From Bilabrum cf. latius (lineage: Eukaryota): a stretch of 64,000 nucleotides of DNA. The notes below the pieces were generated by a model that was not told where the DNA came from, made no database searches, and was given only the letters and a program-made list of their open reading frames with translations. The position numbers and the translations under genes were made by a program. Below, one piece after another: positions 1 through 64,000 of this stretch. The stretch spans positions 1,550,001 through 1,614,000 of the forward strand of contig OZ237736.1 in NCBI GenBank assembly GCA_965178125.1, in the 5' to 3' direction. How positions within the stretch are numbered: position 1 is the first letter of the stretch; every line of letters begins with the position of its first letter.

Positions 1-2528
<2,528 letters not shown>

Positions 2529-2640
2529 TTTACCAACCCTGTGAAGAGGCTGACACAAAAGCAGCAGGTCTTAAGTCAAATTCCGGATTTGTGAGCAAAT
2601 GACGCGCAGCACCCACGAGAACGGTTTTCAAAGGCAGCAA

Positions 2641-4170
2641 TCACATGATATCTTCGGTCACGGGCTCCATTTCCTCCACCTTGCCCACACCGAACTCTCC
2701 CTCGTCCTCGTCCGCCTTGCTCTCCTCGCCCTCCTCCACCTCGGCCGAGCCCAGCCAGTCCACCATGGGCTGCGCCGCCTCCTTGGCCTCTGGCCCCGCG
2801 ATCCCTTCCTCGTCACCCCCCGCCCCACTCGAGGCCCCCGCGCTCCCGAACCACGCCATGAGCGGCTCCTCGTCCAGCGCCCCCGCGTCGTACAGGGCCT
2901 TGAGGCACAGCGGCAGCAGGGGCCTGAGGGGGGGCATGAGTCGGACCACCGTGTCCTCCAGCTGGTGCAGCAGGCACACCTGCTGACGAGTGGCCAGCCG
3001 GGCGCTGCCCGTGTCCAGCAGCGCCACAAGGATCTGCTGGTGCATTTCATCCCTGCACGCGGCCAGCAGCTCGGGCCCCTGCATGGCTGCCCTAAAGTAC
3101 AGAGCGGCCCGCTCGTGGGGGGGCAGCGCCGAGTTGGTCTGCGCCTGCACCACCGTGGTGACGGACCGGACCATATCTGCGTCTCCCGCCTCCTTGAGCG
3201 TGGTCCTGATCAGCAGGGCCGCCGAGTCCAGCGCGCCCTGGTCGTCCACCACCACCATGGCGCCAAGGCGGGACACCTCGCCCTCGTCCAGCTCCGCACC
3301 CGCATCCGCGGCCGTCTCGCCCAGCGCCGCTCCGACATCCAGGTCGTCTGCCGCGCCTCCTCCTCCGGCGATTGCCTTTCCCTCGTCCTCGCTCTCCCCG
3401 TCCGTGTCCGTGTCGGAGTCGGAGTCCTCCTTGCCCTCGTCCCGCTTGCTCTTCTTCGATTTCTTGCTCTTCTTCGATTTCTTGCTCTTCTTGCCCTTCT
3501 TGGCCTTCTTCTCGGCCTTGCGAGTCATCAACTCCTTGGCAATTTGGGTTGCTAGCCTATGGCTCATGTCTACCTTGGACTTGGCACCGCATGCCTTGCA
3601 CTTGAGGCCCAGCGTGCTGCCCTTGCCAGCCTTGTCCTTCTTGCTGAGAAACGTTGTTTCCGGGTTGCCGCACTTCCCGCACAAGACGAAGCGCTGAATA
3701 AAGTGATACACCTCGGACTGCGCATCCTTCTAGTCGTGCACACCGTTTACAATTGCCTTGCTGAGCTGCGCACAATGCATTCAAGACTACGCATGATATA
3801 GCAACAGCTCGATGGAAGAACATAGCGGGCAAACTTGGATATGTGTGCGCCACATATAAAAATGCATTAGTGAGTACCAACAGAGGGCAAACTGACCGAG
3901 GCATGCACAAAGCCCTGGCGAGAAACAGGACAGGTTCCCTTTCGAAGTTGCAGTCCTCACCTTGTCCTCAAATCGAGACTAAGCACCCCTCTCCACGCCA
4001 ATAAACTTGGTCAAATGCAAAGGCTCTCTCTTGATTGCCTCCGCTACGTCAACCATGTTCACCATGACCGTCTTAATACCATTCCCGCTACCCTCTACCT
4101 TCGTGACGATCGCAGGCATCTTGTACCGGTATGCAGGGTCATCCGACCCATTTACGTTAACCAAAGCCAT
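2641..4170 (-). CDS. EIF5: Eukaryotic translation initiation factor 5; one intron (~3766-3960); in-frame TAG at 3979 and 3730
   Basis: Motifs [43 protein letters not shown] and CKACG, plus an acidic W2-type C-terminus ([18 protein letters not shown]). Ends at TGA. Confidence 0.95.
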
Positions 4171-4351
4171 GACTCTAGTGCTTTTGTGATTAAATTCGGC
4201 CAGACTATGCAACTCTATTCAAAGCTCAGTGAGAACGAAGCTTCGAAAAATTCTTTGGTCAAATATACATACTATGCTCAAAAATACACCGTATAATTAC
4301 CACTTCTGCACTTTAATGTTTTTCGTTTAACACTGCTTACACGGCTCCAAT

Positions 4352-6100
4352 ATGCCAAGAATTGAAATGGATATTAAGCTCGATTATCGCGACGTGTTGA
4401 TCAAGCCTCGGCGATCTACTCTGAAGAGCAGATCGGAAGTCGATCTTGAATGCGACCTGAAGATGCAAGGCGGAAGGGTGAGCGCTATTTGTTGCTGCAG
4501 CAGGCTTGCACCGGTATGGTATTGCTACCATTCTGTTTTTTGTCGGCCGTGCCACTGTTTTGTTTGGTCGCGTGTACGCGCGGAATGCGCACTATAAGAC
4601 ATTCTCATCGTGACCTGTTGGATCCATCCGTCTAGACTGGAATTGCAACTGGTATCGCAGTCATGGAAAGGAGTTCCAGTCGTATCTGCGAACATGGATA
4701 CAACTGGTACGATCGCGACAGCCATCGAGCTTGCGAAGCACAAATGCATGACTGCTCTTAACAAGTTCCTGACCGTTGAAGACTACCTGGCTCTGCAAAA
4801 GAGCAACCCTGAGGTCCTACCTTACGTCGCTGTGAGCGCGGGGACTGCGGCATACGACACCGAGATGCTATCTGCGATCCTGACAGCTGTGCCGGAGGTC
4901 AAGGTGATCTGCTTGGATGGTGAGACGACCCCTCTGCGGAAACCGAGATCCGATGCGAACACTGTGGCTCCCAGCCTGGGTTCCTTGATCAGCCCACCCA
5001 ACCACCTTGGTCATGCACCCTCCTCTCCCTCTCTCGCAGTGGCCAACGGGTATTCCGAGAGCTTTGTAGCCCACGTGGCCACCATCCGCAAGATGTTCCC
5101 CGAGCACGTGCTCATCGCGGGGAACGTATGCACGCGTGAGAGGGTCGAAGCTTTGCTTGCGCAGGCAGGTACATGGCGCGCGGCTGCCACCCGTGATGAG
5201 AGCCGATTGCCATCCGCTAGGTCTGCCTTTCTTCTCCAGAATCGACTGCAATTGGCATCTCTCTGCCACAAGCAATGGCATTATCATTATCATCGCAGCG
5301 GAGCAGACGGAGGAGCTGTGCCTCAACGGCGCCGACATCGTGAAGGTAGGCATCGGCCCGGGGTCCGTGTGCACCACACGGTCCCAGACGGGCGTAGGCT
5401 ATCCCCAGCTGAGCGCTGTGCTCGAGTGCGGGGAGGCGGCCCGCGGGCTGGGCTGCCACGTGATGGCCGACGGGGGGTGCACGTGCCCGGGGGACGTGGC
5501 CAAGGCCTTCGGTGCCGGGGCCTCGTTCGTGATGCTCGGGGGCATGCTCGGGGGCCACGACGAGAGTGGGGGAAAACTCGTGGAGAGAGACGGGCGCAAG
5601 TACAAGATGGTGAGAGAAGAGCCCTTAGGGTCCTGCGTGCTGTTTATTGTGGACAAGTTTTGGCACCGCATCAGTGTTAGGTGCATTGCATTGCATTGCA
5701 CTCGTTTCCTCCTGTTTGCCGCGCCCATGCCCCACATCCCCCGCAGTTCTATGGAATGAGCAGCTCCACGGCCATGCTCAAGCACAAGGGAGAGGTGGCC
5801 GAATACCGCTCCAGCGAGGGCAAGACGGTGGAGGTGCCTTACAAGGGCCCCATCCGGGGGACCATCCTGAGCGTGCTGGGGGGGCTCAGGTCCTCGTGCA
5901 CGTACGTGGGGGCGCCCCACCTGGACGAGCTGTCCACCAGGACGACCTTTATCCGGGTGCAGCAGACTGTGAACCCCATCTACGCCCAGCTCAAGACGGA
6001 CAGGTCGCACGGGTACAAGAAGAGCGCTGGCGCTGGCGCTGGCGCTGGGGATGCAGGGGCTGCGACTGGCGGGGCTGCGGGCGGCGAGGGTGGAAAATGA
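4352..6100 (+). CDS. GMPR: GMP reductase; four introns (4478-4660, 4920-5039, 5136-5298, 5610-5746)
   Basis: [70 protein letters not shown] and YRSSEGK. All introns are GT-AG; ends at TGA. Confidence 0.96.
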
Positions 6101-6320
6101 GGGCCGGTGGATCGAACCAGTTGAGATTGGAAACGACATAAACCTAGAATTTAGCACTACGAACGAAATGCAGCTTGCATGCAGCATCGGCAAAGGAATC
6201 GCGCAGTCGTCACACTTGACGGTCGCAACAGCAAGTCGCTCAAATTTTCGGTTCCGTTGCACCGACTTTCTCTTGCCTGCCTGCTGGCACGCCTGTGCGA
6301 CTCCCGAAGACAACATAGGC

Positions 6321-9300
6321 ATGTGCGCATTTTTAGATCGAGCAGAGAACTCGTGGCTTCTTGATAAGCTACGCTCGCAAGTAAAGGCGGAGCAAGATGC
6401 TAGCGGGGGGATGCCAAAGATGACCCCGCTTTCGCTCAAGCGTGAGGGCGAACAGTCATAGAATTTAGTATACTTGTGATGATATCTTGCCGTGTAGCCG
6501 CGATGCTACAGAATTCGCGTTATGCTTGGGCGTGAAACTTGTATAATTCGCAGTTGCATGTTTGAAGGATGGCGGGTACGAATCTCCAGAGCTCAACGAC
6601 AAGATGTACCTTCACTATGGTGTGAGTCTGTTTGAAGTAAAATGCAAGTCGTGTCGTACCCGTGTGTGCCGTGTTGCGAACGCCTTGTCGCGTGATCTCG
6701 GAACTAATTTGATGCTGCAGGGATACTGCAAGATTGAATCGCTTGCACCGTACACCGCCCTGAGAGCACTGTGGCTGAACCACAACGGGATAAGTTCCGA
6801 TGCTGGCATCGAGGATGCCGTCCACCTCCGGGCCCTGTACTTGGGAAGCAACTGCGTGCGCGCCCTCGGACAAGGCCCCCGCGGCGGCGTGCTCGCCCTG
6901 CGGTACCTCACCACGCTGGACCTGGAGCAGAACGCCCTCTCTTCTCTGGACGGCGTGCAGCACCTTCCTCGCCTGCGCACGCTGAACGTGTCCAAGAACC
7001 ACCTGGCGGGCCTGGACGCCCTCCTGCCGCTCGCCGACTGCCCCTCCCTCACCTCTCTCGACATCAGCAGCAACGAGCTGGACCTCGCGTGGGAGGAAGA
7101 CCTAGAGGAGGACGGAAGCGACGGTGACGGGGAGGAAGAAGGCGGAGAAGCGACGGGAGCGGGTGCCTCGGAATCGAAATCCGGTGGCGGCGGCGAGACG
7201 GCCCCGGCCTCCCTGCAAGAGCGGCTGGCAGTGGGGCGCGGGTGGGCCGGGAGGCTGGCCCGGGCCGCTGGGCGCATGATGCGGTCTGGCGAGGGGACGT
7301 CCAAGGGCCGGCAGCAGCTGGCGGCAGCGGTCGGGCTGCATGGGCCCCTGGCCGCCCTGCCGCTGCCCTGGGACCTCGCGGGCGAGGGCGAGGGGCAGGG
7401 CGGGGCAGAGGGTGCGCTTGCTGGTGATTGTTCTGCGGCAGGCGGGCCGCAGGGACTGGTAGAGGGCTTTTCCAAGGCCGTGGAGGCGGCTCGTGCAGCG
7501 GCCAAGGCGGCTTGGTCCAGTGCCGCCGAGAGCGCGCCGGCCGATGAGACCGCCCGGGGAACAGTTCTGAGGGCGCGTCGCGCTGCGGAGGGGGCAGCGA
7601 TCGAGTCAATGCAGGCGGGGCTGCAGGCGTTTTCGCTGGACAGGGGCTTCGCTAGGCTGGTGGGCCGTGTGCTGGCGGGCGAGGTGGAGACCGGGGCCGA
7701 GGCAGCGACGTAGGGTGCGCCGCAAGGGGCTGCAGCAGCAGGAGGCGCCGAGGCTGCTGCAGGCCCCGATGGTCAAGAAACAGGTGGCGAGGGCGAAGAA
7801 GAGCGAGAGGCAGAAGGCGCCATCGTCGAGGTGCCCATCGGGGGCGGCAGCAGCAGCAGGGGAGGCAAAGAGGTTGCGCCTCCTCGGCCGGGCCCCATGG
7901 CGCGTCTCTTCCTGGCCATCATGTCGCGGTGCGGGAGGGCCCCTCGGCTGGACCAGGACCAGGAGGAGGTTGAGGCTAAGAAGCACGGAGCCGGTGCTCC
8001 CGCACCTGCCGATGGCACTGATGCCGAGCCGCAGACCGAGGAGGAAGCGGCGCTCGAGGACGAGGACGCCAGCGCCGCCAAGCCGGACGCAGACCTGCCT
8101 GGCACGGGGTGTGGGCTGGTGACGCTGACCCTCTCGGGGAACAAGCTCCCCTCCCGGATCCGGCAGTACCGCAAGACCCTGCTGTCCACGATGCCCTCCT
8201 TGCTTTGCCTGGACAACAGGCCGGCAGACGCCGCGGAGATGAGGGCAGCCACGGCATGGCGCAGGGGTGGGGCCGCGGCGGAGCGTGCGGAGCGGCAGGC
8301 CATCCAGGCGGAGAGGCAGGAGGAGGACAGGGAGAGGAGGAGGCAGCGGGAGGCGTGGGTGGCCAGGGTGCGAGCGGAGAGGCAGGCAAAGCTGGCTGCG
8401 CTGAACGAGAGCCGCGCCGAGGAGGGACTGGAGCCGCTGAGTTCCCTGCCGATGGAGAGGCGGGTCAGGTACGGCCTGCCAACGGACGCAGATCGTCGGG
8501 AGGCGACCAGGGGGGAGGAGCAGGGGGGCAAGGGGAGCGGCGAGGGCAGTGCTGGTGCTGCTGGCTCCCTGGCACAGGTGCGAGGGGTAGAGGGCGACGA
8601 TCCCAGCGCGGAGGACTGGAGGGGGGTGCGACACCCGGGCTACGACGAAGGGCTGCTCCCCGGGGCGGCAGCCATGGTAGAGGCGTACGAGGGCAAGGAG
8701 TCCGCAGAGGCGTTCCGCCGCGAGCACGGGGAACACGAGGACGGCTCGGCTGGAGCAGGCGGCTCCGCGGACAGGGGCCAGGCAGCGCACTCCTCGGCGG
8801 AGAGGCTGGGTAGGCCTCGGACCGATTCCGAGGAAGCGGCCGAGCTGCAGCGGTAGAGGGCCAAGGCGGTATCCACCGCTGCAGCCGCCGCTGCTGCTGC
8901 TGCTGCCCAATCAGGAGTCAATGAGACCGGGGCACAGAGCGGAGCTGCTGCGGCGGGAGCGGCAGACTCCTTGGGAAAGGGAATGGCCGCACCCACGGCG
9001 AGCGCGCCGGATAGTGCCTCTGCAAGCGCGCCCCATCCACCCGCCTCATCCGAGCAGACGGGGTCGGGAGGCAGCACAGCAGAGGAGCCACCCCCGGCGG
9101 TCCCTGCCAGAGCAGACCCCGTAGCGGAATCCCTGCGGCTGTACGAGGCCAGGGCCAGGAGGAAAGAGGAGGCGCGCAGGGCGGAGCAGCTGGCGGAGAA
9201 AGAGGAGGAGGAGAACAAGAAGAGGAAGCAGCAGAAAGAGGAGGAGGCTCAATCGCGGGGGACCGCCTCGGGGGCAGGGGCATCTGCAGAGGGGTGCGAG

Positions 9301-10308
9301 ACGAGCGGCAAGATGTCGGGACAGGCTTTAGCAGCCACGGATGCGGACGTGGCCGCCTGCTCCCTTGTGCCCTGGTGGCCCAGGCTACGGGAAGTGGCTC
9401 GGTTGATCGCGGGGCGCGCCGGCGAGGACTACGCCAAGGCAGCCAAGGCCGTGAAGGCTGCTCTGCTGCGGGGGCGCGTGGCAGCCCCCGCTGCCGCTGT
9501 CCTGGTGCTCGGTGCAGGGGGGGGCGGCGCTGACGAGGCCCTGTCCGGCCCCCGCCTGATGCAGGCCGCCAGCCAGCGGGTCACTGCGGCTGCCATCCGA
9601 GGGCTGGTGCTGCCGGGGCCAGCATAGGAACCGGATCTCGCACCGGGTACCTCTTGCGTCGGGGAGGGCTCCGCTGCTGCACCCGTGGGGGCGGGCACCG
9701 AGGAGCGGAAGGAGGACTCTGGAGCGGCGGGAGAGGAGGGGGGCGCGGGAGTGGGAGCCGCGGGAACCGTGGCCGGGTGGAGCAAGGAGGCGCTGGCTCG
9801 TGCCAGGGAACAAGCCATCCGGGAGATGCGCGAGGAGGAGGAGAAGAGTGGGCGGGGCGGTGGCGGTGGCGGTGCCTTGGTGCCCTCGCATGGCGGTGGT
9901 GAGGTGGCAATGTCCATGCCTGTCGCTGCGGGGGAGGGCAAGCAGGACGCAGAGGAAGTACCCGGCAGTGGTGTCCCGCTGTTGCCCGGCAGCACGCTCC
10001 CCGTGTCGAGCGGGGCGGTGAAGCCCGTGTCTCGTCTCCTGTAGGGCGACTTTCAGGTGTCGAGCTGGTCGCACCACGTGCAGCCAGCGGCACTGCCCTC
10101 GATCCAAGGAGATGGGTTGGGGGAATAGGGGGAGGAGGGGGCTTCCCATGGGGTCGAGGAGGGCCATGCGGGGGGAACAGGGGCGGGGGCTCTGGGCGCT
10201 GGGGCCGAGCCAGGGGTAGCAGGTGACTCGGAGACGGTGGGCGTGCTCTCGCGCGAGGCCATCCTGGCGCAGATCAGGGGCGGGCTGGGGGGGATGTCAC
10301 CGCCTTAA
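6321..10308 (+). CDS. DNAAF1/ODA7/LRRC50-like LRR dynein assembly factor with long low-complexity extensions; introns 6442-6553 and 6622-6720; five in-frame TAGs
   Basis: MPKMT, PELNDKMYLHY, YTALRALWLNHNGI, LRRs and an LRR cap (LSGN...YRKTLL...LDNRP). ORF pieces join across TAG at 7711, 8854, 9625, 10042 and 10126; first non-TAG stop is TAA 10306-10308. Start uncertain (6168/6321/6411). Confidence 0.75.
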
Positions 10309-10442
10309 AGTAGGTGAGCACTCCAGCCATCTACGAGTGTGGGACCACACCAAGCCACGGCCCGGACCCGCGGAAAGCGCTTGCGCTTCCGGTTTCGGCG
10401 ACTTTTCTGCAGAAGTACAAGACATTTTTCCACATTGCAATA

Positions 10443-12720
10443 ATGGCGTCCCCACGGATGGTTCAAAGCGTACAGCTGTCAATATAGCTAAAGGGGGTCG
10501 CTTCCCTCGATTTTTTGTCCAAATCGGACGTTTTTTGCGTATGTTATGTCGGATCCAACCGCAGCGGGCCCTGGGCAGAAATTGGACGGACTGAGACAAT
10601 TTGGAACGATAACAACCCAACTTTTAAGGAAGTAAGATAATTATTGTTATATGCTAAGATTTTGCTTGGCCGTATGCTTGATCGCTGCCAGTGCCTGTTG
10701 ACTGTGGTGACCAGCAAGTCTAGCTGCTGCGAATTCGCAGGTAATTAAGACAGAGTACCATTTTGAAAGGACCCAATGGATCCGAATTGAAGCCTACGAC
10801 AACGATGATGCTGCCTCTACAAGGTTGGCAGACCATGATTACGTTGGGGAGATTGTGCTCATGCTATCGTAGATCATGTCGTCCGGACTCGTCTTCAAGA
10901 CCCATTTGCACCCAAAGTCGATGGGCCACCGCGGGCATGCGCCGCCCGCGATCGCAGTAGCCAACACGCCAAAGTCTCACGCGCTGGCGAGGCAGCCCAT
11001 CATGATTGTCAGCGCCGCCGCCGTCAAGAACGGCGGCCGGGACTTGATCGACTTCGAGGCCGAGGCCGTTGGCGTCTCCGGTGGCTGCGGCGGAGGCGAA
11101 TGCACCCTCCTGCTTCAGCGCAAGTCCACCACTGGCGCAGTGGTCACCACGCACAAGGTCCCCTCGGTGCCCATCGTGGCAGGCAGCGCCAAGTTCCGCC
11201 GGCAGAAGGTCAGGCTGGGCACGCTTGCTCTGGGTGATCAGAACATGACGATCCAGGCGTCCGTGCAGGTGGACGGATGCGGGGGCCTCGGGGAGGCGGG
11301 GCGGGTGGAGTTCACCGCCGCGAAATGGGCCGAGCTTGGGGCCACTGGGGAGCCAGGGGGTCGCGCCGCCAAGGTCAAGACGGTGAAGGGGGGCGCGGGC
11401 AGCAGCACGCCGTCCTCATGCACCCTGACCCTGCACAAGTGGACCCTCACTGAATGCCCCCCTCTGATCAATTACCTGGGGGGAGGCCTCGACATCAACC
11501 TGGTGGTCGCTGTGGATTTCACCGCCAGCAACGGGCCGCCGTCAAACTCGAGCTCCCTGCACTACATCGGGGGCGCGGGGGGGAACAACCAGTACCTCGA
11601 AGCAATGAGCACCATCGGGACTATCGTGCAGGAGTACGGGATCAGTGACGTGCCCGCGTACGGGTTTGGGGCGCAGCTGCCCGGGCAAGGTGAGGCGAAC
11701 CACTGCTTCCCTCTGACCCTGGACCCCAGGCAGCCCACCGTAAGGGGGCTGGACGGTGTGAGACATGCATACCAGAACGCGGTGCGGTCGGTACAGCTGT
11801 GGGGACCGACCAATTTTGCGCCCATCATCAACCGCGTGGCGGAGATCGCCAGCCAGCGGGAGGCAGGCATGCTTGCGGGCGGTCCTCTCGCGTTCGAGGT
11901 GCTCCTCATCCTGACCGACGGCGTCATCACGGACTTGCCCGACACGATTTCAGCAATCATCCGAGCGTCCAAGCTGCCCATGGCCATCATCATCGTGGGG
12001 GTTGGAGGCGCAGACTTTGAGGCCATGGACTACCTGGATGCGGACGATGGCATGCTCAAGGACATGTACGGGAACGAGGCGGCCAGAGACATCGTGCAGT
12101 TCGTGCCAATGCGGCAGTACCTGGGGAGAGACAGGTGGGCTCTCGCGGCTGACACGCTCAAGGAGCTCCCCGACCAGATCGTTGACTACTTTGTCATGAA
12201 AAAGATTCCGCCCAGGCCTGTGCCGGAGCCCCACGGTGCTGGTGGAGCGGCGGCAGGAGGAGCCGGCTCGTATCCCGGTGCCGGTGCGGGGGGCGATGCT
12301 CCTGGGTACCCTGGTGGGTCAGCGGGTGGTGGGGCAGGTGGGCCAGGCCTCGGTGCGCCAATCCCAGCCATGGCGTAGAGCCTAGTATCTGCGGTCGGGC
12401 ACAGCGGGCCCGCCGGTGGAAGCTCGCAATACCCGACAGGCGGGGCGGCAGCTGCAGGGCCGGGATACCCAGGTGGCAACGGCGGAGGATACCCCGGTGC
12501 CGGGCCTGGGTATCCCGGAGGTGCAGGTGTGGGGGCTGGGCCAGGGTACCCTGGAACAGTCGGTCCACAAGGAGTTTAGCTGGAGATGGGTGCAACCAAG
12601 GCCGGGGTAGGTCCTGGGGGCAGTTCGCTGCCGTACCCCACTGGAGGTGCCAGTGGGGAGGCTGGCGCGCCCCGGACCGGTGCAGCTCCAGGGAGCGGCT
12701 CGGGTGGAATAAGCCTGTGA
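10443..12720 (+). CDS. Copine (C2 domains plus vWA) with Gly/Pro/Tyr-rich tail; intron 10632-10740; four in-frame TAGs
   Basis: SKSDVFCV, WAEIGRTETI, YHFERTQ, LS*IMSS, VAVDFTASNG, PAYGFGA, WGPTNFAPII, ILTDGVITD and RDIVQFVP. TAG at 10485, 10870, 12376 and 12577; ends at TGA. Confidence 0.93.
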
Positions 12721-12848
12721 CTGAAAAATAAATAGACAATCCAGGGGTTGGCATCCTACGATCACCCGGATCTGATTGGCATTCTCCATACTACACCACT
12801 AGATGTTTTTGACCTACGGCGTCAAACTAGTGTGTAATCCACTGTGGA

Positions 12849-15800
12849 TTACTGGCGCTAGCAGACATGCCAGACTTCATGCCCCACGCTGCACACGAAC
12901 CCAGGTTCATCGGCACCGGGCTGCACCCCAATCACACCTAAGCTGACAGCAGCAAAACTAGTCGGCGACTTCTCCAACGTCAAGTCAACGTCGTGCCCAG
13001 AAGGCACGCCATCGCCAGAATTGCCATTCTCATGGCGGCAAAGCACCTCATCATTCTAACCGTCCGGTACCATTGACCAGCTCCACAGTCGGTGCGCACC
13101 GCTGCGGCGCACACCTCGAGGCTTGCGGCCCGAGCTGCGAGGGCTGTCGTGATTTCCTCCCAGTGCATTCGCTAGATCCGCAGGCGTGCAGAGGCCTGGC
13201 GGCCCCAGAAGCGCATCTGCGTGTCTCTCTGATGCCACTGCAGCCGAGCTGCCCATATCTCCAGCAACTCGGTGGGCTGCCTCTAGCGCAAGTTGCAGCC
13301 CCTCGAACTAGTCTAGCTTAAGTGCCCCATCCTCAAATAGGCTTGCCGTATCCACAGGACGATAGCCCAGAGCCGCTCTCGCCACAGCAAAGGACGGGTC
13401 AGCCAACGGCTCGCCAGGGTTCGTCGCGTCCGTCGCCTCGCTGCCCGACCGGCGCCCATCCATGATCAGTGATTGCAGCCGGCCTCCAGGCTCACGAGCT
13501 ATAGGTGGGGAGCCTCCCGAAGCATGACCTCGGTCATCCGATCGATGCTTCTCCAGAGAATCGCCGTAGATCTCGCGCAAGTAGTCTCTCTCAAAGCTCC
13601 CGCTCTCCTGGTTGCCGTCGAACGCGGCACCGCCCTCGACACCATGATGGCTGCCTTGGCAAGCAGGGAACACTGGACCCACCTCGTCGAAATCAATACC
13701 CTGTCGATGCACGACTGCGCGTCGCCACTTGCCACGGAGTCCCGCAGCATCCAGCGCTAACACCGCGCAATCAGAGAAGTGTCCGCTTGCGTGTTCCAGT
13801 GCCGCCCGAGCCGCGTGTAGGGCACCGGCCGCCAAGGCTGCACCGGCAGCGCATGCCACCCCTCCAGTCGCTCCTGGGCCCCCGCCAACCGCCAGCATGG
13901 GAGCCAATACCTGAGATATCTGTTCGACGACCTGCCTGGCGCGCTTACCGCCGCTTAGGCTTGTGTGCAGGTGCATGGGAAGGTGCGCTGCTGCCCTGTT
14001 CGAGCTCTGGTCGCTGAAGGGCCAGGAGGCCAGCGGAGAGGCCGCCCTGCTGTACGGCCACGTGGGCGAAGGCCCATATTGCAACGAGCTTGCACCGGCT
14101 CGCGGTGACTAAGGCACATACGTTGATTGGTCAGATCGCGCTCGTGCAGCAGCGAGGGCCAGGGCCGCAGCTGCCACCCCGTGCACCTGGGCGTGTACGA
14201 GGCCGGCGAATGGATGTTGCCCAACCGTCGATTGATCCCCAGCGGTATCGGCCTGCATGGGTGCCACACCAGCAGCTTGCAACAAGCAGGGGTCGGCACG
14301 GGCATCAGGAGGAGTAGACAGCCTCTTCGCGCGCACTCTGACACACAGCGGGCCGACAGCACTCCGGTGACCCCGAGAATCACCGGCACGATTTGATCGC
14401 TGCTACGTTGCCGTTTGTACTGGCTCTAGGCAGGTCTCAAGGAGCTCGACGGCGCCGCCGTTGCCCGACTGCGCAGCTATTGGGCATGTCTCTGCCCTGG
14501 CCTGCCTCAGCGCGCCTTTCCACACGTCTCGCGCGGCCTCTTCAACGCTATCGGTCGTTGCTGCATCGCTAGGTTTAGGCAGCTCGCTACCGTAAAGGAA
14601 TAGCCAGAGCGTCGAATCTTCAGGAGTTTTCGGTGGCGAAGACATGCTGCCGTCGATTGCAGCCCCGGTATGCCTTCGCTTGGAGGCGCGCACGAGATGG
14701 CTCCAATACGCAACGCTGCTATCCTTTTCATGTTTGAGCGCAGTCTACCATTGGCTTGGCTCGTCGTTCCAGCTTCCAGCACGAGCCTGCAGCAGCACAG
14801 CCGCTCGAGCAGCGCTTGTATCCGACCATTTGTGCTTCACAGCACCCGCTATCGAGGAGCTGTGGTGTCCGGCTGGCATGCTGCGATCTTTGGAAGCCGC
14901 TATCGAGGAGCTCTGGTGTCCGGCTGGCATGCTGCGATCTGTGGAAGCCGCTATCGAGGAGCTGTGGTGTACGGCTTGCATGCTGCTCGAGGAGCTGTGG
15001 TGTCCGGCTGGCATGCTGCGATCTGTGGAAGCCGCTATCGAGGAGCTCTGGTGTCCGGCTGGCATGCTGCGATCTGTGGAAGCCGCTATCGAGGAGCTGT
15101 GGTGTCCGGCTGGCATGCTGCGATCTGTGGAAGCCGCTATCGAGGAGCTCTGGTGTCCGGCTGGCATGCTGCGATCTGTGAAAGCCGCTATCGAGGAGCT
15201 CTGGTGTCCGGCTGGCATGCTGCGATCTGTGGAAGCCGCTATCGAGGAGCTCTGGTGTCCGGCTGGCATGCTGCGATCTGTGGAAGCCGCTATCGAGGAG
15301 CTGTGGTGTCCGGCTGGCATGCTGCGATCTGTGGAAGCCGCTATCGAGGAGCTCTGGTGTCCGGCTGGCATGCTGCGATCTGTGGAAGCCGCAACGTCGC
15401 GATGCACCCCGCCCTCGATGGCATTTCGCATGCGCTCAGCCCAGCCAGAGAGCAGAGTCTTGTACACATCAAGATGCTGGGAAGCCTGGATCTGCGCACC
15501 CACGGGCCCCGCTGTAGCCATTCGAGCAGCCAGCATGCGTTGGCTCCCGGCCAGCCCGGTCCTGCCCTAGAGCAGCACCAGCGAATCAACCGCGTCTCGG
15601 AATGCATCGTCTTCTGGGACTATCTCGCGCTCTGAGGCTAGACCAAGCACCGAGTGCATCATGCGAAGCGCGGCCGAGTCCTCTTTAAACTGGGCTACCG
15701 ATTCGTAGGCAGCCTGGTCCAAGGCCACGGCTGTCACTGCTGCAGCTTGCAGCAACTGCTCCTGCAGCTCCCCGTGTGCGTCCAAGCCGTCTCCACGCGG

Positions 15801-17546
15801 CAAGCTAACCAACATCACCGGCTCGCCTCCATCCACACGCAGGGAAGGTTCACGCGCCCCCTCTTGCAGCTGTGGCCGGCCCCAGCTCCACCAGCCAGCC
15901 AGCGAAGACCGGAGCGCGTCCAGCCTGTCGCTTGGACTCACGGCAGCTTCCTTGCCGCCATCGCCGCTGCTGCCGTCCTCGTCCTCCTGCCCACCCCGCA
16001 GCCAGGCACGCGCGTGCTCCTCCGAGCTCAGCGTGGCATGTCCGCCCACTGCACCCCCCGTCGCACACGCACCCCCTTCGAGCCATGCCTCGGCCAGCGC
16101 CACTGCAGCATCAGGAGCACCGCCAGCGAGGCGGTCAGCACTTTCTCGACTCATCGCCGTCACTAGTTCGGCCACTCTAGACTCCGAGCTTGCTGTGACG
16201 GGGGAACCTCCGACAGCAACCCTGGCTAGCCGATCTGCGAGTACGGGTAGCCCGGCCGAGGGGTCGATCGGTGGCTGCAGCTGCGGGTCAGCGGGGTCCA
16301 TTCGAAGGCACCTGAGAGCCGAGTCGCCTCCATCAGGTATTCGGTACACCACAGGGGTGGCATCGTTGTCGAGGTTCTCCTGCTCCCCACCACGCCGCCC
16401 ATCTGCAAGCATCCATGCACCTCCACCAGGCACAGCCAACACTATCACCCCATCCGAATCTCCGCTTCTAAAGCTCTCGGTGAGCGCCTCGGCCGCCTCA
16501 AAGTCGAGTGGGGACAGAGGCGCCTCCACCCCGAGCTGCGTGCCCCTATGCCTCACCTCTGCCAGGGCCAGCACGCGCCCGAGTCCGTCTTCCGTCTCCT
16601 TTGCGTCCACCGCCGCCGCACTGGCCTACCCGGGCTCCCCCGCCCCCCTGCCCTCGATCTCGCGCGCCCCAGCCGCCAGCTCTGCAAGCGCCGCCAACGG
16701 CCCCAGCCTCTCCCAGCGGAGCTCCGACAGAGCACCGGCCTGTCCACCGCTGCTTAGAGCGCATGCGCGGCGCCGGTTCCGTCGGATTTCCTTCCTCAGA
16801 CCGGTGGCCGTCGGTAGTGCCGCCCCGACCGCCGTGCTGGCAGCATTTGTGGAGGCCAGCCGCCCCGCCGCAGCCAGCGACGCAGCCACGGGGCAGGATG
16901 GGTCCTTGGCCCCCAATGCAGCCGCGCTGTCCACGGGCCAGCCGTGCACGGTGGATGTGCCGCTGGCCAGCGCCACGAGCTGCACATTGGGCGCAGCCGG
17001 GGCTTCATCATCCAACGCGCTCGTCGCATGGATCGGGGGCAGCCGGGCTAGCACTGCGGTCAGGGCCCGCGGCAGGACCGAGCTGTATGACTGTTCTTGC
17101 TCGCTCAGGACTGATTCGGAGGCTGAGTGCTCCCACAGGTGTGCGAGCCCTCGGCAGCCGCGCGGGTCATGCGCCCACCCTCGGGGCACAGCTACTGCCG
17201 CGGACGGGGCTTGGACGCCTCGTGACACCGCGCACACAATCAAGGCATCGCGGAAACCATCTTGGTAGCCCGTCGCTTCAATGGTATTAGAGACGCACCC
17301 CGCCCACAACTTGACGCGTACCACTAGATGGCATGGCGATCTGGATACAACTTTGAATTGAGGCAGTATTGACTGAAGCGTGCGGATGGTAGATCGAGCG
17401 ACCTACGGATCAACCAGAGATTGCAGCCGGTCTGAACCCCGCACAGAATCATTTTCAATCTAATTTTGGGCTTCTCTTGCCTATCTCCGTGCCCGAGCGC
17501 GCTAGAGCGCCTGCAGAGCTTCGCTACCAACAAGTTTCGTTGTCAT
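12849..17546 (-). CDS. Uncharacterised ~1565-aa intronless protein with internal 17-aa tandem repeats (requires TAG=sense; 12 TAGs)
   Basis: Eight ORF-track fragments share one frame and are separated only by TAG. ATG at 17546 gives MTTKLVGSEALQAL*RARARR*AREAQN*IEN. First non-TAG stop is TAA at 12851-12849. No domain recognised. Confidence 0.7.
14846..15392. repeat. 51-bp tandem repeat, about 10 full units plus one shortened unit, encoding AASTDRSMPAGH(Q/H)SSSI on the minus strand
   Basis: Unit ccgctatcgaggagct(g/c)tggtgtccggctggcatgctgcgatctgtggaag repeats head-to-tail with no spacers. Confidence 0.95.
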
Positions 17547-17796
17547 GATAGACCGTACGAAGCCTCGATTCCATGCAGTCACGATCCAAGACCGAAACGA
17601 AGATGCAGGCTTCATACTATTGGCATCTAGTGCATGGTTGGTGGCGCGATATACTCAACATCGACCAACAGATGCGACCGCTTGGCGCAGCTCCGAATTG
17701 CGTGTGCAACGGACGCAACACTCTGGTGAAACCAGCAGAAAAACAAATAATGACCCACTTTTACTCTGCAATGGACCAACTTAGGTCAATCGAAGG

Positions 17797-20700
17797 ATGA
17801 ATGATGAGGCCGTTGCGCAAAGAGAGCTTGACATGGTAGCTGGTCCTGGCAAGCTCAGAAGACCGAAGTAGTCGGGCCACATGCAGGACGATGTCAAGCT
17901 AAATAGACCCGCTACAAGCAACATTGGGGCTCCTAGATTGACAGCCACCCAGTCATACCGCGTAGCAAGCCCAAGTGCGCGGCGTACGTAGTCTCGGGGA
18001 GCGTTGTCGCGGATTCGCAGCTTGGGCGGCATCAACTTTGCCAGCCTCCATGCGCAGCAGGGAGCTCTTGGAATCTCACGCGGCGGTAAAACGAGCTCAC
18101 GTCATTATGGCTAGCAATCACCGCTCTCGGAGAAGTCGTCCGGAGAAGTTGTTCCAGATGCTCACTCGGATCTAGGTCTTGGAGACTCTGGCAGCGACAC
18201 TGAAGCAAAGCAAGCTGGGGAGAGTCCTGGCGGCCCTGCACCGCACAAAACTCTTGGAATAACTTGGGCGTCCGAGCCACGCCAGCTGAACGCGCCCCCG
18301 CCAGCCGGTGAGAGCGTGCAGCCGAAGAGTACGCGAGGCAGAGGTCGCGTGCTGCGGGCCGCTGGCACGCGTGCGGTCACAGCCAAGCGTCAACCCGCTG
18401 AGGCCGCCTCACCTCTAGGAAAAGACCCGCTGCAGCACCTCCCCGGAGGGATCAAGCCGCGGGGACTGGGCCGCGCCCTCAGGCGCGTGCTTCGTGATGC
18501 TTCGAGGGCCGTAGACAAGGCACGGTCCGGGCGTCGAGGCGTGGGCGGCCAAGGCGGGGGCGCGGGCAGGGGGCGGGCGTCGCAGGGCGGGGGTCAACGT
18601 GGGGGCATAGGACCTGGATCTACGCGTGGAGCGGTACGGGCCCGTGCTCAGGCACTCTAGGAGAGGAGCTCGCCGGCCGGTGTAGGTGCAGGTGCAGGTG
18701 CAGGTGCAGGGCAAGGCACGACCAGGGGCAGGGGCAGGGGCAGCAAGCAACACGGAGCGACGGCCAGGGTGCTGAAGACCGCGCGTGCAGCTCACTCCAG
18801 CGAGCTTGCAGAGCACATTGGCCTCTGGTGGACCAGAGAGGCAGCGAGGTCGGGCCGCATCGCCGCCCGGTCCGCTCTGCTGGACTGCCTGCAGGGAGGC
18901 CAGTGGGCTGCAGACGCGAAGGACGCTTCCGACCCCCCCGGCAGGCCGACAGCGCGCCCGCTCGCAGGCAGGTAGCCAAGGGGAAGCGCAGCACCAGCAG
19001 CAGCTGGTGGCAGTGCTGCTCGCAGTGGGCAGCTGGGCAAGGGCCGACCGCCCCTCTACTACGCCGTGGTTTGGGCCACGGATGCGCCAGCCAGTGTGGC
19101 GCTCCTTGACCGCCACAAGGCCAAACCGGATCGAGCGAGGGGCAGGCTGGATCCGCCTCTCCTTGTCTCGCTGCTGGGAGCGTGGTTTACGGGCCGCGGG
19201 CGGGCAGGTTCGTGGTCCGGCGGTCTTGGCTGGGCAGATCGGCTTGCTTGCGCCACGGAGTCACTGGCGGGTGCCATGGCAGGCTCTGGCGGTTCACGGG
19301 ACTGGGACGGCGAGCAAGGCCTCAGTCTTGAGCTGCCCCATTGGGCTGTGCGGGCACCACGGATACCGGCCGATCCAGGGGTGGGGAGAGGCGATTTCGG
19401 GTGGGCCGCCACCGGAGGCCCGCGAGACGACGAGCACGAGGCACGCGGCGACTCGCTGCACGTGGCTCCTCACATGGTGCAGTCTGCGGGCGGCCTGCCG
19501 TCCATCATGCCTTCGCTGCCTTCGATTGCTGAGAGTTTTTCTCACTCCGAATCAGAAGGAGAGGACGAGGACGTGGACCGTGGGAGGAGGGGTGCGCGAG
19601 ACCACGGAGAGCAGTCCATGGACTCTGACGGGCTGCAGGAGGAGGGCACGTCGCTGCAACGGATGGGGAGTCGACAGGCCATCGGGATAGGGATCGGGGC
19701 CGGCAGTATGCAGTGGGGGCCGAGTGGTGGATCCGCCGATCAGAACAGAGGGGTTGACGGTGCGCACGGATCAGATGCAGGGTCAGGGTCAGGGCACAGC
19801 ACCGACTACGACGATGACGAGGACTTTGCGTCCGCGGAACAGAGATCTGCTGAGCGGCCTAATGCTGTGGATCAGGATAACTCAACAGCGGCAGATCCGC
19901 TTGGTATTACGTAGCCGCTGCCATCTGCTAGGCCTCCCACGCCCGCGTCTATCGCAGGGTCAGACAATGCAGAGCAAGCAGCAATGCAGCCCACGAGTCC
20001 CGCTCGCGCAGATTTCGACCCCACCGGAGATGGGTAGTACCGGAGTGACGACAGCCGCGAGGAGAGGCAGAGGCCCGTGCGTAGCAGGCGCAGGACCACT
20101 GCTACCGCCACCCCCGGCGCGCCGCACGGCGCAGGCCCGGACGGCAAAGCAGCCAGCCCTAGTCCAAGCCCCAGTCCAGGCGCGTCCATGAGTCCGGAGT
20201 CTTCAGGGCAGCTGCGACCGTCCACCTCGCCCTACCCCAGGCGAAGCGGCCTGCGAGAGAGCCTCGGCCTTCGCGGCGGGAGCGCCAGTCCGGCGGATGG
20301 CCCGGGGGGAGGGCAGCAGTCGAATCGAGGCGAGTCACCCGTCCCCATGCACGCAGCAGCAGGTGAAGAAGGCTCTCGGACAGCTGATGAGACAACTGAT
20401 ACGGGTGGATAGTGCAGGGATGCGAACGCGGGTGACGGGGTTACAAATGCGGATTCGCCCGCGACAGTAGGCAGTGCCGCCGCGGGCCACTCAGCCGGCG
20501 GACAGCTGCGTCCGCACACCGTTGCAGCAGCAAGGGCACTGGGACGAGCAGAAGGCCAGCCACTTGCACACCCAAAGGCCTGGATGGCAAGTGCAGCGGC
20601 TGCCCAGTTTGCGGCCAACCAAGCGGCCAACCAAGCCACGGCCGACCCACTGCCTCTCCATCAAGGCCCCCCATCGCCTATTAGAGAGGCTCGGAGAGAC

Positions 20701-23700
20701 TCGCCCGTGGATCTGACGGCGGCAGTGGTGGGGGGCTCGCAGGGCAGTCTGAACGAGCCGTCGGTGCAGTCGGCGCACTCTCCTGATCTTGTATTGCCTC
20801 CGAGCGAGCAGCAGATGGCACAGCACGCGCGGGACCACATCATGCAAGGCGGACTTCCTGGTGTCCCGATGCCCGTGCCTGTGTTCCTTCCCTTCCAGCC
20901 GTTCGTGCCAGGCCTGGCTTTGCCCACGCAAGGGCATCTGCCGGTTGTAGCTTCACGGGGAGGAGCGGGATAGGCCAGTGCTGGCGCTGTCTCCTAGCAA
21001 GAGCAGGTGCAGCAGCAGCTGACAGCAGACCCTGGGTTCACCGGGCAAGTGCCACGAGCAGCCAACGGCGACCGATAGCAGCAGAGAGTTCCTTTGACAG
21101 ACGGGCCGCCGGGCGACTACACCGGCCATGGGCTGCAGCAGGAGCCTGCGGGTGGTCCAAACCACGGGGAGGAGAGGGTCTCCAGGGCGCGGAATGGGGG
21201 CATGAAGACTAGCACGTACCATCGCTAGCGGCGGCGCCGCACCAAGGGTATTTCGGCCAGGACAGCCAAGCTACAGAGAGGCAGCGTGGCATCAAGGCTT
21301 GCAGCCGACCCTGCGCTCGCGGAGGCGCGCCGCCGGTCGAAGCTCAGGCGCAAGCGTTCTCACCGGCTGGCAACCCAGGTGCTGCCCGCCGCACAAGACG
21401 CGCTCAGGGCACAGGCCATGGCGGTGAAGGAGGCAAGGCGAACGGGCGGACTCGGCCTGACTACATCCAAGGCGCAGTCACGGTCGGCCAGGGCCAAGAG
21501 GGCGCGTGCTGGCCGGCTGCCAACCACCCGATAGACTGGAACTGGTGGAGGTCTTCCTGCGGACAGGCGCCCAGTGCTAGAGCCAGGGAACAGTACAAGT
21601 CATGACTGTGCACCTATCGGAGGTAGCGCGACGCCAGTTCGCTCAATGCCCCGAGATACGAGCTCCCTGGATGTGATCGTACCCTTGCAGCCTCCCCCGG
21701 AGTCTCGGGTGCTTGGCGCCTCGCGGGCCAAGGCGCTGGCATGCCTCGTTGCTCTCCTTCAGCGGGGGGTGAAGCCGCCCTAGGATGCCAGCGGTGGGAT
21801 GCCGAGGGAGGGCGTAGTAGATCGGCTCGGGCGGGCCTTTTTGTTCGCGGTGGGGCGGGAGAAGGGGAAGGCCATCAGCGTGCTGCTGGGCAGGGCAAGC
21901 GGCGAGCTGGGTGCATGGCACCAGGGACAAGTCGACGAGGCCGCGCTTCGCCACGGAGTAGCAAGGGGGCGGGGCGTGCCGCCGACGCCTGCTCCAAGGC
22001 GCAACATGGGCGGGCAACAGTCTTGGTCGGCGCTCCCGCAGCCGCTGCTGCCTCCGACTGGGCTGGTTCGAGCTGCCTTTCAGGTGCTCGGATCTGCTAG
22101 CTTGCCTGCAGAACTGGCTGCCTTTGTGCTGGAGTAGGTCATGCGGGAGGGGCATGCGGACGTGGAGAGGCAGCTGCGGGCACGAGCCGTGGTCGGGGTG
22201 CGGATGGAGGCGGCAGGGGCAACTATGTCTGGTGGAACTGGCGCTGTTGCCAGGCAGGGACAGGGCGGTGCACCCGCGGTGTCGGCGTGGACTTGCGGGC
22301 TGGTCGGCGCATGTCTGTGCAAGGGAGCAGAGGGTGCAGGTGCTGCGGCTGGTCTGCCGAGCACCTGGGATGCCGTTGCTTCTGCGGTGCAGTCCGAGGG
22401 CGGGCTGCCGGCGGTGGGCTCCTTGTCCACCGGGGCATCGGTAGGAGGGGCATGGGGCGCTCCAGGCGGCTCCAGTGCCGGCAATGGCCGCGCATCACGG
22501 GCGCACGAGGACCTTGAAGAGATGGGTGAGAGCTTCGAGGAGGAAGGCGAGTAGAGCAGAGCGGGGAGCAGACCCCCAGCGCTGCCGGATGCATCCGTGC
22601 TGGACGAGGATGGCATTGCAGCTGCACAGACCCAGGCACTTCACTCAATCCTCAAACTGGCAAAGCGCATGCACAAGCAAAGCAGAAGCAAGCGAGCAAG
22701 ATCAGGCGAACGGCGCGTTGGGGCTCGGGTGAGTTATCCTGCCTTGCTAGAGTTTGCTTACCCTGTCCTGCTGCAGACGCGCACAGGATTCGAGCGGCTG
22801 GCACCGCACCTTGCAGGGGCTGGGCAGGCGCCAGAGAACAGCGAGAAGCTCTCATCCGGGGGTGAGGATGTTTTCCTATCGCCCGCGAGGGGTCTTCCCG
22901 CGCCCCCCTTTCAGGCCGTGCTGCCCGGCGAGACCCCTCTGCACGTGCTGGCGAGGAGGGTGGCAGCCACACGCTCTGTCTAGGCCGGTCAGCTCTGGTC
23001 CAAGGCGGCGGGGCAGGTGCTACGGGCCGCCGCGACCGCTCGTGTGCCGTCGTCATCGGCTGGACCCACGGCCACGGCCGCTGGTGACACGAGAAGAACG
23101 CCGTCTGTAGAGACTGAAGTCAACGCAGGGGTGGAGCTGCGGCGGCTGGCAGCGGCCGTTGATGCCTCCGGAAGGACGCCTGCAGAGCTGCTGGCGGCGA
23201 CTTCCGCCGCCATGCGGGCCGCGAGCCGAGCCGCGGACGTTGCTGCCAGGCGGCTGTCCGAGTCCGCGGCAGGCGGTGCCCCCGGCGGCGGCTTGTCGGA
23301 CGATGCGCTGGCCCATGCGGCAGCCGGTGCCGGCATGGCAGCCGCGCAGGCAGCCACCATGGCACTGCTGTCCGCCGAGCGGCAGCACCGCCACACGCAG
23401 AGGGAGGCGGAGAGGCGACATAAAGAGGCAGCGGGGAGGGCGGCGAGGAGGGCGGGCTTCGACCCTGGTGCGGTCATGCAGGTGACTTCGTCGGCGGGGC
23501 GCAGGAGCAGAGCAGGGCAGGCGGAGGGTGGACGGGGGGTCGTTGTGGAGAGCAGCAGCAGGACCAGCTGGTCCAGCCGGGGCGGGGGCTTGCATGAGAG
23601 GGGCTCACTCGTCACATCTGTGCAGTTCGCCCGGCGGCTGGAGGTGTCCCCTTCCTCGGTTCGATCCCCGGAGCGCACGGGCGGCAGTGGTCCAAGAGGT

Positions 23701-24405
23701 GCTGCAGAGGGCGGCAGTGGTCCAAGAGGTGCTGCAGAGGGCGGCAGCGAGGACGAAGAAGAAAGGGAAGGGGAAGGGGAAGGGGCGCAGGCCACGCACC
23801 GCCGCCGGGTCTTCTCTTTCGGTCCATCTGCGGTGCACGAGCATGGCGGTAACTTTGACGGTGAAGGTGACGGTGACGCTGTAAGGGCCCCCCCCGCAGC
23901 CTCGCCGCCAGATAGGGATGATGGACAGGTCCCGGCGCTCTCTGAGGGAAGCAGGGAGGTGGTGAATGAGGGGCTTGCGCTGGGTGGCATTGGCGGCATG
24001 GTCGAGGGCGGCACTGGCGATGACGAGCAGCAGCAGGAGGAGGATGGGCGCAGGGGGCTCGGTGCTGGGGGAGGGAGGTTTGCCTCGTACCGTGGTTTCG
24101 AGGAGGACAGCGAGGACCAGGGAGCAATGGGCAGAGACACGGGTGTCGAGAGCAAGGGCATGGAAGAGACGGGGACTGCGTTCGTGCAGAGGGGAGCGGC
24201 GCGGTCGGCATGGCTGGCGGCGTGGTGCGGGGCGCTGGCGGCGGCACGGGCGGTGCACGCTCTTCGGGGCGGTGGGGGGGGAGGGGGAGGGGGAGGGGGA
24301 GGAGATGGCGGGCAGTAGCATGGAGGGGATCTGTCAGAGAGCGCAAGGTGGGTGCTATGGAGGGCGTTGCACCGTGCCGAGTCCGGCAAGTAGGGGCTGG
24401 GGTGA
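17797..24405 (+). CDS. Uncharacterised ~2202-aa intronless, mostly low-complexity protein (about 19 in-frame TAGs)
   Basis: ORF fragments from 18316-18660 through 23017-24318 are in one frame and separated only by TAG. First TGA is at 24403-24405. The frame is also open back to ATG 17545, so the start is uncertain. Confidence 0.7.
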
Positions 24406-24916
24406 CGAAGCTGCAGTATTGTATCTCCTTCTCAATGGCAGATCCAAGCGGCTGGTTCCGGGCAAACCGTCGGGCGGGCTGGAGATCGAGGGCGAGGTGG
24501 AGAACGGGGCGGGCGGGACCAGGGAGGTGGCGGGCCCGCTGGAGGCTGCTCGTTTGGGCGGGCATGACGAGTGCTTGAGTGCTGTAAAAAAGTCTGTGGG
24601 CACTTGCCAGCGGGCTCATCGAATCACGCATGGATCATCCTACTAGTTCAATAGAGCGGACCGAGTGCTCCATGCCACACCTGACATGTTGATAAAAAAT
24701 GCCACAATGCTTCCAATAAGTACAATGTACCACATCACACACAATGTGCAAGCATGCACCACACACACCACACGAGTGACCGCCCCACCTCACTCGTCAC
24801 GACAGCAAGGCTTGCTGGTGCGCTCGCCGGCGGCGTGCTCGAGTCTAGAGCGAGCGCTACACGCAGCATGTGCTTTGTGCTAGACCATACACAGATGATC
24901 TTTAGATGATCAAACC

Positions 24917-27127
24917 ATGATATATACAATCATAATAGCATTCATCGTGGCAGTTACCCAGGCTCGTGTTCGGTGGACCGGCACAACGGCTCGTAGCCTG
25001 CTGCAGCGAGCCGACCTGCAGGGAGACACATCTTATTTGCGATGGCCAGGCGTGGTACAATTGCAAACAACACGATCGCCGTTTGGCTGCTCGGGGGTAT
25101 TCGTCAGGCAGAATGTTATCCTAACAGCAGGCTCTTGCATTAGCGGCGACCGCACGGGCTAGCTTGGCGATCGCATCGAGGCAGCTGACATGCCAGAAAT
25201 AATAGTACGGGCAGGGGCAGGGTGGGACAGTGATGCGGATGGTCCCGCTCCTAGTGGCCGAGGACTGACTCGCATCGGAACTTTGTCGAGCGCGTCGTAC
25301 GTGTTCGTGCCCGGTTTCCACGGCAGCAACCTCGCCGTGTGCGTCATCTCGTTGGATGACCCGGCGCTCCAGTCTCTCGTGACACCGTACGATTTCATGT
25401 TTGAGGCGAATGGGGGCGACGTGCCCGTCCCTCCCGCTCCGTTTCCGCTGCAGGCCGAGATGGTCGGGTATGGCGCCCGTGCCGGCAGCGGGATCGTTGC
25501 AGAGGGCCAGGGCCTGCACCGCACCGCCCGTATCGAGCTGTCCAACCGGACCTTTGAGGTGATGCTCACGGAGCAGTGTCTTACCCAAGTCACCGGGGGC
25601 GCTTACGTGCTGGATACGCCAGTGGATGGGCAGGGGCCCAGGCTGTGCGCGTTTGGGGGCGATCTCGGGGCAGCGCTCATGCATCAGTCCGTGGACGACG
25701 GGAGGTGGTATGTCCTCGGGGTAGGCTCTCAGTCGGACGAGAGCCCCTGCAGCGTCCGCAGGGGTTTCTTCACATCTGTTCAGTTCCGGCAGGAGTGGAT
25801 CGAGAGGGAGCTCAGCTTCCTCGTCGACGGACCCGCCGTTGTCTGCCCCTCGGCCTCGCCCTCCCCCAGCGCGTCGCCGAGCCCAAGCCTGGTGCCCCCT
25901 TCTCCCACGCCGAGCACATCCATGAACGCCTCCTCCACCCCCAGCCCATCGCCAGCGGCCCTTGTTCCCCCGAAGGGAATCAGCCCCGTGGTGGTCGCCG
26001 TCTCCGTGCTAGTCGCGGTCGGGGCGTGCTGCGTGGCACCGGGGTGGTACGCCTACTGGTTCGTATTCATCCGTGACATACACCACGTGCCAAAGAGGAC
26101 GGACCTCGGCATGCTGGTTGTTCCCCCGGATGAGGCCAAGACGCGCCGGGAGCGGATGCGGGAGAAGGTCTCATCCACTCGGCACGTGCACGAGGAGGGG
26201 GCTCCGTGCGCGGTGTGCGAGGCCATCGCCGCCAAGAAGGAAGAAGAAGAAAGAGCAAAGGAGGTTGCGGGCATGCTGTCCGATGGGGCTGGGGGTGAGG
26301 GGGAGGAAGGGAAGGCAGGCAGCAAGGATGAGGACGAGGATGGGGAAGAGGACGAGGACGGCCTCGCGAGGATCGAGCAGTAGACGAGGGACAGCCGTCT
26401 CGAGCGGGAGGACGGACGACCTGGCCCGTTGGGTCTGGTTGTCATTTCGGAACAATAGCGGGGGGTCGTGCACGGCGACGAGATGCTCCGCAGCATCGCC
26501 ATGGGAGTGCCGATGCCCGGCCAGCGGAAGCGCCGTCAAGCTGCACCCGTGCACGAGCAAGGCAAGCAAAGAGACTCGCGGCAGGATAGTCATGGCAGCT
26601 CTAGATTTCAAAGCATTGCGGACGAATCCTCAGCAGGAGCATAGGGAGGTCCCCGTTCCGCTGATTCGCCGAGACAGCTCCCTTTGGGTGGGGCTCATGG
26701 TATAGCATTGCCGCAGCAGCAGCAAGACCGCACAGCGCACCCATTGGACTGGCGCAGCTCCAGTGCCGTGCATGCAAGCGAGCTTGAGTATCCCGCAGGC
26801 ACGCAGAGAAGCCCTCGTTCGGGTGGGGCTTCAAGGTCATCCAGCTAGCGCGCCATTGATAGGAACGGGTTGACTGCGCTGCAGCACTATAATCCAAGCG
26901 CAAGCGAGAGCCTATCAAGTAGCAGAGGTCAGGGTGGGGCGCGACGCCCCTCGCATACTCGGAGCGAGAGCCGCGCATCGTCTCGCGGAGGGTCGGTGTT
27001 TCGCGCGTCTAGCCTCTCTGGCCGCAGCATGAAGCGAAGATTGGAAGCGGCCAAGCATTCCAGAGACTAGGCCCATAGAAAAGACCCTGCCGCCTTGCTG
27101 CTGGCTCGCACCGGAATGCGAATGTGA
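24917..27127 (+). CDS. Type I membrane protein with a catalytically degenerate trypsin-like (S1) domain; six in-frame TAGs
   Basis: Signal peptide. CSGVFVRQNVILTAGSC corresponds to TAAHC and CAFGGDLGAAL to GDSGGP. Also WYVLGVGS, FFTSV..WI, a Ser/Pro stalk and TM helix VVVAVSVLVAVGACC. Ends at TGA 27125-27127. Confidence 0.8.
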
Positions 27128-27614
27128 GCCTACCTTGTGTGTTCTTTCACGGCCGAGCAGCTGCTCCGAGACTACGGTTGTTGGCGCGAAGAAAAACCAG
27201 TCAAGTGAGCGCAATACAGCCGACTGAGAAAAAAAAGAGGAATGGTTCCCACGAGCTGATCTATCTTAAAATGCAAGCAAATTCAGGGTAGACGCAGCCA
27301 AGCCGATCCACGTGCAGGACCGACCCATCAGGAAACCGGAAATGGGCCCCGAGCACGCAACACACGTTGCGTGCTCTTCTGTCCGCCAACTGACAGGTTC
27401 TTCGCGGCAGCGCCAGTTATCTCTCGCGCACTCCTAGCCCATGCGGGGGCCCTTCGGCAGGGAATGCACTCGAGCAACTATTCTTGCGGCGCGCTCGATG
27501 CCGCGCGTGCTCCCAGCAAGCACGCGGCACCAATTCTTCTTCTTTTTAATCTGTTCGATTGCCATCCTTCCTCAGCACTGGACACGGTCCAGCGTCTATC
27601 GTAAGAAGCACAGC

Positions 27615-30600
27615 TCAGCCCTGCCACCCCTGGCCTTGCTGCCCCCCCTGCGTCCACCCGCCCGTGAACCCGCCGCTGCCCCACCCTCCCTGGAAGCCGC
27701 CGCCGTACCCGCCGCTTGTGGCGGGCGCCGCTGCGGGGCCGCCCGCCTGAGACACCGGTGCCACGGGGGCGGCGCCTGCCTGCGCCCCACCGCTGGTGGC
27801 CTGGGGTGCGGGGGCCTGCTGGCCGCCCTGCTGCGGCCCGCTGGCCCCGGCGCCACCGTACGACGCGTACCCCCCGTATCCGCCCGCCCCTCCGGCGCCC
27901 TGGAACTGACCCCCGCCGCCGTAGTGGGGCTGTCCGTAGAAGCCTCCTCCCATGCCCATCTGGCCCATCTGCATGCCGTACATGGCCGGGGGCATCCCTC
28001 CGAAGCCCCCCGCGCCGTACCCCGGGAACTGGGGGGGCATCCCGCCTGACCCCGCGGCCGGCTTGCCAGGGGCGCCCCCGCCGTGGGGCAGACCCCCCGG
28101 GGCGCCCCCTCCGTAGCCCCCCTGCCACCCCATCTGGGGGCCCCACTGCTGCCCCGCGCCAGGGTGCTGGTAGTAGGGCCCGGGCTGCCCCGCCATGCCG
28201 TAGTGGCCGCCGGCACCGCCGCCGTACTGCCCGTCGGCGCCCTGTCCGTACCCCCCGTACCCGCCCGGGGCCGGTGCTGTCTTGCCGGCGAACCCGCTGG
28301 CTGCCATGCCGGGCGCGCCTCCCATCTGAGGGGCTCCCATCTGGGGGGCTCCGACCTGCCCCTGGGACGCAGGCGCGCCCGGCGCAGGGGCACCCTCCAC
28401 GGCCCCGGCCGGGGCCTGCCCCCCTGCGAACGGCTGGAAGGCGCCTGCCCCCGAGGGCGCGCCGACGCCGGCTCCCTGCTGGGCTGCTGCTGCGGCTCCT
28501 AGTCCTGGGGGAGGTCCGCGGGGGGCCGCGGCGGGGGCCGAGTGCGCCCGGCCCATACTGGCGCCATCAGGGGCTGCGGGCGCCTGTCCGGTCAGCTGCG
28601 CCTCGATGGCGGCGTTGGTCTGGCGCTGCTGCTGCTGCTCCTGCTGCTTGCGGGCCTCCTCCGCCTGCTGCTCCGCCTGTGCCTGTGCCTGTGCTTGTGC
28701 CTCTGCCTCAGCACGGGCCTTCGCCTCGGCCTCCTGCCTCTCCCTGGCCGCCTGCTGCTCCTGCAGCTGCCTGGCGGCCTCTGCGTCTGCCTGGGCCTTG
28801 GCCTCGGCCACGTCAGTGAACGAGAAGGCTGCGCTGGCGCCCTCGCCCGACTCGTCCACGCCGCCCACGAGGATGTCAGGCTGAGAGTCTGCAAGGGAGG
28901 AACCCACGCCGCCCACGCCGCCCACGGCACCACCGGGCACGTCATCGAAACCAGAAGTAGAGGCAGCCACGGGCTACGCGGCGGCCTGCACCTCCACGGC
29001 GGCCTGCGCCTCCACGGGCGCGTCCCAAGCCGGGGCAGCCTCGTCCTCCTGCACGGGCTCGACGTCCTGCTGCACGTCCTCCTGCGCGACTGGCGCGGCC
29101 TGTTGCTCCGCGGCAGCAGCCTCCTCCTCCTCGTCCACGGGCTCTTGCTCCGCAACCGGCTGCTCCTGCGCGGCATCGACGGCCGCTGCTTCGCCTTCGG
29201 GGACGGCCTCCTCCACGGCCTGCTCCTGCTCCTGGCTGGGCGCTGCCTCAGCCGCCGCCTGCGGCTTCCTCACCGGCCTGCGCGACGCGGGGCGGAACTT
29301 GACCTTCTGGCCCTGCTTGCTCTTCTGCAGGCTGGTGCCCGACTTGGCGGCCCATGCGCCCTGCATGCGGGGCGCGTTCTTGCGGGCCTCCTCCTCCTCG
29401 GCGGCGATGCGGTCGGCCTCTGCCTTGGCGCGCGCCTGTGCCTCGGCGCGGGCCTTCCGAGTGGCCTCACGGGCGGCCTCGGTCTCCCGGGCCGCACTCT
29501 CCACGGCGTGAGACTGCGCCGGCGCCTTGGCGGCGGCAGGCGCGGGGGCGGCGTCCGTGGCCGAGCCGGGGCCGGCGCTGCGGCCCCGGCGTGCTGCGCG
29601 ACCCGGCACCGCCGCGGAGGCCTTGCTAACGATGGGGCCCTTGCCGGCCGACAGGGCCGACCGAAGGTTCTTCCCGGCCCACGCGCCGGCCACGGGCTGC
29701 GAGGGAGGGGCTGACTTGCCCCTGCCCCTGCCTCCGCCGGAACCACCTCGGCGGTCACGGTCGTCCCTGCGGCGGGACGCACCGCCGGTGGAGGGCGCTC
29801 CGGCCCGCTGTCCGCCGGCCCCTGTCCTGACTGGCCCACGCCCCCTGCCCCTGCTGCCGTCCGCCTCCTTGCGCTCCTCCACGCCCCCGCGGCGGGCGGC
29901 GGCCCGGTCCCGGGTGCGCCTGAGCGACTCGTCTGTCACTCGCTCGCTAACGGTGGCCTTGGGGAGGCCCACGTGGCGGACGGGCCTAGATGATACTTCC
30001 GGGGCCTTCTTTGCCTTGGACTGCCAGATGGACACCTGGAGGTTGTCTGCGAGCGGAGCGGAGCGGCGGGTGGGGAAAGCGAGCGAGAGTGGGGCGGGGT
30101 GAGAGCTCGGGCCGGTGTGATCGGCGGTGCGCAAGGGCAAGCACTCGGACCAACTGCAACAATCACACGCGCAGAACACGCCGGCCAGTCTCAGCCTGAT
30201 GTCTGGCCACTCTCACCGATGGTCCACTACTCTAGGTGAGCCTGTACGCGCCTCCTTTGCGCCGCAACGTCCCTGCTGCTCAACCTGCTCTCAACGATAA
30301 TCTGCTTGAGTACCACTTCGGGTGCGTGTCCCTGGTAAGGGGGCAGAGTCTTTGCCAATCCAATGTGCTCTCGGAACTGCGCGGCGAAAGCGAGTGGCAA
30401 AGGAGCAGCTCTCAGCGGGTATCGCAAATGTTTGTCATGCCACGCAAACACCTTCTAGTCGAACAAAACACCCATATCATCTTATTCGCCGCTACCCCAA
30501 TCGCAATAAAGGGCCCAAATTCCTAGACGTTGCGGCCAGGTGCAGTAGCTATTCATGAGTGGCCCTCCGACACCAAGCCTGCACCGCGAGACTGCAGCAG

Positions 30601-30832
30601 ACAGCAGCCCAGAGGCACGCGATGCATGATCACATTGATCGAATCCACCCCAAAGCCATGCTCCAATGGGCCGCCCATAGGCACTGAAAGCGGCAAAAGT
30701 CTGTGCGGCCGTGACGAGTGACGGAATTTCAATCGCCGTATGCAAGCTAAATAAATCACTTACGATCTTGTCTTCCTGCGACAGTAGTCTTTCGCCCTGC
30801 CCACCTCGGGCGGGACGTGCTGAACGCGCCAT
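27615..30832 (-). CDS. Low-complexity protein with RGG-like segment and G/Y/Q/P-rich prion-like C-terminus (UBAP2/lingerer-like architecture, tentative); introns ~30377-30763 and ~30047-30216
   Basis: GTAAGT and GTGAG donors with CGCAG acceptors give a continuous frame. In-frame TAG at 30227 and 28974; ends at TGA. Family guess rests on composition only. Confidence 0.55.
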
Positions 30833-31349
30833 TGTTCAGAGTGTAGTGCGGTACGTGCCTCGAAACCAACTATGCCAACTCGACGAGAACGCGTGAATGT
30901 GCCTCGAACTGTTCACAAAAGGCTTACAAGAAGCCAAACTGGACCGGAAGTCCAGATACCTACTCAACTGCCTCTTTGGAAGCAGCCGGAAGCGGTGGGA
31001 TACGACGAACGTGTCCCGGAATGCAGCTTCTCGGTCGTCGATCCAGCCAACAGAAAGGTTGCAACCAAATAAACGGGATTTTGAATAGATTGCTCGTTAC
31101 AATAGCATCTCGTTGACCCGACTTTATTCTGCACATTTCTCCACCCGTGTCCTGCATATATCAATAAGATTGAGAACGACAGAACATTTAATTGAATAGA
31201 CATACTGAGAGAACGTTGAATCTGCGTGTCTTTGTTGCATTGTCGAAGGGAGGTTGGATCAGGCAGGTCGTCTGTTGGTAAGCAACAGATTGCTGCTCTT
31301 CTCGTGATTTGATCAGCGCGGGAGATCATTTATACAGCCGTACCATACA

Positions 31350-33977
31350 ATGGCATCTACCAGTGGCGATGCCATTAAGAATGCACCCGCGTCGCTGGAA
31401 GCTGTGCGTGGATCGGGCCAAAACTCAGATCAAATGTCCTTGGCAGGTCGCGATATCAGCGACCTAGCGCCTTTACTGCAGGATCTGAGCAGAACACACG
31501 GACTCCGGTCGCTCGATTTGTCTCGGAACAGGCTTGGTGGCCTGCCGTCAGGGTTTGCGAAGGCAGTGCCTGACCTGGTCGCACTCGATTTGTCAGGAAA
31601 TCCGATTCGCGGCGCTGCTGCGATACTTGGCGAGCTGCAACAAATGCGAAGCCTCCAAGAGCTTCGCATTGACCTACCACCCAAGGCAGAGGACGAACTT
31701 GTGTACAGTTTGACGAGCCTGCGCCGCTTCAACGGCCTGTCTCTGGACACGGACGAGGACGGGCCCCCGGCCGACGGTCTCACCAGCGGCGCGTCAGAGG
31801 GCAAAGAGGCCCCCGCTGGTAGCGATGGAGGGGCGGCGGTTGGGGTGGGTCAGAAAAGCCAGCTACAGGAGGGGGAAACAGGCCAGAGCCAGGCCAAGCA
31901 GGTCGCGGGCGAAGACGAGGAGGAGGAGGACGACGAGGAGGGGCTGCCCCCCATCCGGGAGGTGGCTCTCACAGAGGCCGACCTGGAGCAGGCGGCGGTT
32001 CTCTTCGGCAGCATCAAGTCGCTTAGGGTGGCTGCAGCCGCGGAAGAGGCCGCGAGGACGGAAGGGGAAGCCGCGGCGCGCCGGGCCACAGAGCGGCTGG
32101 ACGACGACCTGACAGGCCTCTTCGACCGCAACCTCGAGTCGGTCATGGTGGGGCTCAAGCGCGGGCTGGAGGGGGAGGGGGATCCCTTCGTGAGGCAGTG
32201 CGCCATCATCGAGGCCAAGCAGAGGCTCGTGGACGTGTGCGCCGAGCAGGCGGCCGAGCACTCCGGGGAACTGCCGGTTGCAACCGCTCGGCAGTTCGCC
32301 TCGGTGTCCCGCAAGCTGCACCAGGTCCGGGGTGCGCTCTCGGGCGACATGGCCCAGACGGTGCGGGACATGCGGCCCCACTGGGCGGCCAAGGTACGCC
32401 GGGAGAGGAAGCGAGCGCTCAAGGCCGAGGGCGAGACCCAGAAGCTGCTCGAGGCGGCGCAGTACCTCGAGAAACAGCTGGACGAAACCAGCGGCAAGCT
32501 GGCAGAGGCGGAGCGGCTCTTTGCCGAGGAGAGGAGCGAGGCGGCGGAGGAGAACCGCAGGCTCAGAGCAGAGCTGGCCAGGGCACAGGAGCAGCTGAGG
32601 CACCTCGAGGCTGCTAGGCCGAGGATCGGGGGAGGCGGGGTTGGGACTGGTGCAGGGAGTGCGCTGCATGCAGCCGCCATCTCCGGAAGAGGTGCTGGTA
32701 CTGGTGCGGGGGCGGCCTCGGTGGCCTCTGAGCCCTCCGGAGCGGGCGCGGCACCGCAGAGGTCATCGGCGCACGGTGGGAGCGGGGCTGGCGCAGGGGC
32801 CGCGGGTGCCGGAGGAGCGCCTCCTCCGGGTGATGCAACCCCCCTCCCACCGCTGCCAGCGGACATGGGCGGCGCCCGCGGATCGGGAGCCGCCGTCCGT
32901 GGGTCTGGGGGCCCCTCAGCGGGGTCGTCCCCCGGGCACGGGCACCAGCAAGGGGGGCTGTCTGGCAGCGGGGGCGGGCAGGCGCCCATGTCCACCCGCA
33001 TGCTGTCGCTCAAGCAGCTCCGGGACAGCATCGAGGCGATCTACCAGAGCAAGAGCAAGTACGACGAGAAGTGCGCGCAGGAGGGACTGCCTCGGGAGAC
33101 GATGGAGCAGCACATGTACACGTGGCTCGAGATGAGGTACGGCCTCAAGTCGCTCATCGTCTCGCACGCGTCTGCCCTGATCCGCGCAGTGACCAAGCAC
33201 AACAAGCAGGACAACGACGTGGCGGTGTTCGGCCGCATCGTGCAGAACGAGGTGGATGAGGAGTTCAGGTTCGTGCAGAGGCAGCTCAAAGACATGGTGG
33301 CCGACCTGCTGAGGGTGTATCTGGCCGCGAAATACCCCATGAAGGGGGGCAAGGCCATCCAGGCCATGCTGGAGAAGAGGATGTGCGGGGTGGTCTACGA
33401 GGAGGAGTGGGCAGACATCCTGCAGTACGTGTACGCGCCAGAGCAGAGGGAGGCCGTGGCGCGGCAGGTGAGGACCGCGATCCAGGAGGACCCTTCGGCG
33501 ACAGACGCGCTGCAGCAGCAGGAGAAGATGCGGCTGGAGGCCGGCACAAAGGCCAGCGGCAGGCCCCGCGCGCCCAAGCCCAGTGAGGTCAGGCAGCGGC
33601 AGGCCCGCGTGAAGGCCGCCGTGGCCAAGGGAGCCATCAACTACAGCGCGCTGCTGCAAATCATGCTAGGGGTGCAGCTCAAGCGCCGACGAAGATTCCT
33701 CGCGAGGTTCGTGCAGGCCTTCCGCACGCACGACGACGACTGCAACGGCATCGTGAGCCGAGACCAGTTCGCCGCTCTCATCGGGACACTCAACCCGGCT
33801 AAGGCGGCGGATGGGGTGACGGTGCAGCGGATGCTGGAGCAGGCAGACCCCGCAGAGAACGACCACGTCACTTTCAGCGATGCGGTCAGGGTGCTATTGG
33901 CGGCCCCGGCGGCCAGCGGGGGGCAGGGCGCGGGGCCTGCGGCTACGGGGGCCGGTGGGAGTGCGGGCGGGCAGTGA
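31350..33977 (+). CDS. LRR + coiled-coil + TSNAXIP1-like region + C-terminal EF-hand protein
   Basis: Uninterrupted 875-aa ORF. N-terminal LRRs, ETMEQHMYTWL..RYGLK..NDVAVFGRI..EVDEEFRFVQ block, EF-hand-like DDDCNGIVSRDQF. Ends at TGA. Confidence 0.7.
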   Translation: MASTSGDAIKNAPASLEAVRGSGQNSDQMSLAGRDISDLAPLLQDLSRTHGLRSLDLSRNRLGGLPSGFAKAVPDLVALDLSGNPIRGAAAILGELQQMRSLQELRIDLPPKAEDELVYSLTSLRRFNGLSLDTDEDGPPADGLTSGASEGKEAPAGSDGGAAVGVGQKSQLQEGETGQSQAKQVAGEDEEEEDDEEGLPPIREVALTEADLEQAAVLFGSIKSLRVAAAAEEAARTEGEAAARRATERLDDDLTGLFDRNLESVMVGLKRGLEGEGDPFVRQCAIIEAKQRLVDVCAEQAAEHSGELPVATARQFASVSRKLHQVRGALSGDMAQTVRDMRPHWAAKVRRERKRALKAEGETQKLLEAAQYLEKQLDETSGKLAEAERLFAEERSEAAEENRRLRAELARAQEQLRHLEAARPRIGGGGVGTGAGSALHAAAISGRGAGTGAGAASVASEPSGAGAAPQRSSAHGGSGAGAGAAGAGGAPPPGDATPLPPLPADMGGARGSGAAVRGSGGPSAGSSPGHGHQQGGLSGSGGGQAPMSTRMLSLKQLRDSIEAIYQSKSKYDEKCAQEGLPRETMEQHMYTWLEMRYGLKSLIVSHASALIRAVTKHNKQDNDVAVFGRIVQNEVDEEFRFVQRQLKDMVADLLRVYLAAKYPMKGGKAIQAMLEKRMCGVVYEEEWADILQYVYAPEQREAVARQVRTAIQEDPSATDALQQQEKMRLEAGTKASGRPRAPKPSEVRQRQARVKAAVAKGAINYSALLQIMLGVQLKRRRRFLARFVQAFRTHDDDCNGIVSRDQFAALIGTLNPAKAADGVTVQRMLEQADPAENDHVTFSDAVRVLLAAPAASGGQGAGPAATGAGGSAGGQ

Positions 33978-34154
33978 GAGTGGGAGTCGCTGAGGAGACT
34001 GCCGGCGAGCTGGATTTCAATGCCCCGAGATATGGAGCGACACGCTTGATTACCTGTGGTTTTGATACTGCACACACACACCCAATCGATCTAGGTTGCT
34101 CGTCACATGCAGTGGCCTCGAGCTCGAGCTTCTTGTACAACATAGACAGCTACA

Positions 34155-36980
34155 ATGCTCCGAGATACAGCACTAGCTGTTTGTGCATTGGTATATGTGT
34201 GTAGTAGTTAGGCTGTTGCTGCTGCAGGTACCAGCCTAGGCTCGCTTGTGGACACAAGGATAGGAACCGGGGGTTTGGCATTCGGGGTAGGCTCGACCAA
34301 CCCTGGGCCGCAGTGGCCGTTTGGAGCCATGAGACTCGGCCCAGACACGGCGGTTGGACCCGATCTGGGTGCTTTCGGGGGATACTACTACGATGATCCG
34401 ATCGGGATCAAAGCATTCTCCCACACCCACATGGTTGGATCCGGGGCTGGCGATTACGGGAATTTTGGCGTCATGGTGCAGCGCAGTGCCATCACCGATG
34501 ACCTGATAACATCATACGGTGGCGCTCTGAACCACTCTCTGGAAGTGGCAGAGCCTGGATTCTACAGCATCGAGTTTCTCAAGTTGCAGGCTGCAGCGGA
34601 GACCACTGTGTCGGGGCCGTGGGCAGGTATCCACCGCTACAATTGCAGTACGCAGGCAAGCGCAGGTTCAGAACCTTGCACTTTATTGCTGGACGCATGC
34701 CACACGACGGCTCGCAACCAAGACGGTGCCTGCAAGGCCGGCAACATATCGACCTTTTCGCCCGTGAGCAGCTCGGAGGCGCGAGTGCTCGAAGCGAGCT
34801 CTTCCATTCTGTTATCGGGCTCGCTTTCGGGGCGCTCACCTATCGGCGGCGTCTGGGTGCACGGCTATTTCCGGCTCGAGGTGCAGGGGGGAGGTTCGAT
34901 CGAGGGCTCGGTGTGGTCCAACGGGAGCGCGCGGGCCGCCCCCGTGTCCGGTCCCCAGGTGGTGGAAGAGGTGACTGGCAATTCCTTGGGTGCTGGGGTG
35001 TCGGTGCAGCCCGCAGTTGCAGGTAGGGAGCATGCAGCTGCCACCTCCCAGGGCGGCGTCCTTCGGGCCGGCAGGGGCGACACTGCCAGCGGCCGGGACA
35101 GAGGCACACCACTGGCAGCAGGGGTGCAATTCACGCTCCGGGTCGGCATCAGCTTCATCTCCGTGGCGGGCGCCAAGCGGAACCTGGAGGCGGAGCAGGC
35201 ACTCAGCACGGGCGATGGCGAGGGCGAGGGCGAGGCGGCAGCCGGCGCCACGGCTTCTTGGCTCTCCTTCGAGGCGGCCCGCGCCGCTGCTGCCGATGCC
35301 TGGGAGGAGAGGCTTCAGAGGGTCAGGGTGCAGCCCACTGCAGGGGGCGGGATCAGGGCCAGGACTGCCAGCGGCACCGTGGAGCAGTCCTCCGATGAGC
35401 TGCAGAGGGTGCTGTACGCTGCGCTGTACCGTGCGCACATGGCCCCAACGATCTTCTCCGAGCACGACGGGAGGTACATGTCCATGGGTGGTTCTGTGGA
35501 GCAGTGGGAGGGGCCTCCTTCCTGCATTGAGGGCGTCAAGAGCTGGTACAGGACGGACATGTCTCTGTGGGACATCCACCGCACGCAGACCGCACTCCTC
35601 TCCCTCCTGGCCCCCTCCGATTCGCTCGACGTCAGCTCTAGCCTGCTGCAGATGAGGGAGGACGGGGGCAGGCTGCCTCGGTGGCCGCTTGCTAACGTGT
35701 ACACGGGCTGCATGGTGGGCTCGCACGCCATCCAGGTGCTGTCGGACGCCGCAGGCAAGGGCCTGCTCGCTCAGCAGCAAGTGCTCCGCGCGTGCTCGGT
35801 CGCAGCCGAGGCAGCCGACTCACAGGCAGCAGAGGGCGGGGCGCAGAGCTACCAGGCCCTCGGCTACATCCCCAGCGAGCGGAACCAAAGGGGCGCCGCG
35901 GTGACTCTGGACTACTCGTACGATGACGCGGCCGCGGGTTGGATCTGCGCTCTGGCAAACGACACCGCCAACAGCTCTCGGCTGCAGCGGAGATCGGGCA
36001 ACTACCGCAACGTGTTCGCGTACAGCATGCTGCTGGACGAGGGACAGCCGTTTCCGTGCCCCCGGAGCCAGAACGGGAGCTTCGACTGCCCCTTGGATCC
36101 CACGCTGCAGTACCCCCTGGAGACGCACTACGTAGAGGGCGATGCGTGGAACTACCGCTGGTTCGTGCTGCACGACATGGAAGGGCTGGTCGACCTCTTC
36201 GTGCCACCCGGGAGCAACGAGACGCACGAGGAGCGGGCGAGGGCCTTCGTGGAGCAGCTTGACACGTACATGAACCGCACCCAGGACTGGCCGCTGGGCA
36301 ACGCGCTGCCCAACCCCTACTACTGGGGTGGCAACGAGCCCGTGCTGGCCAACGCCTGGCAGTTCGCGCAGGCCTCGCCGTTGAACGCCTCGCTCACGCA
36401 GGCCTGGAGCAGATACTTTGCGATCCAGCTGTACAACACCGAGGCCAGCGGGGTGCCCGGCAACGACGACTATGGGACCATGTCTGCCTGGCTCGTGTGG
36501 ACGCACCTGGGTCTGTTCCCTGTGGCAGGCACGGACCGGTTCGTTCTGGGTGCCCCGGCCTTCGCCAACGCCAGCCTGGTCCTACCCGCGGAGGAGGCCG
36601 CGCTGGCCCTGGGAGCCCTCGTGCGGGAGCGGCTGGGGAACAGCGAGAGAGGCTCTGGTGAGGGGCCTACCCCGTCGATGGGGGACGCGATGCGCGCCGT
36701 GCGGGGGTACGCGGAATGCCTCACGGGCTCCGATCGCGGGGAGCTTGAGGTGCTCCGCATCGTGGCGAAGGGGGCCTCCATCGATGCCCCCTTCGTCCGG
36801 TCCGCCAGCATCAACGGCCAGCCGCTCCATACACCAGGTGTGACGAATGCTCAGCTTCTCGGCGGAGCGGCCGATGCGGTGGCGGCGTTCCAGCGCAGCG
36901 GCGCGTGCGACGTTGCGGCGGAGCCTCCCGTCCTGGCTATGGCCATGGCGAGCGAGCCCGCCGCATGGAGCGCGCAGTGA
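34155..36980 (+). CDS. Secreted GH92 alpha-mannosidase family protein; TAG at 34209 near the end of the signal peptide
   Basis: VDTRIGTGG, PFGAMRLGPDT, FSHTHMVGSG.GDYGN, SLWDIHRT, YVEGDAWNY, GNEP and PGNDDYGTMSAW. ATG 34155 gives signal peptide MLRDTALAVCALVYVCSS*AVAAA. Confidence 0.93.
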
Positions 36981-37123
36981 CTAAAATATGCATTGCATCG
37001 ATTGCTTTGAACGGATTTGGGCGCGTCTCCGCCACAAGAGACCGCCAGACCAACTTCGGCAAGATTCACGAACCTTCGCCATGTCTTGCGTGCATTTTCG
37101 AGTTTTGGTGGCACTGTGGCAAC

Positions 37124-38074
37124 ATGGCACGTAATGCAGAGCGTTCCAATGAAATGTTAAACAAATGGGTGGCGATGAATGAGGACATGGCGAAGATTGG
37201 ACCGAAGGGGTGAGTAGAGCACGGCTTGCGTTCCGAACCGGGCGAACTTGCGCACGGTCCCGAGCAGTATCATTGTGCCACACATCCGCCTCCTTGACGC
37301 AGAAAGCGCCCGCTTGTCGCTTCTGAATGCCATCGATTAGGGGACGCGGAGCACTGGAGACGAGAAATCATTCGCGATGTCACGCGCAAGGTAGCCCAGA
37401 TTCAGAATGCCGGCCTTGGTGAGCACCGAGCCCGGGATCTGAACGACGAAATAAATCGACTGCTTCGCGAGAAAGTGCACTGGGAGAAGCGTGTGGTGGA
37501 GCTAGGAGGGCCCGACTACGCGAAAGCGTCCGGCGACCTCGCAGCCGCCGAGGGCAAGGAGCTTCCTGGCAGCGGCGGATACATGTATTTCGGCGTCATG
37601 AAGGACCTCCCGGGAATTCGAGAATTGTTTGCAGAGGAAGCGCAGCGCCGAGCCAAGCGAAAACGGGGCGACATCCTGAAGACGATCACACCCGACTACT
37701 ACGGCTGGCGAGACGACGAGGACGAGAGGCTGGCAGCCGACGAGGCCGAGGCAGAGACGGAGGCGCAGCGGAGGGCGGACGAGGAGTGGGCGGCTCTCAG
37801 GAAGTTGCACGGCTTGAGCGCGGCGCCAGGAGGGCCGTCCTCCCAGGCAGCAGCGGGCGGGGCGGGGGCCGGTGCGGGCGCCGGCGCGGGCTCCTTCGAA
37901 GGGGCAGGCATGCGGGCTCTGGCCCCTCTTCCCAGCGAGAAGGAAGTGGAAGATGCCGTGCTTCGTGCCAAGAAGCGAAAACTGCTGGAGGGACTTGGGC
38001 TTGGTGGGGCGGGAGGTGGGGCGGGCACTGCGGGAGGAGCAGGGGCAGGTGCCCAGCCTTCCATGGAATCGTGA
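37124..38074 (+). CDS. ISY1: Pre-mRNA splicing factor ISY1; one intron (~37210-37302)
   Basis: MARNAERS, AEHWRREII, QIQNAGLGEHRARDLNDEINRLLREKVHWE, LGGPDY, YMYFG..KDLPGIRELF and DYYGWRDDED. Confidence 0.95.
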
Positions 38075-38172
38075 TTCATGATTCTTCGAACCGTTTCTAT
38101 TCAACAAGACAACAACAAGCTATCTTTGCAACCTGTGCACATGGGCCCACGCAACTCACCTCCCCGCGTGCG

Positions 38173-40707
38173 TCACTCCTGCCCTTCCCCCGACAGGTTC
38201 ATGAGGCCCCTTCTTGACCTCCTCTTCTTCTGCGCCGCAGGCGGGGCCACGCTCTCGCCAGTCAGCAGCTGCACTGCCTCGGCCACGTCAGACACCTCGT
38301 AAACGCTGATGCCACCGGGTCCCAGCCGAGGTGCCCGCGAGCCGGCATGCCCCCACTGCTTGCCTCCCCCCTTGCCCCTGCCACCACCTCGCTGCACCTG
38401 CCCCTGCTCCTCCTCGGGCAGCGCCTCTCGCACCACCGCTAGCTCAGCACCGCTCGCACCCTCACCTACGATCTCCCGTGCGATGTCCTGCTCGATCGTC
38501 ACACCCCCGAACTCGCTCTTTCGGCCCCCGCCTACCCCTGCCCCATCCAGTCGCTGCACCTGCCCCGAGGCTCGGCCCCGGCCAGCCCCTGCCCCTGCCC
38601 CAGTCTCCCCGCCGGCAGACCCGCCGTGGCGAGGAGGTCCAGAGGCGGGCACGAGGGCCCACTGGAACCCGAGGGCAGAGGCGGCCCGCAGTCGCGCGTC
38701 CACAGCAGGCACGCGCCGCACCTCGCCCCCCAGCCCCACCTCACCGATGCACGCCACCCCCCCAGGCAGGGGCACGTCCAGCAGACTTGAGGCCACGGCC
38801 GCAGCAGCCGCCAGGTCCGTCGAGGGGTCTCTCAGCCTGAGTCCGCCCACCACGTTGAACAGCACGTCCCCTCTCCTGGGGAACAGGCCGGCGTGCTTGC
38901 CCAGCACCGCGAGCAGCAGGTGCAGCCGGTCGAGGGCCAGCCCGTGGCTCCGGTGCCGAGGGTACTCCCCCGCGGCCTGCGCCACCAGGGCCTGGACCTC
39001 CACCAGCAGGGGGCGGGTGCCCTCCAGCGGGGCCGCGACCGCCACTCCCGAGTTCCGCATGCGCGGCGCCGAGTGGATGGACCGTAGCCGGGGCTTCTTC
39101 GTGGCCCCGTCCTCGGCCTCGTCGTCCTCCGGGGCCGACAGGGACAGGAACAGCTCCGCGGGGTTGTCCACAGGGACGAGGCCCCCGCCCGTCATGGTGA
39201 GGACACCCACTTCGTCGGTCGAGCCGAAGCGGTTCTTGGTCGCACGTAGAAGCCGTGTGCTGGCCCCGCCGCCACCCTCACCGCCCCCACCCCCCATTCC
39301 CATGCCCCCGCCCCCGCTGCCCATCCACGCCGCCTCCCCCTCGAGCTGGATCACGGTGTCCACCAGGTGCTCCAGCACCTTGGGCCCCGCGACCTCGCCG
39401 CTCTTTGTCACGTGCCCCACGAGCAGAACCGGGATGCCTGTGGCCTTCGCAAGCTGCAGCAGTCGCAAGGAACATTCACGAACCTGCGTTACGGACCCGG
39501 GGGAGCTCTCCAGCTGCCTGGAGAACATGGTCTGGATGCTGTCCACTACCAGCACGCTCACTGATGGCCAGTCATTCGAGCCCTTGCCGCCTGTGCTGGT
39601 GGTGCTGCCAGCACCCCCGCCCCCACGCGCCTGTCCTGCCTCCTCCCCGTCGCTCTCTTCCTCCTCGGACTCGCTGCCGCTCTCCTCGCCCCCCTCGCTC
39701 CTTCCTCCCGCCCGCAGCACGCCGAGCACCGCATCCAGCGCGTCCTCCACGCAGGGTTCGTTCATCGCAGACACGCCCGCCAGTGCTGACCGGCCCACCC
39801 CACCGCGCCGGGGCCGATGAACCTCGTCGAAACTGGCCATTCCCGACCCCGTGCCCCCGTCCGCGCCCTGTTTGTCATGGCCACCCCCAAAGTCGTTGTG
39901 GTCGTCGTCATCCCCCAGCACCGCAGACAGCCTCATTGCCTTGTCCCTCACCTGGCCCACGCTCTCCTCGCCAGAGAGATACACGGCCGTGGCCCCGGGT
40001 CTCTTGGCGGCGCACATGATGGCCAGCTGCAGCGCGAGCGTGCTCTTGCCCACTCCCGGGCTGCCCGCCAGCAGGGTGAGCGAGCCCTTGGTGAGGCCGC
40101 CACCCAGCACGCGGTCTAGCTCCGGCTCGCCCGAGGGAAGCCTGCTTTCCTGTGGCGCGCGAGATGTGCCCCCGGAGCTAACACCGGATGCACTGTTCCC
40201 GGCAATGTGCTACCTATGCTCGTTGGCAAGAAGCAGCGGCTCCAACCGGCCTGCTTCAGTCGTGCCAGCCGCTAAGCCCCCAAGGCCGTCGCCGGAGAAG
40301 TTCCAGGATCCTTGGGGTGCATTTCGCGCCTACCCAGATTTGAATGTAGCGGATCGCTTGCCGATCGGGCTAGCGCCGCCCTGCGACCTGACAGAATCTA
40401 GAAAACCTCCCGCCGTGCCGGCCGCTGGTGCTGCGACCTTGAACTCCTTCAGGCTGCCCCACGTCCCACAGGCGCTACACTTTCCGGACCACTACACATG
40501 ATTGGCTCCGCATTCCTCGCAAACAAACTCAACTCTGTCTTTACCGCGTTTTTTGCTGCAGCTGCGGGTGGTTTGGAAGCCGCGCTGCGGCATCCGGGCG
40601 AGCGCGTGCCGTTTTGTGCGGCTTTGCCGATGCACGATCCCAGCAAGCGGTAAAAAGTGCAGACGAAAGGTCTGCACCACGAGCTATGCATGCCTTGAGA
40701 GCTTCAT
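38173..40707 (-). CDS. radA: DNA repair protein RadA/Sms with probable mitochondrial presequence; four in-frame TAGs
   Basis: Zn finger FVCEECGANHV*WSGKCSACGTW, ELDRVLGGG, Walker A GSPGVGKST, VVDSIQT, GHVTKSG..AGPKVLEHLVD, KNRFG and Lon-like C-terminus (GEVGLGGEVR). ATG 40707; ends at TGA. Confidence 0.93.
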
Positions 40708-40877
40708 TGGGTTTGTGTCATTTTCTGGGAGAATACATTTGATTCCGAATATTTTCACAGATGAACACAAACGAACTTTCGCTACTAGCTCCGACCCGTT
40801 CGCGCCATGTGGCGCGGATCTAGTTATAGTGTTGACTAGAGCTCATGGCAAGCTCTGCAGCGCCTTCTGCTCCTAGT

Positions 40878-43800
40878 ATGGCATCACCACCATTTCCACG
40901 GTCATAGTTTGTTTTATCTGCTGTAGCATAGACTCCGGATGCTAGCGCTGGGTACAAGGAAGACTCGCCGCTGGGCTCCGTGCGAAAGCACACTCGCCAC
41001 TAGAAGAACATGCTCTTGGTTAAGAAGAGCTTGGACTTTTTCGAGTAGCATGTACCTTGTTAGCTGCCGGCGGACATGAAACGAGAGGAATATAAGAGCG
41101 TGATGAGTTCCTTGTCGGATGGCAGGTTCTTGCTGGAAGCCACCGAATACACGGCATCGGTCTGCTACACTAGCTTTCGCCCTGGCGCGAAGAAAATCAT
41201 GGAAGGAGACACATTCAATTGGTAAGCACGACTGCTCTTGAAGCTGATTGGTGTTCCTGTGCTCGTTGTGAAGCAGATTAGACAGATGCCGGGCTCCTCT
41301 ACGGCTGCTTCATAAACCAAAAATCTCCGAACGTCTCCGCAGGATGGACACCGTGGCGTGCGACAAGCTGAAAAGTAACGTCAGAACCGTAACTAGTTCA
41401 GACTTTAGAAGGGCGGGCCACGATGGTCTGCACAAGCTCGCCACCTACCTGGAATTTCTCCACAGGTGCGCCGTGGCTCAGTAGGCACCACCGCCGCCCA
41501 AGCCCGTGACGGGCGTGGGCAGCAGCACCAAGAAACCTCGTGCCTCGCGAATCCCAGGAGAAGAGGACACAGGCAGGGCCTCCGCCGCGTGCACGCCCTC
41601 CCACTCCAACTCCCGGGGACCCCCCCTGACGGGAGATGGGTACATGGGCCCCTTGCAGCACCACGGGGGCCCCGCGAGAGCGCCCCGGTCATTGCGCAAG
41701 GCCGGCCCTCCCTCCGCGGGAGCCAGCACTGTGGCCTCGGAGCGGTCGTGCGCCGGCCATCTGAGCTCACAGCGCCTCGCAGGCCGCATGATCCAGATGC
41801 GTGCCAGGGGCACGCCGGGGAGGATGCGGGCGGGGGCTGCGGCGGCCGAGGCGGCGGCACAGGCGCAGCGAGAGCTCGACAATGCTACTCGTCGCGCTGA
41901 GACGCTCGAGGCTGAGATGCGCTGCCTGAAGGGCGACAACGAGTCCCTCAAGCAGCAGATTCAGCGCCAGGTGGACAGCATGGCAGAGCTGAGGGGGCGG
42001 TACGAGGCGCAGTCAGAGGGGCAGGGAGCGCTGCACCAGGACTTCGCCAAGCAGGTGGAGGAGAAGGAGACGGCCCGTCAGGAGGCGAGGCAGAGGGCCC
42101 TCGAGGCGGAGGAACAGGCGGCCAAGCTGGAGACCGAGCTGGAGGACACGAGGCGCAAGCTGCACCGCAACTCGACGCGCAAGGCCGAGGCCGAGGCCGA
42201 GCTGGAGGAGGCCCAGTCGGAGGCGGAGCGGGCGCGGGCCGAGGCCAAGGACGCGCAGGAGGCCCTGAGGGTGCTGGAGACCACCATGGCGGAGGACGCC
42301 GAGAGGAGGTCCAGGAGGGAGGAGGAGGACGCCAAGCAGCTGGCCAGGCTCAGGGCGGGGGCGCAGGCGCAGTCCAAGGCGGCCCGCAGCACGGTGGAGC
42401 GCTGCCGCTCCGCGCACTCTGCGATCAAAGAGGCCGCCCAGGGCATGAGGGAGCTGGCGCAGGTGGTCAGGGCCGAGACGGCCTCTGCCTCCTCGGAGCT
42501 GGGCCGCCTGGGCCAGGCGCTGGCCGAGGCCGTGGGCCGGGCGCAGGAAGGGGCCAGGGAGGCGGACCGGCGGTTCATGCGCGAGTCCAGGGAGCGGCGA
42601 AGGGCCTTCAACCAGCTGCAGGAGCTGAAGGGGAACATCAGGGTGTTCTGCAGAGTGCGGCCCATGCTGCCGCGCGAGCAGGACAAGGGCGAGAGCGCTG
42701 TGGTGGCGACCCCCTCTGACTTCGAGATGGTCGTGGGGGCGGGGGCGGGAGCGGGGGCCGAGGACGGGGAGGAGGCCAAGGAAGGGGGCGCTGCGTCCTC
42801 TGGATCCGGGTCATCTGACCCTGCGGCAGCCACGCCATCCAAGAAGAGGACTCGCCGTCTGGGCGCGGGGGCAAGCGGGGCCGAGGGGCAGCTGCAGAAG
42901 TACGAGTTCGACCGGGTGTTCGGGCCGCAGTCGACGCAGCAGGAGGTGTACGACGAGATCAGCCCCATGGTCATGTCGGCTCTGGACGGCTTCCACGCGT
43001 GCATCTTCGCGTACGGGCAGACGGGCTCGGGCAAGACGTACACGATGCAAGGGGGCCGCGAGGGCGAGGAGCACGGCGTGTACCTCCGTTCCCTGGAGCA
43101 GCTCTTCGACGAGAGGGCCGCGCGCACGGACTCGCACGACTACGAGCTATCCGTGTCCATGGTGGAGATCTACAACGAGACGGTGAGGGACCTGCTGCAC
43201 GCGGAGTCTGCCAGGGCCGCGGCGGCGGTGGCCTCCAACGGGCCGGGGGCGCCGGGGGCGGGGAGCGCCGGTGTGGTGGACATCAAGCAGGGCCCCCACG
43301 GAGTGTACATGCCCGGGTGCACCTCGGTGCCCGTGGGATCCGCCGCTGACGTGGCGCGGGTCATGGCCCGAGGGGAGGCCTCCCGCTCGGTGGGATCGAC
43401 CGACTCGAACGCGCACTCCAGCCGCTCACACATGCTCCTGCTGGTGGACGTGACCGGCACCAGCCGGGTCAACGGTGCCATGTCCAGGGGGCGCCTCGTG
43501 CTCGTGGATCTGGCCGGCTCGGAGCGGGTGCGGAAGAGCGGGGCAGTGGGGCAGCGCATGCTGGAGGCCTAGAACATCAACCGGAGCCTGAGCGCGCTGG
43601 GAGACGTCATCGCAGCCCTGACGCACAAGCAGAAGCACATCCCGTTCCGCAACAGCAAGCTGACCTACCTGCTGCAGGACTCGCTGGGCAAGGACAACAA
43701 GGCCCTCATGATCGTCCAGGTGTCCCCCATTGCGGGGTCACAGGGGGAGACCACTTGCTCCCTCAAGTTCGCTGCCAGGGTGCGCAAGGTGGAGCAGGGC

Positions 43801-46458
43801 AAGGCCAAGAAGCACGGCGACTCCACGGAGACCATGCAGCTCAAGAGGGCCCTCAGGGAGGCCAAAGAGGCGGCCAGGAACGCGCAGCATGACGCGGATG
43901 GGCTCCGCGTGAAGCTGCAGCAGGCCGAGAAGGCCGCCACGGACGCGCAGGCCAGAGCCAAGGAGCACCAGGCCAAGGCAGCCGAGGCGCAGTCGGGCCA
44001 GCGCAGGCGCGCGGCCAAGGCAGAGGCCTCCGGGGAGAAGGAGCTCGTGCAGGCCAAGGAGGCGGCCCAGGCCGCGGCAAGGGCGCAGGCAGCCGCAGAG
44101 AAACGCGCCGCGGAGTCGGACAAGGCCGCGGCCAAGGCGCAGGGCGAGCTCGCGAAGGCCCTCGAGGCCGCCAAGAAGGCGCGCTCCAAGGCCGCGGAGG
44201 ACGCGCGCAAGGCCAAGGAGGGTGCAGCCGCCAAGGCCACCGAGGCGGGGCGGCTTGCTCGCACTCGCGCCAAGGCCGAGGCGGAGCGGCACACTCAGGA
44301 GGCGGCGGGAAGGGCCGAGGCAAAGGCCAGGGCCGCGGCCGCCGCGGAGATCCGTGAGCTGCGCGCGGCGCTGAAAAAGGCCGAGAACGAGGCCGCTGCA
44401 CTGCGCAAGCGGGTCAAGGCGGGAGGGGGCGAGGGCCAGGGCCAGGGCGTCTCGGGGCTGTCCTCCTCGGGCGGGGGCGTGTCCTCGTCCTCGCTGAATT
44501 CCAGCGCCTCGGGGTCGATCTCGGGCGTTGGCGTGGCGGCACGCACTAGGCGCACGCGGCACGCCGCGGGCCCCCCTTCCTCGTCGTCCTCGGGGGCGGG
44601 GGAGCGCGGGAGGAGTAGGCCCGCCAGGGGCCGCGCCGCTCCGGGCCCGTCCGGCAGCAGAGGTTCCGCAGATGCGCGGCGCCGGGTCCGCGACCGCTCG
44701 AACTCCAACTCCACCCCTGGCAGGCAGGCGGGGGCCTCGCCCGGGTCAGGATCCGGTCGCGGCGGGAGGCAGGCAAGCAGGACGCGCGCAGGACGGGCCG
44801 GCAGTGCGGCGTCCAGGTCCTCTGCAGGGAGCAGGACCAGAGCAAGCGCGAGCCAGAGCCGAGCGAGGGGCGTAGCTCGGACGGGTCGCACGGCAGGTGC
44901 TGCCAGCGGCGGCAAGCCCGGCACTAGGGCCGGTGCGTCTGCCAGCCGCAGCCGGGCCAAGGGGGCAGGCCGGGAGAAACGAGGCAACAGGACCGCGTCA
45001 GTGGAGTCGGAGCAAGAAGCGGAGGAGAAGGAGCAAGAGAAGGAAGCGCAGCAGCTGGAATCCGATGCTGGTACAGTTGCGGAGGTCGAGGAGGAAGATC
45101 CTGTTGATGCGAGCGCGCAAGCTGAGGTGCAACCGTCAGATGCAATCAACGACGGGGAAGAGCGTACCAAAGAGGAAGAGGAAGAGGAAGAGGAGGAGGA
45201 GGAGGAGGAGGAGGAGGATGAAAAAGGGGGAGACGCTGACGAAGCCGTTGTCAATGACGCGATTGATGAAGGTGCGGACGACAGCGACGACCTCGAGGGC
45301 ATGAGCATGGGCGGGGGCGGAGGACTGGCAGCCGCCCTCAACGACACCCTTGACATCGCCCGAGCCAAGCAGAGCAAGAAGCAGGACGAAGCAGACGAAG
45401 GCGAGGAGGAGGAGTAGGGTGAAGGTGCTCCCACTGGTGGCAGCATCTTCGGGGAACTGGAGCCTGACGCGGGCTCCCCAATGAAAGCTCCGGCAGCCGA
45501 GGCCGGCAGCGAGCAGCCTCTGCAAGGCGGGGTCGACGGAACCAAAGAAAAAGAGGGCGACGAAGATGACGACGATGACAGCGAGGACGACGATGAGTTT
45601 CGGTCCGCTGCTGACGTGTTCGGGGCAGATGCCCCCGGCACCCCCCAGGCCCAGGAGTCCGAGACCCCAGGGACCCCCGGGGCTGACTGCATGGCCTCAC
45701 CCCACCCTCGTTGGAAGCCGGGGCTCACGGAGGCGACCCCTCGCGCGCTGGCAAAGGCCCCTCAGTACGCCCAGAGGCACGCGGTAGGAGCTTCGCCTGC
45801 GGTGCGAGGCATCCTGAGGGGGGCGGAGGCGGACCAGGACCATGGCGAGGGCGAGGGCGAGGGCGAGGACGCCGCCATGGGCCTGGGAGCCAGCTCTAGC
45901 TCGTTGGGGAGGTCGCTCCGGAGAGGCGGGCCGGTAGCCGGCGCTAGCACGGGGTGCAAGTCCGCGGGGGCCATGGCAGCTGCCCTCGAGGACGAAGAGG
46001 AGGATGGAGATGAGGAGGGAGGAGAGACAGAGGAGCAGGCGGCCAGGCGCAGGCGATACGCCGCCGTGAAGAGCCCGGGCCTGGTGAAGCGTGGCAGGTC
46101 CAGGAGCGCCGGCCTTCAGCTGGGAGGGCGCGAGACGGAGGCAGCGGGGCACGAGGCGGGGCACCCATCGTCTGCCAGTGGCGCCTCGGGGCCTGGGGGG
46201 CGCAGCTGGAGCAAGCCCAGGGTGGGGGCAGGTGCCGCCGGCGGGTCCTCCTCCTCGTCCTCCTCGTCCACGTCAGCGCTGGTAGGCAGCATCCTCAAGG
46301 CGAGCAGCCGGGCGTCCTTCATGCTGTCCAGGTCCTCGAGCGCGCACCAGGCCAGGCGCGGGGCCAGGCGCAGAGAGGCGGGTGGAGCAGCCCGGGTGTC
46401 TGTGATCCAAGCAGGCGGCAAGGGCAAGGCCGGTGCAGGCCGGTCATGGCGGAAATGA
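40878..46458 (+). CDS. Kinesin-14 family motor with N-terminal coiled coil and long C-terminal tail; intron 41222-41342; eight in-frame TAGs
   Basis: Neck [69 protein letters not shown] and [18 protein letters not shown]. Ends at TGA. The 5' exon is inferred from frame and splice signals. Confidence 0.9.
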
Positions 46459-46720
46459 TTGGCAGGCCGACGAGCGGAACGGGGAAGGGGCCGATGAGCG
46501 TGTGAATGATCATATGTGGTGAGATACGAATCCAAAAAGTACTCGACAGCACCAACAAATACATAAAATTCATCCAACGGAGAGCTGGGAGGGTCACGCG
46601 GCTCGGCAGGGCCATGCACGCAGCAGCGCAATTGGTGGGGCCTCATGCCGGCCGCGTGCCCAGCAATCCAGCAAATACCTCGATCGGACGTTCTGTTCCA
46701 CGGAATGCTAGTTGCCTTCT

Positions 46721-48002
46721 TCACAGGAAGATCACGATGGCAGTCACGTTGTCGATGCTACCCCTCGCGTTGTGCAGCGCAAGGGACCGCAGGACGATCT
46801 GCTGGGCGGGGTTGAGCTTCTTCTCCCGGGCAGCGGTCACCAGGTGCACGGCGTCATCCGGGGGCATGACATCCCACACGCCGTCTGAGCCGAGGATTAG
46901 GACCTTGTCGCGGGCCGTCAGCTGGATCTGCGTGATGGTGGGCTCCGAGGAGAGGCCGAAAGGCTTGAGGTCCTTGCCGCCGAATGCCCTCGAGTAGTTG
47001 AGCTGCATGGGCCGGTCCCCCTGCGCCTGCCGGGCCGTGAAATCGCCGCCGCGGATGAAGGGCTTGCCGCCGTGCAGGTAGGTCAGGGACCCACCCTTGC
47101 TCTGGATGCGCTTCAGCTCGGCTGCCTGGTCCGGCTTGTGGTCCACGGTCAGGCGTCGGCCCACGAGGCCCGAGCCGGCCTGCTCGCGGCCGAGCACGAC
47201 GCGAGAATCGCCCAGATGACCGACAGTCAGCAGGTCTCCGGTCACGAAGGCGGTGACGCTTGTGCTCGATGTGTAGTCCAGGCGCTTCTCTCTGGCGTGC
47301 GCCAGCAGCTGCTGATCAGATTCCTTGTATCCGTGCTTCATCGCAGCTTCGAAGAGCTTTACCGCCATAGGGTCCACCCAGCGCTTCGCAGTCTCCGCTG
47401 CTTTGAGAGCATCTGTAAAATGCTTGTTGTTTACCATGTTTTGCACCGCTACGTGGTGCACGAAATCCGAAGCATCATCCCCGACGGTGCCATCGAAAAC
47501 GCCATAAAAGGCAACGTCCGGGCGCCCGCCAACGGAAGGCACGAACGCCATCCTGTCCTCTTGCTTCTTGCGCCTACCGAGTTCAGTCCAAGAGCAGACG
47601 ACCGACTGCAGTGAGAATGGCAATGTTGGCACTTGTAAGGGCGTGGATCAGCACACGGCCAGCGAACATGACGGAAATAGTGAATGCGGCCACACACAGG
47701 AAGGCTTCGAAACCGAAAACTGGCACCCAGTGTGATCTCACTCTACCAAACTTTTCGAGAGGGATCCCTTCCCTGTACACCCTTCCCACTGCTTTCTCGC
47801 TGCTGCGAGCCTTCTAAACAACGTCATACGCGCACGCTTTCGCGCTGACGGCGTCTGAGGAAGCCCCTGTTGCCGCCGCAGAAGACGGGCCCGCACTAGT
47901 ACTATCGGATGTCATTGGGACAGACGCTCCAGCACCAGAGGCCGCGCCCATCGATGGCGTAAGCACGTCGATTCCGCTGGATGGTCCTTTCGTTCCGGAC
48001 AT
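46721..48002 (-). CDS. PP2C/PPM protein phosphatase; one intron (~47606-47741); TAG at 47814
   Basis: GRRKKQEDR, YGVFDG, HLGDSR, LTVDHKP, SRAFG, ILGSDGVWD and DNVT. Ends at TGA. Start MSGTK is inferred. Confidence 0.9.
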
Positions 48003-49195
48003 TGTTCGCCTGCGGGTAAAAAACTCAGCAGAGACTTGCCAGTGATGCTGATAAGTGTATTTTCGCCGAACAGCGTACGCTGTGTCGCTTGTCGGTCTCG
48101 AGGGTACAAGCCGAAAGTGATGAGGCACTCGAACTTTGGCGGTGCCTGCCCGCGCGCTGGTCGCAAATGCTGACGAAGCAGCAGGAGCGAGCCGCGCACT
48201 ACCGCGGACACAACGGCGAGCTAGGACAAACACAATCATACTCGTTATCATGGAAGCTTTGGCAGTTTCAACCATGTTGAAGGCCCACACTGAGAATTCG
48301 AAACACCTCGAAACCGAATCGGAACACACATGTCACTGTCTCTTGATACCAGCTGGAAAGATAGAAGCCCAGGCAGATGTGAAAATCATCACAATTATTA
48401 TGCAAGACACAAGGCCGGTACGGCACAAGAGAGTTTGGCCGTCTCGAATCGCCCGAACCGGAGATGCTCCTTTGATTGCAACACGCAAAAGCCACCCGGA
48501 AATTCCAATGCAAGCCATTTACAAGATCTGAATCCAAGATTTGGTATTAAGAAAACAATTTAATTCAATCTGGCGCATTTTAACCCCCACAGACAGCTAG
48601 CACTAGCATGGAAAACCATGGGGTACAGCGAGAGGGTCCGCACCACAGCCGAATCACAAAAATGCAGCAAGCATTCCGCAATTCAATGCAAAAATCGCTG
48701 CGGACCATCTTCATAAATACCCTCATATTTGAATTAGCCACATCTCTCACCAGTTATTCGTGTGTGTGTGGAGGTTGTAGAGGGAAGGGTCACGGCCGAA
48801 TGTTTGGCGCCGACCGAAGTCCATCATGATGTGACGAGTGCGGTTGGGCCGAGCCGTGCATGCACCGCGAGCTACAGTCCCGGGCATGGTGCCCTCATGG
48901 GCCAAAAGATCGCTACATAGGGACGCTCTCTCGCGAGCTGCATGCCGATGCATGCCCTGATGGGATGGCAGCCTGTCGAACGGTATGTGCGTGTTGCATT
49001 CGTCCGGTAATCGTCCCTGTCAGCAGGTGCGGAATTTCGGGTACGCTGTGTCAGGAGGTGCGAAAGGCGACACAGCACAGCATGCATCCCGGTCTTTATG
49101 ATCATAGTAGTCTGGCACGGCTCAAAAATTCTCTCAAACGGTATCCCGTCCGACCGGCCTGCATCCTCCCGCGCGTTGATTCAGCCCAAGCCCCG

Positions 49196-49486
49196 CTGCT
49201 GCACCCACTGCTGCACCCACTGCTGCACCCACTGGCAAGAGAACTGCTGCACCCACTGCTGCACCCACTGGCAAGAGAACTGCTGCACCCACTGCTGCAC
49301 CCACTGGCAAGAGAACTGCTGCACCCACTGCTGCACCCACTGGCAAGAGAACTGCTGCACCCACTGCTGCACCCACTGCTGCACCCACTGGCAAGAGAAC
49401 TGCTGCACCCACTGCTGCACCCACTGGCAAGAGAACTGCTGCACCCACTGCTGCACCCACTGGCAAGAGAACTGCTGCACCCACTG
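49196..49486. repeat. Minisatellite of two 12-bp units (A=ctgctgcaccca, B=ctggcaagagaa), mostly in AAB 36-bp order
   Basis: Perfect copies arranged AAAB AAB AAB AAB AAAB AAB AAB A, immediately downstream of the TAA of the GH130-like gene. Confidence 0.95.
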
Positions 49487-49487
49487 A

Positions 49488-50663
49488 TTAGCCTGCAGTC
49501 ACAGCCACCAGTGCAGTCCCCACGACCGCATCACTGCCCCCGAAGAATACCCGGAACACGTCTGCCTCCCCCGTCGCAAGCCTGCCAGTGATGGCCCCGC
49601 TCGAGCCCCCCCGGCCCCGGCCCGACACCCGCCGACCAAGGACCTCTCGAACCGCGGCCGTCTCTTGTGGCGTGGCGGGCGCCGCGGCCTCTAGAAACAC
49701 CACGTCAGGGACGTTACACAGCTGGGGGGCTCGCCCCGATTGCCAGTTCAGGTCAGGCGAGAGCATCGGGGCATCGGGCGCGGCTCGCTCGGCGCACGCA
49801 AAAGGGTCCTTTGTGGCATTCACCACGCACCAGGAGGCGTGATACGCCAGGCTTTTATTAGCAGAGTTGTGAAAGAACATCAGATTTCCGTCGGACAGCC
49901 GAAGGGGCGGAGGGCCGGCCTCCACCAGCCCCGCGTCGAATCCTCCGGGCCTGGGGGCCAAAAGCACGCGGTCCGTCCAGCGCCACCCCGTCAGGCCCTC
50001 CCCTGGGCGAGATACGGCCACGCGCACGATGCCTGCGCCCCAGTACAGCAGGTGCGTCCCGTTGCCGAACGGGTCGACAACGATGGCCCCCGATTTCGAC
50101 CCGGATCGGACAGATTCATTAAAGACCGCTCCGTGCCGTTCCCACACGCCGCTGGAGGGCGCCTCCGATGATGCGAGGCACAAGAAAACCTCTGTACGGT
50201 TCGGTGTTCCGCCAACGCACGTGTACATCATGTAGTATCGCCCAGAGCTGGGGTCCACCGCAACGCGGGGGTCCTCTGTACCCATGCTCTCCTCCGAAAT
50301 CCCCAGCCCTGGCCCAAACACCAGCGAGCCAGTGCTTTGAATGGGCTCCAGTGCGACCTGGCTCTACCCAGTGCGATGTATGGAGCTGAAAGCCAGCTTG
50401 GAAGGGGACTGCCGGAAGTCGCACTTTGCGCAGTAGCCTGCCTCCAGCGCGCAATCCTGCACTCGAACGAGCAGGCCCTCTTTTTGACCATTTGCCTTAT
50501 TTGCGGGAATGTATGAAGGATTGAAGGCTGCCCAGTACGCAGATGTGTTGCCAAAATGTGACAAAAGGGGCCGGTTTGGTAGATCGACAACTTCCACGCG
50601 GTAGCCAGCCGCACGGACGCGTTGAATGATGACTACAAGCAGCACAATGCACGTGATCTACAT
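49488..50663 (-). CDS. Secreted GH130-like (five-bladed beta-propeller) glycosidase/phosphorylase; TAG as codon 2 and at 50364
   Basis: AFNPS, GTEDPRV, YYMMYT, KSGAI, LVEAGPPP, NVPDVVFLEA and FFGGSDAVVGTA. ATG TAG start gives signal peptide M*ITCIVLLVVII. Ends at TAA. Confidence 0.8.
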
Positions 50664-50914
50664 GATAAATTACAATTTGGTTGCGGTAGATCGGCCCTAA
50701 CGTATGGCCGTGCGGTGCAAAGTTTTTTCCAAGGATTCAACCAGCGGATTGACTGACGATATGGATGGGCGCAATAGTACAGGGCGTGGAAGCCCGCAAA
50801 ACGAGGGTGGAGAACACACTGTAACAAAAATTGTGTGTACTGCAACCCACGGGCTGCACGTTGCCTCAAGACGGGCAATCATGGCGCACAATCGATGGCG
50901 AGCCCTGGTCGTGC

Positions 50915-53900
50915 TCACTGGCCCTCCTTCGGGGTGGTGCCTTCCTCCCGCACCCGCTGCACGTGGTGCCCAGCTTCCCGCAGGCTGCTCTCGATGTCTT
51001 GGTCCTGAGACCCTCGCCCCGCGACCCCCGGGTCCAGCCGTGGAGAACCGCCCTGCTGCGACTGCGAGTTGGACTGCGAGTAGGTGCCCCGCAGCATCTG
51101 GCCAGCGCTGCCCGCCGTGTCCCCGCGCCCGCGAGCCGACAGCGGCATCGCCCCCGCAGGCAGCCCGGACCCCGACCTGTCCAGCGCGGGCCTGGACCTG
51201 TTCCTGCTCACCGAGGTGAAGGAGGTCATGGCCCCCAACACAGAGTGGCCGCCGTCGGACCGCTAGCCCCTGGAGGAGAGCAACGACCCGCCGCTGGCAC
51301 CCAGTCGACCCAGGGCGCGGCGGGGGTCGCCGTACGGCGATCGAGGACTACCTTCATCTGCCCCTTCACGCCCGATGCCCCCCACTTCCTCCTCTTGCTT
51401 CTGCTTGTGCCTCTGCTGGCTCAGCCGGCCGCTCCTGGACCCTCTCCCAGACCCTGTCCCTGTCCCTGTCCCAGCCGTCAAATTGCCCGCGCTCTGCTCT
51501 CGGGAAGACACCCTGCTGCCACCTGACGCCTCATGCTCGCGCGCCGCCCGGTCCTCGGCATGCGCGCGAGACCCGCTGCGGCCATCCTGGCTGTGGCTGT
51601 GGCTCGCGCTCGAGTCCGCCCCTCGCGTGGTGGGCGGGGCAGCGGAGGGCCGGCGGGTCTTGCCTCGGCCGGAACGGCGGCTACCCCTCCTGTCTCTGCT
51701 TCGGCTGCTGTCGCTCAGAGCAGACGCCCGGCTCTGGCTCCGTCGCTACGAGGCCCTGTCCTCCGTGCTGGACCGACGGGAATCAGCCCCACTGCTAGCC
51801 CTCCCGTCGCCGCCCTCACCCGCAGCCTCCAAGGCCTGCTGAACGTGTGAGGACGCGAACTCGAAGCGTTTCTTGCTCGGGACTGACCTCGCGCCCGCCA
51901 TAGACTTGGGGTGGGCTCGATCCCCCTGATGCCGCGAGCGGGCAGGCAGCCCAGTCTTGGCGTGTACCAGCCGCCGGCTGCTGCCGCCAGACGCACCGGC
52001 TCTGTTCCCCAGCGCCCTCTGGGAGACGGAGGGACCTTGACCCGCGCCAGCACCCGCCGCCAGGTTCAGAGATCGGCTGGACTGCGGCCGGCGCTTCGCA
52101 AAGAGATCTCTCAGCCGCCCCAACTCTACCCGCTCCCCTGCACCACTGCCGCCGGCGTCACCGCGGTCGGTGTCCCGACGGTCCTTCGATGAAGTTGCCC
52201 TCACATGGCGCTGCAGCCGCCCGAGGCTGCGGGCGGATTCACGCTGAGCAGGGGGCTGGGGACCCCGCCTACCGTGGGCCCGGTGTCGCTACTAGGAGGC
52301 AGAGGAGGAGGGCGGCGGCGGGGCAGTCCCAGAGCTGCGGCGGTGCTCAATCACACCTACCCCTCCTCGCCCTCTTCCACATCCGTCCGCTCGCGCGCCC
52401 TAGTCCTCTCGGTCATCGTAGTACGCGTCTCTGTCGTCATAAGCGACTTGCCCGCGCCCGCGCCCGGATCGTCTGCCAGAGTCAGCCCGCCGGCAATCGT
52501 AGCTACCCGCCCCCGAGGTGCCCCCGATCGTCAGCAAGTCATCGTCGTCCTCTTCCTCCTCTTCAAGCTCCCGCTCGAGCTGGTCCTCCTCCTCCTCCCG
52601 CTGCCGCACCGACGCCTCGATCCGCCGGAGGGCCCGCCGGAGGGACCTCATCTCGTCCTGCTGCTGCGCGATCCCGCGAAGCACGGTGGCCAGCGCATCT
52701 GCAGGCACCCCTATGATCGGAGCAGAACCCGCGCTGGATAACCCGAGCTGCCCCACCGAGGCACCGAGTCCCTGCCGTGCCGCCGTCCGTCCGCCGTGCA
52801 TCGCCTACACCTGCGCTGCCATCTCAGCCGCCCCGCTGCTACTGCGGCGGGCCGCTTGCTGCACCGCCTGGTCAGCCTCCGACAAGGAGGTTGCCCGTAC
52901 CTGCCCCTCTGCGCCCCCACTGCTCTTGCGCTGGGAGGAGGCCCCTCCGCTTGAGGCCACCGACCCTGACCCTGCCATCTCCAGGTGCCGTGCCACGCTG
53001 GGCATGAGGTGTTCCCTCGGCGTGGAAGGGGAGGCTCCCATGGGCCGACGCCCGCCACTGCCCACAGATGAAGAGTTGTCTGTGGCCAGCGACCGCAGGC
53101 CCCGACCCTTCTTGTGCCTCTCCCTGGAGCCCGGGCCCGTGTCAGCGTCCTCGTCCTTGTCTCCGAGGTGGTGCTGCGGCGGGGTGCTGGCAGCGCTGGA
53201 AGATTTGGTGGACTTGCGGCCGTCCTGCGCGGCGCTGTGGCGGTCGCTTGTGTCCGCGCCGGCCTGGGATCGAGACCCGGTGGAAGGTCCCCCCACCGAG
53301 GACGATGTCGCGACCGAGTGCGAGTGCGAGTGCGACACCCCGGACTGGGGGCCCACGGAGCGCGGGTGGGAGGCGGCGCGGGACCTGGTGTGCAGCTCCT
53401 TGCCCGGCCTGGACTGCGGGTCCTGCTCTTGTCTTGCCGCTGCGTCCGAGATGCGCACGGACTTGCGCGCCGTGCTGCTACCACTGCGGCTAGTGTGCAT
53501 GGACCCCTCCCCTCCTGTGGCCGAGGACCTGCTCCCATGCTTGCTGAGCCCGCCTGCCGTGTGGCGGTCTCCGTCCTTGTCCTCCTCCTCGTCCTCTTCA
53601 TCCTCCTCCTCCTCTGCATGGGCCTCCTCAGACACGAGCGGCAGCACCTCACCTCCCCGGCCAGACGCCTCCCCTGAGGTTGCTGATCCAACCGAGCTCA
53701 CCCGCCCCAGTCGCGGACTGCTCTGACCCGAGGCACCCACGAGTCCGCCGCCCTGCAGCGACCCGTGTTTCGGCGAGCCCCCATCCTCGCCGGCACCGGC
53801 CCCCAGGTCCCACGGCCGCCCGAGCCCGCCCCCTTCGGTGTTGGACCGACGCAGCACCATCATGCCCCCAGGGCCTGACCCACCCTATTCTGCAGTGGGG

Positions 53901-56900
53901 TGGAACCCCTCGGGACCCCCCTCTTCCATTACCTGCGCCTCGGGGGGCGGCTGCAGCTGCATGCCAGGCACCCGCACCGAGGACCCCTCTGGACTACCTG
54001 GGGGTGCCACCTGCTGCGCAAGCGGGGATCCGATGGGCAGATGACTCATGCTGTGCGCCCGTCGGGGCCGCACCCCCCCTGGTGAGAGACTAAGCGCCTC
54101 CTGCTGCCTGCGGGCCTGGAACCCATAGGCCTGTCTCCGCATCTGCTGCTGCAGCTTCATGCGGGTCAGGTGCGCCATCCCGAACACGCGCGTGGGGGAG
54201 GCCCACCCACCTCCCTTCGAGCCTTCAGTCCCGGTCCCGGTCCCGGTCCCGGTCCTCCCTGAACCGGTGCCAGCAGCCCCATCCCCGGCGGCACCCTCTG
54301 AGGCAGCTCCGGACACGGCGCGCTGCTCCCGGACCTGGATGGACAGACCGCCCGCACCTGCCACACCCACCGCATCCCTGTCTCCGTGGCTCGAGTCGCT
54401 CTCCCCAGACGAACCGCCCATCATCTGCGCCTCATCGCCCGCGCTCCTGGACCGGCGCTGCCCTCGCCGGACGTTCTGCGATCCAGCAAACTTGCTGAGC
54501 ATGGCAGCGGCCCTCGCCTTTGCCTTGGCCTCGGAGCCCGCTTCCGACACGCTCCCCGAGCCCGCCCTATCTCTTGTTCCCTGGGCAACGTCACCGTTAC
54601 TAGTCGAGTCGCTCTGCAGCTGCGCCGTTGCCTTTGCGGCGACCATGGCCTTCTTCACTGCGGGTGCAGGTAGTGCAAAGGAGTGGCTGCGGGACCGCTG
54701 CCTCGTGTCAGCCGGCAGGTCAGGCACCACGTCCCACGGAGAGGGAGAAGGGGAGGGGGAGCTTGCCGCGGGACTGGGGTCCCCAGAGCCCTCCTTCCGC
54801 TTGCCGGGGCTCCCGCCCGCGTCGGACCCCGTGGGGGCCTCGCCGGTTTCTGTCCTGCGGCGGCTGCTGCTGCGATCACCCACAGTTGAAGCCGTGCGGT
54901 CACCGGTGCCCACGCGATCGGTGTAGGACCCCGCTCTGCCTCGACCCCGGCCCGCGCCCCTGACTGCGCTCACGTTGCCCGAGGAGGCACTCAGCGCGCC
55001 AAACACGCTACCAGGGGGCGGCCCCGCCGAGCTGAGCGCCTTGGGCAGGTCTCCGGCGGTGTCTGCGTCATTCTCGCCGGTGCCGCCCGCCCCGCCGCTG
55101 CCGACCGACGTGCGCTCCCTGAGTGAGTTCTGATCCGATTTTTGGCTCGTGTTGGAGCTGCCGCCCGTCCTGCGACTCCTTGACCCACGGCTCCTGGATC
55201 CCCCTCCGCGGCTCGACCTGCGACTACCCCTGACCGACCTGCGCGACTTGGCCTCCTCCTCCACTGCAGCCGCTGCCTCGGCGGCCTGCGCCTCGGCAAG
55301 CAATATGTCGCGCTCCTCGTCCCGCCCCAGCTGGCCCAGCATGATGGCCCGCTGCCGCACGGATGTCTCGTCACTCCCGGCAGACACACCCGAGCGCCGG
55401 GAGTCCGCGGTCGTGAGTCTGCCAGAGTTACCGAGCGCACCGCTGGCCGGGGTACCGTACGGTGAGTTGCCCTCGGTGGGGCTGAGCCGAGGCTTGCCTG
55501 TACTAGCCCCGCCCTTCTTTCGTTCCTTACCTCCCTTAGGATCTCCATGCTTCTCATTGTGCCTGTGCGCGTGCCTGGCCTGGCCCCCTGCTGACTGGCC
55601 CATGCTGCCCGCACCGGTGGGCCCGCTGCCGCTGCGGCCGTCCTCCACAGACACTTCTCCCGCAGAAGAGCGGGTGGGGTGCTTGCCCGCCAGCTCGTCC
55701 AGCGTGTCCGCCAGAGTGGCGAGGGCACCTGCCACGGCACCCTCGCCCTTGTCGTCCCCCTCCCCGGCGCTGCTGTGCGTCGGGGACTGGGCAGTGCGCG
55801 CATGTCCGGCAATTCTCTCTCCGTGAGGCTCGTGAGGCTCGTCTTCGTCACTAAGCCGCAGAGAAGACTAGATCGTGCCCAGGCTGCGCTGGCCCAGGGT
55901 GTCGCGCCGCTGCTTCCCTCCCACTCGCCGCACGCCGCCGCGCCTGCTGCTGCCTCCGCTGTGCCCTCGATTCCTGCCGCGCCGGGATCGGCGACTGCCG
56001 CTGCCCGATGCTGTGGATCCCTCCGCGCGCCTGCGGCGGCTCCTTCCCTCTCCCCCGGTGATGCTGCTCGAGTCATCCGTCTCAGACCCGTGCCCGGGGG
56101 CCTCGGGCACCGCCTGCAGCAGCCGCAAGCCAGATCCAGTCCCCCGGCTCATCTGCATGGAGGGCGGCCGCCTCATGTTGAGCATGCCAGCGGGAGGGTC
56201 CCGGTGCCCCTCTTGCCGCTGTTGTTGGGGCTGCTCACCGTGCCCCCGGTCTCGACTGCGGCCCCCTGCGAAACTGTTGCGTTTCACCCGCAGCATATCC
56301 TGGGTCATCTCGTCCCTGGTGCCTCGATCCGCGCTCAGGCGGGGCCTCCGCTTCCCCACCACGCTGCGAGCCGAGGTGCTCTTGCGCAACATCGCCCGCC
56401 GCGCCCTCCTGCGCCTCTCTGAAAGACCGCCCACCCGATCCCCAGCGCCACTGGATTCCCCGGCGCTGCCGCGTGGCGAGGGGCCCCGCCGCCCGCCAAA
56501 CCCGCGCCGCGACCGAGCCCGTGCGCCCTTACCGATACCCGGTGCCCTCGACACTCCCTCCTCCCCTCGTTTGCCATCGCTGTCCGAGGCGTGGTAGCTG
56601 TACACGCTCTCGTCCCCATGCAGCCCCTCCTCCTCTTCTTCAACTCCCTCGTCCACTTCCATGACGCTAGCCATCGGCCCGGTCCCGCCGTATCCCGCCC
56701 CGACCTCGCCCTCACCATCGTCCTCGTAGTAGTCCTCGCCTTCGCTTCCCATCCCGTCGCCTGGGCCTCTGCTGTGGTACCCATCCCCGCCGTCACCTTC
56801 CCCCTGGCCCTCCGCACCCCCTTGCCCCAGCATCTGGTTCTCGATGGCGGCGGCGTTACGCTCCCACTGCCGCTGCTGCTGCCGCTGGGTGATCTCGTGG

Positions 56901-59900
56901 TATGCCTGGTTGAAGTTTGAACCCAGGATGGAGATGGGCAGTGCCAGCAGCAGCACACCGCCGAGCACGGTCAGCGTGCCCGCCAGCCGGCCCCACGTCG
57001 TCGTTGGGACCACGTCGCCGTACCCAGCAGTGGTGGCGCTGATGACAACGTACCAGAAGCTCTGCGGGATGCTAGTGAAGGGCGTGGGCTCCTCCTCTGT
57101 CCGGAGTCCATTCGGCCTGACGAAGCGCCCCTGCTGCTCGTCCCATGTCCCTTGCTCGGCGAAGAACACGAGAGACCCGAACACCACCACGGCCAGCAGC
57201 ACGAAGAAAAGTGTCAGCAGGAGAGCGTCCACTGAGCGGGACAGCGCGTTCCCGATCATCCGGAGTCCGTTGGAGCGCCTGCCCAGCTTGAAGATCCGGA
57301 GAACCCTGCCGAGGCGCAGCACGCGCAGGATCGCTAGTGAGCTCGCGTTCGCGTTGCCATCCGCACCTGCGCCCAGCGCTGCCAGCGCCAGCTCCACGTA
57401 GAACGGCAGGATGGCCAGCAGGTCCACGACCTCCATCGGGCCGAGGGCGAAGCGCCGCATATCTGCGAGAGCACGGCCCAGGCTGCTGCAGGCCGCGCGC
57501 CGGTGGCAGCAGCAGATGCAGCTGAACCAGGGCGCCCGCTTTGGGTGCTTGGCCGCGGGCCCGTACGGCACCTCCACGCGACGGAGCACCTCCGACTCTG
57601 GACCATCCAGACCGTTAGCGTCCCCGCCAAAAGCACCGTGCTACTGGACTTCTTCTTCGTCTCCTTCGAACGATTCCCATGGTGGGAGGATGCCGCAGGT
57701 CCCGGCACAGCACCAGCATCCGCCTTCCGCTTCGTCGCCCGCTACTGCCACCGACCACAGGCGGTGCACGGCCTCGTCCCGCCGCAGCTCCGCGCGAGCC
57801 AGCCGCCTTGCTGCCGAGTAGGCTCGCTGCAGCAGCGGGTCTGGCTGTGGCGGCAGCGCCACCATCGTCTCCCCCCTGGCGTGGCCCCCCGCCGCCCCTA
57901 GATCGCCCCCGTCCTGGTCCTTGCCCTCGCCCGAGTCGCCTGCGATGTCGATGCGCAGCTGTGACGAGGACTGTGCGATGCGGCCGGAGCCCTGCTGCTT
58001 CCATTGATCGAGAGCGGTACGCCGCTGCTCCCTGCGATCACCCGCGAAGTCCATGGCAGAAATCCTCGCGGCTGGGCCCGCTGCATCCGCGGCGATCTTT
58101 GCACTCTCTGCCGCGAGGAAGAGCGCACCACGGGCCCGCAGCATGTGGTCGGCGGCGCGGCATCGCCGAGTCCACAGTCTCCTAGAACTGATGCACGGCA
58201 CTGCAACCTCTACCACGGCAGCGTCACTGCCCTTGGGCGGTTCCTGTTCCTCTCCAGCTGCGTCCTTTGCGCTGCTTCTGTCGCTGTCAGCATCCGGGGA
58301 CTGCACATCCACGACCGCGATGTCTCCGCCGTGCATGGCCACGGGTGAGCTGGGGATCGACTGCGCAAGCAGAGGGTCCGGCGACGCACCCGAGTCCTCG
58401 TTGGTCTTGGGAGTGCCGCCGCCGGAAGGCTGCAAGCCAGAGGTAGGCGAGATCCTGCTGGCACGCCGCACCCTCACTCCCGTGTTCTTCTTTTCCATGG
58501 CCGTTCGCAGCGCGTCGCTCGTGCTAGTCCTCGTCCTGCGGATGCGGGTCGGGCTCGAGGAGGACAAGGCGTCCCAGCGCATCACCAACCGCCCTAGTCC
58601 GCTGGCGCCTCCCGTGCTGTTGCTCTCGCTATCACCACCGTGCAATACCTCTTGCTCGTCCTGAGGTGAGGTCAGGAACTGCATGAACGCCTCATCGTCG
58701 AGCTCAGAGCTGTCCTCGTCCTCCTCCAGCGCGTCCTCGAGCTCATCCTCCCAGCGAGCCGTCACCTGCTCCTGCCAGGGCTCTGGCCTGGCCCACGTGG
58801 TGACCAACCGCCCCATGTACTCGAACGTAAATAGAACCACACAGACAGCCTCTACCCACGCAAACACATCCACCCCGAGCCGCACTTGCTCCTCTAGCTC
58901 CTCTGCTCGTGCCACGTCCGGAAGGTTACCGATGCCAGCCTCGTTCCGAGCCAGCAGCAGGCCGGCCTCCTGAAACCTGCCCTGCTTGCCGAGTCGATAT
59001 GCAGGCCCACTCTCGATGCAGAAAGACACGACGCTCAATAGGATGGCAAGCATCACGACCATGCCAAAGAACTGACCAGAGGCGCTGTTCGGACTGCCCG
59101 ACAGCACCAGGTGAGCCGCGTAGCATCGACGCACGCACAAAGAGGGGTACGCAAACGGCGGGTACTCGCCGATGGGCTGCCCCGAGCCACCCGGCATTCC
59201 ACTGCCGAAGCTGCCATGCTCTTCGTCTGGTTTCAAGGAACCACCATCCCCGGGCCCGGTGGCAGTGCGATGGGACGACTTCCGTACATCGCTGTCTCCT
59301 CTTCCGCAGCACCCGCTGGCCTCGTCCTCGCCCTCCGTCGGCGGGAGCCAAGCCCTGCCAGCAGCCCGCACCACCGCGGACGGTGCCACGATGCAGCCAT
59401 CGTCCCCGATGGGAGGGGCCTCGTTCTGTGCCTGGTCGAGCCAGTCGGCTGCGCGCCCCACGAGCTCCGGGTCATCGGCCCCCGTGTCGTCGAGCTCGCG
59501 CTCCACTGTCTGCGCGTTGTGAAGGCTGCCTGCTGCCACGCTCATCCTTTGCAGCCATCGGCTCACATCTCCGCGAGCCTCCTGAATTGCATGCGCGGGA
59601 GGGCGAGGCAGCCGCAAGAAACCCACGTCGGGCTCGTCCTCGGGCCCAGGAGAAGGGGCCACTGGCGAAGGCTGCCCATCAGCGGCGGGCCCGACTTTGG
59701 CCGATGAATTCGCATGCGATGCGCCGAGGCCAAGCCGTTCTTGCGTGATGCGCAAAGACTGCTGCGGAGCCAACGAGGCTCGGGGCCTCGGCTTGGCTGG
59801 GAGGACCGGTGCCACGGATGGGGGCCTCAGGCCACCGCTCGTGCCGCGGTCCCCTCCACTGGCGGCCTTGGCGTCCCCGCCGCCCGTAGTGGTCGTGCCC

Positions 59901-62900
59901 TGCAGCGCGGGGTCGCCGATGGGCAGTCTCGTCAGCGACCCACTGCGGCTGAGGGCTCGCACCAGCATACCCTGCACCTCTTTTTGTTCCCCCATATCCG
60001 CCGTGGACGCCCGCAGCGCCTTCCAGGCGAACACAGCGGCGTCCTCCGGCGCACTCCTGGGCCTCTCCCACCCTCCGGCTCCCAGACGCCGCGTGGAGCC
60101 TCCCGCCCCCTGGATGCGCAGCTCCAACCCTGCGTCCCACTGCCAACGCCATTCCTCCTTGTGCTCGTGCGACCACCCCTCGTAGTCTTTCTCGTCGAAC
60201 TCTGCCATGCCCTGGGGCGGGCTCGGCCCCGGCCTGGTCTCATCGTGGTACTCAAACCCATCCCCCAGGCGGCCGATCTCGAAGTTCCACACGCGCCGCC
60301 ACGGCTCTGTTGGGAACACTGGCTATCCGCAGACAACGCCGCCCCACGCGATTCGCAGCCGCCCCAGCCCCGCGCCAACGGAGAACATTGGCTTCACCAG
60401 GCTAGACAGCCTGCAGCAGCACGGCATCAGCGCGTGCCATAGCGCCTTCATACTCACGTAGCGACAGCATCCCGCCGGCTCGTCTGCCAGATTCGCCACG
60501 GTACGGCTGCCCGGCCGACTCGTACTCCCACCGCACGAAATGCAGCAGCAGCAGCATGAGCAGCAGGTAGACAGGCATGAGCTGCACGACTCGCAGCCCT
60601 CGACGTAGCAGAGCGGTAGCCTTGGCCTCCTGCTCATGTGCAGCCCTGCCAGCGCGTGCTTCCGCGCCTCGAGCTGGCTGCGCTTCGACTCGTCGGATCC
60701 GCCGGATGGCCGCAGCGGTCCCTGCCCCCGGCCCCCCGCCCCCCCAGCCCCGGGGATGCCCCCGTCCCGTGGTCCCGGTGCGCCCTCCCTCCCCGACCAG
60801 TACCCCTCCGATCTCTGCCCCGCGCCGACCGCACGGTTGTTGGGCGAACCCCCCGACGACTCCCATCCCTCTGACCCTGCTTCACGCGTGCCTCGCGGCC
60901 GCTGCCGCACCGCGTCCACGTCGATGAGGCCGATGCTACGCTCCGAGACGTGGCTCCGCGGGGCCCTCCGAGAGCGCCGCCGCATGGATTCCTGGAAGAA
61001 ATGGCGGCCACGAGCACCCGCGCTCGCGTCGGAGTCCATCATCGCTGTTGTGGGTCTTGACCCTGACTCCCGATGGCCCATCGTGGCGGAATGAGGATGA
61101 CTCCCGCTGGCCTCGCTGTCAGACTCACCCACTCCGCGCCCGCTGCCAGTCCGCCCGAACCCGCCAGTGCCGCCCCCTCCACCGTGCACGTGCTGCCCCT
61201 GTCCCTGGTCCAGGGAGTGGTGCGCCGTCGCGATGCCCAGCAGTCCACCCATCCCTCCAAACTGAGGGGTCTGCCCCGCGGCGCTCAGACGGTTGGACCC
61301 ACGCCGCGAGAGACCACCTTTGAACTCTGTGTTGCGGCGCTGGTGCCGCCGTCGAGTGGACGGGGGCCGAGGGGCCCCTGCCCCACTCCCTGCAGCCCAG
61401 CGCACCTCCCCAGTCTCATCATCCTCGTGCCCGTGACCGTGACCATGGTCCTGGCCACGGCCGTGCCCATGGTGCTGCTGCTCTACTTGATCCTGATCAT
61501 GTTCGTGCTCTTCGCTCTGTAGCCCAGAGGTCTTCAGCCGGGGCAGGTGCCGCCGCCCCTTCTCAGATTGTTCCCTCTGTTCGAGCCATTGCTGCCGGTG
61601 GCGAGGAGGTGGTGGGGGCGGCTTGGCATTGGCAGCCCCTGACTGCCCGTCTTCGCCCTTCGGCCACTCGTCTTGTCCCCGGGGGTATTCGCGAGCGGCG
61701 GTCTGTCCTTCCTGCCAGTGGTCGGTATCCTCCTGCCCGCCTCCCTGATGGCTGCCCTCGTCCTCGCTGTCGCCATCCTGATCCGCCCTCTCCATTTCCT
61801 CCTTCTCCTCCTTCTCCTCCTTCTCCCGCCTCGCCTTGGCAAGCGCTCGCATCCTCGCGAAGTTAGGGAGCATCCCCTGAAAGGAGCCCGAGGACGGCCT
61901 CCCGCTACCGCCTTCCTGCGCGCCGCCGTCTTGCGCCTCCCCTTTCGAGTCCTTGCTGCCTCCCCCGCCGCCGTCGCCCTTGTTCCTCGAGGTGCCAGCG
62001 CCCCCTGCCTACGCGTCGGCCCCCTCGTCAGGGCCCGTGGCGGCGGACTTGCCCCTGGACGCCCCGCTCTGCGTGTCGCTGGTGCCCTCTGCCTGGCCAG
62101 GCAACCTCGCCCGCATGCCGGCCTCGGCATCAGCCGCGCTGGGCTCCCGCCCGGACCGAGGCACCCGCTCCGGCACGGGCTCGGCGGCCGACCCGGAGTG
62201 AGACCTCTCCGCGTCGCTGATGATCCCGGTCGCAGGCACCACCTCGTCCTGAGACACGTCCTCCTGTCGGGCGGAGGAGCCCCCTGCGCCGTCCTTGGGG
62301 GCACCTGCCCCAGCTCGCCGGGCCCACGAGAGCCGGGACTGCATCTCAGGCCGCCAGCTCTGCCCGTGCTCCATCACTGAGGTCGAACGACGGCGAGACG
62401 AAGAACCGGCTGCGGGACCGCTCGACTCATGCACGGATCCAGACGCCTGCGACACCTGCAACGAACCGCTCCCAAACGCCGAGGACTCTGCCCCGGGCTG
62501 GTCGTGCGCGGAGTGTGCGGACCCATGGGCTGGCACCCCCTGCTGGCTCCTAGAGTGCCCCGGGGTCTCGTCAAGCAGCGACCGCCGCGAGCCCGAGACG
62601 AGTGCTTCCACTTCTCCGCTGGGTCGCCGCTCACGCCTGCTCCTTGGTTTCCCTTGAGTCACCAGAACCGCCAGCCGGGGGGCCCGGGCGGACCCAGATC
62701 TCACGTGCGTTGTCCCTTCATTGCGGCCCTGGGGCTGCTCCACGCGGTCCCCTGGGTCAAGCGGAGGTGTTGGAACGACCCCGATAGGCCCTCTGACGTC
62801 AGTTCCGCTCGAGTCAGAGCTCCCATGTTCCACAGAGGGTGGGGCCGCTCGCAGACCGACGGAGCGCCGTTCCGACACAGGACTTGCAGCCCCAACCGCG

Positions 62901-64000
62901 CTCCGCACCCGCGGCGGAGTGGCCACTGCATCGAAGGTACGCCTGCGGCCAATAAACGCACCCCTTGCACCGGGAGGTCCGTCGGCATCGGAGGCTGACG
63001 TCGGCTCCGTCTCGGATCCGCCAGTGGCGAGCCCCCTGCCCATGTCCCTGTCGACCGGCAGGTCAACGGATCCGAATCGGCTCTTGCGGTTGCCCCTTGC
63101 GCCCCGGGTGGAGGGCATTCCGCCCATGCTGCCGCCGCCTATGCCGTGCGATGTGCTCGACCACCCGCGGCGACCGGCCGGGCCGCCCCACGGCCGCTGT
63201 CTGCTCTGCGGCTGTGGAGTCCTGGACTCGCCGGGCCCGTGCCTGACCGCACGACCTGCCCCCGCGCTGATAGACAGACCCCGCTGGTGTGGCGAGCCTG
63301 CGAAACCTGCGGGAGACGCCGCCAGCGGTGAGCTAAAAGCATCCGCGGGAGACGTCATGGCCGCGGCGGCACCCATGAGTCCGAAGGAGAGGCCCGGCAT
63401 GGGGCCACCCACGGGTGTGCTGGCCGCATGAATCCTGGGAGACGGCACTTTGGAAGGCACGCGGCGGTGCCTCCGACGACCAGACAGCGTGCTGCTGTGT
63501 CCTGCCACGCTCCCGGACCGATGACTCCTTGTGCCTGCGGGCGAACCCAACTCCATGGGGCCACCGCCCCCGCCCCCGCCATCGCCATCTCTGCCACCAG
63601 TGCCTCTGCCCCCACTCGCGGCGGTAGCAGCGTCTCGGGTGCCGACGATCACAGACCGGCTGCGGCTGCGGGTCGCAGATTGTGACGAGTGCGATGCTAC
63701 TCCTGTCGTCGAGGCCGCAGCACCTCCAGCGGCCCGCCTCCCGCCCTCCGCGAGCATCCTGCCCTGCGAGGACCTGCGGCGGCTGCCAGGGGCCCTGTGC
63801 GTAGGGGTGGCCTGAGAGCTGGCAGCCATGTGCGTGTTGGTGATGCTGCGGTTCGAGTCCCCGGATTCTAGGGCCCCCCGGCTGTCCTTGCGACCAAACC
63901 CCGCGGTGGAGGCGCCACCGGTCGGTGTGCGCTGCCCCCTGGTCAGCTGGATCTCGGAAGCCGGAGGCAGGGCAGAGTCGCACCCTGTGACCCGTGGCAC
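50915..64000 (-). CDS. Giant voltage-gated K+ channel (Kv-like, 6TM), >4360 aa, 5' end outside the window; 11 in-frame TAGs
   Basis: Ten ORF fragments share one frame and are separated only by TAG; TGA at 50917-50915. S1 FFGMVVMLAILLSVVSFCIES, S2 VEAVCVVLFTFEY, S3 VVDLLAILPFYVEL, S4 LRVLRLGRVLRIFKLGR and pore WYVVISATTAGYGDVVP. Confidence 0.88.

Follow-up and report, generated by a model that had tools for sequence, protein, structure and literature searches.

In-frame TAG codons in the eIF5 gene of a GC-rich microbial eukaryote and the probable reading of UAG as glutamine

An eIF5 gene was identified near the start of the window (the whole stretch of 64,000 nucleotides of DNA that was analysed). 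Under the standard code this gene is broken by two in-frame TAG codons, which raises the question whether it represents a decaying copy, a case of leaky readthrough, or a working gene of an organism in which UAG has become a sense codon. In most genes of this organism TAG appears to be translated as glutamine. We consider it very probable that UAG specifies glutamine in a GC-rich nuclear genome in which TGA is the main stop and TAA probably a stop as well, and that the eIF5 gene is a working one.

The stretch would be nuclear DNA of a microbial eukaryote whose genome is GC-rich, gene-dense and poor in introns. In this organism UAG would have moved from stop to glutamine, and the two UAGs of eIF5 would be ordinary glutamine codons, read efficiently by the ribosome. 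With TGA as the usual terminator and TAA probably still a stop, the code would be of the type of NCBI table 15. By analogy with other lineages that use this code, a cognate tRNA-Gln(CUA) and an eRF1 blind to UAG may be expected. A tRNA scan gave no tRNA genes in the window or in the loci L001-L004, an Rfam search gave no matches at the gathering threshold, and eRF1 had no Pfam match among the window ORFs searched (under the standard code 313 ORFs reach 110 aa, and the longest 150 of these were used).

The eIF5 gene and its transcripts

The gene could be modelled as follows.

4170..2641, minus strand: eIF5 gene, from the ATG at 4170, with one intron and a TGA stop, 444 codons
4171..4229, minus strand: 5' UTR as present in the contigs (contig ends 4229, 4218 and 4223), without an upstream ATG
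3961..4170, minus strand: exon 1 (codons 1-70), with the ATG at 4170, Arg15 and the first half of the eIF-5_eIF-2B domain
3979..3981, minus strand: TAG in frame (codon 64), in the place of Q in the (E/R)GAQ motif (...ERGA*SRF..., the asterisk standing for TAG)
3766..3960, minus strand: spliceosomal GT-AG intron of 195 nt (GTGAGG...GCGCAG), skipped exactly by contigs of the runs X5, X6 and X8
2644..3765, minus strand: exon 2 (codons 71-444), with the zinc finger, a Lys/Ser-rich linker and the W2 domain
3730..3732, minus strand: TAG in frame (codon 82), following VNG(x)H at a surface position that is variable (...NGVHD*KD...)
2641..2643, minus strand: TGA terminator, covered by a contig of X5 (record 9) that runs on to 2610

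Both TAGs read CTA on the plus strand. The Pfam profile PF01873 (eIF-5_eIF-2B) matched exon 1 (E 3.1e-12, profile positions 5-60) as well as exon 2 (E 2.2e-11, positions 64-117), which bears out the claim of the sequence-only reading that both TAGs lie within the N-terminal domain of eIF5. The W2 profile PF02020 was matched over positions 2-79 of 79 in exon 2 (E 1.4e-11). The best PDB matches were the human and yeast eIF5 structures; for human eIF5 the E values were 6.8e-21 for exon 1 (2e9h) and 1.7e-21 for exon 2, and the C-terminal part matched the human C-terminal domain (2iu1). Arg15 is kept, in YRYKMP, as are the cysteines 99, 102, 126 and 129 (C-x2-C...C-x2-C); this arginine finger and the zinc-site cysteines are what we take to be the residues defining the GAP function of eIF5. 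By its domain architecture the gene is eIF5, with a predicted GTPase-activating activity on eIF2.

Like canonical eIF5 (human 2e9h/2g2k/8oz0, yeast 6fyx), the encoded protein combines an N-terminal GAP and zinc-binding domain, in which Arg15 lies, with a W2 domain at the C-terminus, but two glutamine positions are written TAG, and the canonical motif FGCELGAQ has become IGVERGA(Q). The protein is divergent, with an identity of at most 36-37% to any eIF5 in the databases (36% for the best relative). No frameshift or other internal stop was found across the 444 codons, so that the rest of the gene is as intact as had been supposed. Its glutamine codons comprise 12 CAG, one CAA and the two TAGs (2 of 15). 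The nearest database record, P0003, is without the N-terminal domain and starts with unrelated sequence, as might result if an intron or a TAG had disrupted the gene model.

Expression was studied with contigs of four runs that were compared with the window: X5 and X6 from one study, X8 from another, and X1, which is DNA-like. Both TAGs are covered, with no other letters and no gaps, by contigs of X5 (record 10; 3463-3765 joined to 3961-4229), X6 (record 13; 2729-3765 joined to 3961-4218) and X8 (record 17; 2652-3765 joined to 3961-4223). None of these three runs covers the intron bin 3774-3907; X1 contains one contig that is colinear with the DNA and retains the intron. In the adjacent GMP reductase gene, all four GT-AG introns are likewise skipped by contigs of X5 and X6. 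No run is recorded as RNA, and the contig comparison labels X5, X6 and X8 only as "RNA?" and X5 as "probably DNA"; we infer that they are RNA because five introns are exactly removed and cover of introns and intergenic sequence is absent. Given this, the intron-less contigs indicate that eIF5 is transcribed and spliced, and that both UAGs persist in the mRNA, removed neither by splicing nor by editing. The suspicion that this copy might be untranscribed is refuted by the exact removal of the intron and the unchanged TAGs in three runs from two studies. A second eIF5 was found neither in the window (Pfam, among the ORFs searched) nor, at a likeness of at least 90%, in X1.

The neighbouring gene has the following structure.

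4352-4477, 4661-4919, 5040-5135, 5299-5609 and 5747-6097: GMP reductase exons, from contig joints, with no TAG and a TGA end

The two genes are arranged head to head, with 182 nt between their start codons (4170-4352) and about 110 nt between the 5' ends of their contigs (4229 for eIF5, 4340 for GMP reductase). The 5' UTRs measure about 59 nt (eIF5) and 12 nt (GMP reductase), and cover of the 3' UTRs extends for about 31-47 nt. The short UTRs and close start codons point to a very compact genome. All five introns (the four of GMP reductase, within 4478-5746, and that of eIF5) begin with GTGAG and end with (C/G)CGCAG. The window as a whole has a GC content of 60-70%, is gene-dense, and contains few introns (GT-AG, 120-195 nt) and some very long genes of low complexity.

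In-frame TAG and stop codons across the window

The use of TAG inside genes is not confined to eIF5. Ten confident genes (12,009 codons) contained 33 in-frame TAGs, and not a single TAA or TGA. In 13 ORFs taken from stop to stop, and hence with their untranslated ends (17,176 codons), TAG was found 71 times, next to 653 CAG and 123 CAA codons; 42 of these 71 TAGs are located in the first or last fifth of their ORFs and may be partly non-coding. The most extensive example, with TAA and TGA alone counted as stops, is the following.

50918..64000, minus strand: long frame, 4361 codons or more since it is still open where the window ends; 11 TAG, 0 TAA and 0 TGA, and an Ion_trans domain (PF00520, E 7.7e-35)

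The off-frames of this stretch contain 53 and 65 TGAs, against none in the frame itself, and at the off-frame rate the chance of a frame of 4361 codons without TGA or TAA is about 1e-28. The frame encodes mostly Ala/Gly/Ser/Arg-rich sequence of low complexity, with one domain of the voltage-gated Ion_trans type (in 55871-57640), and carries an adjacent pair of TAGs at 52294-52289. A second long frame, of 2313 codons, has 21 TAGs. With as many as 11 TAGs in the 4361-codon frame, leaky readthrough could not give a full-length protein. The base that follows TAG (G 27, C 22, A 13, T 9) is distributed like that following CAG (273, 203, 97 and 76, respectively), and a special readthrough context is therefore not apparent. 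The earlier suggestion of efficient decoding, as opposed to gene decay or leaky readthrough, is supported by the intact gene, the spliced contigs, the TAGs throughout the window and this neutral following base. Repetitive sequence was found in another minus-strand ORF (12852-17654), where a 51-nt unit is repeated in tandem about 11 times over 14846-15392, with 94-98% matches between copies; the unit encodes the 17 residues ASTDRSMPAGH(Q/H)SSSIA.

Termination was inspected in 16 long or Pfam-supported ORFs, 13 of which end with TGA and three with TAA. It may be argued that UAA, too, specifies glutamine and that TGA is the sole stop (a code of the NCBI table 6 type), TAA being rare merely through the high GC content. 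Such a code would be in line with the dominance of TGA, with the in-frame TGAs that follow three and nine codons beyond the end of two of the TAA-ended ORFs (in the third, the TAA possibly belongs to a 5' splice site), and with the overall scarcity of TAA, which occurs 249 times on both strands against 681 TAGs and 1234 TGAs. If the ratio of TAA to TAG equalled that of CAA to CAG (123:653), however, about six internal TAAs would be expected in the ten confident genes, and none was observed. The zero count, from a small sample of GC-rich DNA in which TAA is uncommon, favours a reassignment of UAG only. Moreover, the Isy1 frame of a related environmental locus (L001) ends with TAA where the homologous Isy1 of the window has a TGA stop. 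On balance we regard glutamine at both codons as unlikely.

A second possibility is that UAG is ambiguous, read as glutamine inside genes but as terminator near the 3' end of the mRNA, as in Condylostoma and the karyorelicts or, for UAA, in Blastocrithidia. A TAG lies three to four codons before the first TGA or TAA in two of the 16 ORFs, namely 17464-24402 (TAG at 24391-24393, plus strand) and 12852-17654 (TAG at 12858-12860, minus strand), where about 0.3 would be expected from the rate of in-frame TAG. These near-terminal TAGs could be due to chance or be a remnant of TAG termination. The 3' UTRs in the contigs, at least about 31-47 nt long (contig ends 2610 and 6147, which are not true poly(A) sites), would suit such a mechanism. 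Condylostoma, the karyorelicts and Blastocrithidia resemble the present case in having stop codons frequently inside genes, with short 3' UTRs in the window contigs as a further parallel, but differ in that the window has TGA, and probably TAA, as dedicated stops and no gene shown to end at TAG. Where homology defines the C-terminus (eIF5, GMP reductase, Isy1 and PP2C) the gene ends with TGA and in no case at TAG. In this set of 16 genes the two near-terminal TAGs leave a small chance that UAG is still a stop in some contexts; an ambiguous UAG seems improbable.

The amino acid at TAG

The preferred reading, UAG as glutamine, was evaluated at conserved positions. For eIF5 we aligned the N-terminal parts of 96 homologues, i.e. 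all matches of the similarity search that were 340 aa or longer. In the structure-sequence match codon 64 corresponds to the glutamine of human ELGAQ, and in the alignment its column contains Q 81, L 4, M 3, I 2, S 2, R 1, V 1 and two gaps. The column of codon 82 (A 46, T 12, S 12, D 11, P 9, N 2, Q 2, E 1, M 1) is variable and, as judged from this alignment, uninformative on amino acid identity. Both TAGs were therefore found where the sequence-only reading had placed them, at the GAQ motif (3979) and in NGVHD*K (3730), but a conserved glutamine is seen at the first of them only. Two further sites were found in the window.

43570..43572, plus strand: in-frame TAG in a kinesin-14 motor domain (switch-II site), where the Pfam profile is split and relatives have a Q column
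40492..40494, minus strand: TAG in frame within the zinc finger of RadA (CGANHV*WSGKC)

The Pfam Kinesin profile breaks exactly at the TAG, with positions 1-252 in the ORF 41485-43569 and 254-327 in the ORF 43573-45414, and the codon aligns to Q in KIFC3 and Kar3. Its column holds Q 119, K 10, A 6, T 3, S 2, L 2 and one each of V, I, N and H in 146 relatives (those matching the motif among the 150 best representatives of the full HMMER search). The columns at the other two sites are of a different kind: that of the RadA zinc finger holds K 56, R 42, Q 3 and T 2 (103 with the motif of 120 matches), and that of a TAG in the Isy1 gene of the relative E 50, D 10, V 10, A 8, I 7, L 7, Q 4, M 2, S 1 and one gap (100 sequences). 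A PDB search with the copine N-terminus for further TAG sites gave no match, and in the PDB match of GH130 the TAG falls outside the aligned region.

Glutamine dominates two of the five columns (eIF5 codon 64 and kinesin), and not the other three. One could therefore imagine that UAG is a sense codon for another amino acid, e.g. lysine, glutamate or alanine, in view of the 98 of 103 lysines and arginines in the RadA column and the 50 of 100 glutamates in that of Isy1. Against this, neither lysine nor glutamate occurs at eIF5 codon 64 in any of the 96 homologues, and the kinesin site has no glutamate and only 10 lysines in 146. When the five columns were pooled with pseudocounts, glutamine was the best residue by 6.4 natural-log units over alanine, 8.6 over lysine and 10.6 over glutamate; at the four TAG sites of the window alone it was ahead of lysine by 6.35 log units. 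Glutamine is also the sole residue that occurs in all five columns. Another amino acid is thus very improbable, and glutamine as the amino acid at UAG is well supported by these comparisons, albeit from few sites, three of the five columns not being dominated by it.

That the eIF5 copy would be a decaying pseudogene, or depend on rare leaky or programmed readthrough, with a TAG-free copy elsewhere doing the work, is hardly credible, despite the 36% identity to its best relative, in the light of spliced contigs with both TAGs in three runs, the absence of frameshifts, the kept catalytic and zinc residues and intact W2 domain, the lack of a readthrough context or of a second eIF5 in the window or (at a likeness of at least 90%) in X1, and the similar use of TAG in most neighbouring genes, which pseudogenisation leaves unexplained.

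Relatives, known codes and implications

A metagenome scan with eIF5 exon 2 returned no relative, whereas a scan with Isy1 yielded three environmental loci (L001-L003) with about 73-76% DNA identity and 57-61% GC, which have the synteny of Isy1 and RadA in common with the window. The RadA ortholog in L001 is 69% identical over 498 aa, contains four in-frame TAGs and ends with TGA. In the Isy1 gene of the same locus (1357-2307) a TAG is followed in frame by the conserved C-terminal helix, and the public predicted protein of this relative (P0124) stops exactly at that TAG. In L003, a frame of 1018 or more codons that encodes a coiled coil has seven TAGs. By the evidence of these frames, the TAG-sense code is common to at least one related environmental organism, that of L001.

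The affinity of this group among named eukaryotes is less clear. The Isy1 protein is 72-89% identical to some database relatives and at most 50% to those of named animals and green algae alike; an affinity with the green algae is unsupported, Isy1 being no nearer to them than to animals. RadA matches are mostly bacterial, with scattered ones in Galdieria, Marchantia and Plasmopara, and the named neighbours of the kinesin (54-56% identity) belong to four different supergroups. A search of the protein atlas added no taxonomic information. In a quick tree of eIF5 with 43 rows (the window and 42 sequences chosen among the 120 listed matches, animals, true plants and alveolates being absent) the window grouped with two database records (support 85) inside a clade of 12 rows that contains Hondaea (support 100), apart from the remaining 31 rows, which include all named fungal sequences. 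This gives a weak hint of a stramenopile affinity, on the labyrinthulomycete side, for eIF5.

In the region 38176-46455 the RadA gene (minus strand) adjoins that of kinesin-14, and RadA has about 100 N-terminal residues that resemble an organelle presequence. The RadA match P0247 and the kinesin match P0514 come from one source, a hint that this gene order is kept in an organism related more distantly; both of these genes were called full-length under the standard code, and the organism may represent a standard-code outgroup.

Nuclear codes in which UAG only is read as glutamine are described for Iotanema spirale, Protocruzia tuzeti, Hartmannula sinica and Trochilia petrani (PMC11687900, PMC5304391), and codes with glutamine at both UAR codons for Amoeboaphelidium protococcarum, ulvophytes, hexamitids, oxymonads and many ciliates (PMC5304391, PMC6299283, PMC11687900). 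The species with a code of the table 15 type resemble the window in having UAG in frame at conserved glutamines of many genes, in that UAA is not observed as a sense codon, and in that UAG makes up a minority of the glutamine codons, with about 8% of the glutamine-type codons in the window (71/847) as compared to 18-32% in two ciliates. In the window, however, the main terminator is TGA (13 of the 16 ORFs) instead of the UAA preferred by those ciliates (PMC11687900). The window also differs from the named UAG-only lineages in its GC content of 60-70%, in its GT-AG introns of 120-195 nt, in its very long genes of low complexity, and in the position of its eIF5, which in the quick tree falls with a labyrinthulomycete-containing clade and beside no named lineage known to use this code. 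With the table 6 codes it shares UAG as glutamine and TGA as terminator, but it is without in-frame TAA in the 12,009 confident codons. The Amoeboaphelidium genomes have a GC content of about 40% (PMC10608142, from its Table 1), as opposed to 60-70% here, and on this figure an identity with Amoeboaphelidium is ruled out. Among open-access papers and bioRxiv preprints no report was found of UAG read as glutamine in a GC-rich non-ciliate protist, a labyrinthulomycete or a bicosoecid. This kind of code is rare but has been described before; the lineage may be new.

We tentatively propose, as a possibility that we would not yet call probable, that a poorly sampled, GC-rich protist lineage with a compact genome (with at least one environmental sister organism, represented by L001-L003, and a labyrinthulomycete as the nearest named eIF5 relative) has reassigned UAG alone to glutamine, independently of every case described so far, with TGA as main stop, and that UAG might still terminate next to a very short 3' UTR.

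For practical purposes it is relevant that gene calling with the standard code truncates the proteins of this organism, as in the relative whose predicted Isy1 (P0124) ends at a TAG, and annotation of the assembly and of its relatives with TAG as glutamine is advisable. Since eIF5 itself needs the decoding of UAG, the change would be fixed, and a return of UAG to stop would be lethal. To our knowledge, nuclear code changes are known from merely a few dozen eukaryotic lineages, and those of UAG alone to glutamine from a handful. If the proposed scenario is true, a code of the table 15 type was born under GC pressure, and not in AT-rich ciliates or metamonads; a further independent case, with 60-70% GC and TGA as main stop, would then provide a contrasting data point on the capture of stop codons.

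Follow-up and report, generated by a model that had tools for sequence, protein, structure and literature searches.

In-frame TAG codons at conserved glutamine positions point to a nuclear code that reads UAG as glutamine in a GC-rich microbial eukaryote

A TAG inside a kinesin-14 motor

The window analyzed here, by which we mean the whole 64-kb stretch of DNA, carries an in-frame TAG at 43570-43572 (+) in the motor domain of a kinesin gene, and the question raised by this locus is whether the gene is broken, the letters are wrong, or the codon is read as an amino acid. The first-pass annotation had placed a TAG within the motor, and we find it there, in frame, as residue 767 of an otherwise intact kinesin. 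Positions 43561-43590 (+) read ctg gag gcc tag aac atc aac cgg agc ctg, and in the in-frame translation around the codon (16 protein letters, not shown) it is flanked by switch II (DLAGSE) and by a helix (13 protein letters, not shown).

The gene, delineated from its reading frame, Pfam and contigs of the public run X5, lies at 41199-46458 (+) and consists of two exons with three in-frame TAGs. The ATG at 41199 is its probable start codon; in an X5 contig, 41220 abuts 41342, the GT..AG intron at 41222-41342 (+) being absent, and this junction keeps the ATG in frame with the second exon. That exon (41343-46458, +) ends in a TGA at 46456-46458. With TAG as sense, the kinesin frame is open for 1728 codons (41272-46458). 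Its motor domain (42652-43791, +; PF00225, ORF residues 461-840) matches the complete Pfam Kinesin profile, 1-327 of 327, with an E value of 4.8e-101 and without frameshift. As 73 motor residues are located beyond the TAG, a stop at this codon would, as first proposed, delete the end of a complete motor. Nor is there room for an intron at the site, a further point that we can corroborate: when aligned by phmmer with human KIFC3 (5wde), the best solved relative (E 3.6e-82), the motor shows no gap across the TAG, and the X5 contig is colinear with the window.

The gene is a member of the kinesin-14 family, of the KIFC3-like class, with a presumed minus-end direction. The 16 best PDB matches comprise KIFC3, Kar3 (together with the Ashbya homologue 3t0q), KCBP, KIFC1 and Ncd; the P-loop (GQTGSGKT) and switch II (DLAGSE) are both present in the PDB alignments, and the Microtub_bd profile (PF16796) crosses the neck–motor junction, the neck being directly N-terminal of the motor. 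The full motor profile and the Gln before the NINxSL helix are shared with kinesin-14 proteins of the KIFC3/Kar3/KCBP/Ncd type. Unlike these, the window's motor sits mid-frame within ~1,700 residues, is followed by a coiled-coil-like, low-complexity tail of ~900 residues, and carries an Ala/Gly-rich insertion within one loop.

The residue usual at the TAG had been given as Gln, and homologues bear this out. Gln stands opposite the TAG in all five printed PDB alignments (KIFC3, Kar3 three times, KCBP) and in 114 of the 120 homologues aligned with MAFFT under its faster settings, the remainder having Lys (2), Leu (2), Ser (1) or Met (1); far from being rare here, as would have spoken against the first-pass annotation, it is nearly always present. 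Only four of the 357 well-occupied columns of this alignment are at least 90% Gln, so finding the TAG on one of them is more than chance would be expected to give.

Nor do the contigs turn the TAG into CAG: those from two studies, X1 and X5, read TAG unchanged. Run X1 contributes one contig across 34000-45163 with 0 differences, although X1 may be the sample behind the window assembly and, if so, is not independent of it. Run X5, from another study, contributes one contig across 42799-45163, again with 0 differences. X5 contigs lack 41222-41342 and 37210-37302, both bounded by GT..AG, as expected of spliced RNA or cDNA; the X5 record is described as 'probably DNA', not RNA, and reads enter this evidence only as contigs. 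Relatives ~90-95% identical are present in two more distant runs, X7 and X9. The other two kinesin TAGs are also unchanged in X5: that at 41482-41484 (+; residue 71, N-terminal region) falls in a contig covering 41342-42775 and that at 45415-45417 (+; residue 1382, acidic tail) in a contig covering 45231-46541, each with 0 differences. No homologue spans the site at 41482-41484.

A pseudogene, like a sequencing or assembly error, usually betrays itself by a lone premature stop. Within what a single window can show, we give these two explanations practically no credence: the letters are identical in contigs from two studies, the kinesin has no frameshift and a complete motor profile, and, as detailed below, 73 in-frame TAGs but no other type of stop occur over 15 frames, with TAGs on Gln columns in three unrelated genes. 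As a diagnostic site, the kinesin TAG indicates that the genetic code has changed, which the first-pass annotation did not state outright, and the other TAG-bearing frames and Gln columns in the rest of the window bear out such a change. Two further observations go beyond that earlier view: only TAG is reassigned, not TAA, and the trait is also present in a diverged relative. Under such a code the kinesin-14 gene would be intact, and TAG 43570-43572 would encode the conserved Gln ahead of the NINRSL helix.

Glutamine opposite TAG in other genes

In-frame TAGs are carried by the copine, eIF5 and RadA-like genes as well as by the kinesin. The copine frame (10711-12720, +) has a TAG in its C2 domain at 10870-10872 (residue 54), where 114 of 120 homologues have Gln. 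At the same residue, in an otherwise identical MLS_IMSS context, CAG is found in L001, a metagenome DNA contig (GC 53%) whose copine is 75% identical to that of the window. Two additional TAGs in the copine tail, at 12376-12378 (+; residue 556) and 12577-12579 (+; residue 623), are each matched by Gln in the close relatives P0123 and P0399, and both proteins reach the same C-terminus as the window frame, which closes with TGA. In eIF5, the TAG at 3979-3981 (−) in the first coding exon is opposite Gln in mammalian eIF5 (four of four printed alignments). Of 150 representatives examined, 142 span this position and 112 of those have Gln, as does the closest relative, P0242 (89% identical). A second eIF5 TAG (3730-3732, −) is opposite Ala in mammalian and Pro in yeast eIF5, a variable site that is uninformative about the residue.

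Two TAGs at 20971-20973 and 20995-20997 (+) lie in a 2313-residue frame that has no Pfam family. A homologue search with this frame, whose query contained 11 TAGs, returned a single match, P0241 (82% identical over 98 residues), with Gln opposite the former TAG and Pro opposite the latter. In the RadA/Sms-like frame (38173-40842, −), four TAGs in the N-terminal part (40684-40686, 40492-40494, 40330-40332 and 40210-40212, −) all lie within an X5 contig covering 39660-40703 with 0 differences; the zinc-ribbon TAG is opposite Lys of Streptococcus RadA at a variable site. A GH92 frame has three TAGs, one of them inside an X5 contig, and X5 contigs thus cover eight in-frame TAGs unchanged (three in kinesin, four in RadA, one in GH92).

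As a separate observation, the RadA/Sms-like protein is extended at its N-terminus by a long stretch, and this may point to a genome-bearing organelle.

Across close relatives, Gln is found opposite the window's TAG at five of six comparable sites (copine residues 54, 556 and 623, eIF5 3979-3981 and the two in the 2313-residue frame) and Pro at one; one of the five Gln matches, copine residue 54 in L001, is seen as CAG in DNA. L001 also has an in-frame TAG of its own, followed by a Gly/Pro/Tyr-rich tail to the contig end, and the database protein P0121 terminates exactly at this TAG.

These comparisons bear on which residue TAG encodes. The Pro opposite one TAG in a relative and the Lys opposite another would fit a different amino acid, and codes in which UAG is Leu, Ser or Glu exist, according to the available text of PMC11687900; the window's 14 gene ends would also be compatible with occasional termination at TAG, as in an ambiguous, Condylostoma-type code in which the codon is sense inside genes and stop at their ends. 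We regard another residue or an ambiguous codon as very unlikely. The columns at the kinesin, copine and eIF5 TAGs, the three conserved Gln columns on which a TAG falls, are dominated by Gln (114/120, 114/120 and 112/142), with the next residues reaching at most 8 of 142, whereas the Pro site lies in a fast-evolving region and Pro and Gln codons are one base apart. The 14 frame ends can all be accounted for without TAG as a stop, and in copine conservation of the tail extends beyond its two TAGs up to the shared TGA end. Pyrrolysine and selenocysteine were considered as well and dropped, the sites being Gln columns of ordinary proteins.

The same relatives could be taken to indicate mRNA editing, in which TAG is a stop in the DNA and a U-to-C change makes it CAG before translation: related predicted proteins show Gln at the window's TAGs, and RNA from the same organism would mimic editing. 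However, P0123 and P0399, with ~20 other residue differences from the window and an indel, come from other strains or species, the CAG of L001 stands in metagenome DNA, and the intron-less, cDNA-like X5 contigs retain all eight TAGs that they cover. Editing is in our view highly improbable, and a codon that is itself read as Gln accounts for the sites better.

Stop codons and decoding across the window

If UAG is a sense codon, it should behave as one beyond the conserved sites. The longest ORF in the 64-kb window grows from 922 aa under the standard code to 4361 aa with TAG as sense (the five longest then being 4361, 2313, 1728, 1601 and 1253 aa), but stays at 922 aa with TAA as sense and reaches 1186 aa with TGA as sense. 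Codons were counted over 15 long frames totaling 17,877 codons. TAG occurs 73 times in frame, compared with 107 and 88 times in the two other frames; TAA occurs 0 times, compared with 22 and 35, and TGA 0 times, compared with 225 and 247, although the zeros are partly circular, as the same two codons delimited the frames. The 73 TAGs are likewise an upper count, some possibly noncoding: the TAG of a GMP-reductase is intronic and two of the three GH92 TAGs lie upstream of the X5 contig, so not all can be coding. Up to 21 TAGs occur in one frame, and TAG makes up ~8% of Gln-type codons (CAA:CAG = 131:670). GC3 near TAGs is 65% compared with 75% overall, placing them in less biased stretches.

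Frame ends give the complementary view. UGA serves as a terminator in the window, closing 11 of the 14 frame ends checked, with TAA closing the other three and TAG required at 0 of 14, a sample of 14 genes only. Beyond the TGA that closes the kinesin and the GH92 gene, X5 contigs continue for 83-88 nt. The best case for TAA as a stop is the one ending a GH130-like gene at 49488-49490 (−), where alignment with solved GH130 enzymes stops 5 residues before the frame does; the frame end falls 13 residues short of the best chain's end, and the next TGA is 118 codons on. A TAG in this gene is covered by no alignment. TAA is thus still a terminator rather than a sense codon in the window, as judged from a small sample and a count that is partly circular.

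This distinction matters, as reassignment of both UAG and UAA to Gln (UAR=Gln, NCBI table 6), with UGA the sole stop and TAA merely rare, is the commonest variant nuclear code in the available text of PMC11687900. TAA is indeed the rarest stop triplet over the whole window (125, vs 336 TAG and 597 TGA), and the frames alter little when TGA is taken as the only stop. On the other side, if TAA:TAG followed CAA:CAG (131:670), ~14 in-frame TAAs would be expected in 17,877 codons and none is found; where TGA bounds the frame of a real gene on both sides, TAA is confined to the extremities, at most 41 codons from the 5′ end or at most 9 from the 3′ end; and TAA closes three frames, one right after the GH130 homology. 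A UAR code is therefore improbable here.

Taken together, the best explanation is that the organism behind the window reads UAG as Gln and keeps UAA and UGA as stops in its nuclear code, the window being nuclear DNA from a microbial eukaryote, GC-rich and poor in introns, for which UAG is an ordinary minor Gln codon. We put the probability of this reading at roughly 0.88, on one 64-kb window and a few fragments of relatives.

By analogy with other UAG-only codes, UAG would be read by a tRNA-Gln(CUA) derived from tRNA-Gln(CUG), which would not read UAA, and eRF1 would have lost or weakened its recognition of UAG. A different mechanism for the same code is near-cognate reading of UAG by an ordinary or altered tRNA-Gln(CUG), helped by a weakened eRF1 and involving no CUA tRNA. 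An altered tRNA-Trp reportedly reads UGA in Blastocrithidia, and in the accessible portions of the sources tRNA-Gln is known to read UAG as a near-cognate codon (PMC13192750) and a tRNA-Trp with a 4-bp anticodon stem reads UGA (PMC13092985). Consistent with this mechanism, no CUA tRNA was seen in the 64 kb and two small loci scanned, ARAGORN detecting no tRNA gene in any of the three sequences (window, L001, L002); Rfam gave 0 matches at the gathering threshold, and the 64-kb window has no eRF1 gene. Nevertheless, up to 21 TAGs in one frame call for efficient decoding, and tRNA-Gln(CUA) genes are present in known UAG=Gln or UAR=Gln organisms with available genomes, according to texts that also give the established tRNA and eRF1 basis of other UAG-only codes (PMC5304391; PMC11687900). 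We consider near-cognate reading unlikely, and a dedicated tRNA-Gln(CUA) the better candidate.

Known variant codes and the lineage of the window

Codes that split UAG from UAA are known, in the available texts, from Iotanema, one rhizarian, Scotinosphaera and a few ciliates (PMC5304391; PMC11687900). Iotanema spirale (Fornicata) resembles the window in reassigning UAG alone to Gln while UAA and UGA remain stops, and the evidence by which its code was recognized is likewise in-frame UAG where Gln is hyperconserved (PMC5304391, as far as available). Its stops are UAA in 104 of 119 cases and UGA in 15 (PMC5304391, same portion), whereas the window has TGA at 11 of 14 ends and TAA at three, and it also differs from Iotanema in its GC content of 56-76% and its RadA/Sms-like gene. 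Membership in the Iotanema lineage is not supported; both the kinesin tree and the best named matches indicate other affinities.

The ciliates Hartmannula sinica, Trochilia petrani and Protocruzia tuzeti likewise read UAG as Gln with UAA kept as a stop and so share the window's codon table, with UAG widespread as sense, but UAA terminates 86.9-98.3% of their genes and their GC content is 27-54% (all from the available text of PMC11687900), whereas TGA is the dominant stop and GC is higher in the window. The window is also unlike a ciliate macronuclear genome in its long genes and introns of 93-121 nt. UAR=Gln is used by many ciliates, hexamitin diplomonads, some ulvophytes, Streblomastix and Amoeboaphelidium (PMC11687900, in part). 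These organisms resemble the window in reading UAG as Gln, with a suppressor tRNA-Gln and an altered eRF1 as the presumed mechanism, but differ from it in that the window has no in-frame TAA and closes three frames with that codon. Phage code 15 (TAG=Gln) has formally the same codon table but belongs to bacterial translation with phage-borne suppressor tRNAs (PMC9523058, in the part available), while the window's genes (kinesin, eIF5, copine) are those of a eukaryotic nucleus, spliceosomal introns included.

As to the organism itself, a FastTree phylogeny of the 120 kinesin matches, of which only 28 were labelled by name, places the window in an eight-member clade (support 0.996) with one oomycete sequence, nested in a weakly supported 51-sequence group (support 0.495) that contains the stramenopile-labelled matches. 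The clusters of the closest relatives yielded no names. For eIF5, one of the 10 matches looked up falls in a cluster with a Cafeteria member, and the few labelled members of the protein Atlas clusters nearest to the window's PP2C are haptophytes. The openly accessible full-text literature, as covered by its main texts, yielded no description of a nuclear code with UAG=Gln in any GC-rich non-ciliate, stramenopile or haptophyte; the lone stramenopile-related match for 'stop codon reassignment' concerned plastid UGA=Trp in Phaeocystis (PMC12480563, in the text available). An independent and unreported origin of a UAG-to-Gln-only nuclear code outside ciliates and fornicates, perhaps in a stramenopile or haptophyte-like lineage, is a possibility that we advance tentatively and to which we would give somewhat less than even odds.

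Practical consequences arise for annotation. Under the standard code, most long genes of the window genome would be truncated or mis-spliced, and database proteins of relatives are visibly cut at TAG, as P0121 illustrates.

In conclusion, codes in which UAG and UAA differ in meaning are rare and are evidence that translation can discriminate between the two codons, and a further case would bring independent evidence on the how and why of stop codon capture. The present one has a high GC content, TGA as the main stop and a diverged relative with the same trait. Its whole genome would open the tRNA and eRF1 questions to direct testing. If its origin is indeed independent, the change arose or persists in a GC-rich genome with UGA, not UAA, as the main stop; at least two lineages, more than 10 GC points apart, would share a UAG=Gln-only code, which would be hard to reconcile with codon capture under AT pressure. 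In that event the organism, in culture or as an assembly, would serve to find which changes in tRNA and eRF1 set UAG apart from UAA.

A kinesin-14 motor with an in-frame TAG

If TAG is read through, the kinesin frame at 41272-46458 (+) holds 1728 open codons. The first-pass annotation had placed a TAG inside the kinesin motor, and the ten codons it quoted, from ctg gag gcc tag to agc ctg, are present at 43561-43590; their TAG (43570-43572) is in frame and falls inside a full-length match to Pfam Kinesin (profile 1-327 of 327, ORF residues 461-840, E 4.8e-101). The Microtub_bd profile is also matched, spanning the neck-motor junction. Among solved structures, the closest matches are without exception kinesin-14 proteins, led by KIFC3 (5wde, E 3.6e-82) and followed by Kar3, KCBP, KIFC1, and Ncd; their alignments run without gaps across the site, bearing out the proposal that it leaves no room for an intron, and the residue facing the TAG is, as anticipated, Gln, both in all five printed PDB alignments and in 114 of the 120 best database homologues (the others being K 2, L 2, S 1, M 1). 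Columns that are at least 90% Gln make up 4 of the 357 well-occupied columns of this alignment, and the kinesin TAG would fall on one of them by chance about 1% of the time. The TAG is confirmed and its first interpretation supported. The kinesin gene is intact, and this codon most likely specifies glutamine under a variant nuclear code.

Contigs from public sequencing runs also carry the TAG intact. In run X1, which may be the window's own source sample, a single contig covers 34000-45163 with no differences, and a single contig of run X5, which comes from a different study and bears a different organism label, covers 42799-45163, likewise with none; two further runs, X7 and X9, are ~90-95% identical to the window. 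X5 contigs run straight from 41220 to 41342 and from 37208 to 37302, and because both skipped intervals are canonical GT..AG and both are retained in the X1 contig, the X5 contigs look like cDNA, though X5 is not recorded as RNA. Eight in-frame TAGs lie under difference-free X5 contigs (three in the kinesin gene, four in the RadA-like gene, and one in GH92), and X5 contigs stop 83-88 nt past the TGA in both the kinesin and the GH92 gene. RNA editing, whereby the TAGs would be changed in the transcript, fails, as it is contradicted both by these cDNA-like contigs and by L001, a metagenome DNA contig of a relative.

The RadA-like (-) and kinesin (+) genes lie head to head at 40703-41345, with 5' ends that either overlap or are separated by no more than a few hundred bases, since an X5 contig spans 40842 through the first kinesin exon. 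The RadA/Sms homologue (38173-40842, -) is bacterial-type, with large Gly/Glu-rich insertions and ~100 residues before the zinc ribbon that may form a putative organelle-targeting sequence. Between it and the GH92 gene is a small spliced gene (37187-38074, +), whose GT..AG intron at 37210-37302 is absent from an X5 contig.

TAG, TAA, and TGA across the window

Window GC is 56-76%. The longest ORF is 922 aa under the standard code, 922 aa with TAA as sense, and 1186 aa with TGA as sense, while reading TAG as sense yields ORFs of 4361, 2313, 1728, 1601, and 1253 aa. The long frames correspond to real genes, including kinesin-14, copine, GH92, the RadA/Sms-like gene, a voltage-gated-type channel, LRR proteins, a trypsin-like protein, eIF5, PP2C, a GH130-like enzyme, and an intron-containing GMP reductase. 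Over 15 frames (17,877 codons), TAG occurs 73 times in frame, 107 times in frame +1, and 88 times in frame +2, part of the 73 being noncoding (the GMP-reductase TAG is intronic, and two GH92-frame TAGs lie upstream of the transcript-like contig). The corresponding counts are 0, 22, and 35 for TAA and 0, 225, and 247 for TGA, with the in-frame zeros partly built in because TAA and TGA delimit the frames. TAG accounts for about 8% of Gln-type codons. GC3 is lower within 40 codons of TAGs than over all codons of the 15 frames (65% vs 75%), which suggests that TAGs gather where constraint or codon bias is weak, or that some of them belong to untranslated or intronic segments of the frames. Pseudogenization or sequencing error fails against the number and placement of the TAGs.

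The 1601-residue frame (12849-17654) matches no Pfam family and has 12 in-frame TAGs; within it (14846-15392), about 11 tandem copies of a 51-nt repeat encode, on the - strand, 17-residue units whose main variation is Gln versus His at a single position. The frame at 50915-64000 (-), open at the window end, is at least 4361 residues long, and Pfam matches it only to Ion_trans and an overlapping Ion_trans_2, near residues 2181-2368. Elsewhere it is low-complexity and Ser/Gly/Arg/Ala-rich and holds 11 in-frame TAGs, including one adjacent pair.

Eleven of the 14 frame ends checked are TGA and three are TAA. No gene requiring TAG as a stop was seen among them, and dual use of TAG as both sense and stop finds no support here, in a set of ends too small to exclude it. 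The GH130-like frame reaches its TAA (49488-49490, -) five residues past the point where its alignment to solved GH130 enzymes ends, 118 codons before the next TGA. In TGA-to-TGA frames of real genes, a less circular test than in-frame counts, TAA is confined to the first 41 or last 9 codons. TAA is probably still a stop, and a code in which both UAR codons specify Gln fails on this evidence. Directly downstream of the GH130-like stop, a 36-nt unit is repeated in tandem 7.4 times (49207-49486; a period of 120 nt was scored as well), and its + strand translation is a PT-type repeat.

The amino acid assigned to TAG

Conserved columns hold three of the TAGs, and Gln is the conserved residue in each: that of kinesin (114 of 120), that of the copine C2 domain (also 114 of 120, conservation being inflated by matches mostly to vertebrate copines), and that of the eIF5 N-terminal domain (112 of the 142 covering the site among 150 examined, with L 8 and V 6 next). 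Gln also faces the eIF5 TAG in all four printed mammalian PDB alignments.

Close relatives provide a second line, independent of conserved columns, with Gln at five of six compared TAG sites. The L001 copine, 75% identical to that of the window, has CAG at the window's TAG position between identical flanking residues. Two near-identical database copines, P0123 and P0399, which differ from the window by ~20 residues and an indel and belong to another strain or species, have Gln facing each of the other two copine TAGs and share the window's C-terminus. An eIF5 fragment, P0242 (89% identical), has Gln facing the TAG. In P0241, which matches a section of the 2313-aa frame at 82% identity, one TAG is opposite Gln and the following one opposite Pro. 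The Pro-facing TAG sits in a fast-evolving stretch, and Pro and Gln codons are one base apart. Two other TAGs, on variable sites, are uninformative either way: the one in eIF5 faces Ala or Pro, the one in RadA faces Lys. Assignment of TAG to another amino acid has no support here, and we put the probability that TAG is a Gln sense codon at about 0.9.

L001 has an in-frame TAG of its own in copine, at which P0121, the database protein predicted from it, terminates exactly, and beyond which a Gly/Pro/Tyr-rich copine tail runs on to the contig end; the code change is therefore older than the split of the two lineages. The GC of L001 (1-5370) is 53%, a large compositional shift from the window given the 75% identity of the copine (10711-12720).

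A known kind of code in an apparently new setting

The best-supported reading is a nuclear code in which UAG specifies Gln and UAA and UGA are stops. By analogy with the mechanism outlined in two reports (PMC5304391; PMC11687900), UAG would probably be read by a tRNA-Gln(CUA), unable to read UAA and derived from tRNA-Gln(CUG) by a single anticodon change, with an eRF1 no longer efficient at recognising UAG; neither tRNA nor eRF1 genes occur within the 64-kb window. Near-cognate decoding, which would need no dedicated tRNA, is a less likely alternative mechanism.

The same reports document UAG as Gln with UAA and UGA stops in Iotanema spirale, Protocruzia tuzeti, Hartmannula sinica, and Trochilia petrani (PMC5304391; PMC11687900), and "code 15" phages have formally the same codon table (PMC9523058). 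However, UAA is the stop in 104 of 119 Iotanema genes (PMC5304391) and in 86.9-98.3% of genes in the ciliates with this code (PMC11687900), whereas TGA dominates here; the genome here is also GC-rich, and its gene structure is not ciliate-like. Single-gene leads from the best named matches weakly favour stramenopiles or haptophytes over fornicates or ciliates. Searches of open full-text literature found no such code reported for stramenopiles or haptophytes. The kind of code is already known, but its occurrence here looks new, possibly reflecting an independent origin in a lineage with no recorded case.

Follow-up and report, generated by a model that had tools for sequence, protein, structure and literature searches.

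In-frame UAG as a probable glutamine codon, with UAA very probably kept as a stop, in a GC-rich nuclear locus of a eukaryote

As far as the portions of PMC5304391 and PMC11687900 drawn on here describe them, nuclear codes nearly always reassign UAA and UAG jointly, and the lineages that split the two codons are only a handful. In the same portions, UAG alone is reassigned in the fornicate Iotanema spirale (to glutamine), in the ciliate Protocruzia tuzeti and in some phyllopharyngean ciliates (to glutamine or leucine) (PMC5304391, PMC11687900), as well as, with UAA kept as a stop, in the rhizarian exLh, where UAG is leucine, and in the green alga Scotinosphaera, where it is serine (PMC11687900). 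The route given for UAG-only codes is the decoding of UAG by a CUA anticodon, which is blind to UAA (PMC5304391). The joint change is represented there by Amoeboaphelidium, in which both UAR codons are read as glutamine (PMC5304391).

The window analysed here, the whole of a 64-kb stretch of DNA, very probably follows a code in which UAG is glutamine, while UAA and UGA are stops (NCBI table 15 type). Similar to what the cited portions describe for Iotanema spirale, Protocruzia tuzeti and some phyllopharyngeans, UAG stands at conserved glutamine positions, UAA serves as a terminator and does not occur inside coding sequence, and UAG and UAA thus have separate meanings; the main stop differs, being TGA in the window (13 of 16 genes) compared to UAA in Iotanema, according to the same source (PMC5304391). 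With exLh and Scotinosphaera, the window shares a UAG reassigned alone and a UAA that still stops, but the amino acid is different, as glutamine fits three conserved sites. Compared to the fornicate and the ciliates, the window has 65% GC and very long intron-free open reading frames (ORFs), unlike a ciliate or a fornicate. Its genes include a DNAAF1-like flagellar gene and one for a RadA of bacterial type that is extended at the N-terminus. Regarding the codes in which both UAR codons are glutamine (Amoeboaphelidium protococcarum, ulvophycean green algae, hexamitid diplomonads, oxymonads and many ciliates), UAG as glutamine and UGA as the commonest stop are common to them and to the window; however, their UAA is glutamine inside genes, whereas the window has no TAA in 17,994 coding codons and has TAA at a conserved C-terminus. 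The window may also show signs of TAG close to gene ends and of TGA acting as a back-up behind TAA, which recall Condylostoma, Parduczia and Blastocrithidia, but the ambiguous codons of those organisms are frequent internally, and TAA in the window is never internal.

The DNA of the window is nuclear and comes from a GC-rich, intron-poor eukaryote. According to Pfam and homology, the eukaryotic proteins that it encodes comprise a kinesin-14-like motor, copine, PP2C, eIF5, GMP reductase, GH92, GH130, an ion channel of voltage-gated type and LRR proteins, together with the bacterial-type RadA. Spliceosomal introns are present in the copine, eIF5 and GMP reductase genes, where they are short and AT-richer; their donors are GTAAG or GTGAG, and their acceptors resemble TTCGCAG. 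The giant ORFs are free of introns, and several ORFs, with lengths between 1,253 and over 4,361 codons, are uninterrupted. The coordinates of these and of the other features are collected in Table 1. The best database matches of RadA are all bacterial RadA, and the protein is probably targeted to an organelle. Named copine matches come from animals and Phytophthora, with 33-36% identity, and PP2C offers a weak lead, its nearest Atlas clusters being those of haptophytes and streptophytes.

Genes are tightly packed in places: the ATG of copine follows the TAA of the LRR gene at a distance of only 149 nt (10309-10457), and copine and the 1601-codon ORF, which converge, have their stops 128 nt apart (12721-12848). 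The N-terminus of the 1253-codon LRR ORF (6547-6800, plus strand; ...ESPELNDKMYLHYG / ...CKIESL...) may resemble that of the dynein assembly factor DNAAF1; if this is the identity of the ORF, the organism would build flagella.

TAG is a sense codon in the window. When the three standard stops are applied, the longest ORFs have 923, 894 and 890 codons, and they reach 4361-4362, 2313-2314, 1728-1729, 1601-1602 and 1253-1254 codons when TAG is read through. With TAA and TGA as stops, Pfam families are found in 10 of the 16 long ORFs, including kinesin, copine, GH92, PP2C and the ion channel. None of the 16 needs TAG as a stop, although TAG does stand just ahead of the stop in two of them and at the homology boundary of a GH130 relative (see below). 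The amino acid is most likely glutamine, as read from the alignments of three in-frame TAG codons located in the kinesin motor, the first C2 domain of copine and eIF5 exon 1 (Table 1), where serine and leucine are absent from the aligned columns. In the case of copine, glutamine also occupies this position in a relative with 75% identity (P0047), with the same surrounding residues. Two other TAG sites fall at variable positions, facing a lysine in RadA and an alanine in eIF5 exon 2, and are uninformative.

The gene closed by the TAA at 49488-49490 is placed by its sequence in glycoside hydrolase family 130. Its ORF matches PF04041 (Glyco_hydro_130) with 42.9 bits, over a cut-off of 26 (E 4e-11), has 46 homologs at E<=1e-3, the best of them 61% identical, and aligns over its full length in a set of 24 sequences with 34 invariant columns. 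The C-termini of the 23 homologs in this alignment are short, extending no more than 10 residues past the last conserved strand (GTAxVxV) in 19 of them and no more than 14 in 22, with 38 residues as the longest tail; meanwhile, the protein from the window, whose final residues are FFGGSDAVVGTALVAVTAG, ends 3 residues past that strand. The initial annotation, which had the gene ending at TAA right after the terminal strand of the family, is thereby borne out by the alignment, and the TAA can be taken, on sequence grounds, as the true stop of the gene. It is the one gene in which UAA stands at a conserved C-terminus without a nearby stop, the next one being 117 codons further on.

That this TAA might be an artefact, whether an assembly error, a sign of a pseudogene or a codon that splicing takes out, is scarcely credible. 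Introns do occur in this genome, as seen for copine, eIF5 and GMP reductase, but no donor of GTRAG type lies immediately upstream of the TAA, and the family itself ends at this point. In addition, the gene is intact and 61% identical to its relative over 385 residues, to the very end. A separate contig from run X4 (12,370 nt) has no letter different from the window over 49460-61790, some 12.3 kb that include the TAA, so the codon is not an error specific to the window. Comparing runs X4-X7 with positions 49460-64000, the only variant was an uninformative G>A at 58510, in a single contig of low depth; the joints listed for these runs have sides of no more than 25 letters, in low-complexity DNA, and the listed X5 piece begins at 49544, leaving the TAA of the GH130-like gene uncovered.

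If this TAA were read through, translation would enter SVGAAVLLPVGAAV... and the protein would gain a tail of 117 codons, three times the longest tail of the 23 homologs and mostly made of a 36-nt tandem repeat. The GC3 of the tail is 0.37, below the minimum (0.44) and the median (0.76) of 145 coding windows of equal length, although the repeated unit has 12 codons, so that the effective sample is small, about 12 codons, and the binomial P is 0.004. All six frames of the 36-nt repeat are open, and one of those on the minus strand (QWVQQFSC...) has a GC3 of 0.90.

The best GH130 homolog, the database protein P0001, is located on a metagenome locus (L001, 3037-4374) with 55% G+C, and was cut at TAGs, with its N-terminus missing. 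When TAG is translated as X, the gene of this locus and that of the window share 61% identity over 385 residues, in an alignment that runs across an in-frame TAG. As the TAG lies within conserved sequence, the relative shares its reassignment, which is thus found in two organisms or more. The last homologous residues are ...AVTS in the relative and ...AVTA in the window, which then continues with a glycine and the TAA; in the relative, the end of homology is followed by TAG (4285-4287), 28 unrelated codons and TGA. This TAG, only one codon off the position of the TAA in the window, is evidence in both directions: the former C-terminus lay here, but a tail beyond it is tolerated in the lineage, weakening the case for TAA as a stop.

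Inside genes, TAA is missing. The coding set of 16 genes and 17,994 codons contains TAA 0, TAG 75, CAA 132 and CAG 670 times; the ORFs used have no internal TGA either. If TAA were a glutamine codon used relative to TAG in the CAA:CAG proportion, 14.8 would be expected (P(0)=3.8e-7), while the lowest NNA/NNG ratio (CTA/CTG, 0.11) gives 8.4 (P(0)=2.3e-4), in an overall range of 8.4-16. This count is partly circular, because the ORFs counted were themselves bounded by TAA; consequently, checks that ignore TAA-bounded ORFs were added, based on ORF lengths, two-sided coding scores and a Pfam scan of TGA-bounded ORFs.

When TAA is read through in place of TAG, the longest ORFs are unchanged (923, 894 and 890 codons), and reading through both codons extends the top ORFs by only 9-44 codons (2314 to 2343, 1602 to 1611 and 1254 to 1298). 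A codon model was applied to the 40 codons on each side of all 249 TAA of both strands, and none had a strong coding signal on both flanks; a strong upstream signal was seen only at 10306 and 49488, and the TAA at 12849 has a weak upstream coding potential, below the threshold. Two TAA with weak two-sided scores, 37337 and 41060 (both on the minus strand), were considered as coding and rejected, as they match no Pfam family, have translations unlike protein and lie between convergent or divergent genes. TGA-bounded ORFs of at least 100 aa holding an in-frame TAA numbered 104. Scanning 100 of them with TAA as X yielded no Pfam match spanning a TAA, and matches of any kind in two (GMP reductase and GH130); the other four are giant ORFs, with TAA at their extreme ends and outside the Pfam domains found. 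An earlier observation that no TAA lies inside a conserved domain is thus confirmed for the 100 ORFs scanned.

The TAA found beside real exons fall in introns or 5' leaders, such as the copine donor GTAAGA, the acceptor TAATTCGCAG and intron 1 of GMP reductase. TAA trinucleotides cluster in these introns and in intergenic DNA; kb 4-5, for example, contains 22 of them, whereas kb 42-46 is devoid of TAA. Candidates for TAA interrupting the copine, DNAAF1-like or GMP reductase genes were rejected, being intronic (GTAAG/GTGAG donors and TTCGCAG acceptors). A TGTAA polyadenylation-type motif was also looked for and showed no enrichment, with 18 matches compared to 20 expected.

These results bear on a code of table 6 type, in which both UAR codons would be glutamine and UGA the sole stop, TAA would be rare through GC bias, and the terminal TAA would be relics of former stops, read through to the next TGA. 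Such a code is by far the commoner variant in the portions of the literature cited above (PMC5304391, PMC11687900) and agrees with TGA as the stop of 13 of the 16 genes, with the TGA that follow two of the three TAA at 3 and 9 codons, and with the TAG of read-through type at the same GH130 boundary in the relative. It is nevertheless very unlikely, since 8.4-16 internal TAA would be expected from the 75 TAG and the NNA/NNG usage, and there are none; all three TAA lie within the last 3, 9 and 118 codons of TGA-bounded frames; no Pfam domain runs across a TAA; and the GH130-like protein would gain a 117-residue, non-conserved repeat tail with non-coding GC3. A rare or recent sense use of TAA may still occur.

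Among the first stops of the 16 genes, TGA accounts for 13 and TAA for 3. The two TAA first stops that were initially annotated in genes beyond GH130, at 10306 and 12851, are both real, as is the accompanying caveat that a TGA stands 3 and 9 codons past these TAA (10315-10317 and 12822-12824), so that these two ends cannot discriminate between the codes. At the end of the 1601-codon ORF (12822-12860, minus strand), one frame reads TAG, two codons, TAA, eight codons and TGA. In the 13 genes that stop at TGA, a second TGA follows in frame 8 to 144 codons later (median 26), and a further TGA within 9 codons is found at 2 of 3 TAA ends compared to 1 of 13 TGA ends (one-sided Fisher P=0.07), a hint that TGA may serve as a safeguard behind TAA. 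The final five codons of the genes hold two TAG where 0.32 would be expected (P=0.04); these lie in two different genes, 3 and 4 codons ahead of the stop. Both P values come from tiny counts and are marginal and uncorrected for several looks.

The same gene ends could be explained by position-dependent or leaky stops of the Condylostoma or Blastocrithidia type, in which UAG, and possibly UAA, would be glutamine inside genes and terminate near the 3' end, with UGA as back-up. The excess of close TGA behind TAA, the two TAG just before stops and the TAG exactly at the end of GH130 homology in the relative would all suit this explanation, and, if it were true, this last TAG would be a working stop, as would the clusters TAG-TAA-TGA and TAG-TGA with which two genes of the window end. 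An ambiguous code would then exist in a GC-rich genome that belongs to neither ciliates nor trypanosomatids. It is considered unlikely, however, because the counts are tiny and their P values marginal, and no TAA is found inside genes, whereas known ambiguous codes use such a codon commonly within genes. In addition, relic TAG stops with a close back-up explain the pattern equally well: the gene-end TAG fit relics of TAG stops whose survival is owed to a near back-up stop.

Table 1. Positions in the window of the genes, stop codons, in-frame TAG codons, introns and repeats discussed in the text.
Feature	Position	Strand	Remarks
eIF5 intron	about 3781-3960	-	short, AT-richer
eIF5 exon 1	3961-4170	-	3' end ...GACAAG/GTGAGG
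In-frame TAG, eIF5 exon 1	3979..3981	-	Q of GAQ in eIF5 chains, 3/3 alignments shown
GMP reductase	4352-6100	+	five pieces, 4 introns
TAA first stop, 1253-codon LRR (DNAAF1-like) ORF	10306..10308	+	TGA 10315-10317 is the third codon after
Copine start ATG	10458	+	next gene after the LRR ORF
Copine intron	10635-10740	+	...PTFKE/GTAAGA...TTCGCAG/VIKTEY
In-frame TAG, copine first C2 domain	10870..10872	+	Q in 12/19 homologs
TAA first stop, 1601-codon ORF (no known family)	12849..12851	-	TAG 12858-12860 3 codons upstream; TGA 12822-12824 9 codons downstream
51-nt tandem repeat, about 11 copies	14846-15392		inside the 1601-codon ORF (no known family); 17-residue repeat SSIAASTDRSMPAGHQS
TAG four codons before TGA stop, 2313-codon ORF	24391-24405 (TAG 24391-24393)	+	
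RadA/Sms, bacterial-type	38176-40842	-	~100-residue N-terminal extension, large Gly/Glu-rich insertions
In-frame TAG, kinesin motor	43570..43572	+	conserved Gln of ...EAQ.IN(K/R)SL...; Q in KIFC3 and Kar3, 2/2 alignments shown
Tail gained on read-through of GH130-like TAA	49134..49487	-	117 codons; ends at TGA 49134-49136
36-nt tandem repeat, 7.4 copies	49207-49486		directly past the GH130-like stop; most of the 117-codon tail
Terminating TAA of GH130-like gene	49488..49490	-	'tta' on the plus strand
GH130-like CDS	49491..50663	-	391 codons from Met
In-frame TAG, GH130-like gene	50658-50660 (codon 2), 50364-50366 (codon 100)	-	
ORF of at least 4361 codons, beyond window edge	50918-64000	-	ion-transport domain in the middle, long low-complexity flanks, 11 in-frame TAG

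Taken with the three conserved glutamine sites, the lack of TAA in 17,994 codons and the end of the GH130-like gene, the proposal of the initial annotation that TAG was reassigned and TAA retained as a stop is well supported. Its caution that this window cannot strictly exclude UAA as glutamine also stands, in view of the TGA close behind two of the TAA and of a window in which a tRNA scan returned no gene and a Pfam search of the ORFs no eRF1 gene; on the locus of the metagenomic relative, the only tRNA gene is tRNA-Ser(GCU). In mechanistic terms, the preferred code would most likely depend on a tRNA-Gln with the anticodon CUA, pairing with UAG and not with UAA, and on an eRF1 that would have lost the recognition of UAG and kept that of UAA and UGA. 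UGA is the preferred terminator in the window and UAA a minor one.

Among the full-text papers searched, there is no report of a GC-rich non-ciliate with UAG alone as glutamine. The code of the window is, with high probability, a further case of the rare UAG-only type that is already known. For annotation, this means that gene callers need TAG as glutamine and TAA and TGA as stops here, as database predictions made with the standard code cut proteins at every TAG, for example P0001. Each split between UAA and UAG bears on how a code change starts, whether by a CUA-anticodon tRNA or by a change in eRF1, and a further GC-rich non-ciliate case, shared with the metagenomic relative, would be an independent instance. 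As TAA is scarce here under mutation pressure, codon capture versus loss may be examined in this lineage.
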